Source: an uncultured Flavobacteriales bacterium (GTDB lineage: Bacteria; Bacteroidota; Bacteroidia; AKYH767-A; 2013-40CM-41-45). From it: a stretch of DNA of 64,000 nucleotides. A program made the translations under genes and the position numbers. How positions within the stretch are numbered: position 1 is the stretch's first letter; every line of letters begins with the position of its first letter. Shown here piece after piece: positions 1-64,000 of this stretch. The stretch spans positions 13,732 through 77,731 of the forward strand of contig CAYHHK010000002.1 in assembly GCA_964356415.1 (NCBI GenBank). The letters run 5' to 3'. The notes under the pieces were generated by a model, which had not been told where the DNA came from, did not search any database, and saw only the letters and a list, made by a program, of their open reading frames with translations.

Positions 1-26
1 AGGCAGAAATTTTATGGCAGACACCA

Positions 27-323
27 ATGAAAAATAAAAGTAAAAGCCAAACTGATTTTCGCTTTGTTGCTGCACCTGCAATGAACACCTCCGCTTCTGA
101 ACTTTTTGAGCGATATCAAACCCTTACCGGGCAGGAGAAAAGGATATTGAAACTAATATTAAGAAACTTCCGGCAAAAGGCAATATGCAGGTTGCTTAAT
201 ATCCAACTTGGCACTGAAAAGACATACCGTAAAAAAGTACATGAAAAAATGCAGATAAAAGATTTCTCAGATTTAACTGACAGCGAACGTGACCTGCTTT
301 TGAAATTCACCCACGAAAAGTAG
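27..323 (+). CDS. LuxR/GerE-type HTH transcriptional regulator (small, 98 aa)
   Basis: Segment TGQEKRILKLILRNFRQKAICRLLNIQLGTEKTYRKKVHEKM has the spacing of a LuxR C-terminal helix-turn-helix (cf. consensus LTxRExEVL...G.SnkEIA..L.IS..TVK.H..Ni..KL). The ORF is complete. Confidence 0.4.
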   Translation: MKNKSKSQTDFRFVAAPAMNTSASELFERYQTLTGQEKRILKLILRNFRQKAICRLLNIQLGTEKTYRKKVHEKMQIKDFSDLTDSERDLLLKFTHEK

Positions 324-404
324 CCGTTTACATAAACCCCTCCCCCTGGGGGGTGAGAAATTGAATTTTCAACTGTTTCCTTTGGCGAAATATATACAGC
401 ACCA

Positions 405-869
405 ATGAAAACACTTTTCAAACTCCTGCTCTTGTCTTTACTTAGTTACGGCACGAGCGCCCAGGTTACTTTTCCAAAATGCAATGATTTTCTTCCTAAA
501 CCTGATCCTCAAAGTTACACTGTGCCAACTCCTGAAGGCGGTACTACAGCCACTGCATTTCTGGCCGAATACAAACCCGCCAGAAATAAAACTCTTGACG
601 GCTGCATCATAATACTAAAAGCAGGAACTGTTTTTGAAATTGATATTCCTCTTTGCCTCGAAAAGGTAACCATACTGGCTGAAGAAGGCAGCGGGATAAA
701 AATAAGAAGCGGGCAAACACTCACTCTCTACAATTGCACCCTTGAACCGGTTGATACAATTGGGTATTGGAATGGCATAACCTATGAAGATAAAAGCGTT
801 AAAGTTGAAATGTACAACTGCCGGTTAAGTAGTATAGACAATACGGTTGCTTGCTTGCCTGGATTGTGA
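405..869 (+). CDS. secreted hypothetical protein with N-terminal signal peptide
   Basis: N-terminus MKTLFKLLLLSLLSYGTSAQ is a classic signal peptide. 154 aa with several Cys. No recognisable catalytic motif. Confidence 0.45.
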   Translation: MKTLFKLLLLSLLSYGTSAQVTFPKCNDFLPKPDPQSYTVPTPEGGTTATAFLAEYKPARNKTLDGCIIILKAGTVFEIDIPLCLEKVTILAEEGSGIKIRSGQTLTLYNCTLEPVDTIGYWNGITYEDKSVKVEMYNCRLSSIDNTVACLPGL

Positions 870-965
870 GGATGGCTGCGCTTTTCTTAATGGCAGCCAC
901 CTCCGCTTTTAATACTCAATTTTAAAGTAACAAAAATTGTGTATTTTTCTAAAAAATAAATTATT

Positions 966-1799
966 ATGAAAAATATTTGGAAATACTTGTTTCTTTTATT
1001 AAACACATCATCAACTGCGCAAATTACCCTTGATGCGCAAATAGATTCTTCTGCTTATCCTGCATTGTGGAGGATGGTTCAAATTAGTCCAACAGAAACG
1101 AAATACTTATTCCCTGATACCGTAAACAACACATTTAATCTGCTCAATATGGATTTTACTCCATTTATTTCAAATATTGCAGTGCCTGACCCTTGGGCTT
1201 GGACTACAGTTCAACATTATTCAGTGTATTATATCACTCGTGATTTATTTGATTGTGATACTTCAAATATTGAATTCGTGTTCGCTGCGCCACTTACTGC
1301 ATACAAGCCATTTAGAGTTTTACGGACAGATGGTACTTTATTATTTCAACTCGATAGTGCGATAGCATTTTTTTGCGGTGGAGATTGTGGTAATGGTGGC
1401 AGCGATTGGGTTCCTCCTATTCTTAATACTTCGGCAGGAGCAAAATTAGTGCTTTCTAAATTTAATTCGGGCAATGAAGTGGATTATATCTATTCATTAT
1501 GCGGAACCTTGCCAAACCAGGTATTTGACTTTCCAACTATTTCCCAGTCTTACGTCAGAATATTTCCTAATCCTTCTGCCGGGCTATTGACATTTCAACT
1601 TAATCTGCCTGATAACAGGAATGAATACGAATTGGTAATTCTTGATATCAATGGCGCGGAATTAAAAAGAGAAAAAGTGAATGTGCTAAGCAATACCTTT
1701 TCTATTGATGTAAAAGAATACAGCAGTGGCTCTTATGTTTATTCATTGTGCACAAAAAACAAATCATATCAAAATGGAAAATTTATTATTAATAAATAA
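966..1799 (+). CDS. T9SS C-terminal-domain (type A) secreted protein
   Basis: Signal peptide MKNIWKYLFLLLNTSSTAQ. The C-terminal ~85 aa (IFPNPSAGLLTFQLNL...GSYVYSLCTKNKSYQNGKFIINK) match the Por/T9SS sorting-domain pattern (PNP...G.Y......K....K). Confidence 0.6.
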   Translation: MKNIWKYLFLLLNTSSTAQITLDAQIDSSAYPALWRMVQISPTETKYLFPDTVNNTFNLLNMDFTPFISNIAVPDPWAWTTVQHYSVYYITRDLFDCDTSNIEFVFAAPLTAYKPFRVLRTDGTLLFQLDSAIAFFCGGDCGNGGSDWVPPILNTSAGAKLVLSKFNSGNEVDYIYSLCGTLPNQVFDFPTISQSYVRIFPNPSAGLLTFQLNLPDNRNEYELVILDINGAELKREKVNVLSNTFSIDVKEYSSGSYVYSLCTKNKSYQNGKFIINK

Positions 1800-1820
1800 A
1801 ATTATTAAGACAAAAATATT

Positions 1821-4208
1821 ATGAAAATTAAACTCACATTAATAACCATGATAGCTTGTATACTATCGGGTACATCTGCTTATTCACAAATATCCCATAC
1901 CGGCCTTAATAGAACAGGAACTGATCAAGTTGGTTATGATGGTTCTGCTGGTACACCTGGTCAATTGGAAATCAGAAATGATTTTTCAACTTGTGCTGCG
2001 TGTAGCATTGATTTTTACATTGACAACAACAAATTTCTCCAAGTTCTAACCGGAGGCGATTTGAATATAGTGCAACCGGCAAATGGTTATAAGATAGACA
2101 ACGATTTTGTTCTGCGGCATAACGGTATTTTATCAAGTATTTACGTAGGAATTAATGCAGGTAATACTGCCGGTGCAATAGAAAACACATTTGTCGGGAC
2201 CAACTCAGGTGCTGCATCAGGCACAACTGGTGTTGACGGAACGCAGAATACATTCATAGGGTATTATGCGGGGCCGATTACAACCGAAGGATACCATAAT
2301 ACCTTTGTTGGTTCACACGCAGGCTTTAGTAATATTTATGGCAATTCAAACACTTTAATTGGCTATGAAGCAGGTAGAAGTTGTGTAGGAAATTACAATA
2401 CTATTGTTGGACGTGAAGCAGGGTATTGGAATACTGGTAGTGACAATTCATTTTTTGGTAAAGCTGCAGGATTTAATTCAACAGGAACAAATAACTGTTA
2501 CATTGGTAATCATGCCGGTGGACAATCTTTAGGTGCAAACGCCAATACTTGTGTTGGCACTGCAGCAGGATATAATGATCAAGGAGGTAAAAACACCTAT
2601 ATTGGAAATCGTGCAGGCGTTCATATGGTTGGAGGTCAGTTTAATGTTTTTATAGGATTGGCCTCACAAAACTCAACGATTTACACTACACTGAATAATT
2701 CAATTGCTATCGGTTGTTCAACGGTGGTAACTGGCAGTAATCAAATGATTCTTGGCGACAATGCTGTAAGCGTAGGAATAGGATTATCTGGAAATCCAAC
2801 TGGCCCTCAAAATAAGCTTGAGATCGATGAAGGTAACACTGATCAAAGTGGGTTACGTTTTCGACAACTTACAGACATCAGCACACCAATTCAAAATTCC
2901 GGACCCGGATTGTTATCAGTTGATTCGGATGGTGATGTTGTATACGTGGATCAAATTGGCAACTATTGTGGCGCTTCTATTCCAAGTCCGCTAAAAAATA
3001 CTTTTGAAGTACCACTAGATAGATACAATTATTATTTCTCTGGTCAAGGAATTGGAAATACTGACGTAATAGTTGGATTTTCTTGTACGGTTTATCCTTT
3101 ACCTTACGCCAAATTTCAATCTTGGCAAATGACTACGCAAGGAGGAGGAATGAGTGTGGCTGGTAATTTTTATAATTCAACAAATGATCTTGTTGCAGTC
3201 GGTGGTTTGGGATTGTCAGCAAGTTCTCTTGGAAGAAATATTGGGCTTTTGGGTAGAACCAGGGAATATACTGGGAAAAATAATATTGGCGTTCTGGGAG
3301 AAACCGTGCCTGCAGCGACTTTATTGGCTGGAAATCTAAACGTAGGAGTATACGGATATGCGAAATGGGCTGGCGGACATACTTCAACACATTTTAATTA
3401 TGCCGTCGTTGGAGATTTGGGAACAGCTGTGATTGTGAATACACCTACTGCAACAGATATGGCTGGATATTTCAATGGCGATCTCTTAACAACAACTGCT
3501 TTCTGGAATCTTTCTGATTCAACGTTAAAGGAAAATATCCAATCAATTGTTAATCCAATGGATGTAATTAACGCTCTCGATCCTAAATCATATACATTCA
3601 AACAGCAAGGAAATGAATCCATGATTTTGCCCGTTGGAACTCATTATGGTTTACTTGCCCAAGAAGTTGAAAGTATTTTACCTGGTGCTGTAAGAGATTG
3701 CGTTCATCCAGAACGCATGGATACTTTAGGCAACCAAACTCATGCAGAAATAGCGTATAAAGCGGTAAATACAAATGAGCTGATTCCTTTTCTAATTGGG
3801 GCAATTAAAGAACAACAGCAAACTATGGAAGCTATGCAGGATGAAATTGCAATCTTAAGTGGTGGTGGGAATCGTCAAGGCAATTTTGGTTCAGATGATG
3901 AAGAAGTACAAACTAATGGAATCAATGTGCAACTAACCAATGCTAAAGCAATTATTTTAAATCAGAACGTACCTAACCCATTTGCGGAGCAAACAACCAT
4001 TACCTACTTTCTTACTGATGATGTAAAGAAAGCACAGATGTTCTTTTATGATAACAAAGGAACGATCTTAAAAACAGTTGAGATCAATGAAAAAGGCGCC
4101 GGGCAGATTAACGTTTTCGCGGCAGACCTCAGCAGTGGGAACTACACATACACTCTTGTTGCTGATGGAAAAGTTATTGATTCAAAGAAAATGATTAAGA
4201 CAAACTAA
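1821..4208 (+). CDS. phage-tail-fibre-like secreted protein: N-T-x-[IV]-G-x-x-A-G repeat stalk + Peptidase_S74 intramolecular chaperone domain + T9SS CTD
   Basis: Signal peptide. There are more than 10 tandem ~14-aa repeats (NTFVGTNSGAASG / NTFIGYYAGP / NTLIGYEAGR / NTIVGREAGY ...). An S74 'chaperone of endosialidase' domain begins LSDSTLKENIQSIVNPMDVINALDPKSYTF... (nt 3513-3530 encode SDSTLK, with the Ser-x4-Lys dyad spacing). The C-terminal NVPNPFAEQTTITYF...GNYTYTLVADGKVIDSKKMIKTN is a T9SS CTD. Confidence 0.7.
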   Translation: MKIKLTLITMIACILSGTSAYSQISHTGLNRTGTDQVGYDGSAGTPGQLEIRNDFSTCAACSIDFYIDNNKFLQVLTGGDLNIVQPANGYKIDNDFVLRHNGILSSIYVGINAGNTAGAIENTFVGTNSGAASGTTGVDGTQNTFIGYYAGPITTEGYHNTFVGSHAGFSNIYGNSNTLIGYEAGRSCVGNYNTIVGREAGYWNTGSDNSFFGKAAGFNSTGTNNCYIGNHAGGQSLGANANTCVGTAAGYNDQGGKNTYIGNRAGVHMVGGQFNVFIGLASQNSTIYTTLNNSIAIGCSTVVTGSNQMILGDNAVSVGIGLSGNPTGPQNKLEIDEGNTDQSGLRFRQLTDISTPIQNSGPGLLSVDSDGDVVYVDQIGNYCGASIPSPLKNTFEVPLDRYNYYFSGQGIGNTDVIVGFSCTVYPLPYAKFQSWQMTTQGGGMSVAGNFYNSTNDLVAVGGLGLSASSLGRNIGLLGRTREYTGKNNIGVLGETVPAATLLAGNLNVGVYGYAKWAGGHTSTHFNYAVVGDLGTAVIVNTPTATDMAGYFNGDLLTTTAFWNLSDSTLKENIQSIVNPMDVINALDPKSYTFKQQGNESMILPVGTHYGLLAQEVESILPGAVRDCVHPERMDTLGNQTHAEIAYKAVNTNELIPFLIGAIKEQQQTMEAMQDEIAILSGGGNRQGNFGSDDEEVQTNGINVQLTNAKAIILNQNVPNPFAEQTTITYFLTDDVKKAQMFFYDNKGTILKTVEINEKGAGQINVFAADLSSGNYTYTLVADGKVIDSKKMIKTN

Positions 4209-4264
4209 GATGTAATTTTTTTAAAAAATTATTTTTGAAAGGAAGTTGAAAATGAAACCTGAAA

Positions 4265-4293
4265 AAGCCCTTTGGAAACGAAGGACTTTTTTT
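4265..4293. terminator. candidate bidirectional intrinsic terminator between convergent genes
   Basis: Imperfect hairpin AAGCCCTT-tggaaacg-AAGGACTT followed by T7. It lies between the stop of 1821..4208 (+) and the stop of 4294..5361 (-). Confidence 0.35.
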
Positions 4294-5361
4294 CTACACT
4301 TTTTTGCACTTAAGCAACGAATGCGACACCCCGATACCATCCGTTTGTTCCTCAATTTTGAATCCGGCACGCTCCACGCATTTTTCAAAAGCTTTTGAAT
4401 AATACATCTGGCTGTTGCCATTGGCAATTGCTGTGAAGTATAAAGAGGTCATCTGCAAACAAAAAGCGGATGCTTCAAATTGCTGTTTGTCCCAAAGCGT
4501 TTCCATAATATACACATGCCCGGTTTCTGAAACCGCATCGCGGCAACGCGTCAGGATGGAAACAATTTCATCGTCAGAAAAACAATCCAGGAACTGGCTC
4601 ATCCAGATGGCATCGAATCCACCGGGGAACTTCTTCTCCCCTTCCAGTATATTGTTTTCGAAAAATGAAATGCGGTGACTCAACCCCGATTCCTCAATAT
4701 TTTTTTTCGCCATATCAAGTTGCCCCGGCAGGTCCATGATGGTGACGTGTACTTCAGGATCATGTTTCAAACATTGTATCGCCCATTTACCGGTATTGCC
4801 ACCTATGTCGAGGAGATGTTTTGGTTTGTTTTTAAAAACTGCTTCTAATGCCTGAGGAAAAGCATGGTCAGAATAAAAATGGTCAAAACTGAACCAGCTC
4901 CGCTGAACATGAACGGGAAGCTTTGACAATCCCTCATAAACCGTTTTCCAGTTGCCGAATACTTTTAATCCTTCCGGCTTTCCGTTGCGGATGGATTCAT
5001 CGAGGCGAAAAAGTCCTTCATAACATACATCATGGGTAAAATCCATGTTCACTTTTGTCATCGGATCGTTGAGAATGAAATATCCTGTCTTGCTCAGGCG
5101 GAATTTTTCATCCTCCCACAAAAGCAAACCAATACTCAATCCGGCTTCCATAAGCACGCGGGCCCCGTAATGACTGATGTTGCATTTTTTTTCTACTTCC
5201 TCAATCGTAACCGCTTCAGGTTTCCTCGATTCGATGTATTCCAGTATTCCGAAATCCCTTAATGAGCGCGATGCCTGGAAAACAAATGGCGCATAAGCAA
5301 TCCACTGCGCATTTTCCTTAGCCTCCAGTGCTGATTTTACTTCTTTATTGAAAAAATTCAT
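4294..5361 (-). CDS. class I SAM-dependent O-methyltransferase (family 2, caffeate-OMT-like)
   Basis: LLDIGGNTGKWAIQCLKHDPEVHVTIMDLPGQLDMAKKNIEES is a SAM-binding motif I/II. An N-terminal dimerisation-like region is present. 355 aa. Confidence 0.75.
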   Translation of the reverse strand: MNFFNKEVKSALEAKENAQWIAYAPFVFQASRSLRDFGILEYIESRKPEAVTIEEVEKKCNISHYGARVLMEAGLSIGLLLWEDEKFRLSKTGYFILNDPMTKVNMDFTHDVCYEGLFRLDESIRNGKPEGLKVFGNWKTVYEGLSKLPVHVQRSWFSFDHFYSDHAFPQALEAVFKNKPKHLLDIGGNTGKWAIQCLKHDPEVHVTIMDLPGQLDMAKKNIEESGLSHRISFFENNILEGEKKFPGGFDAIWMSQFLDCFSDDEIVSILTRCRDAVSETGHVYIMETLWDKQQFEASAFCLQMTSLYFTAIANGNSQMYYSKAFEKCVERAGFKIEEQTDGIGVSHSLLKCKKV

Positions 5362-5715
5362 AGCGGGCGAAGATATGAAATGAACAGGTAATCAGTCTTA
5401 GTAAAAATTTCACATCCCTTTTTTAAAATTTAAAACTTAAAAGGATGTAAATTTTGCGGAAGCAATGAAATCCCGACTAACCACAAATGTTTCCTTCCGA
5501 CATTAACTATTATCAATGCATGTCATCCCGAATGGAGCCCCAAAACTTTGGGGCGTAATGAGTGATCTTTCAAACTTTTGGACCACAATAAAATCGAATC
5601 CCAACAGCTAAATGAAGAGGAATCTTACCAACTCAAACTGTTGATCTCCCGTTTAAACTTCCCACCCCTCAATTCAAACAAATTTCCCTAATATTGAACC
5701 CCGAAAGAAAAATTT

Positions 5716-7260
5716 ATGGTTTCAATAGGCGATCGTTACCTGACGCTTGAGGATTTAATTGCAATTGTTGAACAGAACCGTAAAGTTGAGTTGAATGACA
5801 CAGCTACACGAAAAGTTTACCAGAGCTATTATTTCTTAAAGGAATTTATCAAAGAAAAGCTGATCTACGGCATCAATACCGGATTTGGTCCAATGGCCCG
5901 TTACCGGATTAATGCGGAGGATCAGATTGACCTGCAATACAACCTCATCAGGAGTCACTGCAGCGGCAGCGGTGCCATGATCGATCCTGCCTATGTAAAG
6001 GCAACCTTGATCGCTCGTCTCAATACCTTGTTGCTTGGTTACTCAGGCATCCATCCCGATGCAGTGGTTTTGCTGAAGGACATGATCAACCACGATGTGC
6101 TGCCTGTCATCTTCGAACACGGTGGCTTGGGCGCCAGCGGCGACCTTGTGCAACTGGCACATGTGGCACTCTCCATGATCGGCGAAGGAAATGTGAACCG
6201 AAACGGAGCGGTGAGCAAGACAGCTGATGTTTTTGCAAAAGAAAAAATAACACCCTTGAAAGTTCACATCAGGGAAGGACTTGCTTTGATGAATGGCACT
6301 TCAGCCATGTGTGGTATCGGAGCGCTGAACATCAGTGATGCAAGGAATCTTTTGCACTGGTCCGTTGCGATTTCTTCAATGATCGTTGAACTGGTTGAAT
6401 CATATGATGATCATTATTCATCAGAACTGAACAATGTAAAACAGCATGAAGGTCAGCGTAAAGTCGCAGGCATGATGCGTGCATTTCTCGCCGACAGTAA
6501 AATGGTGAAGAATCGCGAAGAACACCTTTATAACAGAAAAGTAGACGAGAACATTCTGAAAGAGAAAGTGCAGGAATATTATTCCATTCGCTGTGTACCG
6601 CAAATTCTCGGTCCTATCTACGATACCATTGCAGGTGCGGAAAAGGTAGTCATGGATGAGATCAATTCTGTGAATGACAATCCGGTGATCGACTACGAAC
6701 ATAAAAACGTATTTCACGGGGGAAATTTTCATGGCGACTACGTGGCGCTGGAAATGGACAAACTGAAAATTGCTGTAGCAAAACTTTCCATGTTGTGCGA
6801 ACGGCAACTGAACTTCCTGATGAACGACCACCTGAACGGAAAGCTTCCACCTTTCGTCAACCTCGGCAAACTCGGATTGAATATCGGCATGCAGGGAACC
6901 CAGTTTACAGCAACATCAACAGTTGCTGAAAATCAAATGCTGTCGAACCCGATGTATGTGCACAGCATACCAAGCAACAACGACAACCAGGATATCGTAA
7001 GCATGGGCTCCAATGCCGCACTCATCGCTGCAAGGGTCATCAACAATTCTTTTGAGGTCATGGCGATTGAATTGATCTCGTTGGTTCAAGCAATTGATTA
7101 CCTCGGTATTGCATCAAAGCTTTCTTCTGCATCTCAGTCAGTTTACAATGACGTGCGGAAACTGGTTCCTGTTTTTGAGAAGGACTCAATAATGTATGAG
7201 CGTACAAAATCTGTCAGGGATTTTCTGAAGGAGAGTAAGAATGCACTAAGTAAAAAGTAG
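5716..7260 (+). CDS. MIO-dependent aromatic amino-acid ammonia-lyase (HAL/TAL/PAL family)
   Basis: Motifs GINTGFGPMA and the Ala-Ser-Gly MIO triad in GGLGASGDLVQLAH. Length 514 aa. Overall collinear with HutH/TAL. Confidence 0.85.
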   Translation: MVSIGDRYLTLEDLIAIVEQNRKVELNDTATRKVYQSYYFLKEFIKEKLIYGINTGFGPMARYRINAEDQIDLQYNLIRSHCSGSGAMIDPAYVKATLIARLNTLLLGYSGIHPDAVVLLKDMINHDVLPVIFEHGGLGASGDLVQLAHVALSMIGEGNVNRNGAVSKTADVFAKEKITPLKVHIREGLALMNGTSAMCGIGALNISDARNLLHWSVAISSMIVELVESYDDHYSSELNNVKQHEGQRKVAGMMRAFLADSKMVKNREEHLYNRKVDENILKEKVQEYYSIRCVPQILGPIYDTIAGAEKVVMDEINSVNDNPVIDYEHKNVFHGGNFHGDYVALEMDKLKIAVAKLSMLCERQLNFLMNDHLNGKLPPFVNLGKLGLNIGMQGTQFTATSTVAENQMLSNPMYVHSIPSNNDNQDIVSMGSNAALIAARVINNSFEVMAIELISLVQAIDYLGIASKLSSASQSVYNDVRKLVPVFEKDSIMYERTKSVRDFLKESKNALSKK

Positions 7261-7317
7261 GCGGCTGTTAACTAATCAACTTAATCAACATATTCAACCC
7301 ACTCAACTTTTCTAAAA
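7261..7317 (+). promoter_or_regulatory. period-9 CA-rich tandem repeats in the 5' leader of the KR gene
   Basis: ctaATCAAC ttaATCAAC atATTCAAC ccaCTCAAC ttttctaaaaATG. Confidence 0.5.
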
Positions 7318-8046
7318 ATGAAAGTCGCATTAGTTACAGGAGGATCAAGAGGAATCGGCAGGGCAATCTGCGTAAAGCTTGCCGAGCTTGGATATTATGT
7401 ACTGATCAATTACCAGTCAAACAAAGCAGCTGCGGAAGAAACACTGGCCGAAGTAAAAGCAAAAGGAAGTGACGGAGAACTGATGATGTTTGACGTTGCC
7501 GAAGAAACGCAGGTACAATCCGTACTTGGAAGCTGGCTTGAGAACCATAAAGAAAACGCAATTGAAATCCTGGTAAATAATGCAGGAATTAAAAACGACA
7601 CGTTGCTGATGTGGATGAGCACAAAGCAATGGAAAGATGTGCTGAATACAAGCATGGACGGATTCTTCAACGTAACCAAACTCGTAGTACAGGGCATGCT
7701 CGTTAAGAAGTACGGAAGAATTGTAAACGTAGTATCTTTGTCAGGATTGAAAGGAATGCCCGGACAGGCAAATTACTCAGCCGCTAAAGCCGGAGTCATT
7801 GGTGCCACAAAAGCACTGGCGCAGGAAGTAGGAAGAAGAAATATTACAGTGAATGCAGTTGCACCCGGGTTTATCAGAACAGACATGACAAAAGATATTG
7901 ACGAGAAAAGTTTCAAGCAACTGATACCTGTCGCGCGTTTCGGAAATCCGGAAGAAGTAGCGGAAGCGGTTTGCTTTCTCGCTTCTGAAAAGGCATCGTA
8001 CATTACAGGTGTGGTGCTGAATGTAAATGGAGGACTTTATACATAA
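7318..8046 (+). CDS. fabG: 3-oxoacyl-[ACP] reductase-type SDR (FabG-like ketoreductase)
   Basis: TGGSRGIGRAI Rossmann motif, NNAGI, and the catalytic YSAAKAG (YxxxK). 242 aa. Confidence 0.8.
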   Translation: MKVALVTGGSRGIGRAICVKLAELGYYVLINYQSNKAAAEETLAEVKAKGSDGELMMFDVAEETQVQSVLGSWLENHKENAIEILVNNAGIKNDTLLMWMSTKQWKDVLNTSMDGFFNVTKLVVQGMLVKKYGRIVNVVSLSGLKGMPGQANYSAAKAGVIGATKALAQEVGRRNITVNAVAPGFIRTDMTKDIDEKSFKQLIPVARFGNPEEVAEAVCFLASEKASYITGVVLNVNGGLYT

Positions 8047-8053
8047 AAAGTAA

Positions 8054-8131
8054 AAAAGGTAATTGTGGTAATTGGTGTTATACAGTTTTGACTTAATTAC
8101 CTTAATTACCCATTCAACCAATAACTAAAGA
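8054..8131 (+). promoter_or_regulatory. inverted pair of tandem repeats (GGTAATTG x2 ... TAATTACC x2) plus ATTCAACC in the KAS leader
   Basis: ggtaattgtggtaattgg-N19-ttaattaccttaattacc cattcaacc, with 9-nt periodicity. Confidence 0.5.
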
Positions 8132-9355
8132 ATGAACAGAGTAGTAATAACAGGCATGGGAGTTTATTCATGTCTGGGTAAAAATTTAGAAGAAGTCCGT
8201 AATTCATTGTACGCCGGAAAATCAGGTATCGGCTATGATCAGGCAAGGAAAGATTTTGGTTTCCGCTCCGGACTTACGGGTATCCTGGAGAAGCCGCAGT
8301 TGAAAGGCAAACTGGACCGCAGACTAAGAATAGGATTGGCGGAAGAAGGGGAATACGCTTACCTGTCAACACTGGAAGCTTTGGAAAACGCAAAGCTCGA
8401 TGTTGGTTACCTTGAATCGCATGAAGCAGGAATCATTTTCGGGAATGACAGTTCTGCATTGGCAGTAGTAGAAGCCACCGATACCATCCGCCTGAAGAAA
8501 GATACCACGCTGCTGGGTTCAGGTTCCATTTTTCAAAGCATGAACTCCACGGTGAACATGAACCTGGCTACCATCTTTAAGCTGAAAGGAATCAACTTCA
8601 CCGTGAGTGCTGCCTGTGCTAGTGGGTCGCATGCAGCGGGCCTGGGATTTCTATTTATTAAAGAAGGATACCAGGACATGGTGATCTGTGGCGGCGCACA
8701 GGAAGTGAATATGTATTCCATGGGAAGCTTTGACGGACTCGGTGCTTTTTCCATCCGCGAAAATGAACCTACTTTAGCATCCCGACCTTTTGATAAATCT
8801 CGTGATGGGCTCATTCCCAGTGGAGGTGCAGCAACCATCGTTTTGGAAAGTTTGGAAAGCGCACTAAAGCGCGGAGCAAATATTCTCGGTGAAATTATCG
8901 GCTACGGATTTTCATCCAACGGCGACCACATATCCAATCCGAATGTTGACGGACCATACCGTTCGCTGATGCGTGCAATGAAACAATCCGGAATAAATGT
9001 TTCTGAAATTGATTACATCAATGCACATGCAACATCTACTCCTAATGGTGATATGTTTGAAGCGCGTGCCATTGATAAACTTTGCGGGGACGTAAAAACT
9101 GCAGTGAGTTCTACCAAATCAATGACGGGACATGAGTGCTGGATGGCAGGCGCAAGTGAAATTGTTTATTCGCTGCTGATGATGCGTGATTCGTTTATCG
9201 CACCGAACATCAACTTCGAAACGCCTGATGAAGATTCGGCCAAGCTGAATATAATTGCCAAAACGCTCGACAAGAACATTGACATTTTTCTTTCCAACTC
9301 CTTTGGATTTGGGGGAACGAATTCTACGATTATAGTGAAGAAATTTAAGGGGTGA
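8132..9355 (+). CDS. beta-ketoacyl-[ACP] synthase, KAS I/II (FabB/FabF) family
   Basis: Active-site Cys in SAACASGSHA. The two His motifs are NAHATSTPNGD and MTGHECWMAGA. 407 aa. Confidence 0.85.
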   Translation: MNRVVITGMGVYSCLGKNLEEVRNSLYAGKSGIGYDQARKDFGFRSGLTGILEKPQLKGKLDRRLRIGLAEEGEYAYLSTLEALENAKLDVGYLESHEAGIIFGNDSSALAVVEATDTIRLKKDTTLLGSGSIFQSMNSTVNMNLATIFKLKGINFTVSAACASGSHAAGLGFLFIKEGYQDMVICGGAQEVNMYSMGSFDGLGAFSIRENEPTLASRPFDKSRDGLIPSGGAATIVLESLESALKRGANILGEIIGYGFSSNGDHISNPNVDGPYRSLMRAMKQSGINVSEIDYINAHATSTPNGDMFEARAIDKLCGDVKTAVSSTKSMTGHECWMAGASEIVYSLLMMRDSFIAPNINFETPDEDSAKLNIIAKTLDKNIDIFLSNSFGFGGTNSTIIVKKFKG

Positions 9356-9496
9356 GGTATCTACAAATTACGAATGAGAACGAATTACGTATAAAGAAAA
9401 GGGCAGCCGAGGGGTGCTCTTTTTAATTTAGTACACACAACTTGTGCTGTGCGATACACAGGGTGGTGGGTTCAATTGTATAAGCATACAAAATTG

Positions 9497-9742
9497 CTAA
9501 GGAAGACGGGGATTGGCCTGTCTTTTTTTTGAACGCATTGCTATTTTTGCTATAGCGCGCAATGCATCATTTACCGAATCAGAGTCAGGAAAATTTTTTG
9601 CTACATCCGGAGCGAGAACAACTATGTTTGTTCCGGCAGCAAATTGCTTTGAATACTTTCCGCGGATTCCTCTGCTGAAATCATATTCAGACAACATTTC
9701 TTCAACTTGTTTATGTTTCATAATTATATTGTTTTCTTTCAT
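9497..9742 (-). CDS. BrnA/DUF4415-like small antitoxin-type protein (orphan, no cognate toxin)
   Basis: EYDFSRGIRGKY motif followed by VVLAPDVAKNFPDSDSVNDALRAIAKI, which resembles the BrnA-family layout (EYDFSKGKRG ... RLD.DVL.WF......N.ALR). No BrnT-like ORF is adjacent. Confidence 0.4.
   Translation of the reverse strand: MKENNIIMKHKQVEEMLSEYDFSRGIRGKYSKQFAAGTNIVVLAPDVAKNFPDSDSVNDALRAIAKIAMRSKKRQANPRLP
9504..9530 (+). terminator. rho-independent terminator downstream of the KR-KAS operon
   Basis: GACGGG-gattgg-CCTGTC hairpin (one G.U wobble) followed by T8. It overlaps the 3' codons of the minus-strand ORF 9497..9742. Confidence 0.5.
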
Positions 9743-9759
9743 TGCGGGCTTTTCTTTTT

Positions 9760-11271
9760 CTACTCTTTTATAAATTTCTTTACAATGATGCCTTGTTCGG
9801 TTTGGAGATCGAGAAAGTAAATGCCGCTTGAAAGAAAACGAATATCAATTTCTTTTTTGTAACCGGAAATGGTTTGTGATAAAAATTCTTTGCCGATGAG
9901 ATCGAAGATTTTTAGTTGGGAGATTTTTGCAGATGTTGAGATGAGAAGTTTTAAAGAAGCAGGATTCGGGGAAAGAAGAAAGAAGATGTCTGTCGCTTTT
10001 TCATTATAGCCATCAATCAGGCAGATTGTGCTGTCAAGCCCTAAGTTATATACAAAAGTACTATCATAAAAAAAAGTTGTAGAAGGTGCTGTAACAATTG
10101 TTGGAATGTTTAACTGATTTGCGGTAAAGGTTGGTTGAGTTAATGTAGGAGTTCCTTCATTGCATCCGCTATTGCCGTTTGCATCAGTTTTGATCAAATA
10201 AATATCGCCACCAGACATACCAGCAATAACGTATCCACCGTCAAAGGTTTGCTGAATTGAATTACCATAATCATTACCTGTACCCCCAAATGTTTTTGCC
10301 CAAATTAAATTTCCCAAACTATCTATCTTGTTAATAAAAACATCATTGCCATTACTAGTACTTACATACCCTGCCATTGCATAACCTCCATCTGAAGTTT
10401 GCGCTCCGGAATAGCCATAAGTAAATGCTGATGTGCACTGAAAGTTTTTTTCGAAAACTAAATTTCCCACACTATCAGTTTTAATTATACAGACATTTCC
10501 TGCCGCTGATAAGCTCCCGCCAATAATATAACCGCCATCGGAAGTTTGGAAAACAGATTTTCCATAACCGTTTGATCCGTTATAAACCCTTGTCCAAAGG
10601 GAGTCGCCATTGTGGTCTGTTTTTATCAAGCAAATAGATGCTCCTAAACTCCATCTTTCTCCGGTAATAATATATCCACCATCACTGGTTTGTTTCACTG
10701 CCCATCCTTCATCAGTGTCGGCATCGCCAAAAGTTTTTGACCACAGCAAATTTCCGATGCTATCTGTTTTAATTAAGTAAACATCCAGGTTATTCGCACC
10801 AACACTTGTTATACCACAAATGATATATCCACTATCCGATGTCTGTTGAACTGAATAACCTATACTGCCAAAACCGCTAACAAATCTCTTTACCCAAATA
10901 GTATCACCGATAGAGTCAGTTTTAATTAAAAATAAAGTGAAGGGTGAAAAGCTCGTGTCACTTCTTCCTGTAACTGCATATCCACCATCAAACGTTTGAC
11001 AAACAGACCAACCGATATCAACACCAGTGCCTCCATAGGTTTTAGACCAAACAGCGTTTCCATAAGCATCTGTTTTTATCAAATATAAATCATAATTACC
11101 TGTAACGTTATCGTTGTAGCCGGTCATTATAAAACCACTATCAGAAGTTTGCTGAACTGAATTACCGAAATCGTTTATTCCTGATATGCCAAAAGTCTTT
11201 TGAAAGGTTATTTGTCCAAGACAATTTAGCCCGATATATAAAAGAAAAACGAGGAGAGGATATTTTTTCAA
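9760..11271 (-). CDS. repeat-rich (~45-aa SDGGY / IKTD..GN..W.KT.GG repeats) secreted protein with T9SS CTD
   Basis: Likely TTG start at 11271 gives the signal peptide (M)KKYPLLVFLLYIGLNCLGQ; the ORF-track Met at 11385 precedes a non-signal N-terminus. At least 8 repeats of QTSDGGYIITG...LIKTDSIGNLLWSKTFG. The C-terminal LSPNPASLKLL...GIYFLDLQTEQGIIVKKFIKE is a CTD. Confidence 0.55.
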   Translation of the reverse strand: MKKYPLLVFLLYIGLNCLGQITFQKTFGISGINDFGNSVQQTSDSGFIMTGYNDNVTGNYDLYLIKTDAYGNAVWSKTYGGTGVDIGWSVCQTFDGGYAVTGRSDTSFSPFTLFLIKTDSIGDTIWVKRFVSGFGSIGYSVQQTSDSGYIICGITSVGANNLDVYLIKTDSIGNLLWSKTFGDADTDEGWAVKQTSDGGYIITGERWSLGASICLIKTDHNGDSLWTRVYNGSNGYGKSVFQTSDGGYIIGGSLSAAGNVCIIKTDSVGNLVFEKNFQCTSAFTYGYSGAQTSDGGYAMAGYVSTSNGNDVFINKIDSLGNLIWAKTFGGTGNDYGNSIQQTFDGGYVIAGMSGGDIYLIKTDANGNSGCNEGTPTLTQPTFTANQLNIPTIVTAPSTTFFYDSTFVYNLGLDSTICLIDGYNEKATDIFFLLSPNPASLKLLISTSAKISQLKIFDLIGKEFLSQTISGYKKEIDIRFLSSGIYFLDLQTEQGIIVKKFIKE

Positions 11272-11634
11272 TGGCAGACCAAAGATAGAAAAGTTTATTT
11301 CCGGCTGCTTAGAATGGTTGCTATGAAATAAAGCCCTAAGTGCAATAGCCCTGACAGTAGCGGAAACCCCGAAGAGCGAATGCATGTGCGGATAGCCGGA
11401 GTTGCAGCGCCTGCCTGCCGTTAGCAGGATGGCAGGAAGACAGGTAAATTGAAATGAGACAGCATCGCTCCCAACCTTCGCTCACTCTCCTTCGCTAAAG
11501 CTACGGAAAGCAAAGAGCTACGGGTGGCAAGGATCAACCTTCGCTGAAGCTACGGCTGACAAGGGAAAAATTAAGAATGGATTTCTGAAAAAAATCATGT
11601 AAGTTTGCCGACCTACTTAAACACAAGCACTTGA

Positions 11635-11892
11635 ATGTCGGCTACCAGCACAGATGAAATAATCACCAAGGTAAATGCTTTCCTTGTTGATGAGTTTGAG
11701 GTTGATCCTGAGTCCATTACACCCGGGGCAAACCTGAAAGAAACCCTGAATCTCGACAGCCTCGATTATGTTGATTTAGTCGTTGTCATTGAAAGCAATT
11801 TCGGTTTTAAGGTAAAAGGAGAGGATTTTGTCAATATCAAGACCTTCCAGGACTTTTACAACTACATCAACACAAAAGTAGCGGCAAAATAA
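11635..11892 (+). CDS. acyl carrier protein
   Basis: 85 aa. The DSL phosphopantetheine attachment motif (LNLDSLDYVDLVVVIES) is present. Confidence 0.8.
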   Translation: MSATSTDEIITKVNAFLVDEFEVDPESITPGANLKETLNLDSLDYVDLVVVIESNFGFKVKGEDFVNIKTFQDFYNYINTKVAAK

Positions 11893-11899
11893 ATTCCCC

Positions 11900-12787
11900 A
11901 TGCCTTCATGGAAGGGTAAATCCCAGGGCGGACTTCTCGGTTACAAAATTTTTGTTTTCATTTTAAAGCTGCATGGACTGCGGCTTGCTTATTTTATTCT
12001 CCGGTTTGTTGCATCATGGTACCTGTTTTTTTCATTCCGAACCTTTAAATCCTCCTGGCATTTTTTCCGGACCATGCTGAAGTTTCCTTTCTTCAAAAGC
12101 ATTTCTTCCATTTACAAAAGCTATTATAACCTGGGTGTATCACTGCTCGACAAATTTGCAATGATGGCAGATGTAAAAACAAACTTCACATTCGATTTTA
12201 ACGGGGAAGAATACCTGCATGAAATGGCGAAAGCAGGACGCGGCGGCGTGCTCATCAGCGGGCATCTCGGCAACTGGGATATGGCGGGCAACATGCTGAA
12301 ACGCGTGGAGACAAAAGTAAACATCGTACTCTTTGAAGGAGAAGCCGAACAGATCAAAAAATATATGGACCGTTTTGCAGGCGCCCCTAACTACAACATC
12401 ATCTCCGTGAAAAATGACATGTCCCATATTTTTCAAATCTCAGCAGCGATTCAACGAAATGAATTCATCTGCATACACGGCGACCGGTTTACCGAAGGTA
12501 CAAAAACATTTGAAACAGAATTCCTCGGAAGAAAGGCATTGTTTCCTTCAGGTGTTTTTCAGATTGCCCATAAACTGAAAACGCCTTATACCTTTGTATA
12601 TGCGGTGAAAGAATCCTCCTCGCATTATCATTACTCTGCAAGCAAACCAAAGGTGAGCGAAAAAAGTCCGGAAGAGATTTTAAGGGAATATGTTACTTCA
12701 TTGGAAGAAAAAGTGAAACAATACCCCACGCAGTGGTTTAATTTTTACAATTTCTGGGAAGAAGGACGAAAGGAAAAGCGGCAGTAG
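11900..12787 (+). CDS. LpxL/HtrB-family (lauroyl/myristoyl) acyltransferase
   Basis: SGHLGNWDMAG matches the H(X)4[DE] HxxNWE active-site motif of lipid A late acyltransferases. An N-terminal hydrophobic anchor is present. 295 aa, 8 nt after the ACP gene. Confidence 0.6.
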   Translation: MPSWKGKSQGGLLGYKIFVFILKLHGLRLAYFILRFVASWYLFFSFRTFKSSWHFFRTMLKFPFFKSISSIYKSYYNLGVSLLDKFAMMADVKTNFTFDFNGEEYLHEMAKAGRGGVLISGHLGNWDMAGNMLKRVETKVNIVLFEGEAEQIKKYMDRFAGAPNYNIISVKNDMSHIFQISAAIQRNEFICIHGDRFTEGTKTFETEFLGRKALFPSGVFQIAHKLKTPYTFVYAVKESSSHYHYSASKPKVSEKSPEEILREYVTSLEEKVKQYPTQWFNFYNFWEEGRKEKRQ

Positions 12788-12830
12788 GCAGTAGGCAATT
12801 GGCAATTGGCAATTGGCAATTGGCAATAAG
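12781..12830. repeat. heptamer tandem repeat (GCAGTAG x2, GCAATTG x4, GCAATAA) fused to the stop codon
   Basis: Read directly from the sequence: cagTAGgcagTAGgcaattggcaattggcaattggcaattggcaaTAAgc. It contains four CAATTG palindromes. Confidence 0.8.
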
Positions 12831-12898
12831 CAAAAATATAACACCGCAAATCTGCGACTAGAATTATTAATCCAAATAAAATCAACTATTAACCCCTC

Positions 12899-15800
12899 TT
12901 ATTCCACCACAATTTTCCGTTGCTCTGAAATATTTTTTCCTTGTATTCTCAGAAAATAAATTCCCGGTTTTGCTTTTCTTAAATCAATTTGCTGATGCCC
13001 GTTTTCATTGGTCAACCGGTCGTTGTAAATAACCTCCCCTATTGAGTTAGTGATAGTAACAGGTGAGCCGACAAATGATTCACCAAAGGAAATATTGAAA
13101 ATCCCATCGTAGCTCGGGTTCGGAAATACATTCATTACATCAGTTGAACCATTTACACCTGCATCATCAGAAAAATTTTCAACTGAATTTCTTGCAGCCG
13201 CTGTACCAGTTGTAAAAGTTGATACAGATGATGTAACTGTATTCACTCCATCACTCACTGTAGTGTACCATTGATAGCAGGTGTTCAGCGCAAGTGAAGC
13301 ATAGGGCATGGAAGAAACGGTTCCTGATGGAACGCCTGTATTTGTTCCGATGAGTGAATATGCCTGTGCAGCCGGTGTCATGTTGTAATTAATCGTAAAC
13401 TGGCTGTTGGCATCGGTTTCATATTGATTCAGCCAGGGTGAAAATGTTTTTACGGAAATTGTATTGTTTGCCGGCGAGAACTTCATGATGCGCATCCATC
13501 CATTACCGCCGTTCGTGCGCGCCTGATAGTCGCTGAGTAAAGTTGTAATTACATTATTCTGGTACACGTCTGTCCGTTTTGCTTCTTCATCCTGGTGTCC
13601 GCACAGCATGAGGAAAACATTCGGATTTGTTTTCGCCATGTTGTAAACAGCGCTTCCCTGTGTTCCCCATGCACTGTCTGCATCTATAAAATAGTGACTT
13701 CCGAGAATAGCTCTTTTGTTGCTATTTGACTGCAATAAATTATTTGCCCATGTCAGCACCGCAGGATCCTGGGTTGGTGAATATTCAAAATTGATTACGA
13801 TGAAATCCATTCCGCTTGCTGAGAAGAGGCAGTAGTTATTGTCGTTACTACTCCCATAATGACCACCATAATAAGGGCGACCGTTGAAACGTGCAGAACC
13901 AAAATACTGGTTAAAATAATTTGTCGTTCCATTTGGATTGCCAACAGGCGACTGGTCATGATTGCCGATATTCATTCCGAAAGGAATGCCAAATGTGAGC
14001 TGTGTAGTAACAGGGTTCTCAATAATTTTTACTGAGGTATCTGCACGTTTCCATTCATTTACATACGTATCGCCATTCTGCACACAATCACCTACTCCTT
14101 CAACGAACACGATGTTATCAGAAACAAGGTGGCTAACAATCCAGTTCATCTGTGACTTGTACATTTCATTGGTGCCGCCATACATCAGCCCGGTATAATA
14201 TTGTGTATCGGGAATTACAATGACTGTGAAATCAGCAGCCGGTGTAGGCGGACAAGGACGTGCGTAATAGGCAACTGTAAGGGCTGTAGCTTCCGGATCA
14301 CTCACTGAAACATTCAGCGAGGTTGATACTGGAACACCGGCTGCATTGTTCAACGGAGAAACAACAACAGGCTGTGCAGGCGGATTGTTAATTACCGGTG
14401 GCGTCAGTGGTGCGCCGGAATTCCAGTACCAGTTGCTGCCTGTAATGGTTCCATGCTTTGCATTGCCGGAACTATCCTTCACAGCAGTGCCGCACCTTTC
14501 GTTCAATCCCCATCGAGCCACCATTCCGGTTTGTGGCGAGTTCAACTGTTGCGACATCGTCGATTGAATAATTGCCTGAGAGCGCGCATTGTTCCAGATG
14601 CGGGCCTCATCAATTGATCCGTTGAAATATCCTGCGGGTGATCCTGATGAATTTAATGCAGAACCCAATGCCGCATGCTGAATACTTGCACTTTGAGGAG
14701 TGCGGTTTACTGTTACTGAGTTTTCCAGATTCCCATTCAGGTATATCTTAAAAACACTGCCGTCATAGGTAAGTGCTGCGTGATTCCATACATTGCCTGT
14801 GATTACGGTTGTTCCATAGATCGGATGATTGAGCCCTGGTGATGCACTGCCCGTCCCTTCTTCAAAATCTCCTGCAAGTTTTCCTGTTGTGCCATCAATG
14901 CCGAGAAAATAATTGCAATCTTTCGTGCTTCCGTCTGCTTCAGATCTTCCTTTCGTCAACAAAGGAATTGCACTTACACCTCCGGAACCCGAACTTGCAG
15001 TTGTTCCTATTCCCTCTTTTCTGAACCATGTTTCTACAGTAAATTGTGAAAGACCCAGCCCTGAAATGTTACCAAACGTCACATATGTATTTGTTCCCCC
15101 AAAATACAAAGAAGCATTTCCTGAAGAAGTGATCGGAGAGAAGGTAGTGCCTGAAATCCAAACTGGGCCATTGGTCAAAATTCCGTTCACTGATGATGCT
15201 GTTCCTGAATTGGCAGTTGCCGTGCCTATACCTTCATTCATTCCCCAATGACCGATGAGACCTGTTGCACTATTAATTTGCAGGGTCATATTTGTCTGTA
15301 TAGTTGCTTGTGACAATGCCGAGTTCCAGATCCTTATTTCATCCATGCTTCCTGCAAAATAACCCGAAGCAACACCTGTTGAATTCAATGCAGTTCCAAT
15401 ACTTGAATGCTGAATTGACAATGACTGTGGAAGCCGACCTACAACAAGTGTTCTTTCAAGATTACCATTCAGGTATAGTTTCCATGTGTTACCATCATAA
15501 GTAGCAGCTGCATGATACCAGACATTGTTACAAATAGTTGTAATTCCCTTCACAGGATGATTTAAGCCGGGACTTGGCTGACCGGTACCTTCTTCGAAAT
15601 CAGCTGCCAAAACATTGGTTGCAGCATCAATTCCAAGGAAATAATTGCAGTCTTTTGTATTGCCATCTGCTTCTCCCCTTCCCTTTGAAACAAGAGGAAT
15701 AGCTGTAAGGCCTCCTGTTCCTGTGCTGGCACTTACGCCAGTACCACTTCGCTTGAACCAGGTTTCAACAGTAAAGGCTGATGCCCGCAATGCTGATGCA

Positions 15801-15922
15801 GAACCATGTGTGACATAGTCATTCGTTCCGTCAAAATTAATTCCATTCTGTGCAAATGAACTCGTTATTCCTCCAAATAGAAGACAAACTAGAATAATGG
15901 TGTGGTGAATGGTGTTTTTCAT
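12899..15922 (-). CDS. secreted LamG x2 (concanavalin-like) + calcineurin-like metallophosphoesterase + T9SS CTD protein
   Basis: Signal peptide MKNTIHHTIILVCLLFGGITSSFAQ. Two ~230-aa internal duplicates (GINFDGTNDYVTHG...CNYFLGID / SLYFGGTNTYVTFG...CNYFLGID). Metallophosphoesterase motifs VIVIPDTQYY, GVGDCVQNGD, NIGNHD and LCGHQDEE. The C-terminal VFPNPSYDGIFNISF...GIYFLRIQGKNISEQRKIVVE is a CTD. Confidence 0.65.
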   Translation of the reverse strand: MKNTIHHTIILVCLLFGGITSSFAQNGINFDGTNDYVTHGSASALRASAFTVETWFKRSGTGVSASTGTGGLTAIPLVSKGRGEADGNTKDCNYFLGIDAATNVLAADFEEGTGQPSPGLNHPVKGITTICNNVWYHAAATYDGNTWKLYLNGNLERTLVVGRLPQSLSIQHSSIGTALNSTGVASGYFAGSMDEIRIWNSALSQATIQTNMTLQINSATGLIGHWGMNEGIGTATANSGTASSVNGILTNGPVWISGTTFSPITSSGNASLYFGGTNTYVTFGNISGLGLSQFTVETWFRKEGIGTTASSGSGGVSAIPLLTKGRSEADGSTKDCNYFLGIDGTTGKLAGDFEEGTGSASPGLNHPIYGTTVITGNVWNHAALTYDGSVFKIYLNGNLENSVTVNRTPQSASIQHAALGSALNSSGSPAGYFNGSIDEARIWNNARSQAIIQSTMSQQLNSPQTGMVARWGLNERCGTAVKDSSGNAKHGTITGSNWYWNSGAPLTPPVINNPPAQPVVVSPLNNAAGVPVSTSLNVSVSDPEATALTVAYYARPCPPTPAADFTVIVIPDTQYYTGLMYGGTNEMYKSQMNWIVSHLVSDNIVFVEGVGDCVQNGDTYVNEWKRADTSVKIIENPVTTQLTFGIPFGMNIGNHDQSPVGNPNGTTNYFNQYFGSARFNGRPYYGGHYGSSNDNNYCLFSASGMDFIVINFEYSPTQDPAVLTWANNLLQSNSNKRAILGSHYFIDADSAWGTQGSAVYNMAKTNPNVFLMLCGHQDEEAKRTDVYQNNVITTLLSDYQARTNGGNGWMRIMKFSPANNTISVKTFSPWLNQYETDANSQFTINYNMTPAAQAYSLIGTNTGVPSGTVSSMPYASLALNTCYQWYTTVSDGVNTVTSSVSTFTTGTAAARNSVENFSDDAGVNGSTDVMNVFPNPSYDGIFNISFGESFVGSPVTITNSIGEVIYNDRLTNENGHQQIDLRKAKPGIYFLRIQGKNISEQRKIVVE

Positions 15923-16061
15923 ATTGTGTGTAAGCCTCCAAAGTGCAATGACAGAGAGGATTTCAAAGGTAATCCATTGATAAATAGCATCAAAAATAAA
16001 TTTGTCATAAAGTTTTATGCATTCATTTCATCAGTATTTTCGCCTAGCTAGTTAATGCTCT

Positions 16062-16505
16062 ATGTCAGAACCGATAATACTAGTCGACGGCGAGGAGTTT
16101 GAAAATCTCATCCCGCAGAAAAAGCCATTTGTTATGGTTGGCCGATTATTCTCTTGTGATGAAAAGAATATTCATACAGGATTTACTCCCTCAGAGAAAA
16201 ATATCTTCTCAGAGAATGGCTATTTTACAGAGCCCGGATTGATTGAAAATATGGCCCAGAGCGCTGCTGCCGGCACGGGTTATTTTTTCAAATCACAAAA
16301 CAAACCGGTGCCTGTTGGATTTATCGGCGCAATCAAAGACTTTAAACTTTTTCGGTTACCGAAGGTGAACGACCTCCTTGAAACTGAAATAAATGTCGTT
16401 GCTGAAGTTATGAATGCCTCTGTTATCAATGCGAAAGTCAGCTGTAACGGAGAAGAACTTGCATCCTGTGAGATGAAAATATTTTTACTTGATGCACGCA
16501 TGTAA
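16062..16505 (+). CDS. hot-dog fold (3-hydroxyacyl-ACP dehydratase-like) protein
   Basis: 147 aa. PFVMVGRLFSCDEKNIHTGFTPSEKNIFSENGYF...LIENMAQSAAAG resembles the APE/FabA-Z-type dehydratase layout. Assignment is by pattern only. Confidence 0.45.
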   Translation: MSEPIILVDGEEFENLIPQKKPFVMVGRLFSCDEKNIHTGFTPSEKNIFSENGYFTEPGLIENMAQSAAAGTGYFFKSQNKPVPVGFIGAIKDFKLFRLPKVNDLLETEINVVAEVMNASVINAKVSCNGEELASCEMKIFLLDARM

Positions 16506-16625
16506 TTTCAAATCGGAGAAGTTCATCTTCAGAGTTTTACATAACCGGCTATTGAAAACTATTAGTTTTACTCCGCAGCATCTTCGTTCACTGCCTTACT
16601 TTCGCACCAACCTAAAACCCTGCAA

Positions 16626-17921
16626 ATGAAAAAAAATCTACTTCTATCCGGTATTTGTTTCTTTTTCTTTCTTCTTCAAAACGCAAATGCACAACCTGCA
16701 GATGCTGAAGTTGCAACCTTTGCATCTCCGGCAAACCTGAACTTCTGTCCTGCACAAATTCCCATCAGCATCAATATTTATAACAACGACCTGGTGGATA
16801 TAACAGAAGTTGTATTGAACTGGAGTATCAACAGTGTTGCGCAGGCACCTGTTACATGGTCGGGTCTGATTGCTGCAGGTGATCTTGCTGCCATCGAACT
16901 GACGCCATCCTCTGATTTTTTAAGCGCTACTACCTACGACATTGAGGTTTCAATTTCTACCGTGAATACACTACCGGATCCTAATTCGGCTAACGACGTA
17001 AACATGGTTTCCTTCTTGGTTTACGAGGTATTTGTTCCGTTATTTTACTGGAATGGCTGCTCACTTGAATGCCTGAATTTTTCAGACTATCTTTCCATTC
17101 AATGGTATAAAGACGGATCACCGGATCCAAATGCCCCGGATTCAGGAATTTATACGCCGTCGCTGCCGGGTTCATATACGATGGTCGGTCTTACTTTTGA
17201 TTCCTGCGATGCAATTGCCGATACTTCCATAGCAGTAAATCCACCAGCACATGGCATTACACCATTGGGAGTTACCTCTTTCTGCGAAGGTGATTCAGTT
17301 GGTCTTGTTTTCTGGGCCAGCGAACAGGTGTTTTATACATGGAATACCGGAAGCAGTGATGACACCATTTTTGCAAGTTTAGACGGATGGTATTCTGTAA
17401 ACGGCCTGACTGTTAATTCCTGTCCGATCATTGACAGTATTCATGTTACAGTACATCCAACTCCGATTGTATCTATTTCTGATATGAATGACACCCTTGC
17501 CTCTACTTATAGCGGATTGCACCAATGGTATCTGAATGGAACCCAGATTGGCGGAGCCCATGATTCAACATATGTTCCAACAGGATCAGGAATCTATTTT
17601 TGTACTGTTACTGATGTCTATGGCTGTACCGGAACATCGAATTCAATCAACTGGATTTTCCCTGGCATCAGTATCCCGGTAACAATCAGTGATGTGATGC
17701 TTTACCCAAATCCTGCGAAAGATGTTGTCTTTATCAAATTTAATTCAAGAAAAGAAAACCTTGAACTGAAAATTTTTGATGCTGTCGGGCGCCTGGTGTT
17801 TAAGGAAATCATCTTTGAAGACACCGCTATCGATATCGCCGGATTGAAGGGTGGCGTTTACCAGTGCGTGTTTACAGGAGAAGGAAAAATGTCTTCACAG
17901 AAACTGGTAAAGACATTCTGA
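16626..17921 (+). CDS. secreted Ig/PKD-like protein with T9SS CTD
   Basis: Signal peptide MKKNLLLSGICFFFFLLQNANAQ. The C-terminal LYPNPAKDVVFIKFNSRKENLELKIFDAVGRLVFKE...GGVYQCVFTGEGKMSSQKLVKTF is a CTD. Confidence 0.6.
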   Translation: MKKNLLLSGICFFFFLLQNANAQPADAEVATFASPANLNFCPAQIPISINIYNNDLVDITEVVLNWSINSVAQAPVTWSGLIAAGDLAAIELTPSSDFLSATTYDIEVSISTVNTLPDPNSANDVNMVSFLVYEVFVPLFYWNGCSLECLNFSDYLSIQWYKDGSPDPNAPDSGIYTPSLPGSYTMVGLTFDSCDAIADTSIAVNPPAHGITPLGVTSFCEGDSVGLVFWASEQVFYTWNTGSSDDTIFASLDGWYSVNGLTVNSCPIIDSIHVTVHPTPIVSISDMNDTLASTYSGLHQWYLNGTQIGGAHDSTYVPTGSGIYFCTVTDVYGCTGTSNSINWIFPGISIPVTISDVMLYPNPAKDVVFIKFNSRKENLELKIFDAVGRLVFKEIIFEDTAIDIAGLKGGVYQCVFTGEGKMSSQKLVKTF

Positions 17922-17954
17922 ACATCCTCATTCTGGAAATATGAAATCTATCGC

Positions 17955-19931
17955 TTAGCCGGAATGATCTGAGAAGATAGCACTTTCAACCCAATCGCCA
18001 TTTTCTCTGATCAACTCGATCAGTTCATCCACAGCATTTTCAGTGGGAACGGATTTCTTCACAACTTCTTTGCCCTTGTAAAGCGTGATCTTCCCGGGGC
18101 CTGATCCTACATAGCCATAATCTGCATCAGCCATTTCTCCGGGTCCATTCACTATACAACCCATGATGCCGATCTTAATTCCTTTCAGGTGATCGGTGCG
18201 GGATCGGATCTTTGCAGTTGTTTCCTGTAAATCAAAAAGCGTTCTGCCGCAACTTGGACAACTAATGTATTCTGTTTTTGAAATTCTGGTGCGCGCCGCT
18301 TGCAATATTCCGAAAGACAAACTATTCAATAGCTTTGGATTGTTTTCAGAATCAACCCAGACTCCATCACCAAATCCATCGATCAATAAGCCACCAAGGT
18401 CAGTAGCTGCACTAAGGATAAGGGAATCATCAGCGGGTTTTGAGTATTTTCTTTTGATAACAACTGGCGATAGATCATTTTTATAAAGAAGTTCAAAAAA
18501 CATTCTTCGCTGTTCAGCCATACCATGTTCATTATTCGTTTCGAAAATAAAAACAACAGGATGGCTGTTGAAAAAGCGGTACGAAGAAATCAGATCATTG
18601 ATCCTTACAGTAACAAAGTTCATGTATGGCGATTTTGTATCTGCAGATTGAAATTCACCAAAAGAAAAAAGCGGATAACATCGTGTTTTGTCTGTTAGTG
18701 ACAGCCAGGTATTTTTATTATAGATCATGCCAAGTGTACCCGGCGTGTTAAAATCAACTTTTTTATCTCCGGCAAAAATATAGTCACATGCCTGATCGGA
18801 AATATTCCATTTGTCCAGTGCGACAGAATAGTTATAACCAAACGGAAAAAGTGATCGAGGTGTGATTTCGTTTCGGGTACTCAGGTCACAAATGACACGT
18901 GGCACCTGGTGGCCTCCAAAATTTACAAGCTCATTGCTGAGTCTTCTTGAATAGGACACCGGAGAATAACTGCCTGCAGGAAGCTGCACCAGAAGTAAAG
19001 GGATCTCCTGCTGCTTTTCAATTCTGTGCTCGTATTTTTTTACAAGTTCCTTTGCAACAGGGATTTCAAATTCCGGATCTTCCGTTAGTGATACACGAAT
19101 GGTATCTCCCAGACCGTCTTCCAGCAGTGCACCGATGCCGGTTGCCGACTTGATCCTTCCGTCTTCCCCTTCTCCCGCTTCCGTTACGCCCAGATGCAAT
19201 GGATAATTCATTCCCTCCGCCTTCATCTTCATCACCAGTAACCGGTAAGCCTGAACCATTACCTGTGTATTGCTCGACTTCATTGAAAGAACGATGTTGA
19301 AGTAATTTTCGCTTTCACAAATACGTAAAAACTCAAGCGCTGATTCTACCATACCCAGCGGAGAGTCTCCATAGCGGCTCATGATCCTGTCACTCAATGA
19401 ACCATGGTTTGTACCGATGCGCATGGCAGTCCCATACTCCTTGCAGATTTTAATCAGCGGAATAAACCGGTTTCGAATCCTTTCAAGCTCCCGGTCATAG
19501 GAATCATCTGTATAGTCTATGGTTTCAAATTTTTTTCTGTCGGCATAGTTGCCCGGGTTCACGCGTACCTTCTCAACAATCCGTGCTGCAGCTTCGGCGG
19601 CATTGGGAGTAAAGTGTATATCTGCACAAATGGGTACCTGGTATCCTCTTTTATTCAATTCAGCTTTTATGACAGCAAGATTTTTTGCTTCGTTGATACT
19701 TGGTGCAGTGATTCGCACCAGTTCACATCCCGCTGTGATCATCCGGATGGATTGTTCGACAGTTGCAATGGTATCCATCGTATCTGTGGTCGTCATACTC
19801 TGAATACGAATCGGATTTTTTCCGCCAATGCCCAGATTCCCCGCTATCACCTCCCTTGTTTGAAGACGGGAATAGCGTGTTAAATTGTCGCAATAAATAA
19901 CTGAGTCTCTTTGCTCCTGCATCTGCGACAA
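17955..19931 (-). CDS. ispG: 4-hydroxy-3-methylbut-2-enyl diphosphate synthase (flavodoxin), long Bacteroidota form
   Basis: GNLGIGGKNPIRIQSMTTTDT...VRITAPS...ADIHF in the N-terminal TIM barrel. C-terminal 4Fe-4S motif ISCPSCGRT...GCIVNGPGE. The 658-aa length is typical of the insertion-containing form. Confidence 0.9.
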   Translation of the reverse strand: MSQMQEQRDSVIYCDNLTRYSRLQTREVIAGNLGIGGKNPIRIQSMTTTDTMDTIATVEQSIRMITAGCELVRITAPSINEAKNLAVIKAELNKRGYQVPICADIHFTPNAAEAAARIVEKVRVNPGNYADRKKFETIDYTDDSYDRELERIRNRFIPLIKICKEYGTAMRIGTNHGSLSDRIMSRYGDSPLGMVESALEFLRICESENYFNIVLSMKSSNTQVMVQAYRLLVMKMKAEGMNYPLHLGVTEAGEGEDGRIKSATGIGALLEDGLGDTIRVSLTEDPEFEIPVAKELVKKYEHRIEKQQEIPLLLVQLPAGSYSPVSYSRRLSNELVNFGGHQVPRVICDLSTRNEITPRSLFPFGYNYSVALDKWNISDQACDYIFAGDKKVDFNTPGTLGMIYNKNTWLSLTDKTRCYPLFSFGEFQSADTKSPYMNFVTVRINDLISSYRFFNSHPVVFIFETNNEHGMAEQRRMFFELLYKNDLSPVVIKRKYSKPADDSLILSAATDLGGLLIDGFGDGVWVDSENNPKLLNSLSFGILQAARTRISKTEYISCPSCGRTLFDLQETTAKIRSRTDHLKGIKIGIMGCIVNGPGEMADADYGYVGSGPGKITLYKGKEVVKKSVPTENAVDELIELIRENGDWVESAIFSDHSG

Positions 19932-19941
19932 AGATAGGAAA

Positions 19942-20616
19942 TCACTCTCTGAAAAATTTGCTCACCACATGCGATCCGTCTTTATTGATCACATCTATAA
20001 AATAAAGTCCACTGCTGAATGACCTGATATCTGCCTCATTAATGGCTTTCCTGTAAAATAGCAATTCAGCTCCAATTGCATCAAATATCCTTACCTGTTC
20101 AACTTTTTCAGAATCAGTCCATACAATGTGGATAATTCCACCGGATGGATTGGGATAGATAAATAGAGCCTGCTGCCGTTCATTCTCTTCAATTCCTGTA
20201 TTCAGGAAGAAAACATTAAAAGTCAAAGAATCATTGTTGACTGCCAGTGGGCTCTGTGCAGAAGATGGCCATACCACAACAATATTATCACCTGCATCAA
20301 GCTCTGCAGCATTGAAGGTATGTGTAATCTGAATAGTATCATAAAAGGTATTCCCTGAAATACTGTAGGTCGCATTGAAATACAACGTGTCGGCCCCTGT
20401 AGAATCACCAAGAGAATGCATTAATACCAGCAAATCTCCACTGAAAAGGAATCCTCCTGAATTACTTATTAAGAGTTCCATGCTCACAACCTGCTGTTGA
20501 AATACAGTATCAGGAAAGCCAATAATGGAATCAAGTCTCAGTGTTTGGGCATTAACGCTTTTTGAATTGATGAAAACGGAAGCCAACAGTGTCAGGATTA
20601 AAAGTATCTTCTTCAT
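19942..20616 (-). CDS. small secreted protein with T9SS CTD
   Basis: Signal peptide MKKILLILTLLASVFINSKSVNAQ. The C-terminal LFIYPNPSGGIIHIVW...GLYFIDVINKDGSHVVSKFFRE is a CTD. Confidence 0.55.
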   Translation of the reverse strand: MKKILLILTLLASVFINSKSVNAQTLRLDSIIGFPDTVFQQQVVSMELLISNSGGFLFSGDLLVLMHSLGDSTGADTLYFNATYSISGNTFYDTIQITHTFNAAELDAGDNIVVVWPSSAQSPLAVNNDSLTFNVFFLNTGIEENERQQALFIYPNPSGGIIHIVWTDSEKVEQVRIFDAIGAELLFYRKAINEADIRSFSSGLYFIDVINKDGSHVVSKFFRE

Positions 20617-20705
20617 AGCAAGGAAGTTTTGTTGGAAACAAAAATATTAAATCCTTCCTTAGCACCAAGTTTATTTTTACTTTTCCTTACCCGTTTAAAA
20701 CGCAT

Positions 20706-22154
20706 ATGGATATCCTCAACCAGATCATCGCCCACATGAATAAGGAACAGGTTCGTGGCTATAAATTATTTGTGAACCGAACCAATGAGAAAGATGACAG
20801 GAAAGACGTTCTCTTTTTCGATTATATCAGGAAAAGTGGCGATGCCTATGACGAAGGAAAAATCCACGAAAAACTCTATAGCGGCTGCGATAAAAATACT
20901 TTCTACAGACTGAAAAACAGGGTACTCGGTGATGTGAGCAAAAGTCTAATGGTCCAGCATTTTGATGACGATGAGCTTATTCATGCACTGCACTTGCTCG
21001 CTTTGGAGAAATTTCATTTTAACCGGAATCAGATCCATATCGCGCATTACTTCTTGAAAAAAGCTGAAGCTGAAGCGAAGCGTATTGAGAATTTTGAATT
21101 ACTTGATATTATTTATGGGGAGTATATTCGTCTTAGTCGCGAAATGATTACGATCAACCCTGAACATTACATCAGACTGAGAACTTCAAACCAGGAACAG
21201 ATAAGGCAACTGCGTGCCATAGACGACATTCTTGCTACCGTAACCTTCCGGTTGAAAACAACACAGAATTTTTCTGCTTCGGAAAATCCTGTCCTTAAAC
21301 TATTGCAGAAGACAGTCCGTGAATTGTCAGCAGACAAAGAACTCCAGCAGAGCCCAAAGCTTAGGTTCAAAATTTATGATGCAGTTACCCAGATCCTGCT
21401 GCAGAAAAGACAATACCCGGCCCTTGAGGAATACCTGCTCGGCATGTACGCTGATTTCATTAAGGAAAAACTGTTCAATAAGAACAACCACGACACTAAA
21501 TTACAAATGCTGGTTTTTATTGTGAACACACTATTCAAAACAGACAAACTGAACGAATCACTGAAGTATACAGAGAAACTGAAAAGTGCCATGGAAGAAT
21601 ATCATCGCATGCACTATGACAAGTATCTCTTCTTCTACTACAATTCGCTCGTGATCAATTATTCTCGGCTCGACAGAAACAAGGCCATTGATATCCTGAA
21701 TGAAATGAAGGGCAATGAAAAAATATGTGCCAATAATTTTTACGAACTTTTCATTTTCCTGAACCTTGCCGTTGTCTATTTTGACCATAAGGATTTTCAT
21801 CAGAGTATTCGCAATCTCCATAAAATTTACCTGCTGGAGGGCTATAAGAATGCCGACAAATCGTTGCAGTTTAAGATCGCCGTTGCTGACCTGATCGTGC
21901 GTTACGAACTGGATGATGAAGATACGCTTGAATACAAGTTGAAACAAGTAAAGAAAGATTTCAGGAACATGCTTGCGGAAAAAGAAAATATAAGAGAAAA
22001 GGAATTGATTGAAATCATCGGAAAGATGATAAAAACACCCAACATTAAAAGCGATCCTTTGCTGGTTAAAAAAATTCAGTCATTGCTCAAACCGGGCGAA
22101 GCAAGTGATTCTGAGATTATCCATTACAGAAACTGGCTCAGAGAAAAAATCTGA
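20706..22154 (+). CDS. hypothetical all-alpha (TPR-like?) protein, 482 aa
   Basis: Long uninterrupted ORF with consistent codon usage. No signal peptide. No motif I can name. Confidence 0.5.
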   Translation: MDILNQIIAHMNKEQVRGYKLFVNRTNEKDDRKDVLFFDYIRKSGDAYDEGKIHEKLYSGCDKNTFYRLKNRVLGDVSKSLMVQHFDDDELIHALHLLALEKFHFNRNQIHIAHYFLKKAEAEAKRIENFELLDIIYGEYIRLSREMITINPEHYIRLRTSNQEQIRQLRAIDDILATVTFRLKTTQNFSASENPVLKLLQKTVRELSADKELQQSPKLRFKIYDAVTQILLQKRQYPALEEYLLGMYADFIKEKLFNKNNHDTKLQMLVFIVNTLFKTDKLNESLKYTEKLKSAMEEYHRMHYDKYLFFYYNSLVINYSRLDRNKAIDILNEMKGNEKICANNFYELFIFLNLAVVYFDHKDFHQSIRNLHKIYLLEGYKNADKSLQFKIAVADLIVRYELDDEDTLEYKLKQVKKDFRNMLAEKENIREKELIEIIGKMIKTPNIKSDPLLVKKIQSLLKPGEASDSEIIHYRNWLREKI

Positions 22155-22158
22155 ACTT

Positions 22159-23034
22159 TTATAGTTTTTTTGGAGTCATCAGGTTCTTGCACGAATTGTC
22201 CTTATATTGATTTTTCAGTTTATAAGGCTTAAACAATGCCGTTGTAAAATAATAAGTGAAATGGAAATTGGTATAAACATACCAATCCTTAAATGCAGGA
22301 TTTCCACGCACCCTGCTATGGCTGGAAGGATCGGCACTGCGGTCCGACAATTGAACAGCAATATCGCCCTTCTTTTCTCTTAGCTCTTCCCTGTCAGGAT
22401 AAAAGGTACTTATATCATCCAGGTAATCCGTGAAAGTTTTTCTGAATCCACACTCACCCCCAAAATCTAATTTTCGGGAAAGCTTCAACATGAAACCAAC
22501 ACCAAAAGGAATGCTTATTTGCTGAAGTTTATAAGGCTTTGGGGAATTGCCACCAAGGTACTGGCCTTCCGTTCCTATTTTTTGCAATTCATAGGTCTTA
22601 CCATTGTAATTTGTTTTGGGGTTGAACACAAACCCTGCAATGCCTGCAAAAAGATAAGGTGTTACAAAATTCCTTTTCGTAAATCCACGCTTACGGTTTT
22701 GAAACTTGTACATAAAAACAAAAGATGCTTCATCAATGTCACTGTAAAAATCAAGGTTGCGTCTGTTTTCAGTGGAAAATAATCCACCATCATGCGCACC
22801 GATTTGTCCGTGAAAATATGCGAGACGGGCATGAAGCCGACTGAAAAATAATGCTGTGGTGTGAACTCCTATTCCAAGTCTTGTAAATTGTAAAGTAAAA
22901 TTATCATCCAGTTCACCTTCATAGTTGACGGCACCGGCAGAAACACCGAATCCTATCGTGCCGCGCTTCTCTTGCGCAAACGTCTGATAGCAATAATGCA
23001 ACAGCACAAACAATATGAAGTAATGCTTTTTCAC
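22159..23034 (-). CDS. putative outer-membrane beta-barrel protein
   Basis: Signal peptide MKKHYFILFVLLHYCYQTFAQ. Alternating aromatic/Gly-rich strands. Terminal aromatic (…TPKKL is atypical), so confidence is low. Confidence 0.35.
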   Translation of the reverse strand: MKKHYFILFVLLHYCYQTFAQEKRGTIGFGVSAGAVNYEGELDDNFTLQFTRLGIGVHTTALFFSRLHARLAYFHGQIGAHDGGLFSTENRRNLDFYSDIDEASFVFMYKFQNRKRGFTKRNFVTPYLFAGIAGFVFNPKTNYNGKTYELQKIGTEGQYLGGNSPKPYKLQQISIPFGVGFMLKLSRKLDFGGECGFRKTFTDYLDDISTFYPDREELREKKGDIAVQLSDRSADPSSHSRVRGNPAFKDWYVYTNFHFTYYFTTALFKPYKLKNQYKDNSCKNLMTPKKL

Positions 23035-23081
23035 CTTTGTTGAAAACCAAAAATAGAAAAAACGAAGGGATAAAAAAACTG

Positions 23082-23747
23082 TCAGATGTACTTTCCCAAC
23101 GATTCAAATTTATATCCCAATTCAGTAAAGTGCTTAATCGTCATTTGAAGAGCCGGAAGCATGCGGGACTTGGCCTTTATGCTGTCATGAAAGACAATGA
23201 TGCTTCCCGGAACAGCCTTATTCTTTATTCTATTAAAGCATGATTCAGGGCTTTCATTTTCTTCCCAATCGCGGGTAAGAACATCCCACATAACAATACT
23301 GTATTGCTTTCTTATTGCTAAATATTGGGTAGCTGTAAGTTTGCCATAAGGTGGACGGAAAAGCGAAAAGGAATCCAATTGCATGTTTTCTGCTACCATT
23401 CTATCCCTGCACATTTCAGCATTATGAAGATATGTATTCCGTGATGTGCGCCAACCATTCAGGTGATTGAAAGTGTGGTTCCCTACAGCATGACCTTCGT
23501 TGATAATTTGTTTAAATATCTCAGGATTTTTAAGAATATTCTGTCCAACACAGAAAAAGGTTGCTTTCGCTTTTCCAACAGAAAGCATATCAAGTACTTC
23601 CGGGGTTACCTCCGGAACCGGGCCATCATCAAAAGAAAGAAACAGTTTTTTCTCAATAGTATCGATGCACCACGTTATTGATGGAATAAACCTGAAGATT
23701 GCGTGTAACAATAAGTTTGTTATTATATGGATCCTCAGAAAATACAC
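23082..23747 (-). CDS. polysaccharide deacetylase (NodB-homology domain)
   Basis: LSFDDGPVPEVTPEVLDML...ATFFCVGQN...GHAVGNHTFNH contains NodB motifs 1-3. Confidence 0.8.
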   Translation of the reverse strand: MYFLRIHIITNLLLHAIFRFIPSITWCIDTIEKKLFLSFDDGPVPEVTPEVLDMLSVGKAKATFFCVGQNILKNPEIFKQIINEGHAVGNHTFNHLNGWRTSRNTYLHNAEMCRDRMVAENMQLDSFSLFRPPYGKLTATQYLAIRKQYSIVMWDVLTRDWEENESPESCFNRIKNKAVPGSIIVFHDSIKAKSRMLPALQMTIKHFTELGYKFESLGKYI

Positions 23748-24212
23748 CCTGACAAAATCTGCGAAATAGACATCTTTAATGAAGAAGCAAAATTACTTAA
23801 TATGATGCCATCTAAAGAAAAAATAAACGTATTCATTTTTTGGTAAAGTACCTCAATCTGACTTAAATAGTGAAAATATAACAAAATAACCCGTTTCTGG
23901 ATATTTTACATATTATTATTTTCAAACTGAATAAAGCTTTTATCGAAGTTTATGTTTCAAACGAAACTGCAATTTTAGCGTTCATTAACATTATTTTTCT
24001 TACTTCTGGCGCTGATGTTAATTTAATAAATTGCTATATATAATGATCTCATACCATAATAAAATTATGACTCACAGTCAATTTACAGCTATTTGCCAAA
24101 TTTATTTTAAAAACCCAAGTTAAAACAATACTTTAGCAAACTTATAAAATTTAATAAATTACAACCAATATATCAATTTAATCATATTATTTATTAATTT
24201 AATTACTTCATC

Positions 24213-27200
24213 ATGAAAAATACAACATTATTTAAGGCACTAATGTTTATTGCTCTATTAGCAACATCTCAAATTTCATTTGCACAAACAGTTATTATTT
24301 CACCTACAGGAGATGGTGGTTTCGAAACGGGAACCACCTTTGCCGCAAATGGGTGGACGGCAGTAAACAGCGGTTCCGGTAACCAATGGTTCTGCAGTAA
24401 CTTTGTTGCATCTGCCGGGGCCCGGTCGGCCTATGTGAGCAGCACAGCCACCGGTACAAGTAATAATTATAGCAACTGGAGTCTTTCCAATGCAACACGT
24501 GTTCAGCATTTTTACAGAAATGTAAATTTCCCTGCCGGAGAAACTTCCATTACTCTTAATTTTAAATGGAGGTGTAATGGTCAATCAGGATCTGATGACA
24601 TTAAAGTCTTTTTAGTTCCCACTACAACAACGCCGGTTGCAGGTACTGCTTTGCCCGGGGCAAATCAAATTGCCGGTCCGTATACAGGTCAAAGCTCTTA
24701 TCAAACGGTTTCTGTTACACTTAGCGCTGCTTTGGCCGGTACCACACAGCGACTGGTTTTCAGCTGGAGAAATAACAATGATTTTAGTGGTTCGAATCCT
24801 GCGGGTTCATTTGACGAGATTTCATTGACTTCATGCACCCCACCTTCTGTTTCAGCATCTAATAATGGCCCCTTGTGCGCAGGTAGTAACTTAGATCTTA
24901 GTTCAACTTCGTCAGCCGGGACTTTTTCTTGGACCGGTCCAAATGGGTTCACCTCTTCATCTCAAAACCCTACTATCAGTTCAGCAACGGCTGCTGCCAG
25001 CGGAACGTATACAGTAATAGCAACATCAGGTGGTTGTTCGGCTTCATCCACAACAAATGCAACAGTAAACGCAACAACATCAATCTCAGCACATCCCGCT
25101 GTTCAAATAAAGTGCGAAGGAGCAAATGCTACTTTTTCTGTTACAGCATCAGGTACATCGGTTACGTATCAATGGCAGGATAATTCCTTAGGAAGTTTTG
25201 CTGATATCGCAGGAGCAACTTCATCTTCACTTGTCGTAAACGGAGTAACGCTTGGTATGAGCGGAACATTATACCAATGCATCGTTTCAGGATCCTGCGG
25301 TGTCGTAAATTCTAATAGCGCAGCACTTACTGTAAATCCTGTACCCGTAGTTAGCGCTTCATCCAGTCCTGTCAATGGAGTCATCTGTGGTACAGGCTCA
25401 GCCACTCTTACTGCATCAGGCGGAACAACATATAGTTGGAATCCCGGTGGCTCAACCAGTGCCTCGATTTCTGTTTCACCATTAAGCACTACAACTTATA
25501 CCGTTACAGGAACAACCAATGGCTGTTCTGCAACTGCATCTCAGGCAGTAACAGTATATCCGGCAGTTACTGCGCTAGCATCCGCATCATTGTCAACTTT
25601 GTGCCAGAACGGGAATACAGATCTTACGGCAGCCGGCGGTAATTCAACCAATTACTCTGTTACCTCAATTCCATACAGTTCTCCACTTGGTTCAGGGTCA
25701 AGTGCAACGAGTGGCGATGATGCAGTATCAGGTTCAATTGCATTGCCATTTACTTTCAGTTTCTATGGAGTAAACTACAACAATCTTTATGTTTATACCA
25801 ATGGCTTTGTACAGTTAGGTACCAGTTCATCATCAACAGGTGTGTATGGTCAAACGCTACCCTCTGCCACAAATCCCAACAATATCATTGCCGGTGTACT
25901 TTCCGATCTGAATGCCAATGCGAATACGATCACAACTTTTTCTACCGGTTCAACTCCAAACAGGGTATTTACAATTTACTATAATAATGTGGCGTTTTAT
26001 TGTTCAGGAACCGGTGGCGGCTGTTCAGGAAATAAACGCGGAAATGTTAATTTCCAGATTCGTCTCTATGAAAAATCAAACATCATAGAAGTTCACATGA
26101 ACAATCTCACTAACAGTTCTTCAACATCAGGTGCTTTGAAAACCATGGGAATTGAAAATACAAATGGTACCTCAGCCAAAGTTCCCGCTGGCAGAAATGG
26201 CAGTGATGGTAACTGGACTGTTTCTACCCCTGAAGCATGGCGTTTTACACCTAATGGTGGAACGCTTACATATTCATGGTCTCCGTCAACTTACCTTACC
26301 AACGCATTAATTTTGAATCCTACTGCGCAGAACATGCAGTTAAGCCAAAACTACGTTGTGACTGTAACTGACCAAAACGGATGCTCAGCTGCATCAACTG
26401 CTGCTGCGATCAATGTAAATCCACTCCCTACTGTTGCCGTTACTCCGGGCAGCGCAACTGATTTTTGTGCCGGAGGAAATGTTACCCTTACGGCAACAGC
26501 AGGTCTCTCATCCTATTCATGGAATACTACACCGGTACAAACGACACAGAGCATTAATGTAAATTCACTGGCAACTTATTCGGTCACAGGAACTGATGCA
26601 AACGGATGTTCCAATGTTGCCTCACAACTTGTTACAGTTTATGATACGTTACCGGCAAATATTACAGTAATTGGCAGCACCAATCTTTGCACCGGACAAA
26701 CAACGACTGACCTTCAGGCAACACAAAACAACGCTGTCAGCTATGTATGGAACACTACTGAACCGACTTCACTAATAACAGTTGCTACATCAGGCAACTA
26801 TTCTGTAACCGCAACAGATAATTTCGGATGTCTGCATCATCAGTCGCAGGCAATCACTGAAACAGCGCCACCGGCAGCTCCAATAGTGGTTCCTGCAGGT
26901 TCTACCGTTTTATGTTCAGATGGAATTACTACAACAAGTGTTGTTCTCAATACAACAAATTATTCCAGTGATCTCCTTTGGAGCACAAGCGAAACCACAA
27001 CAGGCATCAGTGTTGACTATGCCGATATTTTTACGGTAACCTATACTGATGCAAACGGTTGTTTTGCCACTTCAAATTCAATCAGCACTGAGGTAAGGGA
27101 TTACTCCCTTGACCCTTCAACAGCTTTAAACAACTCAGCCTATGGTGAGATCTGCAACGGAACACCTGCTTCACTAACTGTGAATGGAGGTACTCTTGCA

Positions 27201-28991
27201 ATTGATGCGAGTTGGGTATGGTACGAAGGTGGATGTGGCAGTGGAGCATCTGTTGCAATGGGATCGACTGCAACGCCAATTCCTGTAGGTGGAGGTGTTC
27301 ATACATATTATGTAAGAGCTGAAGGTTTTTGTAATGTAACAAACTGCGTACCTGTTACAGTATTGGTAAAGACTTCAGCACCGACCTCCAGTGTGAGTAC
27401 ATTAACAGCGCCGGTATCTGCGTGCACAGGAAATACTGCTGCCTTAACAGTTAATACTGTTTCAAATGCAACTTATTATTCTTGGAGCGGCCCTGCGGGA
27501 ATCTTGTTTGATGGCTTACCAGGACCGTATCAAACGACTTCAACAGGTGTTACCTCCACATTCGGCGCACTGCCAGGATCATCAGGATACAGCATATGTG
27601 TTTTTGGCGGTAACGCCTGCGGTCAAAGTAATACCATTTGTAAATGGGTACGCGCAAAAGTTTCAACACCGGGTCCAATTGCAGGTAGCATCACAGGTTG
27701 CCCGAATATGAGCTCAGGCTACAGCGTTTCTCCTGTTGCAGGTGCTGATACTTATACATGGACTGTGGTTGGAAATGATGCTACTTTAAATGGTACTGCA
27801 GTCATCACGATTACAACTCCTACTCCAAATGTAACAGTAGATTTCGCTGCACCATTTATTGGCGCAACGCTGCAGGTATATGCTTCATTAAGCTGCGGCT
27901 ACAACAGTTCACCAAGGAGTATTTCAATAAGCCGCACACCAGCCGTTCCGGGAGCAATGACAGGAAATTCTTATGTTTGTCCTTCAACCAGTGCAGTTTA
28001 TTCCATTCCAACGGTAAACGGAGCTGCAACCTATAACTGGGTTTGCTCAGTACCGGGTGCAGTAGTTAGTCCTGCCGGTAATAGTGCCAGTATTTTCTTC
28101 CCGACAACAATCCCGGCTGGTTCCTCAGTTTGTGTTACTGCATTAAGTGCATGTGGATTTGCAAGCATTACAAGATGCAAGGGTATTGCAACCGGAATGC
28201 CAAATACGCCTTCGAATATTTCAGGACCAGCTTTGGGACAGTGTGGACAAACCGGAGTTTCATTCTCAATACCACCGGTAAGTAGTGCAACATCTTATCT
28301 GTGGACAGTTTCAAATGGAAGTGCATCCATTTCAGGACCAAATAACCTCAGTTCAGTATCAGTAGATTTTACAGGAAACCTAAATACTGTTACCCTTTCA
28401 GTTTCTGCAGGAAACAGTTGCGGAAACAGCGGAATACGTAGTCTTTCAATTCTTGGTAAGCCCGGAACTCCGGCTGCCATCTCAGGAAACAATTCAGTGT
28501 GCAATGGATCTGTTGAAAGTTATATGACAACGGGTTCTACCGGAGCAAATCTTTTAACATGGTCTGTTCCACCAACTGCATCAATCCTGGGAGGACAGGG
28601 ATCGAACAACTTGCTGGTACTCTGGGGAAGCGGTGGCGGTCAGCTAAAGGTATATGCAGCCAACGATTGTGGTAATTCTGCGAATACAATATTGCCGGTT
28701 ACAATTACATGCAGACAATCTCAATTACAAAATACAATTGAAAGCGATGTAAAGGTTTATCCGAATCCGGCACATGATAAGATGAAAGTTGAGATTAATT
28801 CCCTTACATCTGATCGCGTAGCAATTGATCTTATAAATACCCTTGGTGAAATTGTTTACCGTTCTGAAATGAACATTCATGAAGGCACTAACCTTCTTGA
28901 ATTGAACCTGGAAAACATGGCCAAAGGTTTTTACAACCTATCCATACTGGGAACCTCAGTTAATTCTCAACATCGTGTTGTGGTGGAATAA
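24213..28991 (+). CDS. giant (1592 aa) Ig-like-repeat surface adhesin with T9SS CTD
   Basis: Signal peptide MKNTTLFKALMFIALLATSQISFAQ. At least 12 ~80-aa repeats (…C.G…L.A.GG.TYSW.P…TYTVTGTD.NGC…). The C-terminal KVYPNPAHDKMKVEINSL...GFYNLSILGTSVNSQHRVVVE is a CTD. Confidence 0.7.
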   Translation: MKNTTLFKALMFIALLATSQISFAQTVIISPTGDGGFETGTTFAANGWTAVNSGSGNQWFCSNFVASAGARSAYVSSTATGTSNNYSNWSLSNATRVQHFYRNVNFPAGETSITLNFKWRCNGQSGSDDIKVFLVPTTTTPVAGTALPGANQIAGPYTGQSSYQTVSVTLSAALAGTTQRLVFSWRNNNDFSGSNPAGSFDEISLTSCTPPSVSASNNGPLCAGSNLDLSSTSSAGTFSWTGPNGFTSSSQNPTISSATAAASGTYTVIATSGGCSASSTTNATVNATTSISAHPAVQIKCEGANATFSVTASGTSVTYQWQDNSLGSFADIAGATSSSLVVNGVTLGMSGTLYQCIVSGSCGVVNSNSAALTVNPVPVVSASSSPVNGVICGTGSATLTASGGTTYSWNPGGSTSASISVSPLSTTTYTVTGTTNGCSATASQAVTVYPAVTALASASLSTLCQNGNTDLTAAGGNSTNYSVTSIPYSSPLGSGSSATSGDDAVSGSIALPFTFSFYGVNYNNLYVYTNGFVQLGTSSSSTGVYGQTLPSATNPNNIIAGVLSDLNANANTITTFSTGSTPNRVFTIYYNNVAFYCSGTGGGCSGNKRGNVNFQIRLYEKSNIIEVHMNNLTNSSSTSGALKTMGIENTNGTSAKVPAGRNGSDGNWTVSTPEAWRFTPNGGTLTYSWSPSTYLTNALILNPTAQNMQLSQNYVVTVTDQNGCSAASTAAAINVNPLPTVAVTPGSATDFCAGGNVTLTATAGLSSYSWNTTPVQTTQSINVNSLATYSVTGTDANGCSNVASQLVTVYDTLPANITVIGSTNLCTGQTTTDLQATQNNAVSYVWNTTEPTSLITVATSGNYSVTATDNFGCLHHQSQAITETAPPAAPIVVPAGSTVLCSDGITTTSVVLNTTNYSSDLLWSTSETTTGISVDYADIFTVTYTDANGCFATSNSISTEVRDYSLDPSTALNNSAYGEICNGTPASLTVNGGTLAIDASWVWYEGGCGSGASVAMGSTATPIPVGGGVHTYYVRAEGFCNVTNCVPVTVLVKTSAPTSSVSTLTAPVSACTGNTAALTVNTVSNATYYSWSGPAGILFDGLPGPYQTTSTGVTSTFGALPGSSGYSICVFGGNACGQSNTICKWVRAKVSTPGPIAGSITGCPNMSSGYSVSPVAGADTYTWTVVGNDATLNGTAVITITTPTPNVTVDFAAPFIGATLQVYASLSCGYNSSPRSISISRTPAVPGAMTGNSYVCPSTSAVYSIPTVNGAATYNWVCSVPGAVVSPAGNSASIFFPTTIPAGSSVCVTALSACGFASITRCKGIATGMPNTPSNISGPALGQCGQTGVSFSIPPVSSATSYLWTVSNGSASISGPNNLSSVSVDFTGNLNTVTLSVSAGNSCGNSGIRSLSILGKPGTPAAISGNNSVCNGSVESYMTTGSTGANLLTWSVPPTASILGGQGSNNLLVLWGSGGGQLKVYAANDCGNSANTILPVTITCRQSQLQNTIESDVKVYPNPAHDKMKVEINSLTSDRVAIDLINTLGEIVYRSEMNIHEGTNLLELNLENMAKGFYNLSILGTSVNSQHRVVVE

Positions 28992-29014
28992 TTCACAACT
29001 TGTGGTTGATCCAA

Positions 29015-29050
29015 ATAAAAAATGCCTCCCCGCCGGGAGGCATTTTTTAT
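29015..29050. terminator. bidirectional rho-independent terminator
   Basis: A5-ATGCCTCCC-gcc-GGGAGGCAT-T6 is a perfect 9-bp GC-rich stem. It lies between convergent genes ending at 28991 (+) and 29068 (-). Confidence 0.75.
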
Positions 29051-29067
29051 TTTGTCTGGCAATGAAA

Positions 29068-32000
29068 TTACATTCCTGCTTTCCCGGCAAGTTCATTGAA
29101 TTTTTTATCCAACTTGTCAGCCACGTCCTTTTGATTAGTCTGCTTGGCAATGCTTGCAACAGCCTGCATGATGTACAATGACTGATTCATATCCTGTTCA
29201 ACGTACTTGAAAAATTTTGTTCCTTTCAGTGATAAGTAGTATTCCAGGTTATCGGAATAAATATCGCTGAGGCGAATTAGAATTGAATTCGCTTTGTCTG
29301 TCCACTCTTTCTTCTTACTCAATTCCACATCACTGTTGACAAGCGATGAATCAATTGTGCGATCGGTGGCATCGGCTGCACGGTAGTAGAGTTCCCCGAT
29401 CTTCGTCATGAAATAATTGTAAGGAATGGTTTTATCAGGAGTAACTTCTACGCACTTGTCAAGAACCATAACAGCAGAATCGCGCTTGCCTTCATTGAGA
29501 AGTTCTTCCGCGAGGCGGCCAAAGTTGATACGGAAATTCGTCGTCATCCTTGTATTGTTTTCATCCAGATACACGCGCTCGTCATTCATGTTACCCCATA
29601 CAAACTTGGACATTACATTTTTATACATCACATCTGTTTCAACTCTGCCCGGAACTATGTCGTTTTTCTTTTCGGTGCGGATTGGAATAATGCGATATGT
29701 CAGACCTTCCAGTTGGAAGTAAGGCTCCAGATTCAGGAAGTTATCAGTTCCCACGGTCGTAGCAAAATAAACCGGGCGCTTCCAGTTGTTGTTGGCAAGA
29801 ATGTTCAGCACCATGAGGTCGTTTTTCATCAGATAGCCTCCATCGATAGTCCAGTCCATCACTTTTACAATTTTATCCGCATCCTTGGCAGCTACAGTAC
29901 CACTATTTACGGCCGCTGCCGAATCAACAGTAATTTTAAAATGTTTTGTAGGATAATAGTTTACCGATTCCCCTCCCTGGGTTCTTGCTTTGGAAGATTC
30001 ATCATCATTACCCATAAAGTCCACCAATTCCTTTAGTTCTACCGGTTCCTTCAATCCGCGATCATAAAAAGGAATGTAATCTCTTCTGCCCAGTGAATAT
30101 TTATCAGTAGTCCACGAAATGGCAATAGGATCACTTTCATAATATTTCCGCTTGAGTTGATTGATGTACCAGTCAGTATTCAGTAGCGAAAGGTTGACAA
30201 CGCGAACATCGGTTCGAACGCCCTCTACCTCCTGCGCATACCACAATGGGAAAGTATCGTTATCACCATTCGTAAAGATGATGGCATTGGGTGCACATGA
30301 ATTCAGATAATCCGTTGCAAAGTCGCGGGAAGTATAACGGAATGAACGGTTGTGGTCATTCCATCCTGCCTTGGCCATCATGCCGGGTATTACCAATCCA
30401 ATTATACTGGCGATGACAGCAGCCGTCTGACCTGAAGATTTTTTTCGGATCCATTCAAAGATCTGCAATACGCCCAAGCCTATCCAGATTGCAAAAGCAT
30501 AGGTGGATCCTGCATAAGCATAATCGCGCTCACGTGGCTGTAGCGGTGGTCCATTCAGGTAAATAACGATTGCTATTCCGGTAAAGAAGAACAGCATAAG
30601 GACGATCCATGCGTCATGCTTATCCCTCTTGAAATGACAATACATGCCAAGCAATCCAAGAATGAAAGGTAGCCCGTAAAGAAAATTTCTGGCCTTGTTG
30701 TTCTTGAGTTGTTCCGAAATTTTATCTTGTGGTCCGAGGCGCCATTCATCAATAAATTTAATTCCACTCATCCAGTTTCCTTTGGTAATTCCACCCGGAC
30801 CCTGAATATCATTCTGCCGTCCTACGTAATTCCACATAAAATAACGCCAGTACATTTCGCCGCACTGGTAGGTAAAGAAGAATTTGAGGTTCTCACCGAA
30901 AGTTGGTGTACGGTCGCCTTTAATATCAGCCCATTTTTTGTATTCAGCAACGTGGTTGTCCTGATTGCTGTACATCCGTGGAAAAATCGTGCTTTTGCTG
31001 TCATCATAAATGGGAATAACCTTTTTACCTGCTTCTACATATTTATCCATGCCTTCAATTTTTGCATATTGCATGGCGCCTTCTTCCTGATTTACAATTT
31101 TTGCATTGTAATGTTGTCCATAGAAAAGAGGACGGTCACCGTATTGTTCGCGGTTGAGGTAGCTTACGAAGTTAAAGACGTTATCAGGATTGTTTTCATC
31201 CAAAGGCGGTTCTACCTGGCTGCGGATTACAATCAATGCGAAGGAGGAATAACCAATCAGCACAAAAGCAAAACTGATGACAGCAGTATTCCAATGAACT
31301 AAATTTTTTCTTTTTGTATACCTCAACCCCCATATTACTCCCGCAATAATGAGCGCGATATAAAAGGTGAAGCCACTCCAGAATGGAAGACCCATGGTGT
31401 TTACAAATAGCAATTCAAATTTGCTTCCCAGCACAAACAATCCCTGAATAACGCCGAATTGAACAAACCCCAGTATGGTCATGCCGAGCATGGCTGTATA
31501 AATAATTCCTTTAGTAGTGGGCGTATATTTTCTGAAATAATAAACGAAGCCAAGTGCCGGAATGGTGAGCAAGCCGAGTAAGTGAACACCGATGCTAAGC
31601 CCCATCAGGTATGCAATGAGGATGATCCAACGAAGGTTGTGGGGCTCATCAGCCAAACTCTCCCATTTAAAAATGAGCCAAACGACCAGTGCGGTAAAGA
31701 AAGATGAGCTTGAATACACTTCAGCTTCAACAGCAGAAAACCAGAATGAGTCAGAGAATGTATAAGCGAGTCCGCCAACAACCCCTGCCCCCATTACCGC
31801 CAATATTTTGTCGAATCCCGCTTCTCCCTTTGCTATAACAATCTTCTTTGCCAGGGCTGTGATGGTCCAGAAGAGGAACAGGATGGTGAAAGCGCTCATC
31901 ATTGCGCTAAGCACATTTACCATAACAGAAAACATCGCGGTATTATCACCTGCAAAGAGTATAAACACCCTTGCCAGGATCATAAACAATGGCGCCCCGG

Positions 32001-32154
32001 GTGGGTGACCAACTTCGAGTTTATGGGCTGTGGCAATAAATTCCCCACAATCCCAGAAACTGCCTGTGGGTTCAATTGTTGACAAGTACGTGATAGCTGC
32101 AATGAGAAATACAACCCAGCCGGTGATGTTGTTGATCTTCTTATAGTTATTCAT
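29068..32154 (-). CDS. DUF2723-family giant polytopic membrane protein (GT-C / PMT-like putative glycosyltransferase) with C-terminal TPR-like soluble region
   Basis: N-terminus MNNYKKINNITGWVVFLIAAITYLSTIEPTGSFWDCGEFIATAHKLEVGHPPGAPLF. At least 11 predicted TM segments. The likely start is the ATG at 32154; the ORF-track start at 32286 adds 44 non-signal residues. Confidence 0.55.
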   Translation of the reverse strand: MNNYKKINNITGWVVFLIAAITYLSTIEPTGSFWDCGEFIATAHKLEVGHPPGAPLFMILARVFILFAGDNTAMFSVMVNVLSAMMSAFTILFLFWTITALAKKIVIAKGEAGFDKILAVMGAGVVGGLAYTFSDSFWFSAVEAEVYSSSSFFTALVVWLIFKWESLADEPHNLRWIILIAYLMGLSIGVHLLGLLTIPALGFVYYFRKYTPTTKGIIYTAMLGMTILGFVQFGVIQGLFVLGSKFELLFVNTMGLPFWSGFTFYIALIIAGVIWGLRYTKRKNLVHWNTAVISFAFVLIGYSSFALIVIRSQVEPPLDENNPDNVFNFVSYLNREQYGDRPLFYGQHYNAKIVNQEEGAMQYAKIEGMDKYVEAGKKVIPIYDDSKSTIFPRMYSNQDNHVAEYKKWADIKGDRTPTFGENLKFFFTYQCGEMYWRYFMWNYVGRQNDIQGPGGITKGNWMSGIKFIDEWRLGPQDKISEQLKNNKARNFLYGLPFILGLLGMYCHFKRDKHDAWIVLMLFFFTGIAIVIYLNGPPLQPRERDYAYAGSTYAFAIWIGLGVLQIFEWIRKKSSGQTAAVIASIIGLVIPGMMAKAGWNDHNRSFRYTSRDFATDYLNSCAPNAIIFTNGDNDTFPLWYAQEVEGVRTDVRVVNLSLLNTDWYINQLKRKYYESDPIAISWTTDKYSLGRRDYIPFYDRGLKEPVELKELVDFMGNDDESSKARTQGGESVNYYPTKHFKITVDSAAAVNSGTVAAKDADKIVKVMDWTIDGGYLMKNDLMVLNILANNNWKRPVYFATTVGTDNFLNLEPYFQLEGLTYRIIPIRTEKKNDIVPGRVETDVMYKNVMSKFVWGNMNDERVYLDENNTRMTTNFRINFGRLAEELLNEGKRDSAVMVLDKCVEVTPDKTIPYNYFMTKIGELYYRAADATDRTIDSSLVNSDVELSKKKEWTDKANSILIRLSDIYSDNLEYYLSLKGTKFFKYVEQDMNQSLYIMQAVASIAKQTNQKDVADKLDKKFNELAGKAGM

Positions 32155-32306
32155 AGCAATAAATGCGGTTTTTGTAGCGGGCGAAGGTAGAAAAATATTG
32201 AAAGGGGCAAAGTGGAAGGTGAATGAGGTGACTAAAATCGTTAAGTCGAAAAACAAGAGTAAATTTGTCTCTCCCACAATACCCATTCAATTGAATTTAT
32301 TAAAAA

Positions 32307-32741
32307 ATGAAAAGCTCTAAAAAGTTAATTTTCTTAGTGCTACTTTTTACAGTTGCAAAATGTGGCTTTTCCCAGCAACCATTGAAACGCGAGTCCAGAG
32401 GGAGTCATCCTGTCAAAACCACCTTTGGAGGAATAGCCAAAGGCGAAATTGACATTCTGGATCACCTGGAGGACTCTCTGGCATTTACCGATCCTTACAT
32501 CAGCTATTGGTTCCGCGTTGTGTCTTTTCACCTGGCAGTAAAATGCAATGGCGTGGTTTTAAAATACATGGAAAATAAATCCGGAAATAAGCTAACAGCA
32601 GAAAAGAAAGAAGCCATCAGAGAACTTCACAATGGATGTTCCCTGACTTTTGATGGCATTAAAACGGTTGACCTGGATCAGGATATGCGCAATATTAAAA
32701 ATGTATACGATTTCGGGATGCTGAAATTAACTTTGAAATAG
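32307..32741 (+). CDS. small secreted hypothetical protein
   Basis: Signal peptide MKSSKKLIFLVLLFTVAKCGFSQ. 144 aa. Confidence 0.45.
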   Translation: MKSSKKLIFLVLLFTVAKCGFSQQPLKRESRGSHPVKTTFGGIAKGEIDILDHLEDSLAFTDPYISYWFRVVSFHLAVKCNGVVLKYMENKSGNKLTAEKKEAIRELHNGCSLTFDGIKTVDLDQDMRNIKNVYDFGMLKLTLK

Positions 32742-32872
32742 TGCCTACAAACTGAAGAAGTCTGCAAACTCGTAATAAAATCGTCAATTTTAGTAATTAG
32801 ATTTGCAGCATTACAAGACGGCTTCGGGGTTATTCGTTATCCGTACATTCGTAAATATTCGTATTTCGTATC

Positions 32873-33046
32873 ATGGCGTTCACAGATAAGTTTGACCCCG
32901 AAGATTATTACATGTCTGAGGAAGGTTATATCATCTTTACAGAAAAATACCACCTGAAACGGGGTTACTGCTGCCAAAGCGGATGCAGGCATTGTCCGTG
33001 GAAAGACAAGTCAAAAGTTACAAGTCAAAAGTCAAAAGAAGAGTGA
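32873..33046 (+). CDS. 57-aa cysteine-rich protein (GYCCQSGCRHCPW motif; DUF5522-like), below the 60-aa ORF-track cutoff
   Basis: The hand-translated ORF is MAFTDKFDPEDYYMSEEGYIIFTEKYHLKRGYCCQSGCRHCPWKDKSKVTSQKSKEE. It has a CxxxGCxHCPW cluster typical of a conserved Bacteroidota small-protein family. Confidence 0.45.
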   Translation: MAFTDKFDPEDYYMSEEGYIIFTEKYHLKRGYCCQSGCRHCPWKDKSKVTSQKSKEE

Positions 33047-33260
33047 AATTAGTAGTGAGTGGTGAGATATGAGACGAGACTCCGGATACAAGATGAAGCC
33101 AAATGGAACTATATGTGAAAAACTGAATTACTAAATATCAATAATACCAATGACCTAATGACGGCTGTTCATTTCTTATGACGGCTGTTCTATACTAATG
33201 ACCTAATTATATAATTACCTCATCACCTAGTTATTTAATCACATAATCACCCAGTCCCCA

Positions 33261-34955
33261 TTGACATTCAAAATGCAAGCAACAGTTACCGATAAACTCG
33301 ATCTTTCAAAAACGAAAACTCCAACAGGAACCACGCTTTCCTGCAAAGGCTGGATACAGGAAGCTGCATTGCGCATGCTTCACAATAACCTTGACCCTGA
33401 GGTGGCTGAACGGCCTGAAGACCTCGTGGTATATGGCGGTACAGGAAAAGCTGCCAGAAACGTTGAGAGTTTTCACCTCATCGTGAAGGCGCTCCGCGAT
33501 TTAAATGACGATGAAACACTTCTCATACAATCAGGCAAACCAGTTGGCATACTTCCAACACATAAAGATGCGCCAAGGGTGATCATCAGCAACTCACAAC
33601 TTGTACCGCATTGGGCAACTTGGGAGCATTTCCGCGAACTCGAAGACAAAGGGCTCATCATGTACGGACAGATGACTGCCGGTTCTTGGATCTATATCGG
33701 ATCACAGGGAATTGTACAGGGAACTTATGAAACCTATGCTGAAGTGGCGCGCCAGCACTTTGGAGGTTCATTGAAAAATACACTGAACGTAACTGCCGGA
33801 CTGGGAGGCATGGGTGGCGCACAACCGCTGGCGATAACCATGAATGAAGGCGTTTGTCTGGCTGCAGAAATGGAAGAATGGAGAATCAGGAAACGGCTCG
33901 AGACAAAATACATTGACGAAATTTCTTTAGACATTGACGAAGCAATTGACCTCGCGGTAAAATATAAGAAAGAAGGGAAAGCCCTTTCAATCGGTGTTGT
34001 CTGCAATGCTGTTGATCTTCTGCAGCGGCTGATCGACAGAGGAATCACTCCCGATACATTAACTGATCAGACTTCAGCACATGATGAACTTGTTGGCTAT
34101 TTCCCCGAAAAACTTTCAGTAGAAGAAGCAAAAATTTTACGCAATGAAAATCCCAAAAAATACATTGAACTTTCGCTGGATACGATGGTGAAACATGTTA
34201 AGCTGATGATTGAGTTGCAGGCAAAAGGAGCAATCACATTCGACTATGGGAATAACCTCCGCGGACAGGCATTGGCACGCGGATTAGAAAATGCATTTTC
34301 ATTTCCGGGATTTGTGCCTGCATACATTCGTCCTTTATTTTGTGAAGGCAAAGGACCTTTCCGCTGGGCTGCATTGAGCGGTGATCCGAATGATATTTAT
34401 GAAACGGATAAGAAAATCCTTGAACTATTCCCTGATAACAAACCGTTGGCACGCTGGATAAAGATGGCTCAGGAGAGAATTGCATTTCAGGGTTTGCCTG
34501 CACGCATTTGCTGGCTTGGCATGGGAGAAAGAGAAAAAGCAGGACTTGCATTCAATGAACTTGTGAGATCAGGAAAAGTTAAGGCACCGATCGTGATTGG
34601 CAGAGATCACCTCGATACAGGAAGTGTTGCATCCCCCAACCGTGAAACGGAAGCGATGAAAGACGGAAGTGATGCCATTGCAGACTGGCCGGTACTGAAT
34701 GCCCTCATCAATACTGCAGGAGGAGCAAGCTGGGTTTCCCTGCATCATGGAGGCGGAGTTGGTATTGGCTACTCGATACATGCAGGCATGGTCATCGTTG
34801 CAGACGGAACTGAAGATGCTGCAAAAAGATTAAAGCGCGTGCTGAACAATGACCCTGCAATGGGCGTAATAAGGCATGCAGATGCGGGATATGACATTGC
34901 AATTGATGTTGCGAGAAAATTCCGACTGGATTTAAAAAGCAGGCTCGGTAATTGA
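33261..34955 (+). CDS. hutU: urocanate hydratase
   Basis: Full-length collinearity with HutU. Supporting segments [10 protein letters not shown] and [15 protein letters not shown]. 564 aa. Confidence 0.9.
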
Positions 34956-35016
34956 CAGGTAAGCTAAGTACCAATGGTATGCGAATTTACTAATCAGCCA
35001 ATTACCAAAAATAAAA

Positions 35017-35436
35017 ATGAAAAAAAGTATCAATTTCAAGTATGCAATGACAGTATTTGTCATTTCAATGATTGCTGTTTCCTGTGCAAAGGAAGAAGGA
35101 GACAAGGATATCATAACATTGCCGCGAGACAAGTTTATTGGCACATGGCATGTTACCTCCAATGGATCAAACAGCGGTAATCAGTTCTGGGACCTTATTA
35201 TTGAGCCCGCCTCAGCTTCTGCGGCCGAACAGGTTGTAATGAAGAATTTTGACCTGCAGGGAAACAACACAACTGTCTATGCAGATGTGAGTGGCAGTAA
35301 TTTATTGATACCCGGAACAGTTGTCGGAGCAGTAACCGTTGAAGGCACGGGATACCTGAACGGAGCAACCCTTACACTGGATTATACTTCAAGGGATTCG
35401 CAAACCGATACAGTTCACGCGACGGCAACAAAATAA
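35017..35436 (+). CDS. hypothetical lipoprotein
   Basis: MKKSINFKYAMTVFVISMIAVSCAKEE has a lipobox-like VSC. Confidence 0.45.
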   Translation: MKKSINFKYAMTVFVISMIAVSCAKEEGDKDIITLPRDKFIGTWHVTSNGSNSGNQFWDLIIEPASASAAEQVVMKNFDLQGNNTTVYADVSGSNLLIPGTVVGAVTVEGTGYLNGATLTLDYTSRDSQTDTVHATATK

Positions 35437-35442
35437 GGTTGT

Positions 35443-36099
35443 TTAGAATTCTGCCAAAACGGACTTCCCCCCCACTACTTTCTCGTTCAGCTGAACATTG
35501 ATCTTGGTTCCAACCGGAAGGAAAATATCTACACGGGATCCGAATTTTATAAAACCCATCTCTTCTCCCTGCTTTACAATCCAGTCTTTCTTAGGATAAC
35601 AGACAATACGCCTGGCAAGTGCTCCTGCAATCTGCCTCATTAATACCGGAACCTTAGAGGATGTCTCAATTACCACTGTGGTGCGCTCATTCTCCGTACT
35701 TGATTTAGGATGCCATGCAACCAGGTAAAGCCCGGGATGATAGCGGCAGTAAGTAATCTGTCCGCTTACAGGATACCTGTTTACATGAACATTCAGCGGC
35801 GACATGAAAATTGAAACCTGAATGCGTTTATCCTTCAGCACTTCAGACTCTTCGGTTTCTTCGATTACCACCACTTTCCCATCTGCAGGAGCAAAAACCT
35901 GTTTGTCGTTGCGAAAAATTTTCCTGATAGGATGCCTGAAGAACTGTAGCACAATAATAAACAGCAAAACAGAAACTCCGGTAATAATCGCCTGCAGGAA
36001 TTGATAATTCCCAAGATACTGCACACTGATGATGTGCAATACCACAAGAAAAAGTGTAACAATTACAATCGTAGAATAACCTTCTTTATGAATAGTCAC
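35443..36099 (-). CDS. psd: phosphatidylserine decarboxylase proenzyme
   Basis: N-terminal TM anchor. FAPADGKVV...YHPGLY...GFIKFGSRVDIFLP contains the G-S self-cleavage region. Confidence 0.85.
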   Translation of the reverse strand: MTIHKEGYSTIVIVTLFLVVLHIISVQYLGNYQFLQAIITGVSVLLFIIVLQFFRHPIRKIFRNDKQVFAPADGKVVVIEETEESEVLKDKRIQVSIFMSPLNVHVNRYPVSGQITYCRYHPGLYLVAWHPKSSTENERTTVVIETSSKVPVLMRQIAGALARRIVCYPKKDWIVKQGEEMGFIKFGSRVDIFLPVGTKINVQLNEKVVGGKSVLAEF

Positions 36100-36218
36100 T
36101 TCTTAATATTTAATAAGTTCGGACAAATGTAAAAAAGAGTTACAAGTTATGTTAATCGCTTCAACAGACCTTTGAACACCCAAAACTCACATCTTTCATC
36201 TCAAATAATCATTTATGT

Positions 36219-36779
36219 TTGCGGAAAATAAATAGAATAATGAATCGCCTGATTTCAATCAACAGCAATGACGATATTCCAAAAGAATTTATGGGCACAC
36301 CCATTGGAATGCTGTTACAATATCATAACCTCGATAAAAAATACGAGGATTATACTTCCGCACAAATGCTGATTGGGATGTGCATGGATAACAGGAAGCA
36401 CCTTCACATTCCGGAAAACTTTGCATATATCATTCGCACGGGAGGTGCAAACCTCCGGTATAGTGAGTTCCGGGTAAGTTATGCCATTGCTGTGGGAGGA
36501 GTACATTACATTGTGCTGATCGGGCATAACAATTGTGGAATGGTAAACCTATTGGCACGAAAGGACCAGTTCATCAAAGGCCTGGTTGACAATGCCGGCT
36601 GGAGCAAGGAAGAGGCAGAAGATCACTTTTATCACTTTGAGCCAGTACATGAAATTGGCAATGAGGTTGATTTTGTATGCAGTGAAGCAAAACGAATCAG
36701 GTTGCGTTATCCTAAGATTACAGTGGTTCCGATGATCTACCTGGTTGAAGATAATAAACTATATCTTGTAAATGAGTAA
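36219..36779 (+). CDS. beta-class carbonic anhydrase-like protein
   Basis: Zinc-ligand motifs C-x-D-x-R (CMDNR) and H-x-x-C-G (HNNCG). Confidence 0.55.
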   Translation: MRKINRIMNRLISINSNDDIPKEFMGTPIGMLLQYHNLDKKYEDYTSAQMLIGMCMDNRKHLHIPENFAYIIRTGGANLRYSEFRVSYAIAVGGVHYIVLIGHNNCGMVNLLARKDQFIKGLVDNAGWSKEEAEDHFYHFEPVHEIGNEVDFVCSEAKRIRLRYPKITVVPMIYLVEDNKLYLVNE

Positions 36780-36866
36780 TGAGATGAAGTGATTTGGAAA
36801 TTAAAAATTAGATAAAATTCGTATTTAGTAGAATACTATCTTCGCGCCTCAAAATTTTTAGACTAA

Positions 36867-37959
36867 ATGACAATCGTACAATTAAAAGATTTAAAGGAGC
36901 GTATTGAAGCCCTGAGGGGGTTTCTTTGACGTAGAGGGAAAACTGAAAGCAATCAAAGAGGAAGAGGATAAATCCCATTCGCCTGATTTCTGGAATAATC
37001 CAAAGGAAGCAGAAAAATTACTCAAAGGAATCAAGCAAAAGAAAAACTGGACTGTTGCATTTAACGCATTGAATAGTTCTTATGAAGACCTCAGCGTACT
37101 ATTTGACTTTTTAAAAACAGGCGACACTTCAGAAAAAGAAGTGGATGAACACTATGTTCAAACCTTGAAACTTCTTGATGATCTGGAGTTCAAACGAATG
37201 CTTGGAGGTGAAGAGGATCAGCTGAATGCCATCCTCAATATCAACAGTGGTGCAGGCGGAACTGAAAGCCAGGACTGGGCTGATATGCTCATGCGCATGT
37301 ATATTATGTGGGGCGAGAAAAATGGTTACAAAGTTGTTGAAGTCGATAAACAGGAAGGTGAAGCGGCAGGGATAAAGTCCGCAACGCTTGAATTCACCGG
37401 TGATTTTGCTTACGGATATCTCAAAGCTGAAAGCGGAGTCCACAGACTTGTCCGTATTTCTCCTTTTGATTCAAATGCCAAGCGGCATACTTCCTTTGCT
37501 TCTGTCTTTGCTTATCCCGTTGTTGATGATACCATAGAAATCGAGATCAAAGATGCAGACCTTGAAGTCCAGACTTCCCGCTCCGGAGGTGCCGGCGGAC
37601 AGAACGTAAACAAGGTTGAAACCAAGGTTCAGATGAAGCACTTACCTACAGGTATTGTTGTCGTTTGCCAGGTAGAGCGCTCGCAAGGCGGCAATAAGGC
37701 ACGTGCTTTGAAAATGTTGAAGTCACAGTTGTATGAATTGGAACTACGGAAACGCAATGATGCAAAAGCTGTAACAGAAGCAGGGAAGAAAAAAATCGAA
37801 TGGGGTTCTCAGATACGTTCTTACGTTTTTCATCCGTACAAAATGGTGAAAGACCTGCGGACTGATTATGAGACCAGCGATGTTCAGGGCGTGATGGATG
37901 GTGACCTGAATGAGTTTATGAAGGCGTATTTGATGGAGAATGCGAGTACGAAGGTGTGA
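36867..37959 (+). CDS. prfB: peptide chain release factor 2 with programmed +1 ribosomal frameshift
   Basis: Frame 0 runs 36867..36926 ([20 protein letters not shown]) and ends at CTT TGA C (36924-36930), preceded by an SD-like AGGGGG. The +1 frame 36928..37959 continues [13 protein letters not shown]... The SPF, GGQ ([11 protein letters not shown]) and peptide-anticodon regions of RF2 are present. Confidence 0.9.
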
Positions 37960-38112
37960 GGAGGTGATGAGGTTAAGGAGTTACGAAGTGATTAAGTGAC
38001 GAGGTGGGAATGTGACTGGGTGAGATTGAAAATAATTAATCCCGCATATATCAGTCTTAGATTAGCAACAATATCCCGAACTTTGATTTCTAAATCATAT
38101 GCTTTAGGAACA

Positions 38113-38478
38113 ATGCGCCCACATCGAAAACTAATTGCCTGGCAGGAATCAATTCAATTTGCAAAGGATATTTATCTTCTAGCTCGATTACTTCCCAGTG
38201 AAGAAAAATTCGGCTTAACCTCTCAAATGAGAAGAGCAGTTGTTTCAATTTCCCTGAATATTGCTGAAGGAGCAGCGAGGCAATCTGAAAAAGAATTTAT
38301 CAGATTTCTTTTCTTCTCTGAAGGATCTTGCAGCGAAATAGATACACTACTTGAGATTTGTAAAATCCTAGAATACTTCCCAGAAGAAAAACTGGAATTC
38401 TATATAAATAAAAATGAAAAAATTTCAGCTTTGGTTATGGGCCTTAGGAAAAGCCTTGAAAGAAAAATCGGAAGATAG
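38113..38478 (+). CDS. four-helix-bundle protein (TIGR02436; 23S rRNA intervening-sequence protein family)
   Basis: IAWQESIQFAKDIYLLARLLPSEEKFGLTSQMRRAVVSISLNIAEGAARQS. The start is taken at the internal Met; the upstream 39 codons look non-coding. Confidence 0.65.
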   Translation: MRPHRKLIAWQESIQFAKDIYLLARLLPSEEKFGLTSQMRRAVVSISLNIAEGAARQSEKEFIRFLFFSEGSCSEIDTLLEICKILEYFPEEKLEFYINKNEKISALVMGLRKSLERKIGR

Positions 38479-38590
38479 GCTCACGAAATCTTCCTACAGA
38501 CTGCTTTGCTTTCCTCAACTTACTATTTACTCACACATAAACTGAGGCACCTAGTCACTTCGTTACACGGCCTTTTATTTACTTCATCCC

Positions 38591-38935
38591 TTGATACAAA
38601 TATTCTACAAACCCAACTGCTCAACAAGCATTTCTGCTCTCCAACTCCTCAAAAAAAATTCAAAAGAGGAAATTGAGAAGATTGAATACCTCCTTGATAC
38701 TCCTTCAGAAAAAAAACTGAAAGCAATCCTGAAGCTCCTTGGCATGAAAGCATCAGAATTCATCCGGAAAAAGGAGCCGCTTTTCAAGGAAAAATTCGAA
38801 GGGAAAAAACTTTCAGAATCTGAATGGATAAAAATCATGGTGGAAAATCCTATCCTGATTGACAGGCCTATTGTGATCAGAGACGGGAAAGCGGTTTTAT
38901 GCCGGCCTGCTGAAAAAGTGCTTGAGTTATTTTGA
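38591..38935 (+). CDS. ArsC/Spx/YffB-family thioredoxin-fold protein
   Basis: MIQIFYKPNCSTS N-terminal Cys motif. 114 aa. Confidence 0.6.
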   Translation: MIQIFYKPNCSTSISALQLLKKNSKEEIEKIEYLLDTPSEKKLKAILKLLGMKASEFIRKKEPLFKEKFEGKKLSESEWIKIMVENPILIDRPIVIRDGKAVLCRPAEKVLELF

Positions 38936-39565
38936 TTTTTTCGAACCCTGATAATATTTACAAACAGGATTCATCACGCAGTCTGAACATTTCGGATCTG
39001 TTGGCCTACAAATTTCACGTCCAAGGAATGAAAAAACCATTCCGATATCCCAATCATCCTGAGGAATAACTTTCATTATTTGTTCTTCAATTTTTTTGGG
39101 GTCTTCTCCATTTGCGATGCCTACACGAGGAGCAACACGAAGCACGTGAAGGTCCACGATCACACCTTCGGGTTTTACTTTTGCTTCGCGCATAATCACA
39201 TTTGCTGATTTTCTTCCTATTCCCGCCAGCGCCGTCAATTCAGCCATGGTAACAGGGATATTCTCTTCTGACTTTAAACGCTGTGCAATTTCAACTAACC
39301 ATTTTGTCTTTTTGAAAAAACTGCGCACCTTTCCAATGTAAGGTTGCAAGCCCTCTGTGGTTGCCCGGGAAAGGGATTCCAAATCGGGATATGCCTTAAA
39401 CAATGCCGGTGAAAGCTGATTGATAAGATCATCGGTAACCTGGGAGGAAAGCACCACCATGACCAGCAATTCATAACGGTTTCTGTAAAGCAAAGGATGT
39501 TTTTTCCCTTTGTATTTTTTCAACAGGGGTTGAATGGCTTCGGCCCAGTTTATTTTGGGTGGCAT
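38927..39565 (-). CDS. nth: endonuclease III
   Basis: HhH-GPD (LTALAGIGRKSANVI). C-terminal C-x6-C-x2-C-x5-C 4Fe-4S cluster (CRPTDPKCSDCVMNPVC). Confidence 0.9.
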   Translation of the reverse strand: MPPKINWAEAIQPLLKKYKGKKHPLLYRNRYELLVMVVLSSQVTDDLINQLSPALFKAYPDLESLSRATTEGLQPYIGKVRSFFKKTKWLVEIAQRLKSEENIPVTMAELTALAGIGRKSANVIMREAKVKPEGVIVDLHVLRVAPRVGIANGEDPKKIEEQIMKVIPQDDWDIGMVFSFLGREICRPTDPKCSDCVMNPVCKYYQGSKKSK

Positions 39566-39682
39566 AGCAGAAAATTAGTTGGCTAAAACTAAGTTATCAA
39601 TGTGACACCATAAAAATATTTTAATCTTAAAATCGTACTTTTGCCGGCGCAAAGGACAATTATTCAACAAAACTTAATAATT

Positions 39683-39928
39683 ATGAATCTCCAGGCAGAA
39701 AAAAAATGGATCAAATCTGAAGTTGACAAAATCAACGATGAGTCATTGATTCAGGCTTTTAAAAATCTCCTCGATTTCGCAAGAAAGAAAGCGTACAACG
39801 TGAATCATTCTCCAATGAGCATGGAGGATTTCTTTCAGCGAATTGACATTTCAAAGGAAGACATCAAAAAGGGTCGGGTTAAAAATCACCAGAAGGTTAA
39901 GGCAGTTATTGAGTCATGGAGAAAATAA
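39683..39928 (+). CDS. putative type II antitoxin / addiction-module component (TIGR02574-like)
   Basis: 81 aa from the internal Met (the track ORF starts at 39641). C-terminal ISKEDIKKGRVKNHQKVKAVIESW. Its 3' end overlaps by 13 nt the ATG of a RelE/ParE-like ORF. Confidence 0.4.
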   Translation: MNLQAEKKWIKSEVDKINDESLIQAFKNLLDFARKKAYNVNHSPMSMEDFFQRIDISKEDIKKGRVKNHQKVKAVIESWRK

Positions 39929-40137
39929 AGTTATCGATCATCTAAGTTAATACGCTTGAAAAAGGCTTTGAAAAAAGGGGACAACGTGAATTGTTACTTG
40001 CACATTACAAGGAAGAATATCGATATCTCCTTTCAGGGAATTACAAAATAATTTATTCCTTATTGGATGGAGTAGTCTACATCAATTCCATTTTTGATGT
40101 GAGACAAAATCCCGAAAAACTCTCTCACAAAAAATAA
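39916..40137 (+). pseudogene. degraded RelE/ParE-family toxin gene (in-frame TAA at codon 10, N-terminally shortened)
   Basis: Single frame [94 protein letters not shown] matches the RelE/ParE core (WRLRIGDYRIIYRIDDE..VYIL). The TAA lies at 39943-39945. Confidence 0.45.
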
Positions 40138-40148
40138 TCATATTAAAT

Positions 40149-41549
40149 ATGCAATTCCGCAAAGAAAAAGACACCATGGGAACCGTTGAAGTTCCTGCAC
40201 ATGTTTACTGGGGCGCACAAACACAACGTTCCATTGAAAACTTCAAAATCGCCGAGGACATTAATAAAATGCCGAAAGAAATAATACAGGCATTTGCTTA
40301 CCTCAAGAAAGCAGCAGCACTTACCAACCTCGATGCAGGCATTTTGACGAAGGACAAATGTGACCTGATTGCAAAAGTTTGCGATGAAATTCTCGAAGGA
40401 AAACTGGATGATCAGTTTCCGCTCGTTGTATGGCAGACCGGCAGCGGCACGCAAAGCAACATGAATGTGAACGAAGTGGTTGCTTATCGGGCACACGTGC
40501 TTAGCGGTGGAAACTTACTTGATGAGAAAAAAGCGATTCATCCGAATGACGACGTTAATAAATCACAATCGTCTAATGATACCTTCCCCACCGCCATGCA
40601 CATCGCTGCTTACAGGATGCTGATGGAAACAACGATTCCGGGAATAAAGAAACTCAGGGATACGCTTGCGGCAAAGTCAAAGGAATTTATGGCGGTTGTA
40701 AAGATCGGGCGCACTCATTTTATGGATGCCACTCCCCTCACCCTCGGGCAGGAAATCTCCGGATATGTTTCTCAGCTTGATCACGGCATCCGTGCCATTG
40801 AGCATACACTTTCACATCTTGCAGAATTAGCACTCGGTGGAACTGCAGTTGGTACCGGAATCAATACACCTCCCGGATATTCCGAAAATGTAGCAAAGCA
40901 TATTGCCACACTCACAAAGCTTCCGTTCGTAACAGCAGAAAATAAATTTGAATCACTGGCTGCACATGATGCCATTGTAGAAGCACACGGTGCATTGAAA
41001 ACTGTGGCAGTAAGCCTGATGAAAATCGGAAATGACATCAGGATGTTGTCTTCCGGCCCGCGATGCGGCATCGGAGAAATATTTATTCCTGACAATGAGC
41101 CGGGATCCAGTATTATGCCCGGTAAAGTAAATCCTACACAATGCGAAGCAATAACCATGGTGGCTGCACAAGTTATGGGAAATGACGTAGCCATCAATAT
41201 TGGTGGTGCAACCGGCCATTTTGAGCTGAATGTCTTTAAGCCGGTGATGATCTATAACTTCCTTCACAGCGCACGCCTGATCGGTGATGCCTGCGTTTCA
41301 TTTAATGATAAATGTGCAGTTGGCATTGAGCCAATTCATGAAAATATAAAGAATAACCTTTACAATTCATTGATGCTTGTCACAGCCCTCAACACCAAAA
41401 TTGGATATTATAAAGCAGCGGAGATTGCCCAAACAGCCCATAAACAAGGCAAAACTTTAAAACAAACAGCCATTGATCTTGGTTATGTTACATCTGAGCA
41501 GTTTGATGAGTGGGTGAAACCGGAGGAGATGGTGGGGGAAATAAGGTAG
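40149..41549 (+). CDS. fumC: class II fumarate hydratase
   Basis: [16 protein letters not shown] signature. 466 aa. Confidence 0.95.
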
Positions 41550-41600
41550 GCAGTAGGCAGTAGGCAGTGGGCAAAATAAAAATAATAAGTGACTTTATAA

Positions 41601-42083
41601 ATGCGTATTATTATTCTGGCAGTAATATTTTCAAGCTTTCAGATTCAAATATTAAGTGCACAATCAAGGATTATAAAATTCAATACGATTGATTGGCTGC
41701 TTCATCATCAGACAGATGCAATAGTGGTCCTTAATTTCTGGGCAACATGGTGCAAGCCCTGTGTATCTGAACTTCCGTATTTTGAGGAGCTGAATAAAAA
41801 TTATGCTTCATCTGGAATTAAAGTCATCCTTGTTTCCCTTGATTTCAAAAGGGAATTTGAATCGAGGGTTAAGCCATTCATTGAAAAAAACAAAATCACT
41901 TCTGAAGTGTTACTCCTTGACGAACCGGATCACAATTCATGGATTGACAAGGTGGATTCCACCTGGAGCGGAGCAATACCTGCAACAGTTATAATCGCCG
42001 GAAACAAAAAACTATTTTTCGAAAAAGAATTTACTTCTTATGCAGAACTTGAAACTATTATAAAACCCTTAATTCAAAAATAA
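41601..42083 (+). CDS. TlpA-like thiol-disulfide oxidoreductase (redoxin)
   Basis: Signal peptide. WATWCKPC thioredoxin motif. Confidence 0.6.
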   Translation: MRIIILAVIFSSFQIQILSAQSRIIKFNTIDWLLHHQTDAIVVLNFWATWCKPCVSELPYFEELNKNYASSGIKVILVSLDFKREFESRVKPFIEKNKITSEVLLLDEPDHNSWIDKVDSTWSGAIPATVIIAGNKKLFFEKEFTSYAELETIIKPLIQK

Positions 42084-42085
42084 AA

Positions 42086-42700
42086 ATGAAAACCAAACTC
42101 TTTTCAATTGCAGTATTGTGCTGCTCACTCCTTTTTATTTCAGCAACTCCCGACGCTTATTCCCCCGGTAGCAAAGCCACAGACTTCAAATTAAAAAATG
42201 TAGATGGGAAAATGGTTTCCCTTGCTGATTACAAAGACGCACAGGGATTCATTGTAATATTCACTTGCAACCATTGCCCGTTTTCAAAAGCCTATGAAGA
42301 CCGCATCATTGCCTTGCACAATAAATATACTGCTAAAGGTTATCCCGTTGTTGCCATTAACTCGAATGATAAAACAATTGCTCCTGATGATTCTTATGAG
42401 GGAATGATTGAACGGGCGAAAGAGAAAAAGTTCCCTTTCGTTTACCTTTATGATGAAAGCCAGGAAATCGCGAAGACCTATGGCGCAACCAGAACTCCAC
42501 ATATGTATATTTTGAAAAAAGAAGGCAATGGCCTCGTTGTAAAATATGTTGGTGCAATTGATGACAATTCCGATAACCCTTCTATGGTTACTAAGAAATA
42601 CCTTGAAAATGCAATGGATGAAATCCTGGCGGGAAAAGAAGTGAGCACCGCTACAACCAAAGCAATCGGATGCACGATCAAATGGAAAGATACTAAATAA
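42086..42700 (+). CDS. thioredoxin-fold protein (CxxC = CNHC), secreted
   Basis: Signal peptide MKTKLFSIAVLCCSLLFISA. FTCNHCPFSKAY. Confidence 0.55.
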   Translation: MKTKLFSIAVLCCSLLFISATPDAYSPGSKATDFKLKNVDGKMVSLADYKDAQGFIVIFTCNHCPFSKAYEDRIIALHNKYTAKGYPVVAINSNDKTIAPDDSYEGMIERAKEKKFPFVYLYDESQEIAKTYGATRTPHMYILKKEGNGLVVKYVGAIDDNSDNPSMVTKKYLENAMDEILAGKEVSTATTKAIGCTIKWKDTK

Positions 42701-42711
42701 TAGTTTTACCA

Positions 42712-42753
42712 ATAAAAAATTCGTCTGACATAAATTCAGACGGATTTTTTTTG
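42712..42753. terminator. bidirectional rho-independent terminator
   Basis: A6-TTCGTCTGA-cataaat-TCAGACGGA-T8. It lies between convergent genes. Confidence 0.65.
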
Positions 42754-42762
42754 TGGCTTTAA

Positions 42763-43533
42763 TTATTTTTTCTTCTCCTGATCAGCATCTTTTCCTGACG
42801 CATCTTTGCTAATTTCGGCGGGCTTGTCCAACAACTCAATATTGCCTTTAGCAAGAGCGAAATCAGGCATAATTTTTAACGCCTCTTCAAAAGCCGCTCT
42901 GGCTTTGTCAGCCATTCTTAATTCCTTAAAAATGATCCCCCTCATATTCAAAGCTGCAGCTTTCAATGGCACTTGCTGTTGGGTAGTCTGGTCAACATTA
43001 ATTGCAATTTTGTCAGTAGTTGATTTCGGGTCATTAATGATAATGTCGATCATCTGGTTGCATTCCCCGATTCTCTTCAAGTAAAATTGCTGTACGGCTG
43101 TCTGATAAGCATAATATATGTTGCCTGTCTTTAGAAACATCTTCTCATACATTGCCAGTGACTCTTTATTTTTGCTTAGCTGGGTATACGAAAGTGCTAC
43201 CATCTCCATAACACTCAGGTTATTGGTGTCACGCTGAAGGTACTGGTTGCCTGCCATAATACACTGAGGCATTTGACCGAGAGAAAAATAAAGGGTTACC
43301 AAAGAGTCCATATAATTCAGACTGTCGGGATGCCTGATTATCAAATTATATAATGCTGTTTTAGCCACTTCATAATCACCGTAAGTGATGGCTTTGTGAT
43401 ATAGCTGCAGGTCAAATTCCTGTGCAACTATTTTGGGTTTTTCAATATTTGCAACACTGCCTTTCGGCTTTGTCTGGGCTGATGCACAGGTAACAAATAA
43501 CAGGAAAGACAGAATGATGCTGAATGATTTCAT
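42763..43533 (-). CDS. secreted TPR-repeat protein
   Basis: Signal peptide MKSFSIILSFLLFVTCASAQ from the internal ATG at 43533. TPR-like helical repeats. KK-rich C-terminus. Confidence 0.55.
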   Translation of the reverse strand: MKSFSIILSFLLFVTCASAQTKPKGSVANIEKPKIVAQEFDLQLYHKAITYGDYEVAKTALYNLIIRHPDSLNYMDSLVTLYFSLGQMPQCIMAGNQYLQRDTNNLSVMEMVALSYTQLSKNKESLAMYEKMFLKTGNIYYAYQTAVQQFYLKRIGECNQMIDIIINDPKSTTDKIAINVDQTTQQQVPLKAAALNMRGIIFKELRMADKARAAFEEALKIMPDFALAKGNIELLDKPAEISKDASGKDADQEKKK

Positions 43534-43604
43534 TTGAAAGTAAATTGAATGGCAATAATAGAAAGAAAAACTCAACTGAGACACAAACTTTTCTATTCGG
43601 TACT

Positions 43605-43652
43605 GGCTCAGTTTGAGAGATTCCTCTCTTGCCTGAGGCGAGAGAGGAATGA
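43605..43652. repeat. hairpin-containing short dispersed repeat, copy A
   Basis: GGCTCAGTTTGAGAG-ATTCCTCTCTTGCC-tgag-GCGAGAGAGGAAT is a 13-bp stem with one G.U. It is related to 61036..61100. Confidence 0.6.
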
Positions 43653-43705
43653 TAGACTATAAATTGTGTTTGTCCACAAATTACTACTACCTTGAGTATT
43701 TTTTC

Positions 43706-45202
43706 ATGCGATACTTGCTTTTAATATTCCTACTCACTTCTGTTTTCTCGCAAGGGCAAAACAGAAATAACATTTGGTGCTTCGGCGATAGTGCAGGAAT
43801 TGATTTTAATATACTTTCAAATCCTCAATCAATTTCTACTTCTTTGCGCACCCGTGGAAGTTCATGTTCAATTGCTGATACGGCAGGTAATTTACTTTTC
43901 TATGCCAATACGAGAGCAGGAATAATTGGGAATACTACTTTAGTATGGAATAAGAATCATCAGCATATGCAAAATGGAGATTCAATAGTAGGTGAAGGAT
44001 GGTATTATGAATTAATTATTACTCCCAATCCTGCCAATAATCATACTTATTATCTCTTTACAGTCGGGGTAACAAGCAGCGGCGATCAAGGCTTGTATTA
44101 TTCTCAAATTGACATGAATCAAAACGGTGGGCTTGGTTCAGTTGTGCAGAAGAATATTATGCTTTTAAGCGATCCTTCCTCAGATAACATTTCTGCTATT
44201 AAGCACGGCAATGGCAGAGATTGGTGGATTTTTTTTAGAAAAAGGACCACACCAATCAATGAATTCTATTCATACTTGATTTCTCCGTTTGGAATTCAAT
44301 GACCTAATATTCAGACAATAGGCAGCGTAAGTAATTCAAATGTATTAAGGCAAGTATTTTCTTACAAGGGAGACAAATTACTTTCTGTAAATTATGCAGG
44401 ACTAATAGAACTTTATAATTTCGACAGATGTACAGGTGTAATAAGTAATCCTGTAACCATTCAACCGGAAACATGTTGCCCTTACCCCCATTATGTAAGC
44501 GCCTCTTTCTCGCCAAATGGAAATAGAATTTATGTTTGCAATAATGATCAGGATAGCTGTTTTTTATTTCAATTTGATCTCTCAGCCCCAAACATTCTAA
44601 ACAGTAAAGACACAGTTTGGATTTTTACGAATCCTCTTGCTTACTATCCTTTAGGCGTTACAAAATTAGCTCCAGACGGTAAAATTTATGTTGCGACCGG
44701 TTACTACAATGGTGTGCAGAATTTTTATCCTTATGCAGACAGTATGTATAACTACATCAATATGAATTTAAGCGTTATCAACTATCCTGATTTACTCGGT
44801 TCATCCTGCGATTTTCAACCTTTCAGTTTTAATTTAGGGGGCAAGCGTGCTTATTATGGTTTACCAAACAATCCCGATTATGATCTAGGTCCAGACACAG
44901 GAAGCGTATGCGATACTGTAATTTTTATTGGAACAAATGAAGTACAAAAATCAATAAGCACTTTCAATACTTTTTATCACTCGGGTTGGCATACCACCTT
45001 CATCAACGCACAAGGACTGCAAGGAAATAATTATTCACTAAGCATTTTTGACATCACGGGTAAACAACTATTTTCAGAACAAGGAAAACTTGCTTCACAA
45101 TATTTCACAAAAGATTTACCGTGCAACTTCGCAAATGGAATCTACATCATTTCACTTAGCACAGAAAAAGAAAAACTAACAGGGAGATTCATCATTCAAT
45201 AA
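43706..45202 (+). pseudogene. T9SS cargo gene interrupted by a single in-frame TGA (44300-44302)
   Basis: One continuous frame from 43649/43706 to 45202; I hand-translated 44303-44713 and found no other stop. Signal peptide MRYLLLIFLLTSVFSQGQ. C-terminal CTD …YSLSIFDITGKQLF…NGIYIISLSTEKEKLTGRFIIQ. Confidence 0.55.
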
Positions 45203-45224
45203 AAATCATTTAAGGGAGACTTAC

Positions 45225-45362
45225 ATCAGCAAATTACCGCTTGATTATAATGCAAGTCAGAAAATAATCTCTGTCGAGAATATTTCTCAGGGACTATATC
45301 TGTTCAACATCATTCAATCTGGCAATATGATCTCATCGGGCAAGTTTAGTGTCGTACACTAA
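45225..45362 (+). pseudogene. vestigial start-less T9SS CTD fragment immediately 3' of an intact CTD
   Basis: The +1 frame encodes ISKLPLDYNASQKIISVENISQGLYLFNIIQSGNMISSGKFSVVH*, which matches the distal CTD strands. There is no start codon and no upstream coding. Confidence 0.4.
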
Positions 45363-45857
45363 AATATGCACACTTATTATTTCTTTACTACTACCCATAC
45401 TTGAGGATTGTTAATAAAAGAATTACATGAAAAACCTCATTTCCCTGAATATCCTCGGATAAAACTCATAGCAAAAATTCCTATCCTCTCGCAATCCTGA
45501 AACTTCACACCGGGATGGGAATCTTTACAACTCAAACTGATGTACCTCTTATCCATTCTCCCGACGAGTTACAAAATTGCAAGATTTTAATTTATAGTAT
45601 ATTTACTTCCTGTTTAAGTACCTGAAAATTTTTCTGATTGTTTCAGCAACCATATCAATTGCTGCAAATACAATAAAAGAATCTGAAGCAGGCATTCTTT
45701 ACAGGTAGATTCAAAAATGAAACTTCAACACCAAAAATAATAAGAACAAGTATTCCGGGACGGGATTCAACCAATGCATACATACTTTATTTTTTTTCAG
45801 GTATGGAATCAGCATTAACATGACCTCTTCAGCCGGATTTTTAATTCCCGTAACTCT

Positions 45858-48800
45858 ATGAAAAACAAACTTGGATTCCTGCTGATATTTTTATGTGTAT
45901 CAGCTTATTCATTGAATTATTTCCAAACCACAAAGCAGCAGTCAAAAAAACAATCCGGATCATCCGAAAGCTATTCATCCTATTGGAATAAGGTAGATTC
46001 CCTTGAGAAAAAAGGCCTAAACAAATCAGCACTCGAAACGGTGATGAAAATTTATGCCAAATCAAAGGCGGAGAATAATACTTCACAGCTTCTGAAGTCA
46101 GTTATTCACCGGATGAAATTTGAAAGCCATACAGAAGAGGATAACATAAAAAAAAGTATCAGTGATTTAAAGGATGATTGTGCGAAAGCTCATTTTCCCG
46201 CAAATGCAATATTGCACAGCATGCTTGCTGAAACGTACTGGAACTACTACCAGCAGAACCGCTGGAAATTCATGAACCGCACCGAGACAGTTGATTTCAA
46301 AAATGATGACATCAGCACATGGGACCTGAAAAAAATTTTCGAGCAAACCGTAAGTGAATACCGACGTTCACTGGATATGCAAAACAAGGCAATGAATATC
46401 CAGGTTGATATTTTTGATGAAGTGCTGGCAAAAGGAAATACAGAAGAAGCAAGAAAATTCAGACCCACATTGTACGATTTCCTCGCTCACCGAGCAGTTG
46501 ACTTTTTTATGAATGAAGAATCCGGCCTTACTCAACCTGCCAACAAATACAAGATCGACGCTGCATGGTACCTCAATGACGTAGACATGTTTCTGAATTT
46601 TGTTTTGCTCAAAGAAGATTCCTTAAACATGAAGTTCAATGCCATTTCAATCCTTCAGAATCTGATTCGGTTTCACCAGAATGATGCTCATCCCGGAGCC
46701 CTTATTGATGTTAATCTCAAACGGTTGAAATTTGTTTACAATGAACTTACAATTTCCAATAAAGATTCACTCTATCTGCAGGTTCTTCAGCAGATTGCCG
46801 GCCGCTATCACGACTACCCTGGGAGTACAGATGCTTTATATGAAATCGCAATGCATTATTTCAACAAAGGCAGTGGCTACATAAAAGGCGACGATGATGA
46901 GATCCGGCTGATGAAGAAAAAAGCTGAAATGGTATGCGACACAGCCATTTCAAGGTTTCCCTATTCTCAGGGTGGACTCAACTGCAAGCACCTCAAAGGA
47001 GAGATCAATGAAAAGCTCATCACCTTTCAGACAGAAAAAGTGAATGTACCTGATCATGCTTTTCTGGGTAGTATAAAGTATTTGAACATCGGTAAAGTAT
47101 TTGCGCGTGTTGCAAGAATGGATTCAAAAGAAGACCTGGAACTCTCCGGCTTATACGGTGAACGCCTGGTGAAATATTTCCTCACCCTGCCATCTGTAAA
47201 GGAATGGAATATCACCCTTCCGCAAGATGGTGACAAGCAAACCCACGTAGCAGAAATCAGCATCCCCGGATTACCTTCAGGTAAATATGTAATTCTCATT
47301 TCATCTGATGCAAATTTTTCCTACGAAAAAAACTCCGTTTCTTATTCTACAGTTTATGTTTCCAATCTAAGCTATATCAACCGGAGAAAAAATGGCGGCT
47401 ACGACATCCATATTCTCAACCGAACTACCGGTGAACCAATAGCAGGTGTTTCTGCCACACTTTATACTTCTCAGTACAATTACAACTCACGGAAATATGA
47501 AACGGTAAAAGGAAAATCATTTACCACTGACAGTAAGGGATATATTGACCTTGCAGGGGAAGATGATCGCCGTAATTATAGCATAGAACTGGTCAAAGAA
47601 AACGATCGCCTCTTTATCAATGACAATCTGTATTCATATCTGAATCAAGAGGAGAAACAAATGCATTTTGCAACTTATTTCTTCACGGATCGCTCGATAT
47701 ACCGTCCGGGCCAGATCATTTATTTCAAAGGCATTGTACTCGAAACAGATGGACAAATATCCCACATCAAAACCGGATTAAAGTCAACAGTTGCATTGTA
47801 CGATGTGAATTCACAAAAAATTACCGACGTGCAGTTAACAACCAACGAATTCGGAACTTTCAACGGAACTTTCACCGCTCCGCAAGGCGTGCTCACTGGA
47901 ATGATGCGTATTCAGAATGAAAGCGGGACACGCTATTTTTCCATGGAAGAATATAAAAGGCCTAAGTTTGAAGTCACATTTGATCTGGTGCAGGGAAGTT
48001 ATTTGGTAAACAACAGGATTACAGTTGTGGGAAAAGCGATGACCTATTCCGGAGCAATTGTAAGCGAGGCAAAAGTTACTTATCGAATAACCCGTTCTTC
48101 ACAATTACCTAAATGGTTTTATTCCTGGAGAAGTTTTTACATGCCTTCATCTCCCCAGACAGAAATTACGAATGGTATTACTGAAACCGATGCAGCAGGA
48201 AACTTCCGAATTACATTTGACGCACTTGCTGATGAAAAAATCCCCAGATCCGGCAGTCCGGTTTTTGATTTCGAAATCAGCGCAGACGTAACCGACATCA
48301 ATGGTGAAACCCGTGGAAGCACACAAAACGTCAGTGTGGGATACCAGGCGCTATTCATAGAAACTGACCTGAAGGAAAACATGAACAGGGATTTGTGGAA
48401 GCCTATAGTGATCAGGAGTCGCAACATGGCCGGCAATTTTGAGGCTGCACAAGGAAAAGTTTCAATCTACCGTCTCGAAAAACCGGGACGGCTATTTCGA
48501 AAACGCCTGCTGGAAGCGACCGACAAACACACCATCAGTCGTGCTGATTTTGAAAAAGAATTCCCATTCGATGTTTTCGAAAATGAAAACGATGCCTCAA
48601 CCTGGAAAAAAGCCGAAGAAATAATTTCAGGAAATTTTGACACACAAAAAGATTCACTTGTTACCGTTCCTGACGCAAAAAAACTCAAACAGGGAATGTA
48701 TGTGATGGAAATAAAGTCCAAAGATAAATACAGCAATGATGTACTTTATACGCAGTACTTCTCTTTATTTTCTACAAAAGAAAAAGAATGCCCTGTGGAT

Positions 48801-51800
48801 TCATTTGCCTCTTTTATTCCTATCAAAACAAAAGGCGAGCCCGGTGAGAAAGCACAGTTTTTAATCGGCTCTTCTGATAAAAACGTGAATGTACTTTTTG
48901 AAATCGAACAACATGAAAAAATAATTTCCAAAGAATGGTTCACACTCAATGCTGAGCAAAAACTCATCGAAATTCCAATAGAGGAATCACACAGGGGAAA
49001 TTTTGCAGTACACTTTACATTTGTAAAACAAAATCGTTTCTACAAAACAGATCAGTTTGTAACCGTGCCCTGGTCCAATAAAGAAATCACTGTTTCTCTG
49101 GAAACTTTCAGGAACAAATTATTGCCCGGCGCAAAAGAAGAATGGCGTCTGAAGCTGAGCGGAAAGTTTACCGATAAAATCGCCGCCGAAGTAGTGGCAA
49201 ATATGTACGATGCATCGCTGGATGTCTTTCAAAAGCATGAATGGGACTTCAACATCTGGAATTTATCCCATTCGACTTCAGGTTTTCAATCCGGGACTAT
49301 GTTTGGCGTCGTTCCCTCTGCGAATTTCGCCAAGAACTGGAATGATATTCCTGCACAGAAATTCAGAACATATGACCAGCTGAATTGGTTCGGATATTCT
49401 GTGTATTCGCATTTCTACAACAAATCTTTCAGAGATGGAGGCGGCGCACCAATGAGCATGTCTCAGGAGAGCAGTCCGATGATGACGAAAGAAGCCGAAG
49501 GTGATATTGTAGATAAAGGCCAGGCGGCAACGATGGCACCTGAAGAAACGAAAAAATACAACGGAGAGTTTGGACGGAAACCAACAGGACCGTCAACCAT
49601 CATCCCCCGCACTAATTTTTCTGAAACTGCATTTTTCTATCCAACCTTAATGACCAACGAAAAAAATGAGGTCATATTTTCTTTTACAATGCCTGATGCA
49701 CTAACACGATGGAAATTTATGGCACTGGCACATACCAAAGGACTCGAATATGGAATGATTGAAAAAGAAGTCGTCACACAAAAAGAACTCATGGTTGTTC
49801 CGAATGCCCCGCGTTTTTTACGAGAAGGAGACACCCTCAGCTTTCCGTGCAAGATCTCAAATCTGTCCGATTCGACAATGGCCGGCAAGGCAACATTATC
49901 CTTCATTGATGCAATAACAAACGCAAACATCACTTCGCAAATTCTTAAAGGAGATTCATCCGTTGCCTTCGTTACCGCCAAAGGCGCAAATACGAATTTG
50001 ATATGGTCATTGGTAATACCAGAAGGATTAAGCACTGTTAAATACAGGATCACTGCACAGGCACAAAATTTCACAGATGGCGAAGAGCAGGCGATTCCTG
50101 TTTTGACCAACAGGATGCTCGTTACTGAATCAATGCCATTGTGGGCTAATTCAAAACAAACAAAAACATTTTCATTTGATAAATTCAAAAACAACACGTC
50201 CTCAACGCTAAAGAACCACAAGCTCACGCTGGAGTACACCTCCAATCCGGCCTGGTATGCCATTCAGGCTTTGCCATATCTGATGGAATATCCATATGAA
50301 TGTTCAGAGCAGATTTTTTCACGTTACTATGCAAATGCACTTGCATCGCATGTAGCCAACTCCAGTCCAAGGATCAAAGCAGTTTTGGATTCGTGGAAAA
50401 TGCAATCTCCTGAATCATTTCTGTCAAACCTTGAAAAAAATCAGGAACTCAAAACAACCATCCTGGAGCAAACACCATGGGTACTTGATGCAAAAGATGA
50501 AAGCGAAAGAAAGAAGAGAGTGGCGCTTCTTTTTGACCTTAACAAGATGAGTGCTGAGTTGCAAAATGCAATACTCAAACTTCAGAAAAAACAGAATCCA
50601 GACGGATCCTGGTCATGGTTTGACGGCATGCCCGACGACCGGTACATTACCCAGTACATTGTTGAAGGATTCGGCCACCTTGATCACCTCGGAGTTAAAA
50701 CAGTCCGTGAAGATGAAAGAACATGGAACATGGTTCAACGCTCGGTTGAATACCTCGACAGAAGGATCAATGATGATTACAAGGATCTGATTTCCCGGAA
50801 AGCAGACATGGCAAAAAACAATCTCACATCCATTCAGATACATTATTTGTATGCAAGGAGTTTTTTCAAAGACCTGCCGGTGGATGGAGAATTCCGCAAA
50901 TCACTCGACTACTATTTATCGATGGAAAAGAAATACTGGCTGGATCAAACCAATGAGTATATGCAAAGCATGATCTCACTTACGCTTTCCAAAAACAATG
51001 AAAAGTCCGTTGCCATGGACATCATCAGATCGCTGAAGGAAAATTCACAATACAGTGAGGAACTTGGGCGTTACTGGAAGAACAATGCCGGTGGATATTA
51101 CTGGGGACTGGCTTCCATTGAAACACAATCAATACTGATCGAAGCATTTCACGATGTTGCAGGGGATAAACAGACTGTTGACGAAATGCAACGCTGGCTT
51201 TTAAAGAACAAACAAACGAACGACTGGAAAACAACCAAAGCCACAGCAGAGGCATGTTATGCACTGCTTCTTCAGGGAACTGATTTCCTCTCACAATCTG
51301 CAGCTGCAGATATAACACTTGGAAACGAAAAAATAAGTCCATCCTCCTACCCTGAAATAAAAGCGGAAGCAGGAACAGGTTATTACAAAATAGCATGGAG
51401 CAGCAATGATATCAGAAAGGACATGGGCGATGTGAAAGTTGTTAATAATAATGAAGTGCCGGGATGGGGAGCGCTTTACTGGCAATACTTTGAACAGCTT
51501 GACAAAATCACTCCTCATGAAACTCCGCTGAAACTGAAAAAGCAGCTCTTCATAGAACAAAATTCTCCATCAGGAAAGGTCATTGTCCCTGTGAGCGAAC
51601 AAACGCAGGTTAAAGTAAGTGACCGCTTAAAAGTGCGGATTGAACTGCGTGTTGACCGCGATATGGAATACGTGATGATGAAGGATATGCGCGCCTCCGG
51701 TTTAGAGCCCGAGAATGTTTTGTCCTCATATAAATGGCAGGATGGTCTTGGCTATTATGAAAGCACACATGATGCATCCACTGATTTCTTTTTCTCCTAT

Positions 51801-51947
51801 TTACCCAAGGGAACGTATGTATTTGAGTACCCGCTACGCGCCTCACAGGAAGGTAATTTCTCCAACGGAATTACAAATATTCAGTGTATGTATGCGCCGG
51901 AATTTGGTGCTCATAGCGAAGGTGTGCGGCTGCAGATCCTGAAATAA
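45858..51947 (+). CDS. bacterial alpha-2-macroglobulin family protein (2029 aa) with thioester motif
   Basis: Signal peptide MKNKLGFLLIFLCVSAYS. Thioester-site MEYPYECSEQ (nt ~50301-50312); cf. E. coli YfhM YPYGCLEQ. MG-domain-sized repeats. The C-terminal receptor-binding-like region is present. Confidence 0.8.
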   Translation: MKNKLGFLLIFLCVSAYSLNYFQTTKQQSKKQSGSSESYSSYWNKVDSLEKKGLNKSALETVMKIYAKSKAENNTSQLLKSVIHRMKFESHTEEDNIKKSISDLKDDCAKAHFPANAILHSMLAETYWNYYQQNRWKFMNRTETVDFKNDDISTWDLKKIFEQTVSEYRRSLDMQNKAMNIQVDIFDEVLAKGNTEEARKFRPTLYDFLAHRAVDFFMNEESGLTQPANKYKIDAAWYLNDVDMFLNFVLLKEDSLNMKFNAISILQNLIRFHQNDAHPGALIDVNLKRLKFVYNELTISNKDSLYLQVLQQIAGRYHDYPGSTDALYEIAMHYFNKGSGYIKGDDDEIRLMKKKAEMVCDTAISRFPYSQGGLNCKHLKGEINEKLITFQTEKVNVPDHAFLGSIKYLNIGKVFARVARMDSKEDLELSGLYGERLVKYFLTLPSVKEWNITLPQDGDKQTHVAEISIPGLPSGKYVILISSDANFSYEKNSVSYSTVYVSNLSYINRRKNGGYDIHILNRTTGEPIAGVSATLYTSQYNYNSRKYETVKGKSFTTDSKGYIDLAGEDDRRNYSIELVKENDRLFINDNLYSYLNQEEKQMHFATYFFTDRSIYRPGQIIYFKGIVLETDGQISHIKTGLKSTVALYDVNSQKITDVQLTTNEFGTFNGTFTAPQGVLTGMMRIQNESGTRYFSMEEYKRPKFEVTFDLVQGSYLVNNRITVVGKAMTYSGAIVSEAKVTYRITRSSQLPKWFYSWRSFYMPSSPQTEITNGITETDAAGNFRITFDALADEKIPRSGSPVFDFEISADVTDINGETRGSTQNVSVGYQALFIETDLKENMNRDLWKPIVIRSRNMAGNFEAAQGKVSIYRLEKPGRLFRKRLLEATDKHTISRADFEKEFPFDVFENENDASTWKKAEEIISGNFDTQKDSLVTVPDAKKLKQGMYVMEIKSKDKYSNDVLYTQYFSLFSTKEKECPVDSFASFIPIKTKGEPGEKAQFLIGSSDKNVNVLFEIEQHEKIISKEWFTLNAEQKLIEIPIEESHRGNFAVHFTFVKQNRFYKTDQFVTVPWSNKEITVSLETFRNKLLPGAKEEWRLKLSGKFTDKIAAEVVANMYDASLDVFQKHEWDFNIWNLSHSTSGFQSGTMFGVVPSANFAKNWNDIPAQKFRTYDQLNWFGYSVYSHFYNKSFRDGGGAPMSMSQESSPMMTKEAEGDIVDKGQAATMAPEETKKYNGEFGRKPTGPSTIIPRTNFSETAFFYPTLMTNEKNEVIFSFTMPDALTRWKFMALAHTKGLEYGMIEKEVVTQKELMVVPNAPRFLREGDTLSFPCKISNLSDSTMAGKATLSFIDAITNANITSQILKGDSSVAFVTAKGANTNLIWSLVIPEGLSTVKYRITAQAQNFTDGEEQAIPVLTNRMLVTESMPLWANSKQTKTFSFDKFKNNTSSTLKNHKLTLEYTSNPAWYAIQALPYLMEYPYECSEQIFSRYYANALASHVANSSPRIKAVLDSWKMQSPESFLSNLEKNQELKTTILEQTPWVLDAKDESERKKRVALLFDLNKMSAELQNAILKLQKKQNPDGSWSWFDGMPDDRYITQYIVEGFGHLDHLGVKTVREDERTWNMVQRSVEYLDRRINDDYKDLISRKADMAKNNLTSIQIHYLYARSFFKDLPVDGEFRKSLDYYLSMEKKYWLDQTNEYMQSMISLTLSKNNEKSVAMDIIRSLKENSQYSEELGRYWKNNAGGYYWGLASIETQSILIEAFHDVAGDKQTVDEMQRWLLKNKQTNDWKTTKATAEACYALLLQGTDFLSQSAAADITLGNEKISPSSYPEIKAEAGTGYYKIAWSSNDIRKDMGDVKVVNNNEVPGWGALYWQYFEQLDKITPHETPLKLKKQLFIEQNSPSGKVIVPVSEQTQVKVSDRLKVRIELRVDRDMEYVMMKDMRASGLEPENVLSSYKWQDGLGYYESTHDASTDFFFSYLPKGTYVFEYPLRASQEGNFSNGITNIQCMYAPEFGAHSEGVRLQILK

Positions 51948-51998
51948 AGTCAAATAATTAACTGATGGAAAATTATCTAAAACAGAACAGCATTTAAT

Positions 51999-52835
51999 TT
52001 ATCGGCACACAGGCTTGATCAGTTCCAAACTCAGGTTCCACAACCTTTCTGAAATGGAGGCATCATAATTATTTTTAAACTTCACTTCAGGATGGCCCGG
52101 CTTATTCAGAAAGTACCCTGAAAAGTTGACATCTTCATCACTGGCGAGGTAAACAAAATTTGCGGCAGCCTTATCGGCCGAGGTACCGAAAATGCCCAAC
52201 CCGATCTTAAAGAAAAAATTGGAATGGCGTACAATACCGGTATTAGCCACTCCGACATTGGCCATGTTTATCACAACTTTATTGTCAGGATTTCTCCTTG
52301 CAAATTCCTGAACGAATAAATGGTTGGCAAACATTTCCTGCGCCATGGCACGGATCATTGTAAAATTATTTTTCAGCGATATATCATCAAAGAAAATTTT
52401 TGCGCCCTTAATTACCGGTGCGCCAACCATTACAATCTTGGCTTTTGCGCGAATCAATTCAGGCATCAGCATCTGCGCGACAGCGAAACGACTCAGGTAT
52501 TGAATGGCAAAACCAGCTTCCAGTCCATCGGCAGTAAATACCTGGTTTGGCAGAATAACCCCTGTAGAAAGAACGAGAGCGTCTATGGCATTTGTTTTTT
52601 CCTTAATCGCATCTGACAATTTCCGCATCCCGCTGATTACAGATATATCTATTGAAATTCCCTCCACATTGCTGTTTCCTGATTGCAATTTTATTTCCTC
52701 AACAGCCTGAATCGTTTTCTCAGCATTCCTTCCATGGATGATGACACGATATTGTTTTTTTGCCAGTGCTACAGCCGTTGCCTTCCCGATGCCACTGTTA
52801 CCCCCTGTTATTACTGCTGTTTTCATTTCCTTCAC
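51999..52835 (-). CDS. SDR-family oxidoreductase (retinol-dehydrogenase-like)
   Basis: ITGGNSGIGKATA Rossmann motif. 278 aa. Confidence 0.75.
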   Translation of the reverse strand: MKEMKTAVITGGNSGIGKATAVALAKKQYRVIIHGRNAEKTIQAVEEIKLQSGNSNVEGISIDISVISGMRKLSDAIKEKTNAIDALVLSTGVILPNQVFTADGLEAGFAIQYLSRFAVAQMLMPELIRAKAKIVMVGAPVIKGAKIFFDDISLKNNFTMIRAMAQEMFANHLFVQEFARRNPDNKVVINMANVGVANTGIVRHSNFFFKIGLGIFGTSADKAAANFVYLASDEDVNFSGYFLNKPGHPEVKFKNNYDASISERLWNLSLELIKPVCR

Positions 52836-53002
52836 TTTGTTTCTAAATAATTGCTAACCATATGAACTCTATGCAACAATAAGTTATTTGTGAACTTATT
52901 CAAAATGCAACGGATCTGGCGAAATGAAATAAGTTACCTTTGCCGCCACCCAATTCCTACAGAAGAACACCTAAACACCAGCATTGTTTTCGGATTAATA
53001 GC

Positions 53003-55318
53003 ATGTCAGAGAATTACCTCGAACATTTGAATGAAGCACAGCACGCAGCGGTTGTTCATACCGACGGTCCTGTGATGATTATTGCAGGAGCCGGTTCAGG
53101 CAAGACCCGTGTGCTTACTTACCGCATTGCACATCTGCTTCAAAAAGGGGTAGATGCTTTTAATATTCTTGCGCTCACATTTACCAATAAGGCCAGCAAG
53201 GAGATGCGTGAGCGTATTGAAAAGATTATGGGGAATGAGGCTAAGAATCTCTGGATGGGAACCTTTCATGCCGTGTTTGCAAAAATACTTCGCATTGAAG
53301 CTGAAAAACTTGGTTACCCTCACAACTTCACCATCTATGATACTGATGATGCAAAAAGTCTGATGCGGGATATAATCAGAGAGAATGGACTGGATGATAA
53401 AATGTATAAGCCGGACGTTATCCTGAAAAGAATTTCTGCTGCAAAGAATAACCTCTACTCATGGAAAGACTACCAGGACAATATTAATTTCGTGAACGAC
53501 GACATCACGAGTGGCAGGCCGAAAATGGGCCAGCTGTTTGAGCTTTATTCAAAACGCTGCTTCAAAGCATCCGGGATGGATTTTGATGACCTCCTTTATA
53601 ATATGTGGGTGCTGCTCAACAAATCACCGGAAGCACTTTACAAATACCAGCACAAGTTTAAATATGTACTGGTAGATGAGTTTCAGGATACCAACTATGC
53701 ACAGTACATGGTACTTAAAAAACTTGCAGCATCTTTTGAAAATATTTGCGTTGTGGGTGATGATGCGCAAAGTATCTATGCATTCCGTGGAGCGAACATC
53801 AACAACATATTATCTTTTGAAAAAGATTATCCTGACCTGAATGTCTTCAAGCTGGAGCAGAACTACCGCAGCACGAAAAATATTGTTAATACTGCCAACC
53901 ACCTGATCGCAAATAACAAGAAACAACTCAAGAAAGACGTCTGGACCCACAATGACGAAGGCGAAAAGATAAAGCTGGTTCGTGCATTGAGTGACAACGA
54001 AGAAGGCGTGATGGTTGCAAACTCAATCTTTGAAAACAAGGTCAATAAGCAATGGCACAACAAGGCATTTGCCATCCTATACCGAACCAATGCGCAAAGC
54101 CGTTCCTTTGAGGAGGCATTGCGTAAAATGAACATCGCATACCGTATTTACGGCGGCTTGTCATTCTACAAACGCAAAGAGATCAAAGACCTGATCGCAT
54201 ATTTCCGTTTGGTAATCAATCACAACGATGAGGAAGCAATGAAACGGATCATCAATGTACCTGCCCGCGGAATCGGGAAAACCACACTGGAAAAAATCAC
54301 CATTACTGCATCAGAGAAAGACAAAAGCCTGTGGGAAATTATTTCGAATGCAAAACTCAATGAAGCGGAACTCAATAACGGAATACTGACCAAGACAGGC
54401 GAGTTTGTGACGATGATGAAAAGCTTTTCGGTAAAACTTAAAAGTGACAATGCGTACGACCTTGCCAGTCATATTGCATCCTCAACAGGTTTGCTCAAAG
54501 ACCTCTATTCCGATAAAACTCCGGAAGGACTCAGCAAGTATGAAAACGTACAGGAGCTTCTGAGCGGTATCAAAGAATTTGTTGAGACGGGCAGGTCAAT
54601 TACTCCCGCGGGCGATGAAAGCACTTATGCCGATACCGGCGAAGTGCGGACCCTTGAAATGTACATGCAGGACATTTCCCTGCTCACAGATGCAGACGAT
54701 GAAAATAAAGATACGGATACTGTTTCGTTAATGACCATCCATGCTGCCAAGGGACTGGAATTTCCGGCAGTGTATGTTGTGGGCCTGGAAGAAAATCTTT
54801 TCCCTTCCCAGCTCTCCGTAAATTCCAGGGAGGACCTGGAAGAAGAACGCCGGTTGTTTTATGTAGCGATTACGCGGGCAGAGAAAATGCTCACACTGAG
54901 TTATGCCAACTCCCGTTTCCGGTGGGGAAATCTGGTCAACAATGAGCCGAGCCGTTTTATTGAGGAACTCGATATGAAGCACATTGAAGAAACAGGGGTC
55001 AGAAAACCCAACTTTGATTTTGTTTTTAATGGCGGTGAGGAACGGTGGACTTCAGATGCCACACCTAAAACAGGCGGTATCTTTTCGAAGCAGCCGGCCA
55101 ACCTTAAAAAAGTTGCGTCTCAGGAGGTGAAAAATTTTACAGGAGATGATACCTCAGACATCCAGGTTGGAATGGACGTTGAACACCAGCGTTTTGGAAT
55201 AGGAAAAGTGCTGATGCTGGAAGGTAACGGGGCAGACAGAAAAGCCCTGATTTTCTTCCAGGGTATTGGACAAAAACAGCTTTTACTGAAATTTGCAAAG
55301 CTCAAAATCCTGAGTTAG
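53003..55318 (+). CDS. UvrD/PcrA/Rep-family ATP-dependent DNA helicase
   Basis: Walker A AGAGSGKTRVLTYRIA. Helicase motifs II-VI (LVDEFQDTN, TIHAAKGLEFP...). The start is taken at 53003 (MSENYLEHLNEAQ); the track start at 52940 adds 21 residues. Confidence 0.9.
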   Translation: MSENYLEHLNEAQHAAVVHTDGPVMIIAGAGSGKTRVLTYRIAHLLQKGVDAFNILALTFTNKASKEMRERIEKIMGNEAKNLWMGTFHAVFAKILRIEAEKLGYPHNFTIYDTDDAKSLMRDIIRENGLDDKMYKPDVILKRISAAKNNLYSWKDYQDNINFVNDDITSGRPKMGQLFELYSKRCFKASGMDFDDLLYNMWVLLNKSPEALYKYQHKFKYVLVDEFQDTNYAQYMVLKKLAASFENICVVGDDAQSIYAFRGANINNILSFEKDYPDLNVFKLEQNYRSTKNIVNTANHLIANNKKQLKKDVWTHNDEGEKIKLVRALSDNEEGVMVANSIFENKVNKQWHNKAFAILYRTNAQSRSFEEALRKMNIAYRIYGGLSFYKRKEIKDLIAYFRLVINHNDEEAMKRIINVPARGIGKTTLEKITITASEKDKSLWEIISNAKLNEAELNNGILTKTGEFVTMMKSFSVKLKSDNAYDLASHIASSTGLLKDLYSDKTPEGLSKYENVQELLSGIKEFVETGRSITPAGDESTYADTGEVRTLEMYMQDISLLTDADDENKDTDTVSLMTIHAAKGLEFPAVYVVGLEENLFPSQLSVNSREDLEEERRLFYVAITRAEKMLTLSYANSRFRWGNLVNNEPSRFIEELDMKHIEETGVRKPNFDFVFNGGEERWTSDATPKTGGIFSKQPANLKKVASQEVKNFTGDDTSDIQVGMDVEHQRFGIGKVLMLEGNGADRKALIFFQGIGQKQLLLKFAKLKILS

Positions 55319-55485
55319 CAGAGTAAAAGAATCTTCTTACCTTGCACAACCTAATGCGTTATTCGTTATCAGTTCACCGTTAACCGAGACTGAATTGCCA
55401 GTGCTTATGTATGTCAAACGCATTCCCCGAATAACTATTAACCTGCCTACCGTCAGGCAGGCGATTAACCAATAACAATTTTTCA

Positions 55486-56142
55486 ATGGAATACAATTCA
55501 ACCCGCAACCGACTCGTAATTCCTGAATACGGAAGAAACATTCAGAAGATGATTGAATATGCCATCACGATCGAAAACCGTGAAGAGCGCAATAGTGCTG
55601 CAAAAGCCATCGTTGCTGTAATGGGCTACCTCAATCCTCAATTACAGAATATCACAGACTTCAAACACAAACTCTGGGATCACCTTTTTGTGATCTCTGA
55701 TTTCAAACTGGATGTAGATTCGCCGTATCCAATTCCTACAAAAGATACTTTTAAGAGCAAACCGCAGCGTGTTCCTTACCCGAATAACAAAATTAAATAC
55801 AAGTATTACGGAGTAAATATGGAAACGATGATTGCAAAGATCGCTGCACTTGAAGACGGCCAGCGTAAAGAGCAGATCACCCAAAACATCGCCAACTTTA
55901 TGAAGATGTCATACCTCACATGGAACAAGGACACTGTTGACGATACCACAATCCTGGGCCATCTTGAACAACTCTCCGGTGCAAAGCTGAAACTCTCTGA
56001 AACTGCAAAACTGAATCATACAAATGAGTTGCTTGTGCTCAGTAAAGAAAAAGAACGTGACCGCGAACGCGAACGGAAGATTAACCGCGGTGGCGGAAGG
56101 AATAACAAGAACAACAACAATAACAGGAGAAGGAAGAAGTAG
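55486..56142 (+). CDS. DUF4290-family protein with Arg/Asn-rich basic tail
   Basis: MEYNSTRNRLVIPEYGRNIQKMIEYAITIENREERN is conserved in Bacteroidota. C-terminal ...RERERERKINRGGGRNNKNNNNNRRRKK. Confidence 0.5.
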   Translation: MEYNSTRNRLVIPEYGRNIQKMIEYAITIENREERNSAAKAIVAVMGYLNPQLQNITDFKHKLWDHLFVISDFKLDVDSPYPIPTKDTFKSKPQRVPYPNNKIKYKYYGVNMETMIAKIAALEDGQRKEQITQNIANFMKMSYLTWNKDTVDDTTILGHLEQLSGAKLKLSETAKLNHTNELLVLSKEKERDRERERKINRGGGRNNKNNNNNRRRKK

Positions 56143-56225
56143 TTTAGTAGTTTAGTAGTTTATTGGTTCATTAGGTGAATTTCGTTTACAAGTAAACCAA
56201 TCAACCATTCAACTAATCAACCAAC

Positions 56226-56879
56226 ATGGAAGACAGTACAACCAGAGAAAAAATACTAAAAAAGATCCGCAAGGCGCTGACGAATCACCGATCACAGCCC
56301 TATCCGAATATTGACTGGGACAGTAATGTACATGTGTTGTCAGGAGAACCGCTTGAAGAAACTTTTGCAAAGGAATTCACAGCCATTGGCGGCCGGTTCA
56401 TTTTCTGTGAAAGCGAGCTTGATTTTTTGGAACAGCTGGTTCAACTTTCTGAGGAAGGCGGATGGAAAAGAATCTATTGTTATGAAGAGGAACTTTGTTC
56501 ACTATTGGAGCAGGTAGAATTTCCATTTACCCGCGATCAAAATGATTTCAAAGAAGGAATGGTAGCGATCACATCATGTGAGGCATTGGTTGCAAGACTG
56601 GGCAGCATCATGATTTCATCCAGGTCACAATCAGGAAGAAGGCTGGTGGTGGTTCCGACCGTTCATGTAATTTTTGCAAAAACCTCTCAACTGGTTCCTG
56701 ATGTGAAAGATGCTCTACTGCTGATAAAGAACAAATATCCTGGCCACCTGCCATCGTTCATTGCTTCCATCGCCGGGCCAAGCCGCACTGCTGATATTGA
56801 AAAAACACTGGTTACTCCTGCACATGGCCCAAGAGATATATTCGTTTTCCTGATTGATGATTCTAATAAAGAAAGCTGA
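56226..56879 (+). CDS. LUD-domain (LutC/YkgG-like) protein
   Basis: SIMISSRSQSGRRLVVVPTVHVIF...IAGPSRTADIEKTLVTPAHGPRDIFVFLID. Confidence 0.6.
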   Translation: MEDSTTREKILKKIRKALTNHRSQPYPNIDWDSNVHVLSGEPLEETFAKEFTAIGGRFIFCESELDFLEQLVQLSEEGGWKRIYCYEEELCSLLEQVEFPFTRDQNDFKEGMVAITSCEALVARLGSIMISSRSQSGRRLVVVPTVHVIFAKTSQLVPDVKDALLLIKNKYPGHLPSFIASIAGPSRTADIEKTLVTPAHGPRDIFVFLIDDSNKES

Positions 56880-56882
56880 TGT

Positions 56883-57089
56883 ATGGAAAATGGCTGGATC
56901 AATGTGTATTCATCTGGACTGCCGCATCTGGTGGAAATGGCGAAAGAACTACTCAGGGAAAATGAGATAGAAAGTGTGGTAGTTGACAAGCGCGACTCTG
57001 CCTATATTACGATTGGTGAACTGGAGTTGTTTGTTAGGGACCGTGATGTGATGAAAGCAAAATTTATCCTTGAAAAAAATCCATTGTGA
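56883..57089 (+). CDS. DUF2007-like small protein
   Basis: 68 aa. WINVYSSG...VEMAKELLRENEIESVV pattern. Overlaps cdsA by 4 nt (ATGA). Confidence 0.4.
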   Translation: MENGWINVYSSGLPHLVEMAKELLRENEIESVVVDKRDSAYITIGELELFVRDRDVMKAKFILEKNPL

Positions 57090-57919
57090 ACAACCTTGCA
57101 CAGCGAACAGTAGTTGGGGTGCCAGGAGCCGCCTTTATTGTGTGGCTTATATTTTTCAATCAATATTCATTTGCATTTCTTTTTTTCCTGATCACCATAC
57201 TTTCCCTTTATGAATTTTACAAGCGATCGGCCACTGAGGAGATCAAACCTCAGAAATGGATGGGAATAATTGCCGGGATATTTTCATTTCTGGTAATCAT
57301 TTCCCTCAAATGTGATCTTTCATCCTTTTTCAATACTATCACAGGGCTTCTGCTGCTCATCCCTGTTTTATTTTCAATATTCGCAATAGAGCTTTACCGG
57401 AAATCTCCGCATCCATTTACCAATATTGCTTACACATTGATTGGCATTGTCTACATCGCAGCATCCATGGGCATGGCCACACTCATCGGCTGGAGCACTG
57501 ATGACGGACTGTTTCATCCATCCAATATGTTCGGGTATTTTTTCATCTTGTGGGCGCATGACATAGGCGCTTACTTCGCAGGACGCTGGTGGGGGAAGCA
57601 TAAATTATTCGAACGCATCTCACCGAAAAAAACCTGGGAAGGAACAGCAGGCGGAGTGGTACTTTCTTTCATTGTTGCGCACTTTATTGCCATGTATTGT
57701 CCGGGGTTATCCCGTTTTGAATGGCTGTCAGTAACCGTGATCATACTCATCACTTCCACATTGGGAGACCTTGTGGAAAGCATGTTCAAGCGCAGCATCA
57801 GCATTAAAGATTCAGGAACCTTGTTGCCGGGACACGGCGGCATGCTGGACCGGTTTGATGGCTTGTTTATCTCGGCGCCGCTTGTGTATGTGTTTTTGGA
57901 GTTGGTGCACAGGTACTAA
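57086..57919 (+). CDS. cdsA: phosphatidate cytidylyltransferase
   Basis: CdsA signature KRSISIKDSGTLLPGHGGMLDRFDG. Multiple TM segments. Confidence 0.85.
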   Translation: MNNLAQRTVVGVPGAAFIVWLIFFNQYSFAFLFFLITILSLYEFYKRSATEEIKPQKWMGIIAGIFSFLVIISLKCDLSSFFNTITGLLLLIPVLFSIFAIELYRKSPHPFTNIAYTLIGIVYIAASMGMATLIGWSTDDGLFHPSNMFGYFFILWAHDIGAYFAGRWWGKHKLFERISPKKTWEGTAGGVVLSFIVAHFIAMYCPGLSRFEWLSVTVIILITSTLGDLVESMFKRSISIKDSGTLLPGHGGMLDRFDGLFISAPLVYVFLELVHRY

Positions 57920-57979
57920 ATACGAATCAGTACTAATTTACCAATCGCGGGAACTTGGGGTGGTAATAGGACAGCGATT

Positions 57980-59521
57980 TCAATATTTAATAATTTTCTT
58001 GTTTACACGCATAGATTCTGATGTGATGGTTAGCTGGTAAACTCCGGAAGGAATATCTGACAAATCAATTTCAAGATCATTGGTTATTTCATTTTCAAAA
58101 ATTTTCCCTCCGGTTAAATTGAAAATGGTGAGTAATGATTTTGTTTGATCATTGATCTGAATTAAGATTTTATTTTGAAATGGATTTGGAAAAATCGATA
58201 TTTCATTGGTCATATTTTCATCCTTTTTAAGAATAAGACACAAATCATTAGAGACCGGATTTACGGAAGCAGAAATCGTATTGCTATCACTTATGAGTGT
58301 ATAATTTATAACAGGATAGAGGGACCAACTATTGCTGAAGGCCAACGGATCTGTCGAAGAATACAACGCAAATGCCGAATCAACAACGGAACAGGAATTT
58401 AACAGGGAATCAAACACCATGATACCCGGATAATATTGTGTCCCCGAATGTAAAGTGACCGAACAAAAAATATAGCCATTCCTGTAATTCATGTCAGTAG
58501 GCCTGATATTGTAGCTCATTAACGGATCCACCCATTTTTTAGCCATTAGGATTGTTCCTGTGCTATCCAATTTGATGGTTATTTTGGCGGCAGGCCAGCT
58601 GTCGCCAAAAAATTCACCTATCAGGTAAATGTTGCCAGAGTTGTCACAAGTAACAGCGTTTACTGCATAGCCGGTATCAGGAAATACAGTGGAATAAATT
58701 AATTTCTGCCATAGTATGGTGCCATCCTCCCTGAATCTTGATAATCCAATATGCCAATCTGAAACAGGCCAGATACCATCAGGAGAAGTATTGCACACTG
58801 CGAGATAAGATGAGTCCGGGAGTGAAATAATATTTTGCGTCTGAACCGTATTACCCATATCAAGATACACTGATTGGCTTGCAGTATCTACAGACCCGTC
58901 AGATTTCATTTTCACAATGTTTTCTTCATACCCTATCCCGATATGTTCGTATAAGAAAAATGCCCCGCTATTTAAACATGAATAACCGTGAGATATATAA
59001 CCGTTTGTCCACATTATAGAATTGGGATCGCACCAGCTGCTGATGTAATTTCCAGAAGTATCCAACGTTAGCATTGCACTGAAACCATCCGTTCCTGTGG
59101 TTAGATTAAACTGTGTTGAAGTAATGAAAATGCGATTCTTGTTTACCACCACGCCCGCTATGCCATTGAAATTGCCATTATAAAGCGGACACACACTGGC
59201 GGTTATGTCCCTTGACCAGATTGTATTTCCCAGGCTGTCCGTCTTAAAAATACCGCTGTATGAATTCCATATGAACTTAAAAAAATACAATGCATTGTCA
59301 TCAACCGCTATCAATCTGTCAGAACATGCCTTGCTCCACATAATATTTCCGAGGTAATCCGTTTTTATCAGTTTATTATTTGCCTGAAAATAAATATTAT
59401 CATGATCAAATACTGTTGAGGCATACTGGTCATTTTCAAATAAGTAAAATGAAGCAGGGACTTGTGCAAATGATGCTGATGAAACCACCAGGTAAAAAGC
59501 AACCAGAAAATATTTTTTCAT
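57980..59521 (-). CDS. secreted beta-propeller-like protein with T9SS CTD
   Basis: Signal peptide MKKYFLVAFYLVVSSASFAQ from the internal ATG at 59521. The C-terminal ISIFPNPFQNKILIQINDQ...GVYQLTITSESMRVNKKIIKY is a CTD. Confidence 0.6.
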   Translation of the reverse strand: MKKYFLVAFYLVVSSASFAQVPASFYLFENDQYASTVFDHDNIYFQANNKLIKTDYLGNIMWSKACSDRLIAVDDNALYFFKFIWNSYSGIFKTDSLGNTIWSRDITASVCPLYNGNFNGIAGVVVNKNRIFITSTQFNLTTGTDGFSAMLTLDTSGNYISSWCDPNSIMWTNGYISHGYSCLNSGAFFLYEHIGIGYEENIVKMKSDGSVDTASQSVYLDMGNTVQTQNIISLPDSSYLAVCNTSPDGIWPVSDWHIGLSRFREDGTILWQKLIYSTVFPDTGYAVNAVTCDNSGNIYLIGEFFGDSWPAAKITIKLDSTGTILMAKKWVDPLMSYNIRPTDMNYRNGYIFCSVTLHSGTQYYPGIMVFDSLLNSCSVVDSAFALYSSTDPLAFSNSWSLYPVINYTLISDSNTISASVNPVSNDLCLILKKDENMTNEISIFPNPFQNKILIQINDQTKSLLTIFNLTGGKIFENEITNDLEIDLSDIPSGVYQLTITSESMRVNKKIIKY

Positions 59522-59721
59522 AGAATCGTATTTTTGCCGGAAGAAAAGAATCCGATCCATTACTTTCCCGTTTTTTTGGTGAGTATCCTGTTTTATCATG
59601 TCAACAGTGAAACTACAGTTGTAACCGGTAATCACTGACATCCCATTATACCAATCCGGCTGTTCATCTTCAATTCTGATAGGTAGCGGGATTCAAATCA
59701 ACTAATTTCCAAATCCTCTTA

Positions 59722-60183
59722 TCATTCATTGAAATATGCAGCAACCTCCCCCCACACCAACTCCGGCTCAAATCCCCTGCTGATTGCATATTGCGCTACT
59801 TTGTATTTCTTCTTAATAGGATTTGACTCTTTCACCTCTTTGCTTTTTTTAGAAAGGATTTTATTGAGCGTTTTCTTATAATCTTTGCTGCTGATTTCTT
59901 CCAGTGCTTTGCGGATGCAGTAGTCGGAAACTTTTTTTTGTTTGAGGGCCAGCTTTATTTTGATCCTCCCCCACTCTTTCATTCTGAATTTTCCACCTGC
60001 AAATGCAATGGCGAAACGCTGTTCATTTAAATAATTTTCTGAAACAAGCTGGGCTATGCATTGCTCCACTTCTGTGCGGTGCAATCCCCAGTCGTAGAGT
60101 TTATCGCGTACCTCCTGCTGGCTGCGTTCCTGGTAGACGCAGTAGGCACGGGCTTTCTCAAGTAGTAATTTAATGTCTGACAT
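59722..60183 (-). CDS. recX: recombination regulator RecX
   Basis: KARAYCVYQERSQQEVRDKL...EQRFAIAFAGGKFRMKEWGRIKIKLALKQK three-repeat helical RecX pattern. Start at the internal Met (153 aa). Confidence 0.7.
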   Translation of the reverse strand: MSDIKLLLEKARAYCVYQERSQQEVRDKLYDWGLHRTEVEQCIAQLVSENYLNEQRFAIAFAGGKFRMKEWGRIKIKLALKQKKVSDYCIRKALEEISSKDYKKTLNKILSKKSKEVKESNPIKKKYKVAQYAISRGFEPELVWGEVAAYFNE

Positions 60184-60346
60184 CAAATGCAAATATGAGA
60201 AGAAAGAAGGAACAGCCGACTTTGGGTGGAAGCAGTAGGCAGTTAGCAGTTGGCAAAAAAAGACAATAGAATAAAGAATAAAGACTAAAGAATAAAAAGC
60301 AGCCCCGCTATAGGCAAGGCCGCTCATATTATTTTTTTTCTGGATA

Positions 60347-60955
60347 TTATTTCATCGCAGCAGCTGTCGAATCAGCAGGAGGCATTACAGTGCTGTCAAT
60401 TGGAGCAACTTCCGGAGCTGCAGGCATTGCAGATGCTGACGAATCCAGTGAATGGAGCCCTTTGTCAAACTGAGGGCCCATCATCTTGTCCATCATAGAG
60501 CCCATGATCCGCATGAATGGATTTCCACCCATATCCATGTCCATTGACCATGTTACCTTTGAGCCATTGTCGGTTTTTTCAACTTTATAACCGCCGGATG
60601 CAGTTCCATGTTCTTTAAAATCGAGGTTTGTTTCTACCAATTCATTTTGAACTGCTTTTGTAATTGTGATGGTTCCGGTCCCAACATCACTATTGTTACT
60701 TTCCCATGAATAAGTTGCTCCTTCACCTGATGTTTTTTCACCAAATGTTTTTTTCATGTTCGGATCAAGTTTGTTCCACGGCATCCAGTTGTCCCACATT
60801 GTGAGATCAGCGATCTGATTGTAAACCGCTTCAGGAGAGGCTTTCATCTCCATGCTTCTTTCCACATGCACTTTTGGAGACATAAACATGCCTGCAATTG
60901 CAACGATTGCAACAAGCACAGCCAGAACAATTAAAATTTTCTTTACGATTTTCAT
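60347..60955 (-). CDS. membrane-anchored SRPBCC/START-like protein with Met-rich C-terminus
   Basis: N-terminal TM ILIVLAVLVAIVAIAGMF. EAVYNQIADLTMWDNWMPW resembles the polyketide_cyc2/SRPBCC N-terminus. Weak. Confidence 0.4.
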   Translation of the reverse strand: MKIVKKILIVLAVLVAIVAIAGMFMSPKVHVERSMEMKASPEAVYNQIADLTMWDNWMPWNKLDPNMKKTFGEKTSGEGATYSWESNNSDVGTGTITITKAVQNELVETNLDFKEHGTASGGYKVEKTDNGSKVTWSMDMDMGGNPFMRIMGSMMDKMMGPQFDKGLHSLDSSASAMPAAPEVAPIDSTVMPPADSTAAAMK

Positions 60956-61035
60956 TGAGAGTAGATTTAGTTGGTTGGTAATGCGAAACTATGGAATTGT
61001 ATTTGAAAAGCAAAAAACCGCCAGACCTGGTTGTG

Positions 61036-61100
61036 GGTCAGTTTGAATCTAAGGGATCCCTCTCTCGCCCAGAAGTCTCGGAGGCGAGATCGGAATGACA
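61036..61100. repeat. hairpin-containing short dispersed repeat, copy B
   Basis: GGGTCAGTTTGAATCTAAGGGATCCCTCTCTCGCC...GGCGAGATCGGAATGA shares the TCAGTTTGA...CCTCTCT.GCC...GGCGAGA..GGAATGA blocks with copy A. Confidence 0.55.
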
Positions 61101-61408
61101 GCATTGCGATATAATTTATGGGAGATTCCGGGAGCCCGTTCCAATTCAACTCCTATTATCTCCCATATAAAATACTAATCGCTATCATTCCCTACGATGC
61201 TTCGGTGGGTGCTGAAGCTTCGCGACAAAATGAGGAATCAGTAAAAATATCTAATCCGGAAATAAAAATTTGTTACTCTTTGTTGTCCTGTGCAATAATT
61301 GTCATATGAAACCATGCCGATTGTAATCAAAACTGCCATTTGTTATCATCAACCGGTCCCAAAATCAACTATTCAACCATTCAACAAATCAACCTATAAA
61401 CAATTCAA

Positions 61409-62971
61409 CTAAATCTTAATTTCCTCTTCCGACTTATTAAAAAAGTGGTACTCCATAAAATGGTAGGTCTGATTCGGAAGCACTTTCAATTTTGCTTTGA
61501 ACTTTTTCTTCCATTTATTCACCATCGTATTGAAAAATAATCCCTTGTTGAGGTAGGCCTCCAGGTAAGGATGCACCTGAATGATGAGTTCCTTTTCATT
61601 CTGCTCCTGCACAAAATAACGGAGATTATTCTCGATTTCATCCACAAGTAATATGCTCGCTTTAATTTCACCCGTACCATCACAGGCAGGACATTTTTCT
61701 ACGGTAGTAATATTTGTTTCAGGGCGAACGCGTTCACGGGTGATCTGAATAAGTCCGAATTTACTTGGCGGCAAAATAGTATGGCGCGCACGGTCGCGGC
61801 TCATTTCCTTCTTCATGTGATCGTAGAGCGCCTTCTTATTGGCAGGATTTGACATGTCGATAAAGTCAACTACAATGATGCCGCCCATATCACGAAGGCG
61901 GAGCTGGCGTGCAATTTCTGATGCTGCTTCCATGTTGGTCTGTAAGGCATTCGATTCCTGTGTGGCATCGGCGATGCGGGCCCGTCCTCCGCTGTTCACG
62001 TCAATTACGTGCATGGCTTCAGTGTGTTCAATCACCAGGTATGAACCTGTACTCATTGTCACTGTTTTTCCGAAAGCGGCTTTGATCTGTTTCTCAATTC
62101 CGAAATGCTCAAAAATGGGCTGCTTGCCTTTGTATAACTTGACAATGTCGGCCTGTTCAGATGAAATAGAAGAAAGGTAATTCTGAATTTCATCATACAT
62201 CACAGGATCGTTCACGTGGATGCTATTAAAATTAGGGCTGAGCAGGTCACGGAGGATTGTAGAAGTCCGGTTGAGTTCACCAAGTATTTTCTGTGGTGGC
62301 TTTGCTGATTTTAACTGTTCGAAAGCTGCCTTCCATTTGGACACCAGATCCTGAACGTCTTTATCAAGTTCAGCTGTTTTTTTGCCATCGGCAACAGTAC
62401 GCACGATAAGTCCGAAATTTTTCGGTTTGATGCTTTGCACAAGCCTTTTGAGGCGCATGCGCTCATCAGCACTTTTGATCTTCTGCGATACTGAAATGTG
62501 GTCGGAGAATGGGATCAGCACGACGAATCTGCCTGCCAGAGAAATTTCCGAAGTGATCCGGGGACCTTTACTGGAAATGGGTTCTTTGGCGACCTGTACC
62601 ATTACCCACTGGTTCACAGTCAGTACCTGGTTGATCTTCCCGCCCTTGTTAATGTCTTTCTCATTTTCAAAGTTCACCATCATAGGGTCAGGGGTCTTCC
62701 CTGCCGTAGTGGAAAGCTTGATGAGCTTCACCAGTGAATTGACCTGAGGTCCAAGATCGAGATAGTGAAGGAATGCATCTTTCTCATGACCTACGTCAAC
62801 GAAGGCTGCATTCAGACTTGGTATTAATTTCTTGACCCTGCCGAGATAAATATCTCCGACAGCAAAGGACTGATCCTTTTTGTCTTTGTTTAGCTCAACC
62901 AGCTGCTTGTTTTCAAGCAAGGCAATATTTACCTCACCCGGTGCTGAGTTGATGATTAGTTCACTGTTCAA
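61409..62971 (-). CDS. rng: RNase E/G-family endoribonuclease (RNase G-like, 520 aa)
   Basis: N-terminal S1 domain (GDIYLGRVKKLIPSLNAAFVDVG). Catalytic DNase-I-like region (VIDVNSGG...). Zn-link CPxCxGxG (CPACDGTG). Confidence 0.85.
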   Translation of the reverse strand: MNSELIINSAPGEVNIALLENKQLVELNKDKKDQSFAVGDIYLGRVKKLIPSLNAAFVDVGHEKDAFLHYLDLGPQVNSLVKLIKLSTTAGKTPDPMMVNFENEKDINKGGKINQVLTVNQWVMVQVAKEPISSKGPRITSEISLAGRFVVLIPFSDHISVSQKIKSADERMRLKRLVQSIKPKNFGLIVRTVADGKKTAELDKDVQDLVSKWKAAFEQLKSAKPPQKILGELNRTSTILRDLLSPNFNSIHVNDPVMYDEIQNYLSSISSEQADIVKLYKGKQPIFEHFGIEKQIKAAFGKTVTMSTGSYLVIEHTEAMHVIDVNSGGRARIADATQESNALQTNMEAASEIARQLRLRDMGGIIVVDFIDMSNPANKKALYDHMKKEMSRDRARHTILPPSKFGLIQITRERVRPETNITTVEKCPACDGTGEIKASILLVDEIENNLRYFVQEQNEKELIIQVHPYLEAYLNKGLFFNTMVNKWKKKFKAKLKVLPNQTYHFMEYHFFNKSEEEIKI

Positions 62972-63215
62972 TTAAAAATGTTTTATTTAAAAAACATTGC
63001 GCCCGCAAAGCGGCATCAGGAATTGAACAAACTTCAGGAAGATATGCATGACTCATCATGCATCAAGGAATAAATTAACAGTTAAAATTACCGGCTCCGC
63101 GAAACAATATTACTTACGGGAAACCTGCCCATCTTCAGGGCTATGAATGATTAACGGCTAACCTGCCTGTCTTCAGGCAATAAAAAGCACAAGCGGAATT
63201 TTCATCCACCGGATG

Positions 63216-63305
63216 CTATTTCTTCTTATGTCTGTTCTTACGGAGACGTTTTTTACGCTTGTGCGTAGCCATTTTATGTCTCTTACGTTTTTTTCCGCTT
63301 GGCAT
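63216..63305 (-). CDS. 29-aa ultra-basic peptide (AURKAIP1/COX24-like small protein), below the ORF-track cutoff
   Basis: Hand translation: MPSGKKRKRHKMATHKRKKRLRKNRHKKK*. 19 of 29 residues are K/R/H. It sits 15 nt upstream of the TPR gene. Confidence 0.45.
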   Translation of the reverse strand: MPSGKKRKRHKMATHKRKKRLRKNRHKKK

Positions 63306-63319
63306 AATGCAAGTGTTTT

Positions 63320-64000
63320 TTAATGATTAGAAATTTGATTAATATAATTATTTGCCTCGGCAACCAGGGTTGCATCAGCCGATTCTTTTTTCAATTTTTC
63401 AAAATTTTCAGCAGCTTTCGCCATATTCCCTGCCATCAAGTATACTTTTCCTGTCATCAGATACATTTCCTTCCTTTCAGGGTTGATGGAAAGAACTTTC
63501 TGAAAACGCTCCGCTGCCTTTTCATATTGACCTGAGCGCATTGAAAGAACGCCAAGGTTAAATTGAGCATTTTCGTGCTCAGGGTTTTCCTTCACAACAT
63601 CCCTCAACATCATAATCCCCTGCATCGGATTAGTGGTTCCTTCAGTATAACAGATCCCAAGATCCGTTTTTGCATCGAGGTTCTTGGGATTTACTTTCAG
63701 CACCGTCTCGTAACATCTGATCGCATTACCAACCATTTCATTCCTCTGCATCGAATCTGTAGTTGACTTGAATGCATCAAAGTACCTGTATGCTGCATTC
63801 AGCCAGCTTTTTTCATCCTGATCTAACAAAGCATGTTGCTCGAAGTAATGCGCTGCAATTGCCGGCTTTTGCAAAGCATCCCAACGTCTTCCCAAAGAAT
63901 CCATTAGTGAAACATTGCCTGCTTCTTTGCTGAGTTCCGATTCGAGTGCAGAAATTATATCGGCTTCTTGGCGTTGCAGTCCGCTTTTAGCTGTATTCAA
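63320..64000 (-). CDS. TPR-repeat protein (N-terminal part beyond the window)
   Basis: Tandem TPR-like AYRYFDAFK.../AIRCYETVLKVNPKN.../AQFNLGVLSMRSGQYEKAAERFQKVLSINP repeats. The ORF is open at the window edge. Confidence 0.6.
   Translation of the reverse strand: MNTAKSGLQRQEADIISALESELSKEAGNVSLMDSLGRRWDALQKPAIAAHYFEQHALLDQDEKSWLNAAYRYFDAFKSTTDSMQRNEMVGNAIRCYETVLKVNPKNLDAKTDLGICYTEGTTNPMQGIMMLRDVVKENPEHENAQFNLGVLSMRSGQYEKAAERFQKVLSINPERKEMYLMTGKVYLMAGNMAKAAENFEKLKKESADATLVAEANNYINQISNH

What the first reader, a model, noticed from the sequence alone, without database searches (positions are those of the whole stretch)
1821..4208. T9SS cargo built from a phage tail-fibre module, with the self-cleaving S74 chaperone domain placed upstream of the secretion signal
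The protein combines three modules.
- A signal peptide.
- A stalk of N-T-x-[IV]-G-x-x-A-G repeats of the kind seen in phage tail fibres and endosialidases.
- A Peptidase_S74 intramolecular-chaperone domain (LSDSTLKENIQSI..., Ser/Lys dyad spacing intact), followed by a type-A T9SS CTD.

In characterised S74 proteins the chaperone domain autocleaves at the conserved Ser once the trimer has folded, and is released. Here that cleavage would sever the CTD, which the T9SS needs for outer-membrane translocation, from the fibre body. Either cleavage is delayed until after export, or the fibre trimer stays non-covalently attached, or the exported entity is the C-terminal piece. This is a co-option of phage tail machinery into a bacterial secretion substrate that I would not expect to see routinely annotated.
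Basis: partly seen in the sequence, partly recalled or inferred. Interest (0 to 1): 0.7.

Follow-up and report, generated by a model that had tools for sequence, protein, structure and literature searches.

The report
Self-cleaving trimeric fibre exported by T9SS
This Bacteroidota gene encodes a secreted adhesin-like fibre in which a phage-type self-cleaving folding domain sits between the fibre and its type IX secretion tag; the layout is common in databases (over 1,000 protein clusters), I found no study of it, and it raises a testable question about how this secretion system handles trimers.

Summary
ORF 1821..4208 (795 aa) has these parts:
- a Sec signal peptide
- a 16-17-residue repeat stalk
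- a Peptidase_S74 domain (residues 565-681) with Ser565/Lys570 intact
- a disordered linker
- a type-A T9SS CTD (residues 710-795)

- **Not rare:** at least 1,193 protein clusters (50% identity) match the S74-linker-CTD module at E<=1e-30. The order is always the same, and every one of the 80 best genome loci is from Bacteroidota. NCBI names relatives "tail fiber domain-containing protein".
- **Cellular, not viral:** phage and viral-contig matches never reach the CTD.
- **The stalk is not phage-like:** its closest solved folds are YadA-like heads of trimeric autotransporter adhesins.
- **Cleavage looks selected:** the dyad serine is kept in 185 of 188 CTD-linked terminal S74 domains.
a roughly 270-350 aa T9SS-CTD protein lies directly upstream of most of these fibre genes (here 966..1799). 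The family's CTD is unusually conserved, and many relatives carry tandem S74 modules.

Most likely this is a T9SS-exported trimeric fibre. S74 would nucleate folding, then cut off both itself and the secretion tag, much as MyRF is released from its membrane anchor. The order of cleavage and export is inferred, not shown.

The parts
1821..4208 (+). Fibre precursor gene, 795 aa: signal peptide, N-terminal domain, YadA-like head, connector, tip, S74, linker, T9SS CTD
   Evidence: ORF; domains
1821..1886 (+). Sec/SPI signal peptide (residues 1-22). The predicted cut leaves Gln23 as the new N-terminus.
   Evidence: Sequence inspection. Gln23 is invariant in A2. Q-rule from PMC5837995. No predictor was run.
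1887..2120 (+). N-terminal beta-rich domain (residues 23-100), variable across the family. It is a candidate attachment end of the mature fibre.
   Evidence: AF2 strands with pLDDT 47-90; low conservation. The role is inferred.
2121..2780 (+). Repeat stalk (residues 101-320): about 11 turns of a YadA-like left-handed beta-roll, period 16-17 residues, motif NTFxGxxAG
2781..3020 (+). Conserved connector (residues 321-400), motif GPxNKLEI...SGLRFRQLT...LSVDxDGDVVYV. It is the best-conserved part of the passenger.
   Evidence: Alignments A1 and A2; per-segment scores
3021..3512 (+). Tip region (residues 401-564) with NxGVxG repeats, ending in AGYFNGD just before the cleavage site. It probably needs the trimer to fold.
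   Evidence: pLDDT below 50 for residues 449-559 in the monomer model; repeats; the same module is duplicated in tandem-S74 relatives
3513..3863 (+). Peptidase_S74 intramolecular chaperone / autocleavage domain (residues 565-681). Nucleophile Ser565 is at nt 3513-3515 and Lys570 at nt 3528-3530. The predicted scissile bond is Leu564|Ser565. The C-terminal helix spans residues 651-681.
   Evidence: Pfam 50.9 bits; translation; PDB alignments; Foldseek 7dc3 and 3gw6
3864..3947 (+). Disordered Gly/Asn/acidic linker (residues 682-709) between S74 and the CTD
   Evidence: pLDDT below 50 for residues 681-708; family linker median 43 residues, range 20-93
3948..4205 (+). Type-A T9SS C-terminal sorting domain (residues 710-795) of a conserved, family-specific subclass
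   Evidence: TIGR04183 23.3 bits against cut-off 23; pLDDT about 94; Foldseek 8qb1 and 8glk_D; mean pairwise identity 54% across the family
966..1799 (+). Upstream partner gene (277 aa): signal peptide, an uncharacterised all-beta domain of about 165 aa, and a type-A CTD. It ends 21 nt before the fibre gene on the same strand.
   Evidence: Pfam CTD 44.2 bits; conserved synteny; family of 175 homologues; AF2 pLDDT 85.8
4269..4294 (+). Terminator-like hairpin plus T-run after the fibre gene. It is the probable 3' end of the transcription unit.
   Evidence: Consensus scan only; no such site lies between 966 and 4208 on the + strand

Best explanation
The gene encodes the precursor of a homotrimeric, adhesin-like surface or secreted fibre exported by the type IX secretion system.

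**Proposed sequence of events**
1. Sec exports the chain, and signal peptidase I cuts before Gln23.
2. The C-terminal CTD (residues 710-795) directs the protein to the T9SS translocon.
3. The S74 domain (residues 565-681) trimerises through its C-terminal helix. It then nucleates folding of the tip (401-564) and registers the three YadA-like beta-roll heads.
4. Once the trimer is folded, the Ser565/Lys570 dyad cuts Leu564|Ser565 in each chain.
5. One self-catalysed cut therefore removes both the chaperone and the secretion tag. This leaves a mature fibre (residues 23-564) with an unmasked C-terminal tip. The S74-linker-CTD stub stays with the T9SS shuttle or attachment machinery.

**Why the domain order is forced.** S74 must directly follow the fibre, and the CTD must be the last domain of the chain.

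**Timing.** I think productive cleavage most likely finishes during or after outer-membrane translocation. In that case S74 acts like the MyRF ICA domain, which frees an N-terminal trimer from a membrane-held stub.

**Partner.** The co-transcribed upstream CTD protein is a candidate surface dock for the released fibre, or a modulator of cleavage.

**Shown here:** the domains, their order, the intact dyad, conservation of both across the family, restriction to Bacteroidota, and a chromosomal rather than phage context.

**Inferred:** trimerisation, actual cleavage, T9SS dependence, the timing, and the partner's role.
For: **Domains and dyad:**

**Fixed order.** In 190 of 190 proteins that carry both domains, S74 is followed by a 20-93-residue linker and then the CTD. 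The CTD ends within 4 residues of the C-terminus.

**Selection for catalysis next to the CTD.** Ser is kept in 185 and Lys in 186 of 188 full-length terminal S74 domains. In internal S74 domains, Ser is kept in 57 of 57 and Lys in 56 of 57.

**Size and range of the family.**
- 1,193 clusters at E<=1e-30, and the best 150 all span S74 to CTD.
- 247 genome loci, with all 80 best from Bacteroidota and several copies in some MAGs.

**Few fusion events.** On an S74 tree, the presence of a CTD changes state at least 7 times, against 27 for shuffled labels.

**Cellular context.** The window holds housekeeping genes and at least 7 Por_Secre_tail proteins, and no phage or eCIS genes. Phage and IMG/VR matches stop before the CTD.

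**Head fold.** It matches trimeric autotransporter heads. The tip is modelled poorly as a monomer, which fits a trimer-dependent fold.

**Literature**
- S74 self-cleavage has been shown for a signal-peptide-bearing bacterial fibre, Bd3182 (PMC10769870).
- The T5 chaperone-fibre interface is weak. The authors conclude the chaperone must be released after cleavage, and propose that cleavage unmasks the binding site (PMC4690869).
- The MyRF ICA domain stays on the membrane and releases the N-terminal trimer (PMC8326128).
Against: - No experiment on any member of this family was found.
- T9SS cargo is generally proposed to fold in the periplasm (PMC10202324). Recombinant S74 proteins also cleave spontaneously in E. 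coli (PMC10769870). Nothing known would delay trimerisation until after export.
- The CTD scores are marginal: 23.3 bits against a cut-off of 23, and below Pfam's gathering score.
- No T9SS core genes were identified among the window genes I scanned (not every ORF was scanned), and the source genome is an uncultured MAG.
- Only a monomer could be modelled.
- Three natural relatives lack the catalytic Ser (P0032, P0046, P0061), so cleavage is not indispensable for every member.
- The partner family is not always linked to a fibre gene. Only 2 of 4 checked homologues had an S74 gene nearby.
Confidence: 0.5

Rival explanations
1. Assembly and cleavage in the periplasm, followed by piggy-back export. 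The precursor trimerises and autocleaves in the periplasm. The cleaved S74-CTD trimer stays bound non-covalently long enough for its three CTDs to carry the folded fibre through the wide SprA/Sov pore, and it dissociates outside.
For: T9SS cargo is proposed to fold in the periplasm before recruitment (PMC10202324). S74 proteins trimerise and cleave spontaneously when expressed in E. coli (PMC10769870). In T5, beta-hairpin 'tentacles' of the chaperone wrap the fibre tip (PMC4690869). The unusually conserved family CTD (54% mean identity) could reflect adaptation to presenting three tags at once.
Against: The T5 chaperone-fibre interface is weak (about -12 kcal/mol and hydrophilic), and the authors conclude that the chaperone must be released (PMC4690869). 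I know of no precedent for non-covalent piggy-back export through the T9SS. Any dissociation before export would strand the fibre in the periplasm.
Confidence: 0.2
2. S74 serves here only as a permanent trimerisation base. Cleavage is suppressed in vivo, for example by the partner protein or by the attached CTD. The fibre then stays covalently joined to the CTD region and is anchored to the surface by PorU/A-LPS like ordinary type-A cargo.
For: MyRF self-cleavage can be inhibited by a partner, TMEM98 (PMC8326128). Three relatives have lost the catalytic Ser yet keep the same architecture. Covalent anchoring would explain how the fibre stays on the cell.
Against: Ser and Lys are kept in about 98% of CTD-linked S74 domains across more than 180 diverged representatives. 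This nearly equals the 40 of 40 seen in relatives without a CTD. That argues for selection on catalysis. In T5, an uncleaved chaperone masks the binding tip (PMC4690869).
Confidence: 0.15
3. Only the C-terminal fragment is exported, or the fibre acts in the periplasm. Cleavage in the periplasm would leave the fibre there, and the T9SS would export only the S74-CTD stub.
For: This is the literal result of early cleavage followed by dissociation. The S74-CTD module is the best-conserved part of the protein.
Against: An adhesin-type YadA-like head and a variable tip make little sense in the periplasm. Keeping a large, diversifying passenger in more than 1,000 clusters implies that the passenger is the functional product. 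No function is known for a free S74 domain.
Confidence: 0.05
4. A misread prophage, tailocin or eCIS tail-fibre gene, in which the C-terminal 'CTD' is a chance match.
For: The S74 domain is typical of phage fibres, and the closest PDB sequence match is a phage S16 tail fibre. The CTD HMM scores are marginal.
Against: - The protein has a signal peptide.
- The CTD is a confident Ig-like sandwich that matches solved T9SS CTDs.
- 190 of 190 relatives share the same terminal CTD.
- Neither the window nor the related loci contain phage or eCIS genes.
- No phage record or viral contig has the CTD.
Confidence: 0.02

Closest known systems
Bdellovibrio bacteriovorus MAT (mosaic adhesive trimeric) fibres, S74 subgroup, e.g. 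Bd3182 (PMC10769870)
   Same: Chromosomal, non-phage bacterial fibre proteins with a Sec signal peptide. They are long trimeric fibres with a variable tip followed by an S74 domain carrying SDxxxK, and that domain was shown to self-cleave (Ser782). Members locate to the cell surface, and the family is multi-copy within one genome.
   Different: MAT proteins end at the S74 domain and have no T9SS CTD, and the paper does not name the route by which they cross the outer membrane. They share a conserved N-terminal domain of about 130 aa, which I could not compare here. Their stalk is described as an intertwined beta-helix rather than a YadA-like head.
MyRF / MrfA membrane-tethered transcription factors (ICA domain; PDB 7dc3; PMC8326128)
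   Different: MyRF is eukaryotic and faces the cytosol. Its anchor is a transmembrane helix rather than a secretion signal, and its passenger is a DNA-binding domain.
Phage tail fibres and spikes with a C-terminal intramolecular chaperone (K1F endosialidase 3gw6, T5 pb1, GA-1 gp12 3gud, S16 gp37 6f45)
   Same: Homologous S74 domain with the same Ser/Lys dyad and GxxAQEVE motif. It sits directly after the receptor-binding tip.
   Different: In phages the S74 domain is the last domain of the protein. There is no signal peptide or CTD, and the genes lie in virion modules. No phage record or viral contig matched the CTD.
Trimeric autotransporter adhesins (type Vc secretion: YadA, UspA1, EibD, BpaC, CbpF)
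   Different: There is no YadA_anchor beta-barrel and no Pfam Hep_Hag match. Trimerisation (S74) and export (CTD via the T9SS) are supplied by two unrelated modules, and the predicted cleavage detaches the fibre from them.
Ordinary type-A CTD cargo of the T9SS (gingipains, mirolase, NucA and others)
   Same: Sec signal peptide with Gln at +1, a terminal Ig-like CTD of about 80 residues after a flexible linker, and neighbouring CTD-bearing genes.
   Different: Known cargo lose the CTD through the PorU sortase. Here a self-cleaving domain lies just upstream of the CTD. The passenger is predicted to be an obligate trimer, and this CTD subclass is far more conserved (54% mean identity) than generic CTDs (18-41% within the window).

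Membership tests
Peptidase S74 / intramolecular chaperone auto-processing (ICA, CIMCD) domain | Significant match to PF13884 | tested here: met
   E=1.9e-13, 50.9 bits against a gathering score of 22, residues 565-624
Peptidase S74 / intramolecular chaperone auto-processing (ICA, CIMCD) domain | Catalytic Ser and Lys five residues apart (SDxxxK) | tested here: met
   The sequence is S565-D-S-T-L-K570. It aligns to the dyad positions of 6f45 and 7dc3.
Peptidase S74 / intramolecular chaperone auto-processing (ICA, CIMCD) domain | ICA fold ending in a long helix that forms the trimeric coiled coil | tested here: met
Peptidase S74 / intramolecular chaperone auto-processing (ICA, CIMCD) domain | Trimer-dependent autoproteolysis | not testable with these tools
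   Needs expression of the wild type against Ser565Ala. Trimer modelling was not available.
Peptidase S74 / intramolecular chaperone auto-processing (ICA, CIMCD) domain | Domain is the C-terminal end of the protein (the phage arrangement) | tested here: not met
   It is followed by a 28-residue linker and an 86-residue CTD. The internal position resembles MyRF.
T9SS type-A CTD cargo | Match to TIGR04183 / PF18962 at the extreme C-terminus | tested here: inconclusive
   TIGR04183 scores 23.3 bits against a cut-off of 23, which passes. PF18962 scores 22.8 bits against a gathering score of 27, which fails. The match ends 2-3 residues from the C-terminus.
T9SS type-A CTD cargo | Ig-like beta-sandwich CTD fold | tested here: met
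   pLDDT about 94 with seven strands. Foldseek matches the mirolase CTD 8qb1 (TM 0.63) and the NucA CTD 8glk_D (TM 0.69).
T9SS type-A CTD cargo | N-terminal Sec signal peptide | tested here: inconclusive
   Typical n/h/c regions and an invariant Gln23, which fits the Q-rule (PMC5837995). No signal-peptide predictor was available.
T9SS type-A CTD cargo | The host encodes a T9SS | tested here: inconclusive
   At least 7 CTD proteins lie in the window, and all relatives are from Bacteroidota. No T9SS core component turned up among the window genes scanned, and not every ORF was scanned.
T9SS type-A CTD cargo | T9SS-dependent secretion and removal of the CTD | not testable with these tools
   Needs genetics and proteomics.
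Trimeric autotransporter adhesin (type Vc) | YadA-like head or stalk repeats | tested here: inconclusive
Trimeric autotransporter adhesin (type Vc) | C-terminal YadA_anchor beta-barrel translocator | tested here: not met
   No such Pfam hit. The C-terminus is S74 plus a CTD. The protein is therefore not filed as a trimeric autotransporter adhesin.
Bdellovibrio MAT fibre family | Signal peptide, trimeric fibre, and (in the S74 subgroup) a terminal SDxxxK S74 domain | tested here: inconclusive
   The signal peptide and the SDxxxK S74 domain are present. Trimer formation is untested, and S74 is not terminal here.
Bdellovibrio MAT fibre family | Conserved N-terminal beta-rich domain of about 130 aa | not tested
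The N-terminus of this family is variable.
Phage / prophage / eCIS tail fibre | Located in a virion or contractile-injection gene cluster | tested here: not met
   The neighbours are housekeeping, pigment-biosynthesis and T9SS-cargo genes. The S74-CTD fusion is absent from the phage and IMG/VR collections.

The most novel reading that the evidence does not exclude
The S74-linker-CTD unit may be a dedicated 'fold, export and self-release' cassette that gives Bacteroidota a functional equivalent of trimeric autotransporter adhesins.

- Three CTDs of a specialised, conserved subclass would be presented by one S74 trimer.
- The T9SS would either export a folded homotrimer or allow trimer assembly on the shuttle at the cell surface.
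- Autoproteolysis, rather than the PorU sortase, would then release the fibre.
- The fibre would be captured by the co-transcribed, CTD-anchored partner protein.
- Tandem tip-S74 modules would let one precursor yield more than one trimeric product.
Probability: 0.3. Interest if true: 0.8.

Novelty: new variant of a known kind. Interest (0 to 1): 0.6.

Why it matters
**A natural probe for an open T9SS question.** It is still unclear whether the T9SS handles folded oligomers, and where its cargo folds. This family offers a built-in reporter, because the S74 cut happens only after correct trimer folding. Finding where the Leu564|Ser565 cut products appear (periplasm, surface or medium), in the wild type and in T9SS mutants, would report directly on the order of folding and translocation.

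**A large unstudied class of fibres.** More than 1,000 clusters of adhesin-like trimeric fibres exist in environmental Bacteroidota, a phylum in which I found no trimeric autotransporter adhesin among the relatives examined. They are probably relevant to adhesion, gliding surfaces, predation or particle attachment.

**Possible application.** The compact S74-CTD module could be used to secrete engineered trimeric proteins without leaving a tag.

**Limits.** None of this has been shown experimentally, and the gene in this window is simply one ordinary member of the family.

Tried and rejected
- **Trimer modelling.** The structure tool folds single chains only and accepts only natural sequences, so neither the trimer nor partner-fibre complexes could be modelled.
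- **Genome scan with the broad alignment A1.** It failed because no stretch was conserved enough. I repeated it with the closer set A2.
- **Literature.** These searches found no paper that treats the S74-CTD combination:
  - 'Peptidase_S74' with 'type IX secretion'
  - 'intramolecular chaperone' with 'T9SS'
  - 'Peptidase_S74' with 'Por_Secre_tail'
  - 'chaperone of endosialidase' with T9SS terms
  - 'tail fiber domain-containing protein' with 'T9SS'

  The last search found only one line in a Tannerella forsythia vesicle proteome table.
- **Which fibre segment co-varies with partner type.** The result was uninformative, because fibres with a c2 partner are simply the closest relatives overall.
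- **PF26696 (PTL_trimer).** It is listed in precomputed annotations of relatives, but the local Pfam copy did not report it, so I could not examine it.
- **Lipoprotein reading of the N-terminus (MIAC).** Rejected in favour of an SPI site before the invariant Gln23.
- **Prophage, tailocin or eCIS fibre.** Rejected on gene context and on the absence of the CTD from viral collections.
Full report
**1. What is in the sequence**

ORF 1821..4208 (+) encodes 795 aa.
- Pfam places Peptidase_S74 at residues 565-624 (E=1.9e-13, 50.9 bits, gathering score 22). It places Por_Secre_tail at 718-792 (22.8 bits, below the gathering score of 27).
- NCBIfam TIGR04183 (T9SS type-A sorting domain) scores 23.3 bits against a cut-off of 23.
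- window:3510-3536 reads LSDSTLKEN. In HMMER alignments to solved proteins, Ser565 and Lys570 fall on the catalytic Ser/Lys of the phage S16 long tail fibre (6f45) and of the MyRF ICA domain (7dc3).
- A family profile strengthens these matches: 6f45 at 2.8e-19, 7dc3 at 4.2e-14, 8jov at 1.9e-11 and GA-1 gp12 (3gud) at 0.014.
- The N-terminus (MKIKLTLITMIACILSGTSAYS|Q) looks like a Sec/SPI signal. Gln23 is invariant among close homologues, as the Bacteroidetes Q-rule predicts (PMC5837995). I judged this by eye.

**2. Anatomy from the model**

An AF2 monomer model built on 59 homologues (mean pLDDT 71.5) shows these regions:

| Residues | Region | pLDDT |
|---|---|---|
| 101-320 | repeat region | mostly above 90 |
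| 449-559 | tip | below 50 |
| 565-681 | S74 domain, ending in helix 651-681 | about 80-89 |
| 681-708 | linker | below 50 |
| 710-795 | seven-strand sandwich (CTD) | about 94 |

- Foldseek matches the S74 part to the MyRF ICA domain (TM 0.67) and to the K1F endosialidase chaperone (3gw6). It matches the C-terminal sandwich to the T9SS CTDs of mirolase (8qb1) and NucA (8glk_D).
- The repeats are real. There are nine copies of N-[TSCV]-x-[IVFLA]-G-x3-[GAS], spaced 16-21 residues apart, against 0.19 expected by shuffling.
- The protein is therefore a three-way chimera. It combines an autotransporter-type head, a phage-type folding and cleavage domain, and a T9SS tag.

**3. How common it is, and where it occurs**

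- A full-length search gave 316 homologues. NCBI names several of them 'tail fiber domain-containing protein', and many already carry both Pfam domains in precomputed annotation.
- Among the 122 proteins fetched, 86 have S74 and 46 have S74 followed by the CTD. The order is never reversed.
- Searching the S74-linker-CTD module (residues 555-795) against 1.84 billion cluster representatives gave 17,021 hits at E<=1e-3 and 1,193 at E<=1e-30. All 150 best hits span the whole module and end at the protein's C-terminus.
- Across the 190 proteins with both domains, the linker is 20-93 residues (median 43). The CTD ends within 4 residues of the C-terminus.
- In one-genome-per-species contigs, 247 loci encode relatives. 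All 80 best are from Bacteroidota, including Flavobacteriales, Crocinitomicaceae, Fluviicola, Chitinophagaceae, Sphingobacteriaceae, Chryseobacterium and Bacteroidales. Some MAGs carry five or more copies.
- Phage genomes match only the S74 part, and no record covers 80% of the module. The five IMG/VR relatives match either the head repeats or S74, never the CTD.
- The window itself is ordinary chromosome.
  - Upstream of the window, on the same contig, lie PTPS and GTP cyclohydrolase I genes.
  - Inside the window are GcpE, urocanase, fumarase, RF-2, RNase E/G, UvrD, an alpha-2-macroglobulin and a pigment-type polyketide cluster.
  - At least seven Por_Secre_tail proteins are also encoded there.
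- The fusion is therefore cellular, specific to Bacteroidota and abundant.

**4. Is cleavage maintained?**

- Among CTD-linked terminal S74 domains, 185 of 188 full-length sequences keep the Ser and 186 keep the Lys. The exceptions are P0061, P0046 and P0032.
- Internal S74 domains keep 57 of 57 Ser and 56 of 57 Lys. Relatives without a CTD keep both in 40 of 40.
- On a rough neighbour-joining tree of the S74 domain, CTD presence needs only 7 state changes, against about 27 for shuffled labels. The pairing is old and mostly inherited vertically, with a few losses.
- This argues that autoproteolysis is selected for, even though it severs the passenger from the tag.

**5.

(a) *A conserved partner gene.*
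- Of the 82 loci scored, 12 had the fibre gene at a contig edge. Of the other 70, the ORF directly upstream lies on the same strand in 64.
- In 43 loci that ORF, within 150 nt, is a CTD-bearing protein from one of two sequence clusters. Cluster c1 accounts for 36 loci and c2 for 7. Most partners are about 270-350 aa, and the gaps are mostly 3-30 nt.
- The window's own 966..1799 gene (277 aa, 21 nt upstream) belongs to c2. It has 175 database homologues of uniform length, annotated only as T9SS sorting-domain proteins.
- c1 members carry either type-A or type-B CTDs.
- The N-terminal domains of c1 and c2 are not detectably related, since hhalign aligns only the CTDs.
- The c2 model (pLDDT 85.8) has an all-beta N-terminal domain with no convincing structural match.
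- The linkage is not obligatory from the partner's side. Of four c2 homologues on long contigs, one is followed directly by an S74-CTD gene, one has an S74 gene nearby and two stand alone.

(b) *An unusually conserved CTD.*
- Mean pairwise identity is 54% for the CTD and 39% for S74 across 188 representatives. The CTD is the more conserved of the two in 96% of pairs.
- Generic CTDs within this window share only 18-41%.
- This set was selected by similarity to the module, so the figure is biased upward. However, per-segment scores over the genome loci show the same ranking.

(c) *Tandem modules.*
- 54 of 144 representatives carry two or three S74 domains with intact dyads.
- The segment between them is a duplicate of the tip module.

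**6. Mechanism**

Two positional rules explain the order. The chaperone must directly follow the fibre tip, and the CTD must be terminal. The cost is that a folded trimer cuts off its own export tag.

The published work that bears on this:
- S74 cleavage follows correct trimer folding (PMC8326128).
- The T5 chaperone-tip interface is weak. The authors conclude that the chaperone must be released after cleavage, and they propose that cleavage unmasks the binding site (PMC4690869).
- MyRF uses the same domain to free a trimer from a membrane-held stub, and a partner protein can inhibit that cleavage (PMC8326128).
- A Sec-exported bacterial fibre, Bd3182, self-cleaves at its S74 serine (PMC10769870).
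- T9SS cargo is thought to fold in the periplasm (PMC10202324).

My preferred reading is that the CTD takes the precursor to and through the T9SS. Trimer-dependent cleavage would finish at or beyond the outer membrane, and one cut would shed both the chaperone and the tag. The released fibre would then be held or modulated by the co-expressed partner.

The main rivals are periplasmic assembly with non-covalent piggy-back export, and suppressed cleavage with S74 acting as a permanent trimer base. The domain-level statements are shown here. The timing, trimerisation, T9SS dependence and the partner's role are all inferred.

**7. Comparison and novelty**

The closest characterised system is the Bdellovibrio MAT fibre family, whose members are cellular, carry a signal peptide and (in one subgroup) end in S74. 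The closest topological analogue is MyRF, where the ICA domain lies between the passenger and the anchor. The gene is not a trimeric autotransporter (no anchor barrel) and not a phage fibre (wrong context, and it has a CTD).

I found no paper that describes S74 upstream of a T9SS CTD. Databases nevertheless hold more than a thousand clusters with this layout. I therefore rate it a new variant of known kinds. The window's gene is an ordinary member of a large, unstudied family.

Interest is 0.6. The architecture is not exotic in frequency, but it poses a sharp and easily testable question about T9SS handling of oligomers, and it points to a Bacteroidota counterpart of trimeric autotransporter adhesins.

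Noticed in passing
window 966..1799 (+); related loci such as L005:7009-7983, L034:2528-3490, L079:3360-4187: A T9SS-CTD protein of about 270-350 aa lies directly upstream of most S74-CTD fibre genes, on the same strand, usually 3-30 nt away. It falls into two unrelated sequence clusters (c1 in 47 loci, c2 in 10). Its N-terminal domain has no known family or fold match. c1 members carry either type-A or type-B CTDs.
   Followed up: partly
relatives P0007, P0009, P0023, P0135 and about 50 other representatives: Many family members carry two or three S74 domains with intact Ser/Lys dyads. The segment between them duplicates the tip module. Full processing would therefore cut one precursor into several trimeric pieces.
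   Followed up: partly
window 3948..4205 and the CTDs of 188 family representatives: The CTD attached to S74 is a distinct and unusually conserved subclass. Mean pairwise identity is 54%, higher than the S74 domain in 96% of pairs. Generic CTDs in the same window share only 18-41%. It scores weakly against the general CTD HMMs.
   Followed up: partly
relatives P0032, P0046, P0061: Three CTD-bearing relatives have Ala in place of the catalytic Ser, and two of them also lack the Lys. They are possible natural non-cleaving variants. Two of the three sit in a divergent S74 clade.
   Followed up: no
L011-L014 and L025 (MAG JBDTTM01); L004:1-5007: The family is multi-copy in some genomes. One MAG has at least five loci, and one contig carries two S74-CTD paralogues side by side.
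   Followed up: no
window 4294..12787: The window holds a pigment-type (flexirubin-like) biosynthesis set: a methyltransferase, an aromatic ammonia-lyase, an SDR, a ketosynthase, an ACP and a lipid A acyltransferase-like gene. A 541-aa T9SS-CTD protein gene (9760..11385, - strand) sits among them.
   Followed up: no
window about 36900..37959 (+): The release factor 2 ORF starts at 37069 with TTG, and its PCRF match begins only at profile position 49. This suggests the usual prfB programmed +1 frameshift just upstream.
   Followed up: no
window 405..869 (+) and 1..323 (+): Two further same-strand genes precede the partner-fibre pair. One is a 154-aa signal-peptide protein with a weak beta-helix hit and no CTD. 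The other is a GerE/LuxR-type regulator cut by the window start (165 aa on the full contig). They may belong to the same unit.
   Followed up: no
window 966, 1821, 9760, 12899, 16626, 24213, 57980: At least seven Por_Secre_tail (T9SS cargo) genes lie in 64 kb. They include a 1,592-aa PKD/Ig-repeat protein and a 1,007-aa Laminin_G_3 protein. No T9SS core component was identified among the window ORFs I scanned.
   Followed up: partly
window 4269..4294 (+): A terminator-like hairpin with a T-run lies 61 nt after the fibre gene's stop codon. It is the only such + strand site between 966 and 4300.
   Followed up: no

What the first reader, a model, noticed from the sequence alone, without database searches (positions are those of the whole stretch)
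4294..16505. Fragmented aryl-polyene / flexirubin-type lipid biosynthesis locus split by T9SS cargo genes
Seven genes fall within 12 kb: OMT (4294-5361, -), MIO ammonia-lyase (5716-7260), KR (7318-8046), KAS (8132-9355), ACP (11635-11892), LpxL-like acyltransferase (11900-12787) and a hot-dog dehydratase (16062-16505). This is the gene set characteristic of flexirubin/APE-type pigment clusters, which prime a dedicated type-II FAS with an aryl acid made by a TAL. The set looks incomplete and interrupted.
- No aryl-CoA/AMP ligase, thioesterase, or LolA/MMPL export gene is visible.
- A 2.3-kb block (orphan antitoxin plus repeat-protein T9SS cargo) sits between KAS and ACP.
- A 3-kb LamG-phosphoesterase cargo gene sits between the acyltransferase and the dehydratase.

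Either this is a minimal or novel variant of the pathway, or the cluster has been invaded by cargo-gene insertions.
Basis: partly seen in the sequence, partly recalled or inferred. Interest (0 to 1): 0.6.

Follow-up and report, generated by a model that had tools for sequence, protein, structure and literature searches.

The report
Split, interrupted flexirubin pigment gene cluster
This is the first half of an ordinary flexirubin (yellow-orange membrane pigment) gene cluster from an uncultured Bacteroidota bacterium; it looks incomplete only because the cluster has been split between two genome locations and three unrelated genes have been inserted between its genes.

Summary
All seven genes are at the stated coordinates. 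They are flxJ (divergent) and flxA-B-C-D-E-F, in the order of the first six genes of the Chitinophaga pinensis flexirubin cluster. FlxA, FlxB and FlxJ pass NCBIfam's flexirubin-specific equivalog cut-offs.

The set is not a minimal pathway. A second contig found in the same five samples, with matching coverage and composition, carries flxH through flxV.

The window's dehydratase FlxF has the catalytic Glu but not the His. FlxS at the other locus has the His but not the Glu, as in the ApeP/ApeI heterodimer, so the two loci should depend on each other.

The interrupting genes are lineage-specific insertions. flxC and flxD are adjacent in 72 of 72 distant relatives, whereas three of four genomes in this genus (window included) carry a different gene there. 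The LamG gene is shared only with the closest relative.

All seven flx genes are intact (dN/dS 0.02-0.065). FlxW, FlxX, FlxY and DarA/DarB were not located. The "antitoxin" and "phosphoesterase" labels are unsupported.

Verdict: a known pathway with a fragmented layout, of modest interest.

The parts
4294..5361 (-). flxJ: SAM-dependent methyltransferase, divergent from flxA. Its inferred role is methylation of the aryl ring.
   Evidence: NF053543 FlxJ_fam_MTase scores 562 bits against a cut-off of 560. It has Pfam Methyltransf_2 plus a dimerisation domain. It is 92% identical to the L007 orthologue, with dN/dS 0.058. In most relatives flxJ lies between flxI and flxL instead.
5716..7260 (+). 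flxA: MIO-dependent tyrosine ammonia-lyase (Tyr to 4-coumarate)
   Evidence: NF053541 FlxA_rubin_TAL scores 821 bits against a cut-off of 700. ASG is at residues 140-142 and dN/dS is 0.050. The activity was shown for the C. pinensis orthologue (PMC3992019) and is inferred here.
7318..8046 (+). flxB: SDR ketoreductase
   Evidence: NF053542 FlxB_rubin_SDR scores 400 bits against a cut-off of 340. The TGGSRGIG and YSAAK motifs are present and dN/dS is 0.022.
8132..9355 (+). flxC: FabB-like beta-ketoacyl-ACP synthase
   Evidence: It has both Pfam ketoacyl-synt domains. The best PDB matches are KAS I structures at 310 bits. Cys162/His299/His334 are present and dN/dS is 0.021. It is 70-76% identical to the flxC position in 76 other genomes.
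9396..9424 (.). Hairpin flanked by an A-run and a T-run, between the convergent flxC and orf81. It looks like a terminator.
   Evidence: The fold of 9356-9496 gives -34.5 kcal/mol, z = -2.5. The sequence was read. It has not been tested experimentally.
9497..9742 (-). orf81: 81-aa ORF of unknown function, part of the inserted block
   Evidence: It has no Pfam or NCBIfam family even at E <= 1. Its PDB hits are only designed helical repeats. It is absent from L007, L008 and L009.
9760..11385 (-). Inserted T9SS cargo gene: a beta-propeller with about seven 50-aa repeats plus a type A C-terminal sorting domain
   Evidence: It matches Por_Secre_tail and weakly matches an SBBP-propeller model. It contains 7 repeats of about 150 nt. 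It is absent from all relatives, and the alignment to L007 breaks at 9346 and resumes at 11604.
11600..11607 (+). TAAGTTTG: candidate Bacteroidota -7 promoter box for flxD-flxE
   Evidence: A TAnnTTTGC box 25-35 nt upstream of the flxD start codon is invariant in the window, L007, L008 and L009. The motif occurs 0.53 times per kb per strand in the window. This rests on the motif alone.
11635..11892 (+). flxD: acyl carrier protein
   Evidence: It matches PP-binding and NF003757 at 71 bits against a cut-off of 65. The LDSLD serine is present and dN/dS is 0.040.
11900..12787 (+). flxE: LpxL-family (lipid A type) acyltransferase
   Evidence: Pfam Lip_A_acyltrans scores 66.6 bits. The HLGNWD motif (HX4D) is present and dN/dS is 0.042. 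It occupies the same position as C. pinensis flxE.
12899..15922 (-). Inserted T9SS cargo gene: two LamG (Laminin_G_3) domains, an unassigned middle region and a type A C-terminal sorting domain
   Evidence: Family matches are, and there is no PDB match. L007 has the same gene at the same place (88% aa identity). L008 and L009 lack it, with E-F gaps of 41-42 nt.
15997..16004 (+). TAAATTTG: candidate -7 box 58 nt upstream of flxF, in the divergent LamG/flxF spacer
   Evidence: Found. It is degenerate in L007 (TAAATATG), so support is weak.
16062..16505 (+). flxF: ApeP-like hot-dog dehydratase subunit. It has the catalytic Glu62 and Tyr54 in place of the FabZ His.
   Evidence: A profile of 36 syntenic orthologues matches FabZ structures at E = 6e-7 and 6qsr_B at 1.4e-4. 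Glu is invariant in 36 of 36 orthologues and His is present in only 4 of 36. The precomputed table lists PF22817, but my own Pfam scans found nothing.

Best explanation
The region is locus 1 of a flexirubin-type aryl-polyene pigment pathway that is split into at least two loci in this uncultured Bacteroidota genus.

Locus 1 (the window) holds flxJ and flxA-F. FlxA deaminates tyrosine to 4-coumarate. FlxJ methylates the aryl ring. FlxC (FabB-like KS), FlxB (KR), FlxD (ACP) and FlxF (a dehydratase subunit) belong to a type II FAS-like machine that extends the starter without enoyl reduction, which gives a polyene. FlxE is an LpxL-type acyltransferase.

Locus 2 lies on another contig of the same organism. 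It supplies:
- the FlxH thioesterase;
- FlxI and FlxL;
- a second ACP, FlxM;
- the FlxN/FlxO KS-CLF pair;
- FlxP;
- LolA2 and LolB2;
- FlxS;
- a glycosyltransferase;
- the FlxU MMPL-acyltransferase-methyltransferase fusion;
- FlxV.

FlxF carries only the Glu of the FabZ catalytic pair, and FlxS carries only the His. They should therefore form an ApeP/ApeI-like heterodimer with a single active site, so neither locus works alone.

The three interlopers (orf81, a beta-propeller T9SS cargo gene and a LamG T9SS cargo gene) are lineage-specific insertions on the opposite strand, at the flxC|flxD and flxE|flxF junctions. They are tolerated because those junctions separate transcription units. flxD has a conserved promoter-like box of its own, and darAB occupies the E|F junction in at least one other lineage (L027).

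Shown here: gene identities, gene order, the polarity of the insertions, gene integrity under purifying selection, the existence of locus 2, and the complementary catalytic residues.

Inferred: enzyme activities, the heterodimer, the promoters, and that the pigment is actually made.
For: Identity:
- Equivalog matches to FlxA, FlxB and FlxJ.
- The order flxA-F equals that of C. pinensis Cpin_1853-1858.
- The same order is found in about 70 genomes.

Locus 2:
- FlxN protein P0122 is encoded in ERZ4201064, ERZ4201063, ERR3856788, SRR24858483 and SRR24858484. Those are five of the six samples listed as holding the window's FlxA.
- Coverage matches: 7.06x against 6.73x in one assembly, and 6.52x against 6.59x in the other.
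- GC is 0.413 against 0.412. The tetranucleotide correlation is 0.975, compared with 0.971 between the two halves of the window.
- It carries LolA2_flexi at 217 bits (cut-off 125) and LolB2_flexi at 95 bits (cut-off 60).
- The close relative L008 shows the same break after flxF, and its MAG holds flxH-V on another contig.

Insertions:
- A C-D gap over 300 nt occurs in 0 of 72 distant relatives.
- Within the genus, L007 has an 82-nt gap, L008 has an RCC1-repeat T9SS cargo gene, L009 has an Mrr-type nuclease, and the window has orf81 plus the propeller gene.
- The LamG gene is shared with L007 only.

Function retained:
- All genes are full length, with dN/dS of 0.02-0.065 against L007 and intact catalytic motifs.

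Dehydratase complementarity:
-.
- ApeI/ApeP are described as heterodimeric dehydratases with a single active site (PMC8041823).

KS mapping:
- FlxN matches the APE ketosynthase chain 6qsp_A at 200 bits, and FlxO is a degenerate KS.

Promoter box.
Against: - FlxY (4-coumarate-CoA ligase), FlxW, FlxX and DarA/DarB were not found in the window, in 4.3 kb upstream of it, in the 21 kb of locus 2, or in any genus-level locus.
- In relative L103 the cluster ends right after flxV. The pathway may therefore have a third locus, or it may differ from the canonical one.
- The link between the two contigs rests on co-occurrence, coverage and composition, not on physical linkage. Congeners have similar composition.
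- FlxJ passes its cut-off by only 2 bits.
- FlxF alone gives no Pfam hit in my scans.
- The promoter and terminator calls rest on motifs only.
- There are no expression or pigment data.
Confidence: 0.85

Rival explanations
1. A variant pathway that truly lacks FlxY, FlxW and DarA/DarB. The tyrosine-derived aryl polyene would be loaded by another route. It would end up on a lipid through FlxE or FlxU rather than esterified to a dialkylresorcinol. The product would be flexirubin-like, not flexirubin.
For: FlxW, FlxX and FlxY follow flxV in 37-63 of the distant loci, but are absent from all sequence held for this organism and genus. L103, whose FlxV is 86% identical, ends the cluster after flxV with a DMT transporter.
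Against: Only about 90 kb of this organism's genome was visible. C. pinensis already keeps darAB at a separate locus, so a third locus is an ordinary explanation. FlxA is under strong purifying selection, which implies that its product is used and must be activated.
Confidence: 0.12
2. A decaying remnant. After the cluster broke up and was invaded, the seven genes are on their way to becoming pseudogenes and no pigment is made.
For: The layout is fragmented, and opposite-strand genes lie between flxC and flxD and between flxE and flxF.
Against: All seven genes are full length, with dN/dS of 0.02-0.065 against L007 at dS of 0.57-1.8. Their catalytic motifs are intact. The same broken layout persists in three species that differ by about 15-25% in DNA. 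Locus 2 is also intact.
Confidence: 0.05
3. A minimal, self-sufficient seven-gene aryl-polyene pathway.
For: The window holds one each of TAL, KS, KR, ACP, DH and acyltransferase.
Against: The same organism keeps flxH-V elsewhere. FlxF lacks the catalytic His and its predicted partner is at locus 2. The window has no KS-CLF pair, thioesterase or export genes.
Confidence: 0.03
4. The KR, KAS, ACP and acyltransferase genes belong to an unrelated lipid pathway (lipid A or ornithine lipid) and merely sit next to a TAL.
For: FlxE is in the LpxL family, and FlxC and FlxD have generic fatty-acid-synthesis homology.
Against: FlxB meets the flexirubin-specific equivalog. A-B-C-D-E-F are adjacent and followed by flxI, flxJ and flxN in about 70 genomes. 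L009, in the same genus, runs straight from flxF into flxH through LolA2.
Confidence: 0.02

Closest known systems
Chitinophaga pinensis flexirubin cluster flxA-flxY (Cpin_1853-1877) with darAB at a separate locus (Schoner et al. 2014, PMC3992019)
   Same: The gene families and the order flxA-B-C-D-E-F are the same. Locus 2 follows the same H, I, L, M, N, O, P, LolA... S, T, U, V series. The cluster is already known to be split in C. pinensis, where the dar genes lie elsewhere.
   Different: - There is an extra break between flxF and flxH.
- flxJ has moved to a divergent position upstream of flxA.
- Three unrelated genes lie inside flxA-F.
- No flxG or flxK was seen.
- flxW, flxX and flxY are not next to flxV.
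Flavobacterium johnsoniae UW101 37-kb flexirubin cluster (Fjoh_1075-1110; McBride et al. 2009, as cited in PMC3992019)
   Same: It has homologues of flxA-F, H, I, L-W and Y. LolA2 and LolB2 lie inside the cluster (PMC11885536).
   Different: The F. johnsoniae cluster is a single contiguous cluster that includes darA and darB. Relative L027 shows darAB between flxE and flxF, which is the junction the LamG cargo gene occupies here.
Proteobacterial aryl-polyene (APE) clusters (E. coli CFT073, Xenorhabdus doucetiae, Acinetobacter baumannii)
   Same: - The logic is type II FAS-like.
- There is a KS-CLF pair: FlxN matches 6qsp_A.
- The dehydratase is an ApeI/ApeP-type heterodimer with one active site: FlxS matches 6qsr_A and the FlxF profile matches 6qsr_B.
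- Both have LolA-like and MMPL export genes and an acyltransferase.
   Different: According to the APE literature, the APE starter is 4-hydroxybenzoate. Here the starter comes from a tyrosine ammonia-lyase. APE clusters are described as single co-directional clusters.
Xanthomonadin and arcuflavin clusters
   Same: They make aryl-polyene pigments with FAS-like enzymes. Arcuflavin also carries a dialkylresorcinol (PMC3949708, abstract).
   Different: Those pathways use a XanB2-type chorismate-utilising enzyme and an AMP-ligase for the starter. No such genes and no halogenase were found in the window.

Membership tests
Flexirubin (flx) biosynthetic gene cluster | FlxA-type tyrosine ammonia-lyase | tested here: met
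   NF053541 equivalog scores 821 bits against a cut-off of 700. The MIO motif ASG is at residues 140-142.
Flexirubin (flx) biosynthetic gene cluster | FlxB SDR reductase | tested here: met
   NF053542 equivalog scores 400 bits against a cut-off of 340.
Flexirubin (flx) biosynthetic gene cluster | Conserved order flxA-B-C-D-E-F (TAL, KR, KAS, ACP, LpxL-like acyltransferase, DH-like) | tested here: met
   The order matches C. pinensis Table S4 and about 70 genomes. Here the order is kept but is interrupted at C|D and E|F.
Flexirubin (flx) biosynthetic gene cluster | FlxJ-family methyltransferase | tested here: met
   NF053543 scores 562.1 bits against a cut-off of 560, which is marginal. It is 53-65% identical to the flxJ of relatives.
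Flexirubin (flx) biosynthetic gene cluster | Dedicated LolA2/LolB2 and an MMPL-type exporter | tested here: met
   These are not in the window. On the second contig of the same organism, LolA2_flexi scores 217 bits (cut-off 125), LolB2_flexi scores 95 bits (cut-off 60), and FlxU is a 1287-aa MMPL-acyltransferase-methyltransferase fusion. That it is the same organism is inferred.
Flexirubin (flx) biosynthetic gene cluster | FlxY 4-coumarate-CoA ligase | tested here: inconclusive
   tblastn with an FlxY reference (NF053551, 670 bits, from L136) found no hit in the window, in loci of the same organism, or in genus-level loci. It did hit 37 distant loci. Only about 90 kb of this genome was visible.
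Flexirubin (flx) biosynthetic gene cluster | DarA/DarB dialkylresorcinol genes (they may be at a separate locus) | tested here: inconclusive
   The DarB reference (NF053539, 596 bits, from L027) and the DarA reference gave no hit in the sequence held for this organism. In C. pinensis these genes are at a separate locus.
Flexirubin (flx) biosynthetic gene cluster | KOH-reversible yellow-to-red pigment in the outer membrane | not testable with these tools
   The organism is uncultured and known only from metagenome contigs.
Proteobacterial APE cluster | 4-hydroxybenzoate starter loaded by an ApeH-type ligase, with no ammonia-lyase | tested here: not met
   The locus starts with a TAL. No adenylating enzyme was found in the window or in locus 2.
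Proteobacterial APE cluster | ApeI/ApeP heterodimeric dehydratase and ApeO/ApeC KS-CLF pair | tested here: met
   The FlxF profile matches 6qsr_B, FlxS matches 6qsr_A, and their Glu and His are complementary. FlxN matches 6qsp_A and FlxO is a degenerate KS. This feature is shared ancestry with flexirubin clusters and does not show APE membership.
Type II toxin-antitoxin (for orf81) | Recognisable antitoxin family or fold and an adjacent toxin gene | tested here: not met
   orf81 has no Pfam or NCBIfam hit at E <= 1. Its PDB hits are only designed repeat proteins. Its neighbours are flxC and a T9SS cargo gene.

The most novel reading that the evidence does not exclude
This uncultured genus may have lost FlxY, FlxW, FlxX and DarA/DarB. 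It would then make a tyrosine-primed aryl polyene that is not esterified to a dialkylresorcinol and is instead attached to a lipid by FlxE or FlxU. That product would sit between flexirubin and the proteobacterial APE lipids. It would be encoded by a cluster whose heterodimeric dehydratase subunits lie at different loci.
Probability: 0.12. Interest if true: 0.5.

Novelty: new member of a known kind. Interest (0 to 1): 0.25.

Why it matters
The practical lesson concerns genome mining. A cluster caller looking at this window alone would report a truncated or 'novel minimal' aryl-polyene cluster. In fact the pathway is canonical but spread over at least two loci and interrupted by unrelated genes.

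It also gives a clean natural example of a biosynthetic operon coming apart without loss of function:
- Purifying selection stays strong.
- The breaks fall at boundaries between transcription units.
- The two subunits of a single-active-site dehydratase end up at different loci.

The flxC|flxD spacer holds a different foreign gene in three of four genomes of the genus (window included). It could serve as a small model for recurrent gene capture at one intergenic site in a genome crowded with T9SS cargo genes (9 in 64 kb). None of this changes what is known about flexirubin chemistry.

Tried and rejected
1. Walking beyond flxV in the window organism to find flxW and flxY failed.
   - A homology search with the FlxV fragment returned only a 94%-identical fragment, and its cluster mate was a different protein.
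   - The exact FlxU (P0250) was found, but 'no gene with exactly this product is on record'.
   - The JGI scan then gave only genus-level relatives. Of these, L103 shows the cluster ending after flxV.
2. FlxN candidates P0015, P0014, P0008, P0017, P0003, P0123, P0125 and P0124 came from other samples. Only P0122 matched the window's samples.
3. I looked for signs of a mobile element at the insert edges. There are no flanking terminal inverted or direct repeats. The GC-rich elements GGGTGGTGGGTT and CCTTCGCTnAAGCTACGG are not dispersed in the window. The similarity to L009's junction covers only about 17 nt. The insertion mechanism stays unknown.
4. I tried to reconstruct the rearrangement from L009's upstream flank. 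tblastx found no match to the window, L097 or the other loci.
5. Pfam on FlxF found nothing for the window protein, although a precomputed table lists PF22817. I resolved the fold with a profile search against the PDB instead.
6. The window's polysaccharide deacetylase (23082-23747) is not a displaced FlxP. It is only 31% identical to the FlxP at locus 2.
7. No TAnnTTTG box was found in the 354-nt flxJ-flxA spacer on either strand, so the promoters of flxJ and flxA are unassigned.

Full report
OBSERVATION. The ORF list reproduces every coordinate in the finding.

Pfam and NCBIfam give these assignments:
- 4294-5361(-) is a FlxJ-family methyltransferase (NF053543, 562 bits; cut-off 560).
- 5716-7260 is the flexirubin tyrosine ammonia-lyase FlxA (NF053541, 821 bits; cut-off 700).
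- 7318-8046 is the FlxB SDR (NF053542, 400 bits; cut-off 340).
- 8132-9355 is a two-domain beta-ketoacyl synthase.
- 11635-11892 is an ACP.
- 11900-12787 is an LpxL-family acyltransferase.
- 16062-16505 gives only a weak FabZ match.

The interrupting genes are:
- an 81-aa ORF with no family;
- a beta-propeller protein with a T9SS type A sorting domain and seven repeats of about 150 nt;
- a 1007-aa protein with two LamG domains and the same sorting domain.

The rest of the 64-kb window is housekeeping genes and further T9SS cargo genes. It holds no other flx gene.

WHAT IT IS. Table S4 of Schoner et al. 2014 lists the C. pinensis cluster as flxA (ammonia-lyase), flxB (SDR), flxC (KAS), flxD (ACP), flxE (lipid A acyltransferase), flxF (dehydratase-like), and then G, H (thioesterase), I, J (methyltransferase), K ... 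Y (CoA ligase). darA and darB lie at a separate locus. The window therefore carries the first six genes in canonical order, plus flxJ in divergent orientation upstream.

A scan of one genome per species with FlxC returned 80 loci. Mapping all window proteins onto them shows A-B-C-D-E-F adjacent in nearly all, usually followed by flxI, flxJ(+) and flxN. A C-D gap over 300 nt occurs in 0 of 72 distant loci. An E-F gap over 300 nt occurs in 6 of 56. In L027 that gap holds darA and darB (DarB NF053539, 596 bits).

THE INSERTS ARE LINEAGE-SPECIFIC. Four MAGs form a genus-level group with the window, at 93-95% FlxC identity. The next relatives are at 76% or less.
- L007 has flxJ(-) A B C D E [LamG gene, 88% identical] F. 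Its C-D spacer is only 82 nt.
- L008 has an RCC1-repeat T9SS cargo gene between C and D, and nothing between E and F.
- L009 has an Mrr-type nuclease gene between C and D, and nothing between E and F.

At nucleotide level, the window aligns with L007 up to 9346 and again from 11604. It aligns with L008 up to 12772 and again from 16124. So the C|D junction has taken up a different gene in three of the four genomes where the junction can be seen (window, L008, L009; L010 ends before it). The LamG insertion dates to the common ancestor of the window organism and L007.

No IS-like terminal repeats flank either block, and the short GC-rich elements at the edges are not dispersed repeats. The mechanism of insertion is unknown. 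The genome is crowded with cargo genes: nine Por_Secre_tail genes in 64 kb, six of them in the first 21 kb.

THE CLUSTER IS SPLIT, NOT MINIMAL. In L009, flxF runs straight into a thioesterase (FlxH), FlxI, FlxL, an ACP, FlxN, FlxO, a deacetylase and LolA2_flexi (NF053544, 219 bits). In the window, L007 and L008, flxF is instead followed by the same cargo gene, ispG, another cargo gene and orf482. The break after flxF is therefore shared by these three.

Using L009's FlxN as query, I found a group of FlxN proteins at 77-86% identity. One of them, P0002, lies on contig JBBRAY010000043 of the same MAG as L008. It is flanked by flxH, I, L, M, (N), O, P, LolA, R, S, a GT2, DUF2062, FlxU and FlxV.

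Another, P0122, is encoded in ERZ4201064 (NODE_498, coverage 7.06), ERZ4201063 (NODE_1632, coverage 6.52), ERR3856788, SRR24858483 and SRR24858484. These are five of the six samples listed as carrying the window's FlxA (all but ERR3856787). In the two ENA assemblies the window's own contigs have coverage 6.73 and 6.59. GC is 0.413 against 0.412, and tetranucleotide composition correlates at r = 0.975, against 0.971 between the two halves of the window. Both agree with one organism.

This locus 2 (L097) carries:
- FlxH;
- FlxI;
- FlxL;
- FlxM;
- FlxN;
- FlxO;
- FlxP;
- LolA2_flexi (217 bits);
- LolB2_flexi (95 bits);
- FlxS (ApeI-like);
- a GT2;
- DUF2062;
- the 1287-aa MMPL-acyltransferase-methyltransferase FlxU;
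- FlxV.

From contig geometry the two loci are at least about 20 kb apart (inference).

A FUNCTIONAL LINK BETWEEN THE LOCI. A profile of 36 syntenic FlxF orthologues matches FabZ structures over nearly its full length (E = 6e-7) and matches 6qsr chain B. FlxS matches FabZ and 6qsr chain A.

In the alignments, FlxF keeps the catalytic Glu (LIENMAQ). That Glu is invariant in 36 of 36 orthologues. FlxF has Tyr where FabZ has the His of GHFP, and only 4 of 36 orthologues have His there. FlxS has FRGHFPG, but Gln at the Glu position. Of 22 FlxS orthologues, 19 have the GHFP motif, and all 19 have Gln.

From established knowledge, which I did not test here, FabZ active sites are built from the His of one subunit and the Glu of the other. 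[quoted passage not shown] I infer that FlxF and FlxS form such a heterodimer. If so, the dehydratase gene in the window is not functional without locus 2.

FlxN matches the APE ketosynthase chain 6qsp_A (200 bits), and FlxO is a degenerate KS. FlxC is closest to stand-alone KAS I structures. The main KS-CLF pair is therefore at locus 2. The exact step catalysed by FlxC is unassigned.

THE GENES ARE ALIVE. All seven flx genes are full length relative to their orthologues. Against L007, dN/dS is 0.021-0.065 at dS of 0.57-1.8.

Catalytic motifs are intact:
- FlxA: ASG at 140-142.
- FlxC: Cys162, His299 and His334.
- FlxD: the DSL serine.
- FlxB: TGGSRGIG and YSAAK.
- FlxE: HLGNWD.

A TAnnTTTGC box, the Bacteroidota -7 consensus (from my own knowledge of Bacteroidota promoters), lies 25-35 nt upstream of flxD in all four genomes, including L007, which has no insert. 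A hairpin flanked by A- and T-runs follows flxC. A TAAATTTG lies 58 nt upstream of flxF. These support, but do not prove, separate transcription of flxABC, flxDE and flxF. That would explain why opposite-strand insertions at these junctions are tolerated.

WHAT REMAINS OPEN. I took reference copies of FlxW (C45 family), FlxX (holo-ACP synthase) and FlxY (NF053551, 670 bits) from L136, and of DarA and DarB from L027. They hit 37-63 (W, X, Y) or 5-11 (Dar) of the held loci. None of those loci belongs to this organism or its genus.

In L103 (FlxV 86% identical) the cluster ends after flxV, with a DMT-type transporter followed by opposite-strand genes. Attempts to read beyond flxV in the window organism failed. 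These genes are therefore either at a third locus or absent. A third locus is the ordinary expectation, since C. pinensis already separates darAB. I put the probability that they are absent at about 0.12.

SIDE CLAIMS. 'Orphan antitoxin' for orf81 and 'phosphoesterase' for the LamG protein have no support in Pfam, NCBIfam or the PDB. 'OMT' describes the fold. The flexirubin methyl group derived from methionine is on the ring.

COMPARISON AND VERDICT. This is a member of the flexirubin cluster family, homologous in its core to proteobacterial APE clusters. It has an unusually fragmented layout:
- a break between flxF and flxH;
- flxJ relocated, which is also seen in L027 and L060;
- foreign genes at two internal junctions.

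The chemistry is expected to be canonical unless FlxY, FlxW and the Dar genes are truly absent. Interest is modest (0.25). It serves as a caution for cluster-mining software and as a tidy example of an operon coming apart under continued selection.

Noticed in passing
window 36900-37959: The prfB ORF (37069-37959) matches only positions 64-353 of the RF2 model. A CTTTGAC motif preceded by GGGGG lies at 36924. This looks like the classical programmed +1 frameshift of release factor 2. The upstream frame was not read.
   Followed up: partly
window 12780-12828: A heptanucleotide tandem repeat (GGCAGTA x2, GGCAATT x4, GGCAATA) starts inside the last codons of flxE and fills the spacer before the convergent LamG gene. 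L007 has unrelated sequence at this position.
   Followed up: no
window 11489-11506 and 11538-11555: An 18-nt direct repeat, CCTTCGCTnAAGCTACGG, occurs twice, 49 nt apart, in the inserted sequence upstream of flxD. It is found nowhere else in the window. Chance expectation is 0.07 matches.
   Followed up: partly
window 9461-9472; L009 11270-11281 and 11759-11770: The 12-mer GGGYGGTGGGTT occurs only at the flxC|flxD junction, in the window organism and twice in L009. None of the other 176 loci has it. The similarity extends over only about 17 nt. It may be a shared remnant of an older insert or a recombination site.
   Followed up: partly
L009 11364-11553: A tandem array of about 9 copies of a 21-nt unit (ATGACGCAGGTCAATTTGGCG) lies between flxC and the inserted Mrr-type nuclease gene.
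   Followed up: no
window 966-4208, 9760-11385, 12899-17921, 19942-20616, 24213-28991, 44714-45202, 57980-59641: Nine genes with a T9SS type A C-terminal sorting domain lie in 64 kb, six of them within the first 21 kb around the flx locus. This density makes interruption of any cluster by cargo genes unsurprising.
   Followed up: partly
L097 6364-7140; L103 4837-6027(-); L087 4477-7621: Locus 2 is also variable within the genus.
- A 258-aa ORF unique to the window organism precedes flxH.
- L103 has a 396-aa ORF with no family between DUF2062 and flxU.
- L087 has three genes (BetR-like, an OMP beta-barrel and a hypothetical) between flxH and flxI.
- L088 and L087 have a T9SS cargo gene at the left edge.

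   Followed up: partly
window 22159-23747: A PorG-like gene (98.7 bits, below the cut-off of 130) sits next to a polysaccharide deacetylase. That deacetylase is only 31% identical to the FlxP deacetylase at locus 2, so it is a paralogue, not a displaced flx gene.
   Followed up: yes
window 16062-16505: The precomputed Pfam table lists PF22817 (ApeP-like) for this protein without a weak mark. Three hmmscan runs here found no Pfam family even at E <= 10. An Ohtaekwangia orthologue reaches only 21.5 bits, below the cut-off of 27. The family model appears to cover this clade poorly.
   Followed up: yes
window 45858-51947, 29068-32286, 60347-60955: Other notable genes in the window are a 2029-aa bacterial alpha-2-macroglobulin, a 1072-aa TMEM260-like protein O-mannosyltransferase homologue, and an SRPBCC 'polyketide cyclase'-fold protein. 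None shows any evident link to the flx genes.
   Followed up: no

Follow-up and report, generated by a model that had tools for sequence, protein, structure and literature searches.

[quoted passage not shown] In the PaaA2-ParE2 system of E. coli O157 (5czf/5cw7), the partner of the ParE-fold toxin is a small antitoxin, purely helical and lacking a recognizable DNA-binding fold, and a third gene encodes the regulator PaaR2. Such modules can erode toxin first, the toxin being inactivated and the antitoxin kept, which is the most frequently reported state of erosion; the decay of the chromosomal ccdO157 locus in E. coli is reportedly one example. A survey of TA loci in Photorhabdus counted 185 toxin-only pseudogenes and 186 cases in which both genes were lost, against 8 antitoxin-only cases, and also recorded repeated acquisition of TA modules at the same genomic location (PMC13617665).

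The locus described here lies in a stretch of 64,000 nucleotides from an uncultured member of the Bacteroidia, which is referred to below as the window. We identify it, with a probability of about 0.9, as a chromosomal parDE-like type II TA cassette between nth and fumC in which the toxin gene is dead and the antitoxin gene is intact. The first-pass annotation of this DNA had proposed a decaying type II module with the same division between an intact antitoxin and a dead toxin, and this is borne out by related genomes in which the orthologues at the same site are intact. The 81-codon ORF that it placed at 39683..39928, the 13-nt overlap with a second frame, the TAA at codon 10 of that frame, and the peptide and coordinates given for it all match the sequence. 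The features of the locus are the following:

38927..39565, reverse strand: left flank, nth (endonuclease III, HhH-GPD), divergent from the cassette; from the ORF list, with Pfam labels taken from syntenic contigs.
39636..39643, forward strand: possible promoter -7 box TACTTTTG, 40 nt 5' of the antitoxin ATG; read from the sequence, and fitting TAnnTTTG.
39683..39928, forward strand: antitoxin gene, intact, 81 aa; predicted all-helical by the model, from a family without a Pfam or NCBIfam model.
39916..39945, forward strand: 5' stub of the toxin pseudogene, 9 codons (MEKIKLSII) and then the in-frame TAA at 39943-45; shares 13 nt with the antitoxin 3' end.
39942..39946, forward strand: deletion junction, with 99 nt gone between the T of Trp-10 (TGG) and the last bases of the Lys-43 codon; reads TAA.
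39946..40137, forward strand: 3' part of the toxin pseudogene, 63 codons and a stop, equivalent to residues 44-106 of the intact toxin.
40149..41549, forward strand: right flank, fumC (class II fumarate hydratase); from the ORF list, with Pfam Lyase_1/FumaraseC_C on syntenic contigs.

The antitoxin ORF was listed with two starts (39641/39683..39928, forward strand) and terminates with the TAA at 39926-28. The upstream start, a TTG at 39641, gives an extension found in no homologue, and all antitoxin homologues begin MNLQAEK, so the ATG at 39683, which yields the 81-residue protein, is the real start. The toxin frame opens at the ATG at 39916 and, past its in-frame TAA at codon 10, runs to a terminal TAA at 40135-37; fumC starts 11 nt beyond this stop codon. 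The layout is thus bicistronic with a small antitoxin gene upstream, and the 13-nt overlap of antitoxin and toxin (ATGGAGAAAATAA) is identical across all intact relatives.

Alignment of the window with the intact syntenic alleles (DNA alignments A1 and A5) revealed that it is exactly 99 nt shorter, in frame, at the TAA. The intact alleles read ...ATC ATA TGG ACA GAT AAG ... TAC GAT AAG GTT AAT..., where the window has ...ATC ATC TAA GTT AAT.... Residues 10-43 of the toxin (WTDKALSDLNYIYLFIVPKSEVAAYKTILKIYDK) are swapped for a stop with a net loss of 33 codons, and in the stub, residues 1-9 are unchanged from the intact toxins. On the model of P0001, an intact 106-residue orthologue, the deletion takes the last part of strand 1, the whole of helix 1, and the greater part of helix 2, and the 3' part of the pseudogene maps to the end of helix 2, the β-sheet, and the C-terminal helix. 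Because the TAA lies exactly on the deletion junction, formed from the T of Trp-10 and the end of the Lys-43 codon, it is a deletion scar and not a lone nonsense mutation. Two details of the first-pass annotation are revised by this result: the toxin, said to be killed by a single TAA, carries a 99-nt internal deletion of which the TAA is the junction, and the toxin, said to be about 20 aa short at its N terminus, keeps its first 9 codons and lacks 33 codons internally, at the TAA. A simple nonsense mutation in a complete, naturally short toxin gene would account for a TAA in frame at codon 10 with the frame open on both sides, but the intact orthologues are 101-110 aa long and contain 34 residues at a position that in the window holds nothing but a stop, and the difference at the TAA is exactly 99 nt. 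Alignments A1, A3, and A5 already refute this explanation, and we consider it extremely improbable.

The TAA junction is unreachable by one clean deletion of any extant intact sequence and needs either a prior AAG>AAA change or a later TAG>TAA change. No single clean deletion of TAC GAT AAG GTT yields TAAGTT, and slippage between GATAAGG repeats, considered as a single-step origin, predicts a 90-nt deletion without a stop, which was not observed.

The antitoxin protein of the window was found identically on 7 contigs, three of which were retrieved: L004 (ERZ4201064), L005 (SRR24858484), and L006 (SRR24858483). Across the 601 nt that were compared, none of the three differs from the window, the 38-nt junction string included. 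The presence of the same junction in three independent assemblies excludes a sequencing error, which the first-pass annotation had named as a condition under which the toxin would be intact. An artifact of sequencing or assembly that conceals a real, intact toxin would have to have produced the identical junction string and 601-nt region in three assemblies from different runs, and a 99-nt deletion is atypical of base-calling error; nothing speaks for such an artifact, and the odds of it are negligible. The exact junction string had no match in the GTDB species genomes, and a degenerate junction pattern returned only one metagenome-assembled genome (MAG), that of locus L010, from the GTDB species genomes and nothing from the JGI metagenomes.

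In L003, one of the related, metagenomic contigs with the syntenic site, the order is ArsC, nth on the reverse strand, an 81-aa antitoxin, a 106-aa ParE, and fumC, and the toxin is intact. The same ArsC-nth(-)-antitoxin-toxin-fumC order, again with an intact toxin, is shared by L012-14 and L015-17. The comparison with intact homologues in related genomes, proposed earlier as a check, was thus run and disclosed an intact 106-aa toxin at the same site. The combination found in the window, a disrupted toxin and an intact antitoxin where the syntenic orthologues are intact, is that of a decayed TA module, and the locus is a case of ordinary toxin-first decay, a new instance of a well-documented phenomenon. 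As in the toxin-first erosion surveyed in Photorhabdus, the toxin is inactivated and the antitoxin kept, intact and eroded copies are found at one syntenic site, and the interval is one of high turnover. There is no difference in kind; the particulars here are that the stop was made by a deletion junction and that the same junction occurs in a divergent lineage. The locus adds a documented case from an uncultured member of the Bacteroidia to the pattern.

A search of a large protein collection with the read-through translation returned 12 proteins, 12/12 with PF05016. The best of them, P0001, matched with E = 3.9e-29 and 89% identity, and tblastn of P0001 against the window gave E = 4.7e-34 over 39916-40134, far beyond chance. 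The earlier claim that the stretch downstream of the TAA derives from a toxin and is not anonymous intergenic sequence is upheld by this identity, and in an annotation the 220 nt that separate the antitoxin gene from fumC should be recorded as a ParE pseudogene. The tblastn search with P0001 found no second ParE-like or antitoxin-like match in the 64 kb.

The HMM search of the read-through product, which had been suggested as the test of family membership with an empty result named as grounds for refutation, gave no ParE or RelE match and is uninformative for a fragment without the N-terminal helices. With hmmscan at a threshold as loose as E ≤ 10, neither the 73-aa read-through (X for the stop) nor the 48-aa ORF within it matched any family in Pfam or NCBIfam, so that the family assignment depends on the orthologues. 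Against the PF05016 ParE_toxin cut-off of 23 bits, the intact relatives scored 32.2 (P0001), 33.3 (L003), and 33.0 bits (L007), and the 106-aa homologue in L009 scored 20.5 bits, just under the cut-off; 3 of the 4 tested orthologues pass. The profile of the toxin family also matches the solved ParE chains 6xrw, 6x0a, and 3kxe, and its best-matching portion is the N-terminal helices, the very piece absent from the window copy. The HMMs miss the remnant because these helices are deleted, and since intact orthologues of 89% identity pass PF05016, placement in the ParE/RelE superfamily is right despite the empty scan. As a fragment, the copy in the window derives from a PF05016 member but does not score as one itself. 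A true pseudogene can thus escape an HMM scan with its read-through translation, and comparison with orthologues finds such a gene at once.

The P0001 model (pLDDT 80.8, pTM 0.73; scores of 43-57 for the other four models) comprises a strand (7-10), two helices (12-25 and 30-49), four strands (56-58, 68-73, 76-83, and 86-94), and a C-terminal helix (99-105). Its best matches in the PDB are ParE toxins, led by 6x0a (TM 0.75-0.86, 31% identity) and followed by 6xrw, 5ceg, 5czf, 8c24, and 3kxe, whereas comparison with RelE, YoeB, and YafQ gave TM values of only about 0.5-0.6. The model and the profile mark the toxin as ParE-like rather than RelE-like, and its family suggests its activity; of the earlier label "RelE/ParE-like," the superfamily stands through the orthologues, and the RelE half falls away. 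The intact orthologue resembles the toxins of ParDE systems in passing PF05016 and in its predicted fold, an N-terminal two-helix hairpin on a 3-4-stranded antiparallel sheet. The window toxin differs in being a pseudogene without the hairpin, as helix 1 and most of helix 2 are absent, and where a toxin of this superfamily has an uninterrupted frame of ~90-110 codons (101-110 in the relatives compared here) it has 73 codons in total, interrupted at codon 10.

The window antitoxin is 98% identical to P0013, whose contig bears an intact toxin. An exhaustive profile search (E ≤ 1e-3) collected 342 clusters at 50% identity, nearly all of them of ~80 aa. The window protein and 62 family members had no Pfam or NCBIfam match, and a profile search found no PDB sequence match, the best being a non-significant one to the C terminus of RelB (E = 1.6). 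A gene of this family lies directly upstream of a PF05016 gene in L003, L007, L012-17, and L019-22, and in L009 upstream of the sub-cut-off ParE homologue; these loci are a sample of those harboring the 342 clusters. In every locus examined, including those of members only ~35% identical, the gene is upstream of and overlaps its partner, which is the arrangement of a type II antitoxin. Judged by gene order, the 81-aa protein is an antitoxin, a label given by association with ParE-family genes. What would be annotated as an 81-aa "hypothetical protein" may therefore be named an antitoxin, and it belongs to a fairly large ParE-linked family for which Pfam and NCBIfam hold no model.

The antitoxin model (pLDDT 90.7, pTM 0.43) has four helices (3-15, 20-41, 47-62, and 69-80), and a Foldseek search with it found no significant fold match in the PDB. 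The helices are confidently predicted and their mutual arrangement is not fixed, as expected for an antitoxin that would wrap around its toxin. Unlike the partner in ParDE systems, this protein is not a ParD: it has no ParD or ribbon-helix-helix HMM match, and the four-helix model lacks the N-terminal β-strand of the strand-helix-helix fold, which argues against that class. The likeness to PaaA2-ParE2 lies in the pairing of a ParE-fold toxin (TM 0.75-0.77) with a small, purely helical antitoxin without a recognizable DNA-binding fold. It differs in that the 81-aa antitoxin has no detectable sequence or fold similarity to any PDB chain and in that the window cassette has no third gene for a PaaR2-like regulator. 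Beside identical copies of a distant family member, P0049, the adjoining ParE was called at 92 aa in two loci (L019:1734-2012 and L021:687-965) and at 104 aa in a third (L020:1734-2048), a spread that may represent further toxin length variation or erosion.

Upstream of the antitoxin gene, the candidate -7 box corresponds to TAnnTTTG, the Bacteroidetes -7 promoter consensus described for Bacteroides promoters. The box is kept in L003, L012, and L015, and L010 has TACTTTCG instead; it is a possible promoter element of the antitoxin. A scan for sigma-70-type promoters and terminators gave nothing above chance. In the same divergent intergenic region of nth and the antitoxin, a short palindrome, TTTGC-CGGC-GCAAA, lies at 39640-39653, where it overlaps the putative -7 box and extends directly 3' of it. 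L003 shares the palindrome only in part (TTTGCCGGCTCAAA); it could be an operator.

We propose the following history for the cassette. In its intact form, which related contigs show at this site, it is a single operon for two proteins, the 81-aa all-helical antitoxin and a 106-aa ParE-family toxin, and the two genes overlap by 13 nt at the antitoxin stop. As with characterized ParE toxins, the target poisoned by the intact toxin would be DNA gyrase, and the antitoxin would keep the toxin inactive by wrapping its C-terminal helices around it. In the window a net 99-nt in-frame deletion has removed residues 10-43, and because the junction reads TAA, translation of the toxin stops after 9 residues; a read-through product, if made, would be missing the helical hairpin of the fold, which lies against the β-sheet. 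With its gene intact, the upstream region kept, and substitutions of the purifying type, the antitoxin is probably still produced. We lean toward regarding the orphan antitoxin as a recent, neutral leftover, or as weakly useful, rather than as a gene kept for a purpose.

Substitution patterns between the window and L003 were compared across the cassette and its flanks. In nth (80% nucleotide identity), the ratio of synonymous to non-synonymous differences is 89:36 (dS 1.47, dN/dS 0.052), and in the 5' part of fumC (85-87%) it is 60:12 over the first 180 codons (dS 0.9-1.1, dN/dS about 0.03). The antitoxin (93.9%) has 12.5:2.5 (dS 0.36, dN/dS 0.036) and departs from neutrality (p = 3e-7), and the toxin remnant (93.8%) has 4.5:7.5 (dS 0.12, dN/dS 0.42) and does not differ from it (p = 0.08-0.29). 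For the contrast between the two, which is based on small counts, the Fisher test gives p = 0.007-0.057 according to how the counts are rounded. Only 6 changes in the antitoxin and 6 in the remnant are unique to the window (antitoxin 5 synonymous to 1 non-synonymous, remnant 2 to 4; Fisher p = 0.24), too few to demonstrate that the antitoxin stayed constrained once the toxin was lost. The antitoxin looks constrained and the toxin remnant relaxed; the direction is right, with the window-unique difference non-significant. We read this as a recent loss of the toxin, with the antitoxin still intact.

These counts bear on whether the remnant makes a functional product, either a 48-aa C-terminal fragment (TTG 39991..40137) or a split or trans-acting piece. 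Such a product would fit the 63-codon frame that follows the TAA without a stop or frameshift, and the deletions in both the window and L010 are in frame (99 and 6 nt). However, 63 open codons in a recently killed gene are expected by chance, and the prior for two in-frame deletions is ~1/9. The fragment would also lack helices 1 and 2, the pair that lies against the sheet in all ParE structures, and the substitutions in the remnant are mostly non-synonymous and clustered (SLSEG>SLLDG, KLKNKK>KLSHKK), with a dN/dS of 0.42 versus 0.04 for the antitoxin. A functional remnant is accordingly very improbable, and we retain the reading of a dead toxin gene.

The cassette is less diverged than its surroundings. 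The synonymous difference is 0.20 within it and 0.59 in the flanks (p = 1e-12), and a sliding comparison gave a block of 90-98% identity from ~39640 to ~40190, with flanks at 66-90% and occasional patches at 92-96%. The lower divergence indicates that the cassette was exchanged among lineages more recently than its surroundings. Within the flanking genes, patches of 90-96% identity to L003/L015 occur at 38891-39091 (nth) and 40739-41139 (fumC), the rest of those genes being at 66-87%; these patches point to mosaic homologous recombination between lineages.

A second dead allele is found in the MAG "Bacteroidia bacterium" GCA_038206355.1 (L010, L011, and L018), the most distant relative, which is roughly 77% identical and whose nth is 75% identical. 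At L010:3234-3548, the ParE frame is nearly full length and has a 6-nt deletion that replaces YDK by a stop at codon 41 (between KI and VKT), and the antitoxin is intact. The window has the same TAA and the same right-hand junction, T followed by AAGT, and both deletions end within the second copy of a 7-bp repeat, GATAAGG (codons 12-14 and 42-44). The L010 toxin is ~80% identical to the others, and its dN/dS of 0.07-0.08 shows that purifying selection acted on it during most of its history; directly to the left and right of the TAA, the window resembles L003. These two observations make common descent of the stop hard to reconcile. A two-step origin, in which an L010-type allele suffered a further 93-nt deletion, fails as simple descent, as L010 is the most distant relative and the window is L003-like up to the TAA, and an intermediate allele, with the 6-nt deletion in an L003-like background, was absent from the collections scanned. 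The shared junction might mean that the toxin is recurrently knocked out at one specific nucleotide position, through a hotspot at the second GATAAGG, through micro gene conversion, or through the horizontal spread and selection of a disarmed, antitoxin-only anti-addiction allele. We think it doubtful that any such process was at work, and coincidence is also possible. The junction shared by two lineages matters only if it marks a hotspot or a selected disarmed allele.

The selected form of this idea can be put more broadly: the disarmed cassette would be kept because the antitoxin serves as an anti-addiction or immunity gene against incoming related ParE toxins, and loss of the toxin would be adaptive. 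An intact antitoxin with overwhelmingly synonymous substitutions fits this, as do the exchange by recombination indicated by the low synonymous difference of the cassette, the distant L010 lineage with its own intact antitoxin and stop-killed toxin, and the gathering of small addiction-type cassettes in the interval between prfB and fumC. Neutral toxin-first decay, however, predicts retention of the antitoxin too, and the counts on the branch after inactivation are too small (p = 0.24). The L010 antitoxin has 6 unique amino-acid changes, including R65P beside the near-invariant Gly-64, and together with the altered -7 box these look more like the onset of decay. A cognate ParE is absent from the rest of the 64-kb window, PLSDB plasmids gave no match to the intact toxin or to the antitoxin, and phage records contained only distant toxin matches at 32-35% identity. 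We therefore regard selection for the disarmed cassette as unlikely and keep to ordinary toxin-first decay.

The interval between prfB and fumC is a small hotspot for cassettes, with high turnover. In the more distant L007:540-4539 (GCA_964432885.1), a homologous antitoxin and ParE pair lies upstream of arsC, not between nth and fumC, and adjoins an MNT/HEPN (NTP_transf_2 + HEPN) pair and a large Por_Secre_tail protein, an arrangement that indicates that the interval collects small cassettes. The window itself has an insertion of ~630 bp at 37960-38590, between the prfB stop and an arsC/Spx-like ORF (38591..38935, TTG start), which bears a 23S_rRNA_IVP, four-helix-bundle gene (PF05635, about 38083..38478). 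This insertion is present in the window, L004/L005, and L010 and absent from L003, L012, and L015, where prfB and arsC overlap. The prfB gene (release factor 2, 36868-37959) has a classical programmed +1 frameshift site at 36924-36930: the ATG at 36868 is followed by an SD-like AGGGGG and, after that, by CTT TGA C, and the main frame runs to 37959.

What the first reader, a model, noticed from the sequence alone, without database searches (positions are those of the whole stretch)
43649..45362. T9SS cargo locus caught in decay or recombination: in-frame TGA plus a start-less duplicate CTD just downstream
The frames 43649..44302 and 44714..45202 in the ORF track are one and the same frame. The only interruption is TGA at 44300-44302 (context GIQ*PNIQ). 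The N-terminus has a signal peptide and the C-terminus a complete CTD.

Immediately after the stop, a different frame (45225-45362) encodes another CTD-like tail (...ISQGLYLFNIIQSGNMISSGKFSVVH*) with no start codon. Tandem CTD remnants suggest that cargo genes in this genome exchange or duplicate 3' sorting cassettes. The TGA indicates either a recent pseudogenisation or a sequencing error.
Basis: seen in the sequence. Interest (0 to 1): 0.55.

Follow-up and report, generated by a model that had tools for sequence, protein, structure and literature searches.

The report
Recently broken secreted-protein gene plus remnants
A gene for a secreted beta-propeller protein in an uncultured Bacteroidota bacterium was recently inactivated by one real G-to-T change that creates a stop codon, and it lies in a 2-kb inserted stretch beside leftovers of two other genes; this is ordinary gene decay, not a new mechanism.

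Summary
43706-45202 is one reading frame for a ~498-aa T9SS cargo protein: signal peptide, beta-propeller and a type A C-terminal sorting domain (CTD). Its only interruption is TGA at 44300-44302.

- **The stop is a point mutation.** Homologues have Gly at that position, and the closest orthologue (87% nt) has GGA, so the change is G to T.
- **The stop is not a sequencing error.** Three other assemblies carry the same TGA. They are 99.97-99.99% identical to the window but differ from it by SNPs.
- **UGA is an ordinary stop here.** Eleven other window ORFs end in TGA. The RF2 gene has its canonical CTT-TGA-C frameshift site. There is no SECIS-like hairpin.
- **The mutation is recent.** dN/dS against the orthologue is 0.10 (0.13 after the stop), there are no indels, and there is no excess of changes on the window lineage.
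- **The downstream tail is a remnant of another gene.** 45225-45362 is a genuine 3' half of a type A CTD, but it is not a duplicate of the adjacent one. It belongs to another CTD subfamily (...SSGKFSVIH).
- **The block is an insertion.** Gene plus tail is a ~2-kb insertion relative to related genomes, which have a small c-type cytochrome gene there. In the window that gene is also a wreck.

Decay is supported; exchange of 3' sorting cassettes is not. Ordinary.

The parts
43706..45202 (+). T9SS cargo pseudogene: signal peptide, beta-propeller body and type A CTD. It would encode 498 aa and is interrupted once.
   Evidence: There is a single frame with one stop. More than 2,800 homologues of ~500 aa align end to end. 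The orthologue in L001 is 87% nt / 89% aa identical with no indel. An AF2 model of orthologue P0002 (pLDDT 89.6) shows a propeller over aa ~24-400 and a CTD sandwich over aa 418-497; the Foldseek top hits are YVTN propeller, PorZ and lactonase-like propellers.
44300..44302 (+). Premature stop codon TGA at codon 199, in the middle of the propeller. It derives from GGA (Gly) by a G-to-T change.
   Evidence: L001 has GGA at the homologous codon. The closest homologues have Gly there (GIQGP; more distant ones have Asn, Ser, Thr or Lys). TGA is present in L006, L007 and L008.
43706..43750 (+). Predicted Sec signal peptide (MRYLLLIFLLTSVFS), followed by a Gln that is conserved in 90% or more of the family.
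   Evidence: Read from the sequence. Q18 is nearly invariant in the alignment. Residues 2-13 of the orthologue model form a helix. No signal-peptide predictor was run.
44996..45199 (+). Complete type A C-terminal sorting domain of the pseudogene (aa 431-498).
   Evidence: TIGR04183 scores 34.4 bits against a cut-off of 23. PF18962 scores 24 bits, E = 4.9e-5.
45225..45362 (+). Orphan 3' half of a type A CTD from a different gene (subfamily ending ...SSGKFSVIH). It has no usable start codon.
   Evidence: It matches TIGR04183 profile positions 38-71 of 72 at 14.3 bits. phmmer against 1.8 billion representatives gives C-terminal end-to-end matches to P0125, P0130, P0131 and P0132 (48-50% identity, E from 2e-6 to 8.5e-4), and all four pass TIGR04183. 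At the DNA level it is 72% identical to the 3' end of the P0132 gene in L010. It resembles no CTD in the window.
43575..45574 (.). Insertion of ~2.0 kb relative to related genomes. It holds a left spacer with a hairpin, the cargo pseudogene, the orphan CTD tail and a 212-nt spacer.
   Evidence: blastn of the window against L005 and L004 shows homology ending at 43574 (L005) and resuming at 45575. These 2,001 nt correspond to 37 nt in L005. G+C is 0.36-0.39 against 0.41 for the window.
45610..45740 (+). Remnant of a small c-type cytochrome gene (PF02276 family in relatives). Codons 1-22 remain with ATG replaced by CTG, and the last 12 codons remain in another frame. About 116 codons have been deleted.
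   Evidence: L004 and L005 carry an intact 150-aa gene here. tblastn finds only aa 1-22 at 45610-45675 and aa 139-150 at 45702-45737.
43620..43650 (.). Inverted repeat with 15-nt arms, 93% complementary, in the left spacer of the insertion. It may be a terminator carried in with the insert.
   Evidence: the repeat finder pair I8. The function is inferred only.
43681..43703 (+). Junction motif TTACTACTACC..CTTGAG just upstream of the cargo start codon. A second copy lies at 45385-45412, after the orphan tail.
   Evidence: Repeat D14. In local alignment, 5 of 500 shuffles reach the score under one scoring scheme and 21 of 300 under another. Suggestive only.

Best explanation
This is a recently inactivated gene sitting in a small gene graveyard.

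**What the lineage did.** The lineage acquired about 2 kb between a TPR-protein gene and the alpha-2-macroglobulin gene. Close relatives have only a 150-aa c-type cytochrome gene at that spot. The acquired DNA came from an array of T9SS cargo genes of the kind seen in related genomes. It carried one complete gene for a beta-propeller protein with a signal peptide and a type A CTD. It also carried the last ~45 codons of a different CTD-bearing gene.

**What broke.**
- The resident cytochrome gene lost its start codon and ~116 internal codons.
- The propeller gene then acquired a single G-to-T change that turned Gly codon 199 (GGA) into TGA.

**Consequence.** UGA is a normal stop in this organism, so translation ends in the middle of the propeller. 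The product would be a 198-aa fragment that can be exported to the periplasm but has no CTD and cannot be passed to the T9SS. The 3' two-thirds of the gene, including the CTD, is no longer expressed as part of a secreted protein.

**Shown:** the single stop, its GGA ancestry, its presence in several assemblies, normal UGA usage, the insertion relative to relatives, the identity of the tail and the cytochrome remnant.

**Inferred:** the order of events, the donor array, and the fate of the truncated product.
For: - **One frame, one stop**.
- **A point change from Gly.** The closest homologues have Gly at the site, and the orthologue L001 has GGA.
- **A real stop.** TGA is present in L006 (ENA ERZ4201064), L007 (SRR24858484) and L008 (ERR3856788). 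These are 99.97-99.99% identical to the window but differ from it at 45460 and/or 46382, so at least three haplotypes or assemblies agree.
- **No intact allele on record.** Nothing closer than 88% identity is found among 5.8 billion protein clusters.
- **UGA is a stop.** Eleven other window ORFs end in TGA. prfB has the canonical CTT TGA C +1 frameshift site at 36924-36930.
- **No recoding signal.** The 64 nt from the stop onward fold worse than shuffles (-3.9 kcal/mol, z = +1.28), and there is no Rfam hit.
- **Recent.** dN/dS is 0.10 overall, 0.066 before the stop and 0.127 after it. There are no indels in 1,497 nt. After the stop there are 13 window-derived against 18 L001-derived replacements.
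- **Insertion and cytochrome remnant:**
- **Tail identity:**
- **Tandem arrays are usual for this family.** L015 has two paralogues head to tail with a 0-nt spacer. On P0002's contig the gene is preceded by another CTD gene, as it is in L001.
Against: - No reads were available, so a minority intact allele within these populations cannot be excluded.
- L006 and L008 share both SNPs and may come from the same reads, so independent support amounts to two or three data sets, not four.
- All TGA-bearing assemblies are nearly clonal, so the presence of the TGA says nothing about selection for it.
- The 3' part shows no sign of relaxed constraint. This fits a very recent event but would equally fit a gene that is still expressed by read-through.
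- The direction of change (insertion here rather than loss elsewhere) rests on parsimony over four related loci. One of them (L011) lacks both the cytochrome and the cargo gene.
- No donor locus was found with the exact order cargo, then tail-type gene.
Confidence: 0.82

Rival explanations
1. Sequencing or assembly error: the true codon is GGA and the gene is intact.
For: It is a single-base difference from the orthologue's GGA. The rest of the gene is flawless and under purifying selection.
Against: The same TGA is in three other assemblies from at least two sequencing projects. They differ from the window at other positions, so they are not copies of one consensus. A G-to-T substitution outside a homopolymer is not a typical systematic error.
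Confidence: 0.03
2. The gene is still functional through translational read-through of a leaky UGA-C stop, or through another recoding event. This would give a low level of full-length cargo, with Trp, Cys, Arg or Gly at position 199.
For: The stop is followed by C (TGAC). From general knowledge of E. coli, not tested here, that is a weak termination context. The 3' part shows no decay: dN/dS is 0.127, with no indels.
Against: There is no SECIS-like or other stable structure downstream and no Rfam element. Homologues have Gly, not Cys or Sec, at the site. UGA terminates 11 other ORFs, and RF2 is present with its autoregulatory site. The lack of decay is expected anyway if the mutation is recent.
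Confidence: 0.06
3. Cassette exchange: cargo genes in this genome swap or duplicate 3' CTD cassettes, and the tail is the displaced former CTD of this same gene.
For: Two CTD-coding stretches lie 22 nt apart on the same strand. A short motif, TTACTACTACC..CTTGAG, flanks the unit of gene plus tail, with 5 of 500 shuffles reaching the score.
Against: - The tail is not similar to the adjacent CTD or to any of the eight others.
- The orthologue L001 and all family members carry the same family-typical CTD (...FANGIYIISL.TEKE...) as the window gene. No swap has therefore occurred in this gene.
- The tail's relatives sit on a different gene type, P0132-like.
- Homology with L001 runs 11 nt past the stop, so the gene's own 3' end is native.
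- The flanking motif is not significant under a second scoring scheme, with 21 of 300 shuffles reaching the score.
Confidence: 0.05
4. The arrangement is ancestral, and relatives lost the cargo gene rather than this lineage gaining it.
For: The spot is variable. L011 has neither the cytochrome nor the cargo gene.
Against: L004, L005 and L012 span TPR-protein identities of 70-83% and all have the cytochrome gene at this spot; L004 and L005 have it intact, directly next to the TPR gene, with no trace of the cargo gene, while L012 is cut by its contig end after cytochrome codon 36. The window's orthologue in L001 sits in an unrelated context.
Confidence: 0.08

Closest known systems
T9SS type A CTD cargo proteins (TIGR04183 / PF18962 Por_Secre_tail), for example the numerous CTD proteins of Bacteroidota
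   Same: It has an N-terminal signal peptide, a passenger domain and a ~70-aa C-terminal beta-sandwich sorting domain that passes TIGR04183. Eight other such genes lie in the same window.
   Different: The reading frame is broken at codon 199, so the CTD can no longer be attached to an exported passenger. The passenger is an uncharacterised beta-propeller with no Pfam family of its own.
Beta-propeller surface or periplasmic proteins (YVTN propeller of the archaeal S-layer protein 1l0q; PorZ 5m11; lactonase-like 3u4y, 3fgb, 4qrj)
   Same: The predicted fold of the passenger domain matches these, with Foldseek E from 6e-11 to 1e-7.
   Different: Sequence identity is only 10-14%. There is no evidence for shared function. 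PorZ is a T9SS component, whereas this family is a multi-copy cargo family.
Ordinary bacterial pseudogenes and gene remnants (a single nonsense mutation; 3' gene fragments left by deletion)
   Same: There is one nonsense substitution relative to intact orthologues, a start-less 3' fragment of a neighbouring gene, and an internally deleted resident gene.
   Different: Nothing essential. The only special point is that three decayed genes lie within 2.3 kb, at an insertion site.
Programmed UGA recoding (prfB +1 frameshift, selenocysteine, genetic codes 4 and 25)
   Same: An in-frame TGA inside an otherwise conserved gene, with Gly in homologues. Gly is what code 25 would insert.
   Different: There is no slippery CTT-T or SD-like context and no SECIS. 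RF2 is present, and TGA is used as a stop throughout the window.

Membership tests
T9SS type A CTD cargo (TIGR04183): the main gene 43706-45202 | A domain at the extreme C-terminus that scores above the curated TIGR04183 cut-off | tested here: met
   34.4 bits against a cut-off of 23, over aa 431-498 of 498. PF18962 scores 24 bits, just under its cut-off of 27.
T9SS type A CTD cargo (TIGR04183): the main gene 43706-45202 | An N-terminal Sec signal peptide | tested here: inconclusive
   MRYLLLIFLLTSVFS|QGQ has the n/h/c layout, and the following Gln is conserved in 90% or more of the family. No signal-peptide predictor was available.
T9SS type A CTD cargo (TIGR04183): the main gene 43706-45202 | An uninterrupted ORF joining signal peptide, passenger and CTD | tested here: not met
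   TGA at codon 199, reproduced in three other assemblies. The gene is a pseudogene of the family, not a functional member.
T9SS type A CTD cargo (TIGR04183): the main gene 43706-45202 | T9SS machinery (PorK/L/M/N, SprA, PorU/V) encoded in the genome | not tested
   Only a 64-kb window is available. Eight other window ORFs pass TIGR04183, which implies that the organism uses a T9SS.
T9SS type A CTD: the orphan tail 45225-45362 | A score above the TIGR04183 cut-off | tested here: not met
   14.3 bits, E = 0.03, covering only profile positions 38-71 of 72. PF18962 scores 15.5 bits.
T9SS type A CTD: the orphan tail 45225-45362 | Significant end-to-end homology to the C-termini of proteins that do pass the model | tested here: met
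   P0125, P0130, P0131 and P0132 match at 48-50% identity, with E from 2e-6 to 8.5e-4 against 1.8 billion sequences. The alignments end at the last residue. All four pass TIGR04183 at 27-33 bits.
Pseudogene (recent) | Disruption relative to intact orthologues, reproducible in independent data | tested here: met
Pseudogene (recent) | Relaxed selection or secondary lesions downstream of the lesion | tested here: not met
   dN/dS after the stop is 0.127 and there are no indels. There are 13 window-lineage against 18 L001-lineage replacements. The event is therefore very recent, or the gene is still read.
Selenoprotein / UGA recoding | A SECIS hairpin just 3' of the UGA, and Cys or Sec at the site in homologues | tested here: not met
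   The MFE is -3.9 kcal/mol, weaker than shuffles. The closest homologues have Gly at the site, and none of the 18 aligned has Cys.
Alternative genetic code (4 or 25) | UGA not used as a stop, and RF2 absent | tested here: not met
   Eleven other ORFs end in TGA. prfB is present with its CTT TGA C autoregulatory site.

The most novel reading that the evidence does not exclude
The spot between the TPR and A2M genes is a recombination hotspot. T9SS cargo genes move as cassettes bounded by a short conserved junction motif (TTACTACTACC..CTTGAG). Copies of this motif flank the unit of gene plus tail, and it resembles the sequence just after the stop of tail-type genes in other genomes. Under this reading, the orphan CTD tail is a scar of a site-directed cassette insertion or tandem duplication, rather than of random deletion.
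Probability: 0.06. Interest if true: 0.5.

Novelty: new member of a known kind. Interest (0 to 1): 0.14.

Why it matters
It matters little beyond annotation.

- The two ORFs 43649-44302 and 44714-45202 should be annotated as one pseudogene.
- 45225-45362 is a gene fragment, and 45610-45740 is a cytochrome gene remnant.
- The locus shows how CTD-only mini-ORFs and split 'Por_Secre_tail' proteins arise in metagenome gene catalogues. Here the gene callers produced 111-aa and 146-aa proteins.
- The underlying ~500-aa propeller-plus-CTD family is large (more than 2,800 homologues), often tandemly duplicated, and has no family model for its body. It may deserve one.

Tried and rejected
- **Exact look-up of the truncated products.** The 198-aa and 217-aa proteins are not on record. 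The source-like contigs were found through the neighbouring redoxin gene instead.
- **Word-indexed homology search with the 60-aa tail.** It gave no candidates. The exhaustive phmmer search was needed.
- **Exact-pattern scan of JGI metagenomes** for the TGA site with N at the variable base. It gave no match, so no intact allele was found there.
- **The tail as a copy of a window CTD.** Rejected.
- **DNA self-similarity of 45203-45857 to the rest of the window.** Only chance-level hits.
- **The 11-nt direct repeat TTACTACTACC as a target-site duplication.**
  - Four other exact 11-mers recur in the same 2.5 kb.
  - Shuffle tests give 21 of 300 and 5 of 500.
  - It is kept only as a suggestion.
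- **Extension of window/L010 homology past the tail's stop.** Marginal, with 27 of 500 shuffles reaching the score.
- **Flanks of the orthologue contig L001.** They match nothing in the window.
- **Recoding.** SECIS or other RNA structure and Rfam families gave nothing.
- **Solved structures by sequence.** There is no hit for the family body; the one weak match (E = 0.024, 8glk_D) covers only the CTD stretch.
- **Literature search** for T9SS cargo pseudogenes or CTD exchange. Nothing relevant.

Full report
**1. What is in the sequence**

Translating 43649-45205 in one frame gives a single internal stop, TGA at 44300-44302, in the context GIQ*PNIQ. The frame then ends at TAA 45200-45202. The two mechanical ORFs 43649-44302 and 44714-45202 are therefore one gene.

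The true start is ATG 43706 (MRYLLLIFLLTSVFSQGQ...). All homologues begin there, and DNA homology with the closest orthologue starts at 43690.

The C-terminus (aa 431-498) passes the TIGR04183 type A sorting-domain model at 34.4 bits, against a cut-off of 23.

Twenty-two bases after the stop, another frame (open over 45180-45362) encodes ...YISKLPLDYNASQKIISVENISQGLYLFNIIQSGNMISSGKFSVVH*. Its only in-frame start codon lies 11 codons before its stop.

**2. What the gene is**

The repaired protein has more than 2,800 homologues of about 500 aa. These are nearly all annotated only as 'T9SS type A sorting domain-containing protein' from uncultured Bacteroidia. No Pfam family covers the body.

An AlphaFold2 model of the intact homologue P0002 (64% identity) has a mean pLDDT of 89.6. 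It shows a beta-propeller over residues ~24-400, followed by a CTD beta-sandwich over residues 418-497. Foldseek against the PDB returns generic propellers: the YVTN S-layer propeller 1l0q, PorZ 5m11, and the lactonase-like 3u4y and 3fgb. Sequence identity to these is 10-14%.

Codon 199 lies in the middle of the propeller.

Paralogues occur head to tail in other genomes. In L015 two copies are separated by 0 nt.

**3. The TGA**

In the alignment, the closest homologues have Gly at the site (GIQGP). The closest orthologue was found on Logan contigs L001 and L002. It is 86.9% identical at the nucleotide level and 89.4% at the protein level, with no indel in 1,497 nt. It has GGA where the window has TGA. 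The difference is a single G-to-T change.

*It is not an error.* I looked up the neighbouring redoxin gene and recovered four contigs from other assemblies:
- L006, ENA ERZ4201064
- L007, SRR24858484
- L008, ERR3856788
- L009, SRR24858483

They are 99.97-100% identical to the window. The three that reach the site all carry TGA, yet they differ from the window at 45460 and/or 46382. In those assemblies the gene callers split the gene into 111-aa and 146-aa products. No intact allele closer than 88% identity exists in the 5.8-billion-cluster protein database. None was found in JGI metagenomes either.

*It is not recoded.*
- Eleven other ORFs in the window end in TGA.
- The RF2 gene is present with its canonical CTT TGA C +1 frameshift site at 36924-36930.
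- The RNA downstream of the stop folds worse than shuffled controls.
- Rfam finds nothing.
- The closest homologues have Gly at the site, and none of the aligned sequences has Cys.

*It is recent.*
- Nei-Gojobori dN/dS against L001 is 0.10 overall, 0.066 before the stop and 0.127 after it, at dS of about 0.58.
- I polarised the differences with 17 other homologues. After the stop, the window lineage has 13 derived replacements and the L001 lineage 18.
- No decay has accumulated.

**4. The second CTD**

On its own the tail only reaches 14.3 bits on TIGR04183, covering profile positions 38-71 of 72, with E = 0.03. It resembles no CTD in the window. The adjacent one matches at 32% over 37 aa with E = 2.7, and the best match of all has E = 0.04. 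It is therefore not a duplicate.

An exhaustive phmmer search of 1.8 billion representatives found P0125, P0130, P0131 and P0132. They are 48-50% identical, with E from 2e-6 to 8.5e-4. The alignments run to the very last residue...SSGKF(S/N)(V/I)(I/V)H. All four pass TIGR04183.

The tail is therefore the genuine C-terminal half of a type A CTD of a different subfamily. That subfamily is carried by a different kind of gene, exemplified by the 446-aa P0132. At the DNA level, 45289-45362 is 72% identical to the 3' end of that gene in L010.

In L010 and in L016-L018, such genes are followed at once by a distant (32-33%) paralogue of the propeller family. The two gene types are therefore habitual neighbours in cargo arrays.

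The window gene itself has the family-typical CTD, shared with L001 and all other members. Homology with L001 runs 11 nt beyond its stop. No cassette swap has occurred in this gene.

**5. The surroundings**

Three genomes carry orthologues of the upstream TPR protein.

In L005 (a Lac Pavin MAG, 84-90% nt identity in the flanks) and in L004, the TPR gene is followed by a 150-aa c-type cytochrome gene of family PF02276. The 2,027-aa alpha-2-macroglobulin gene comes next.

Alignment shows that homology with the window stops at 43574 and resumes at 45575. Two thousand and one bases in the window correspond to 37 bases in L005. This inserted block contains:
- a 105-nt spacer with a 15-nt-arm hairpin
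- the cargo pseudogene
- the orphan tail
- a 212-nt spacer

Just beyond the block, the cytochrome gene survives only in pieces. Codons 1-22 remain (45610-45675, with ATG replaced by CTG). The last 12 codons remain (45702-45737) in another frame.

Among metagenome relatives, L012 also has the cytochrome gene, and L011 has neither gene. The spot is variable, and parsimony favours an insertion in the window lineage.

The orthologue in L001 lies in an unrelated context, downstream of another CTD gene.

**6. Mechanism**

The best account is ordinary decay. A piece of a cargo-gene array was inserted next to the TPR gene. The resident cytochrome gene and the second array gene were reduced to fragments by deletion. 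Most recently, a G-to-T nonsense mutation cut the propeller gene in two.

The expected product is a 198-aa exported half-propeller without a CTD. That product would be invisible to the T9SS.

The steps shown, and the steps only inferred, are listed under the best explanation.

A short motif, TTACTACTACC..CTTGAG, occurs both before the cargo start codon and after the tail. Both copies align weakly to the sequence after the P0132 stop in L010. The shuffle tests are marginal: 21 of 300, 5 of 500, 19 of 500 and 27 of 500. I record this as a lead, not a finding.

**7. Verdict**

The decay reading is right, the sequencing-error alternative is excluded, and the idea of CTD cassette exchange or duplication is not supported. 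A fresh nonsense pseudogene beside two gene remnants at an indel site is commonplace in bacterial genomes. Interest is low.

Noticed in passing
window 36864-37959 (+), site CTTTGAC at 36924-36930: The RF2 gene (prfB) has the canonical programmed +1 frameshift. [20 protein letters not shown] is followed by TGA, and the reading continues in the +1 frame as [13 protein letters not shown]... for 343 codons. It is the only functional in-frame TGA seen in the window.
   Followed up: yes
window 45610-45740 (+): This is the remnant of a 150-aa c-type cytochrome gene (PF02276 family) that is intact in the relatives L004 and L005. The start codon ATG is replaced by CTG, about 116 codons are deleted internally, and the two remaining pieces are in different frames.
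   Followed up: yes
L010 1166-3269; L016 4683-6619 (also L017, L018): A gene pair recurs in these loci. A gene ending in a ...SSGKFSV/I-x-H type A CTD is followed at once, with overlapping stop and start, by a distant (32-33%) paralogue of the propeller family. In L016 that 482-aa paralogue has no CTD. Both downstream genes carry a palindrome, CTTGTGAG...CTCACAAGG, inside the signal-peptide coding part. In L016-L018 the upstream gene is itself split into 102-aa and 78-aa calls, so it may be frameshifted.
   Followed up: partly
L015 8001-11000: Two paralogues of the propeller-CTD family (P0014 of 492 aa, and a 506-aa protein) lie head to tail with no spacer. They are in the same MAG that gave L003.
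   Followed up: partly
L001 2455-3951: The orthologue's ORF is intact for 498 codons from ATG 2455. The catalogued protein P0001 starts at an internal Met and is only 411 aa, which looks like a gene-calling artefact.
   Followed up: yes
window 45460 and 46382: These are the only differences between the window and the other assemblies over 6-20 kb. At 45460 the window has T and L006 and L008 have A. At 46382 the window has A and L006, L007 and L008 have G. The population is nearly clonal across samples.
   Followed up: yes
window 43620-43650: A near-perfect inverted repeat, ATTCCTCTCTTGCCT / AGGCGAGAGAGGAAT, with a 1-nt loop lies in the spacer left of the cargo gene. It is absent from L005. Its function is unknown, and it may be a terminator carried in with the insert.
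   Followed up: no
window 966-1799, 1821-4208, 9760-11385(-), 12899-15922(-), 16626-17921, 19942-20616(-), 24213-28991, 57980-59641(-): Eight intact ORFs have C-termini that pass TIGR04183 (27.8-51 bits). That is about one T9SS cargo gene per 8 kb in this window.
   Followed up: partly
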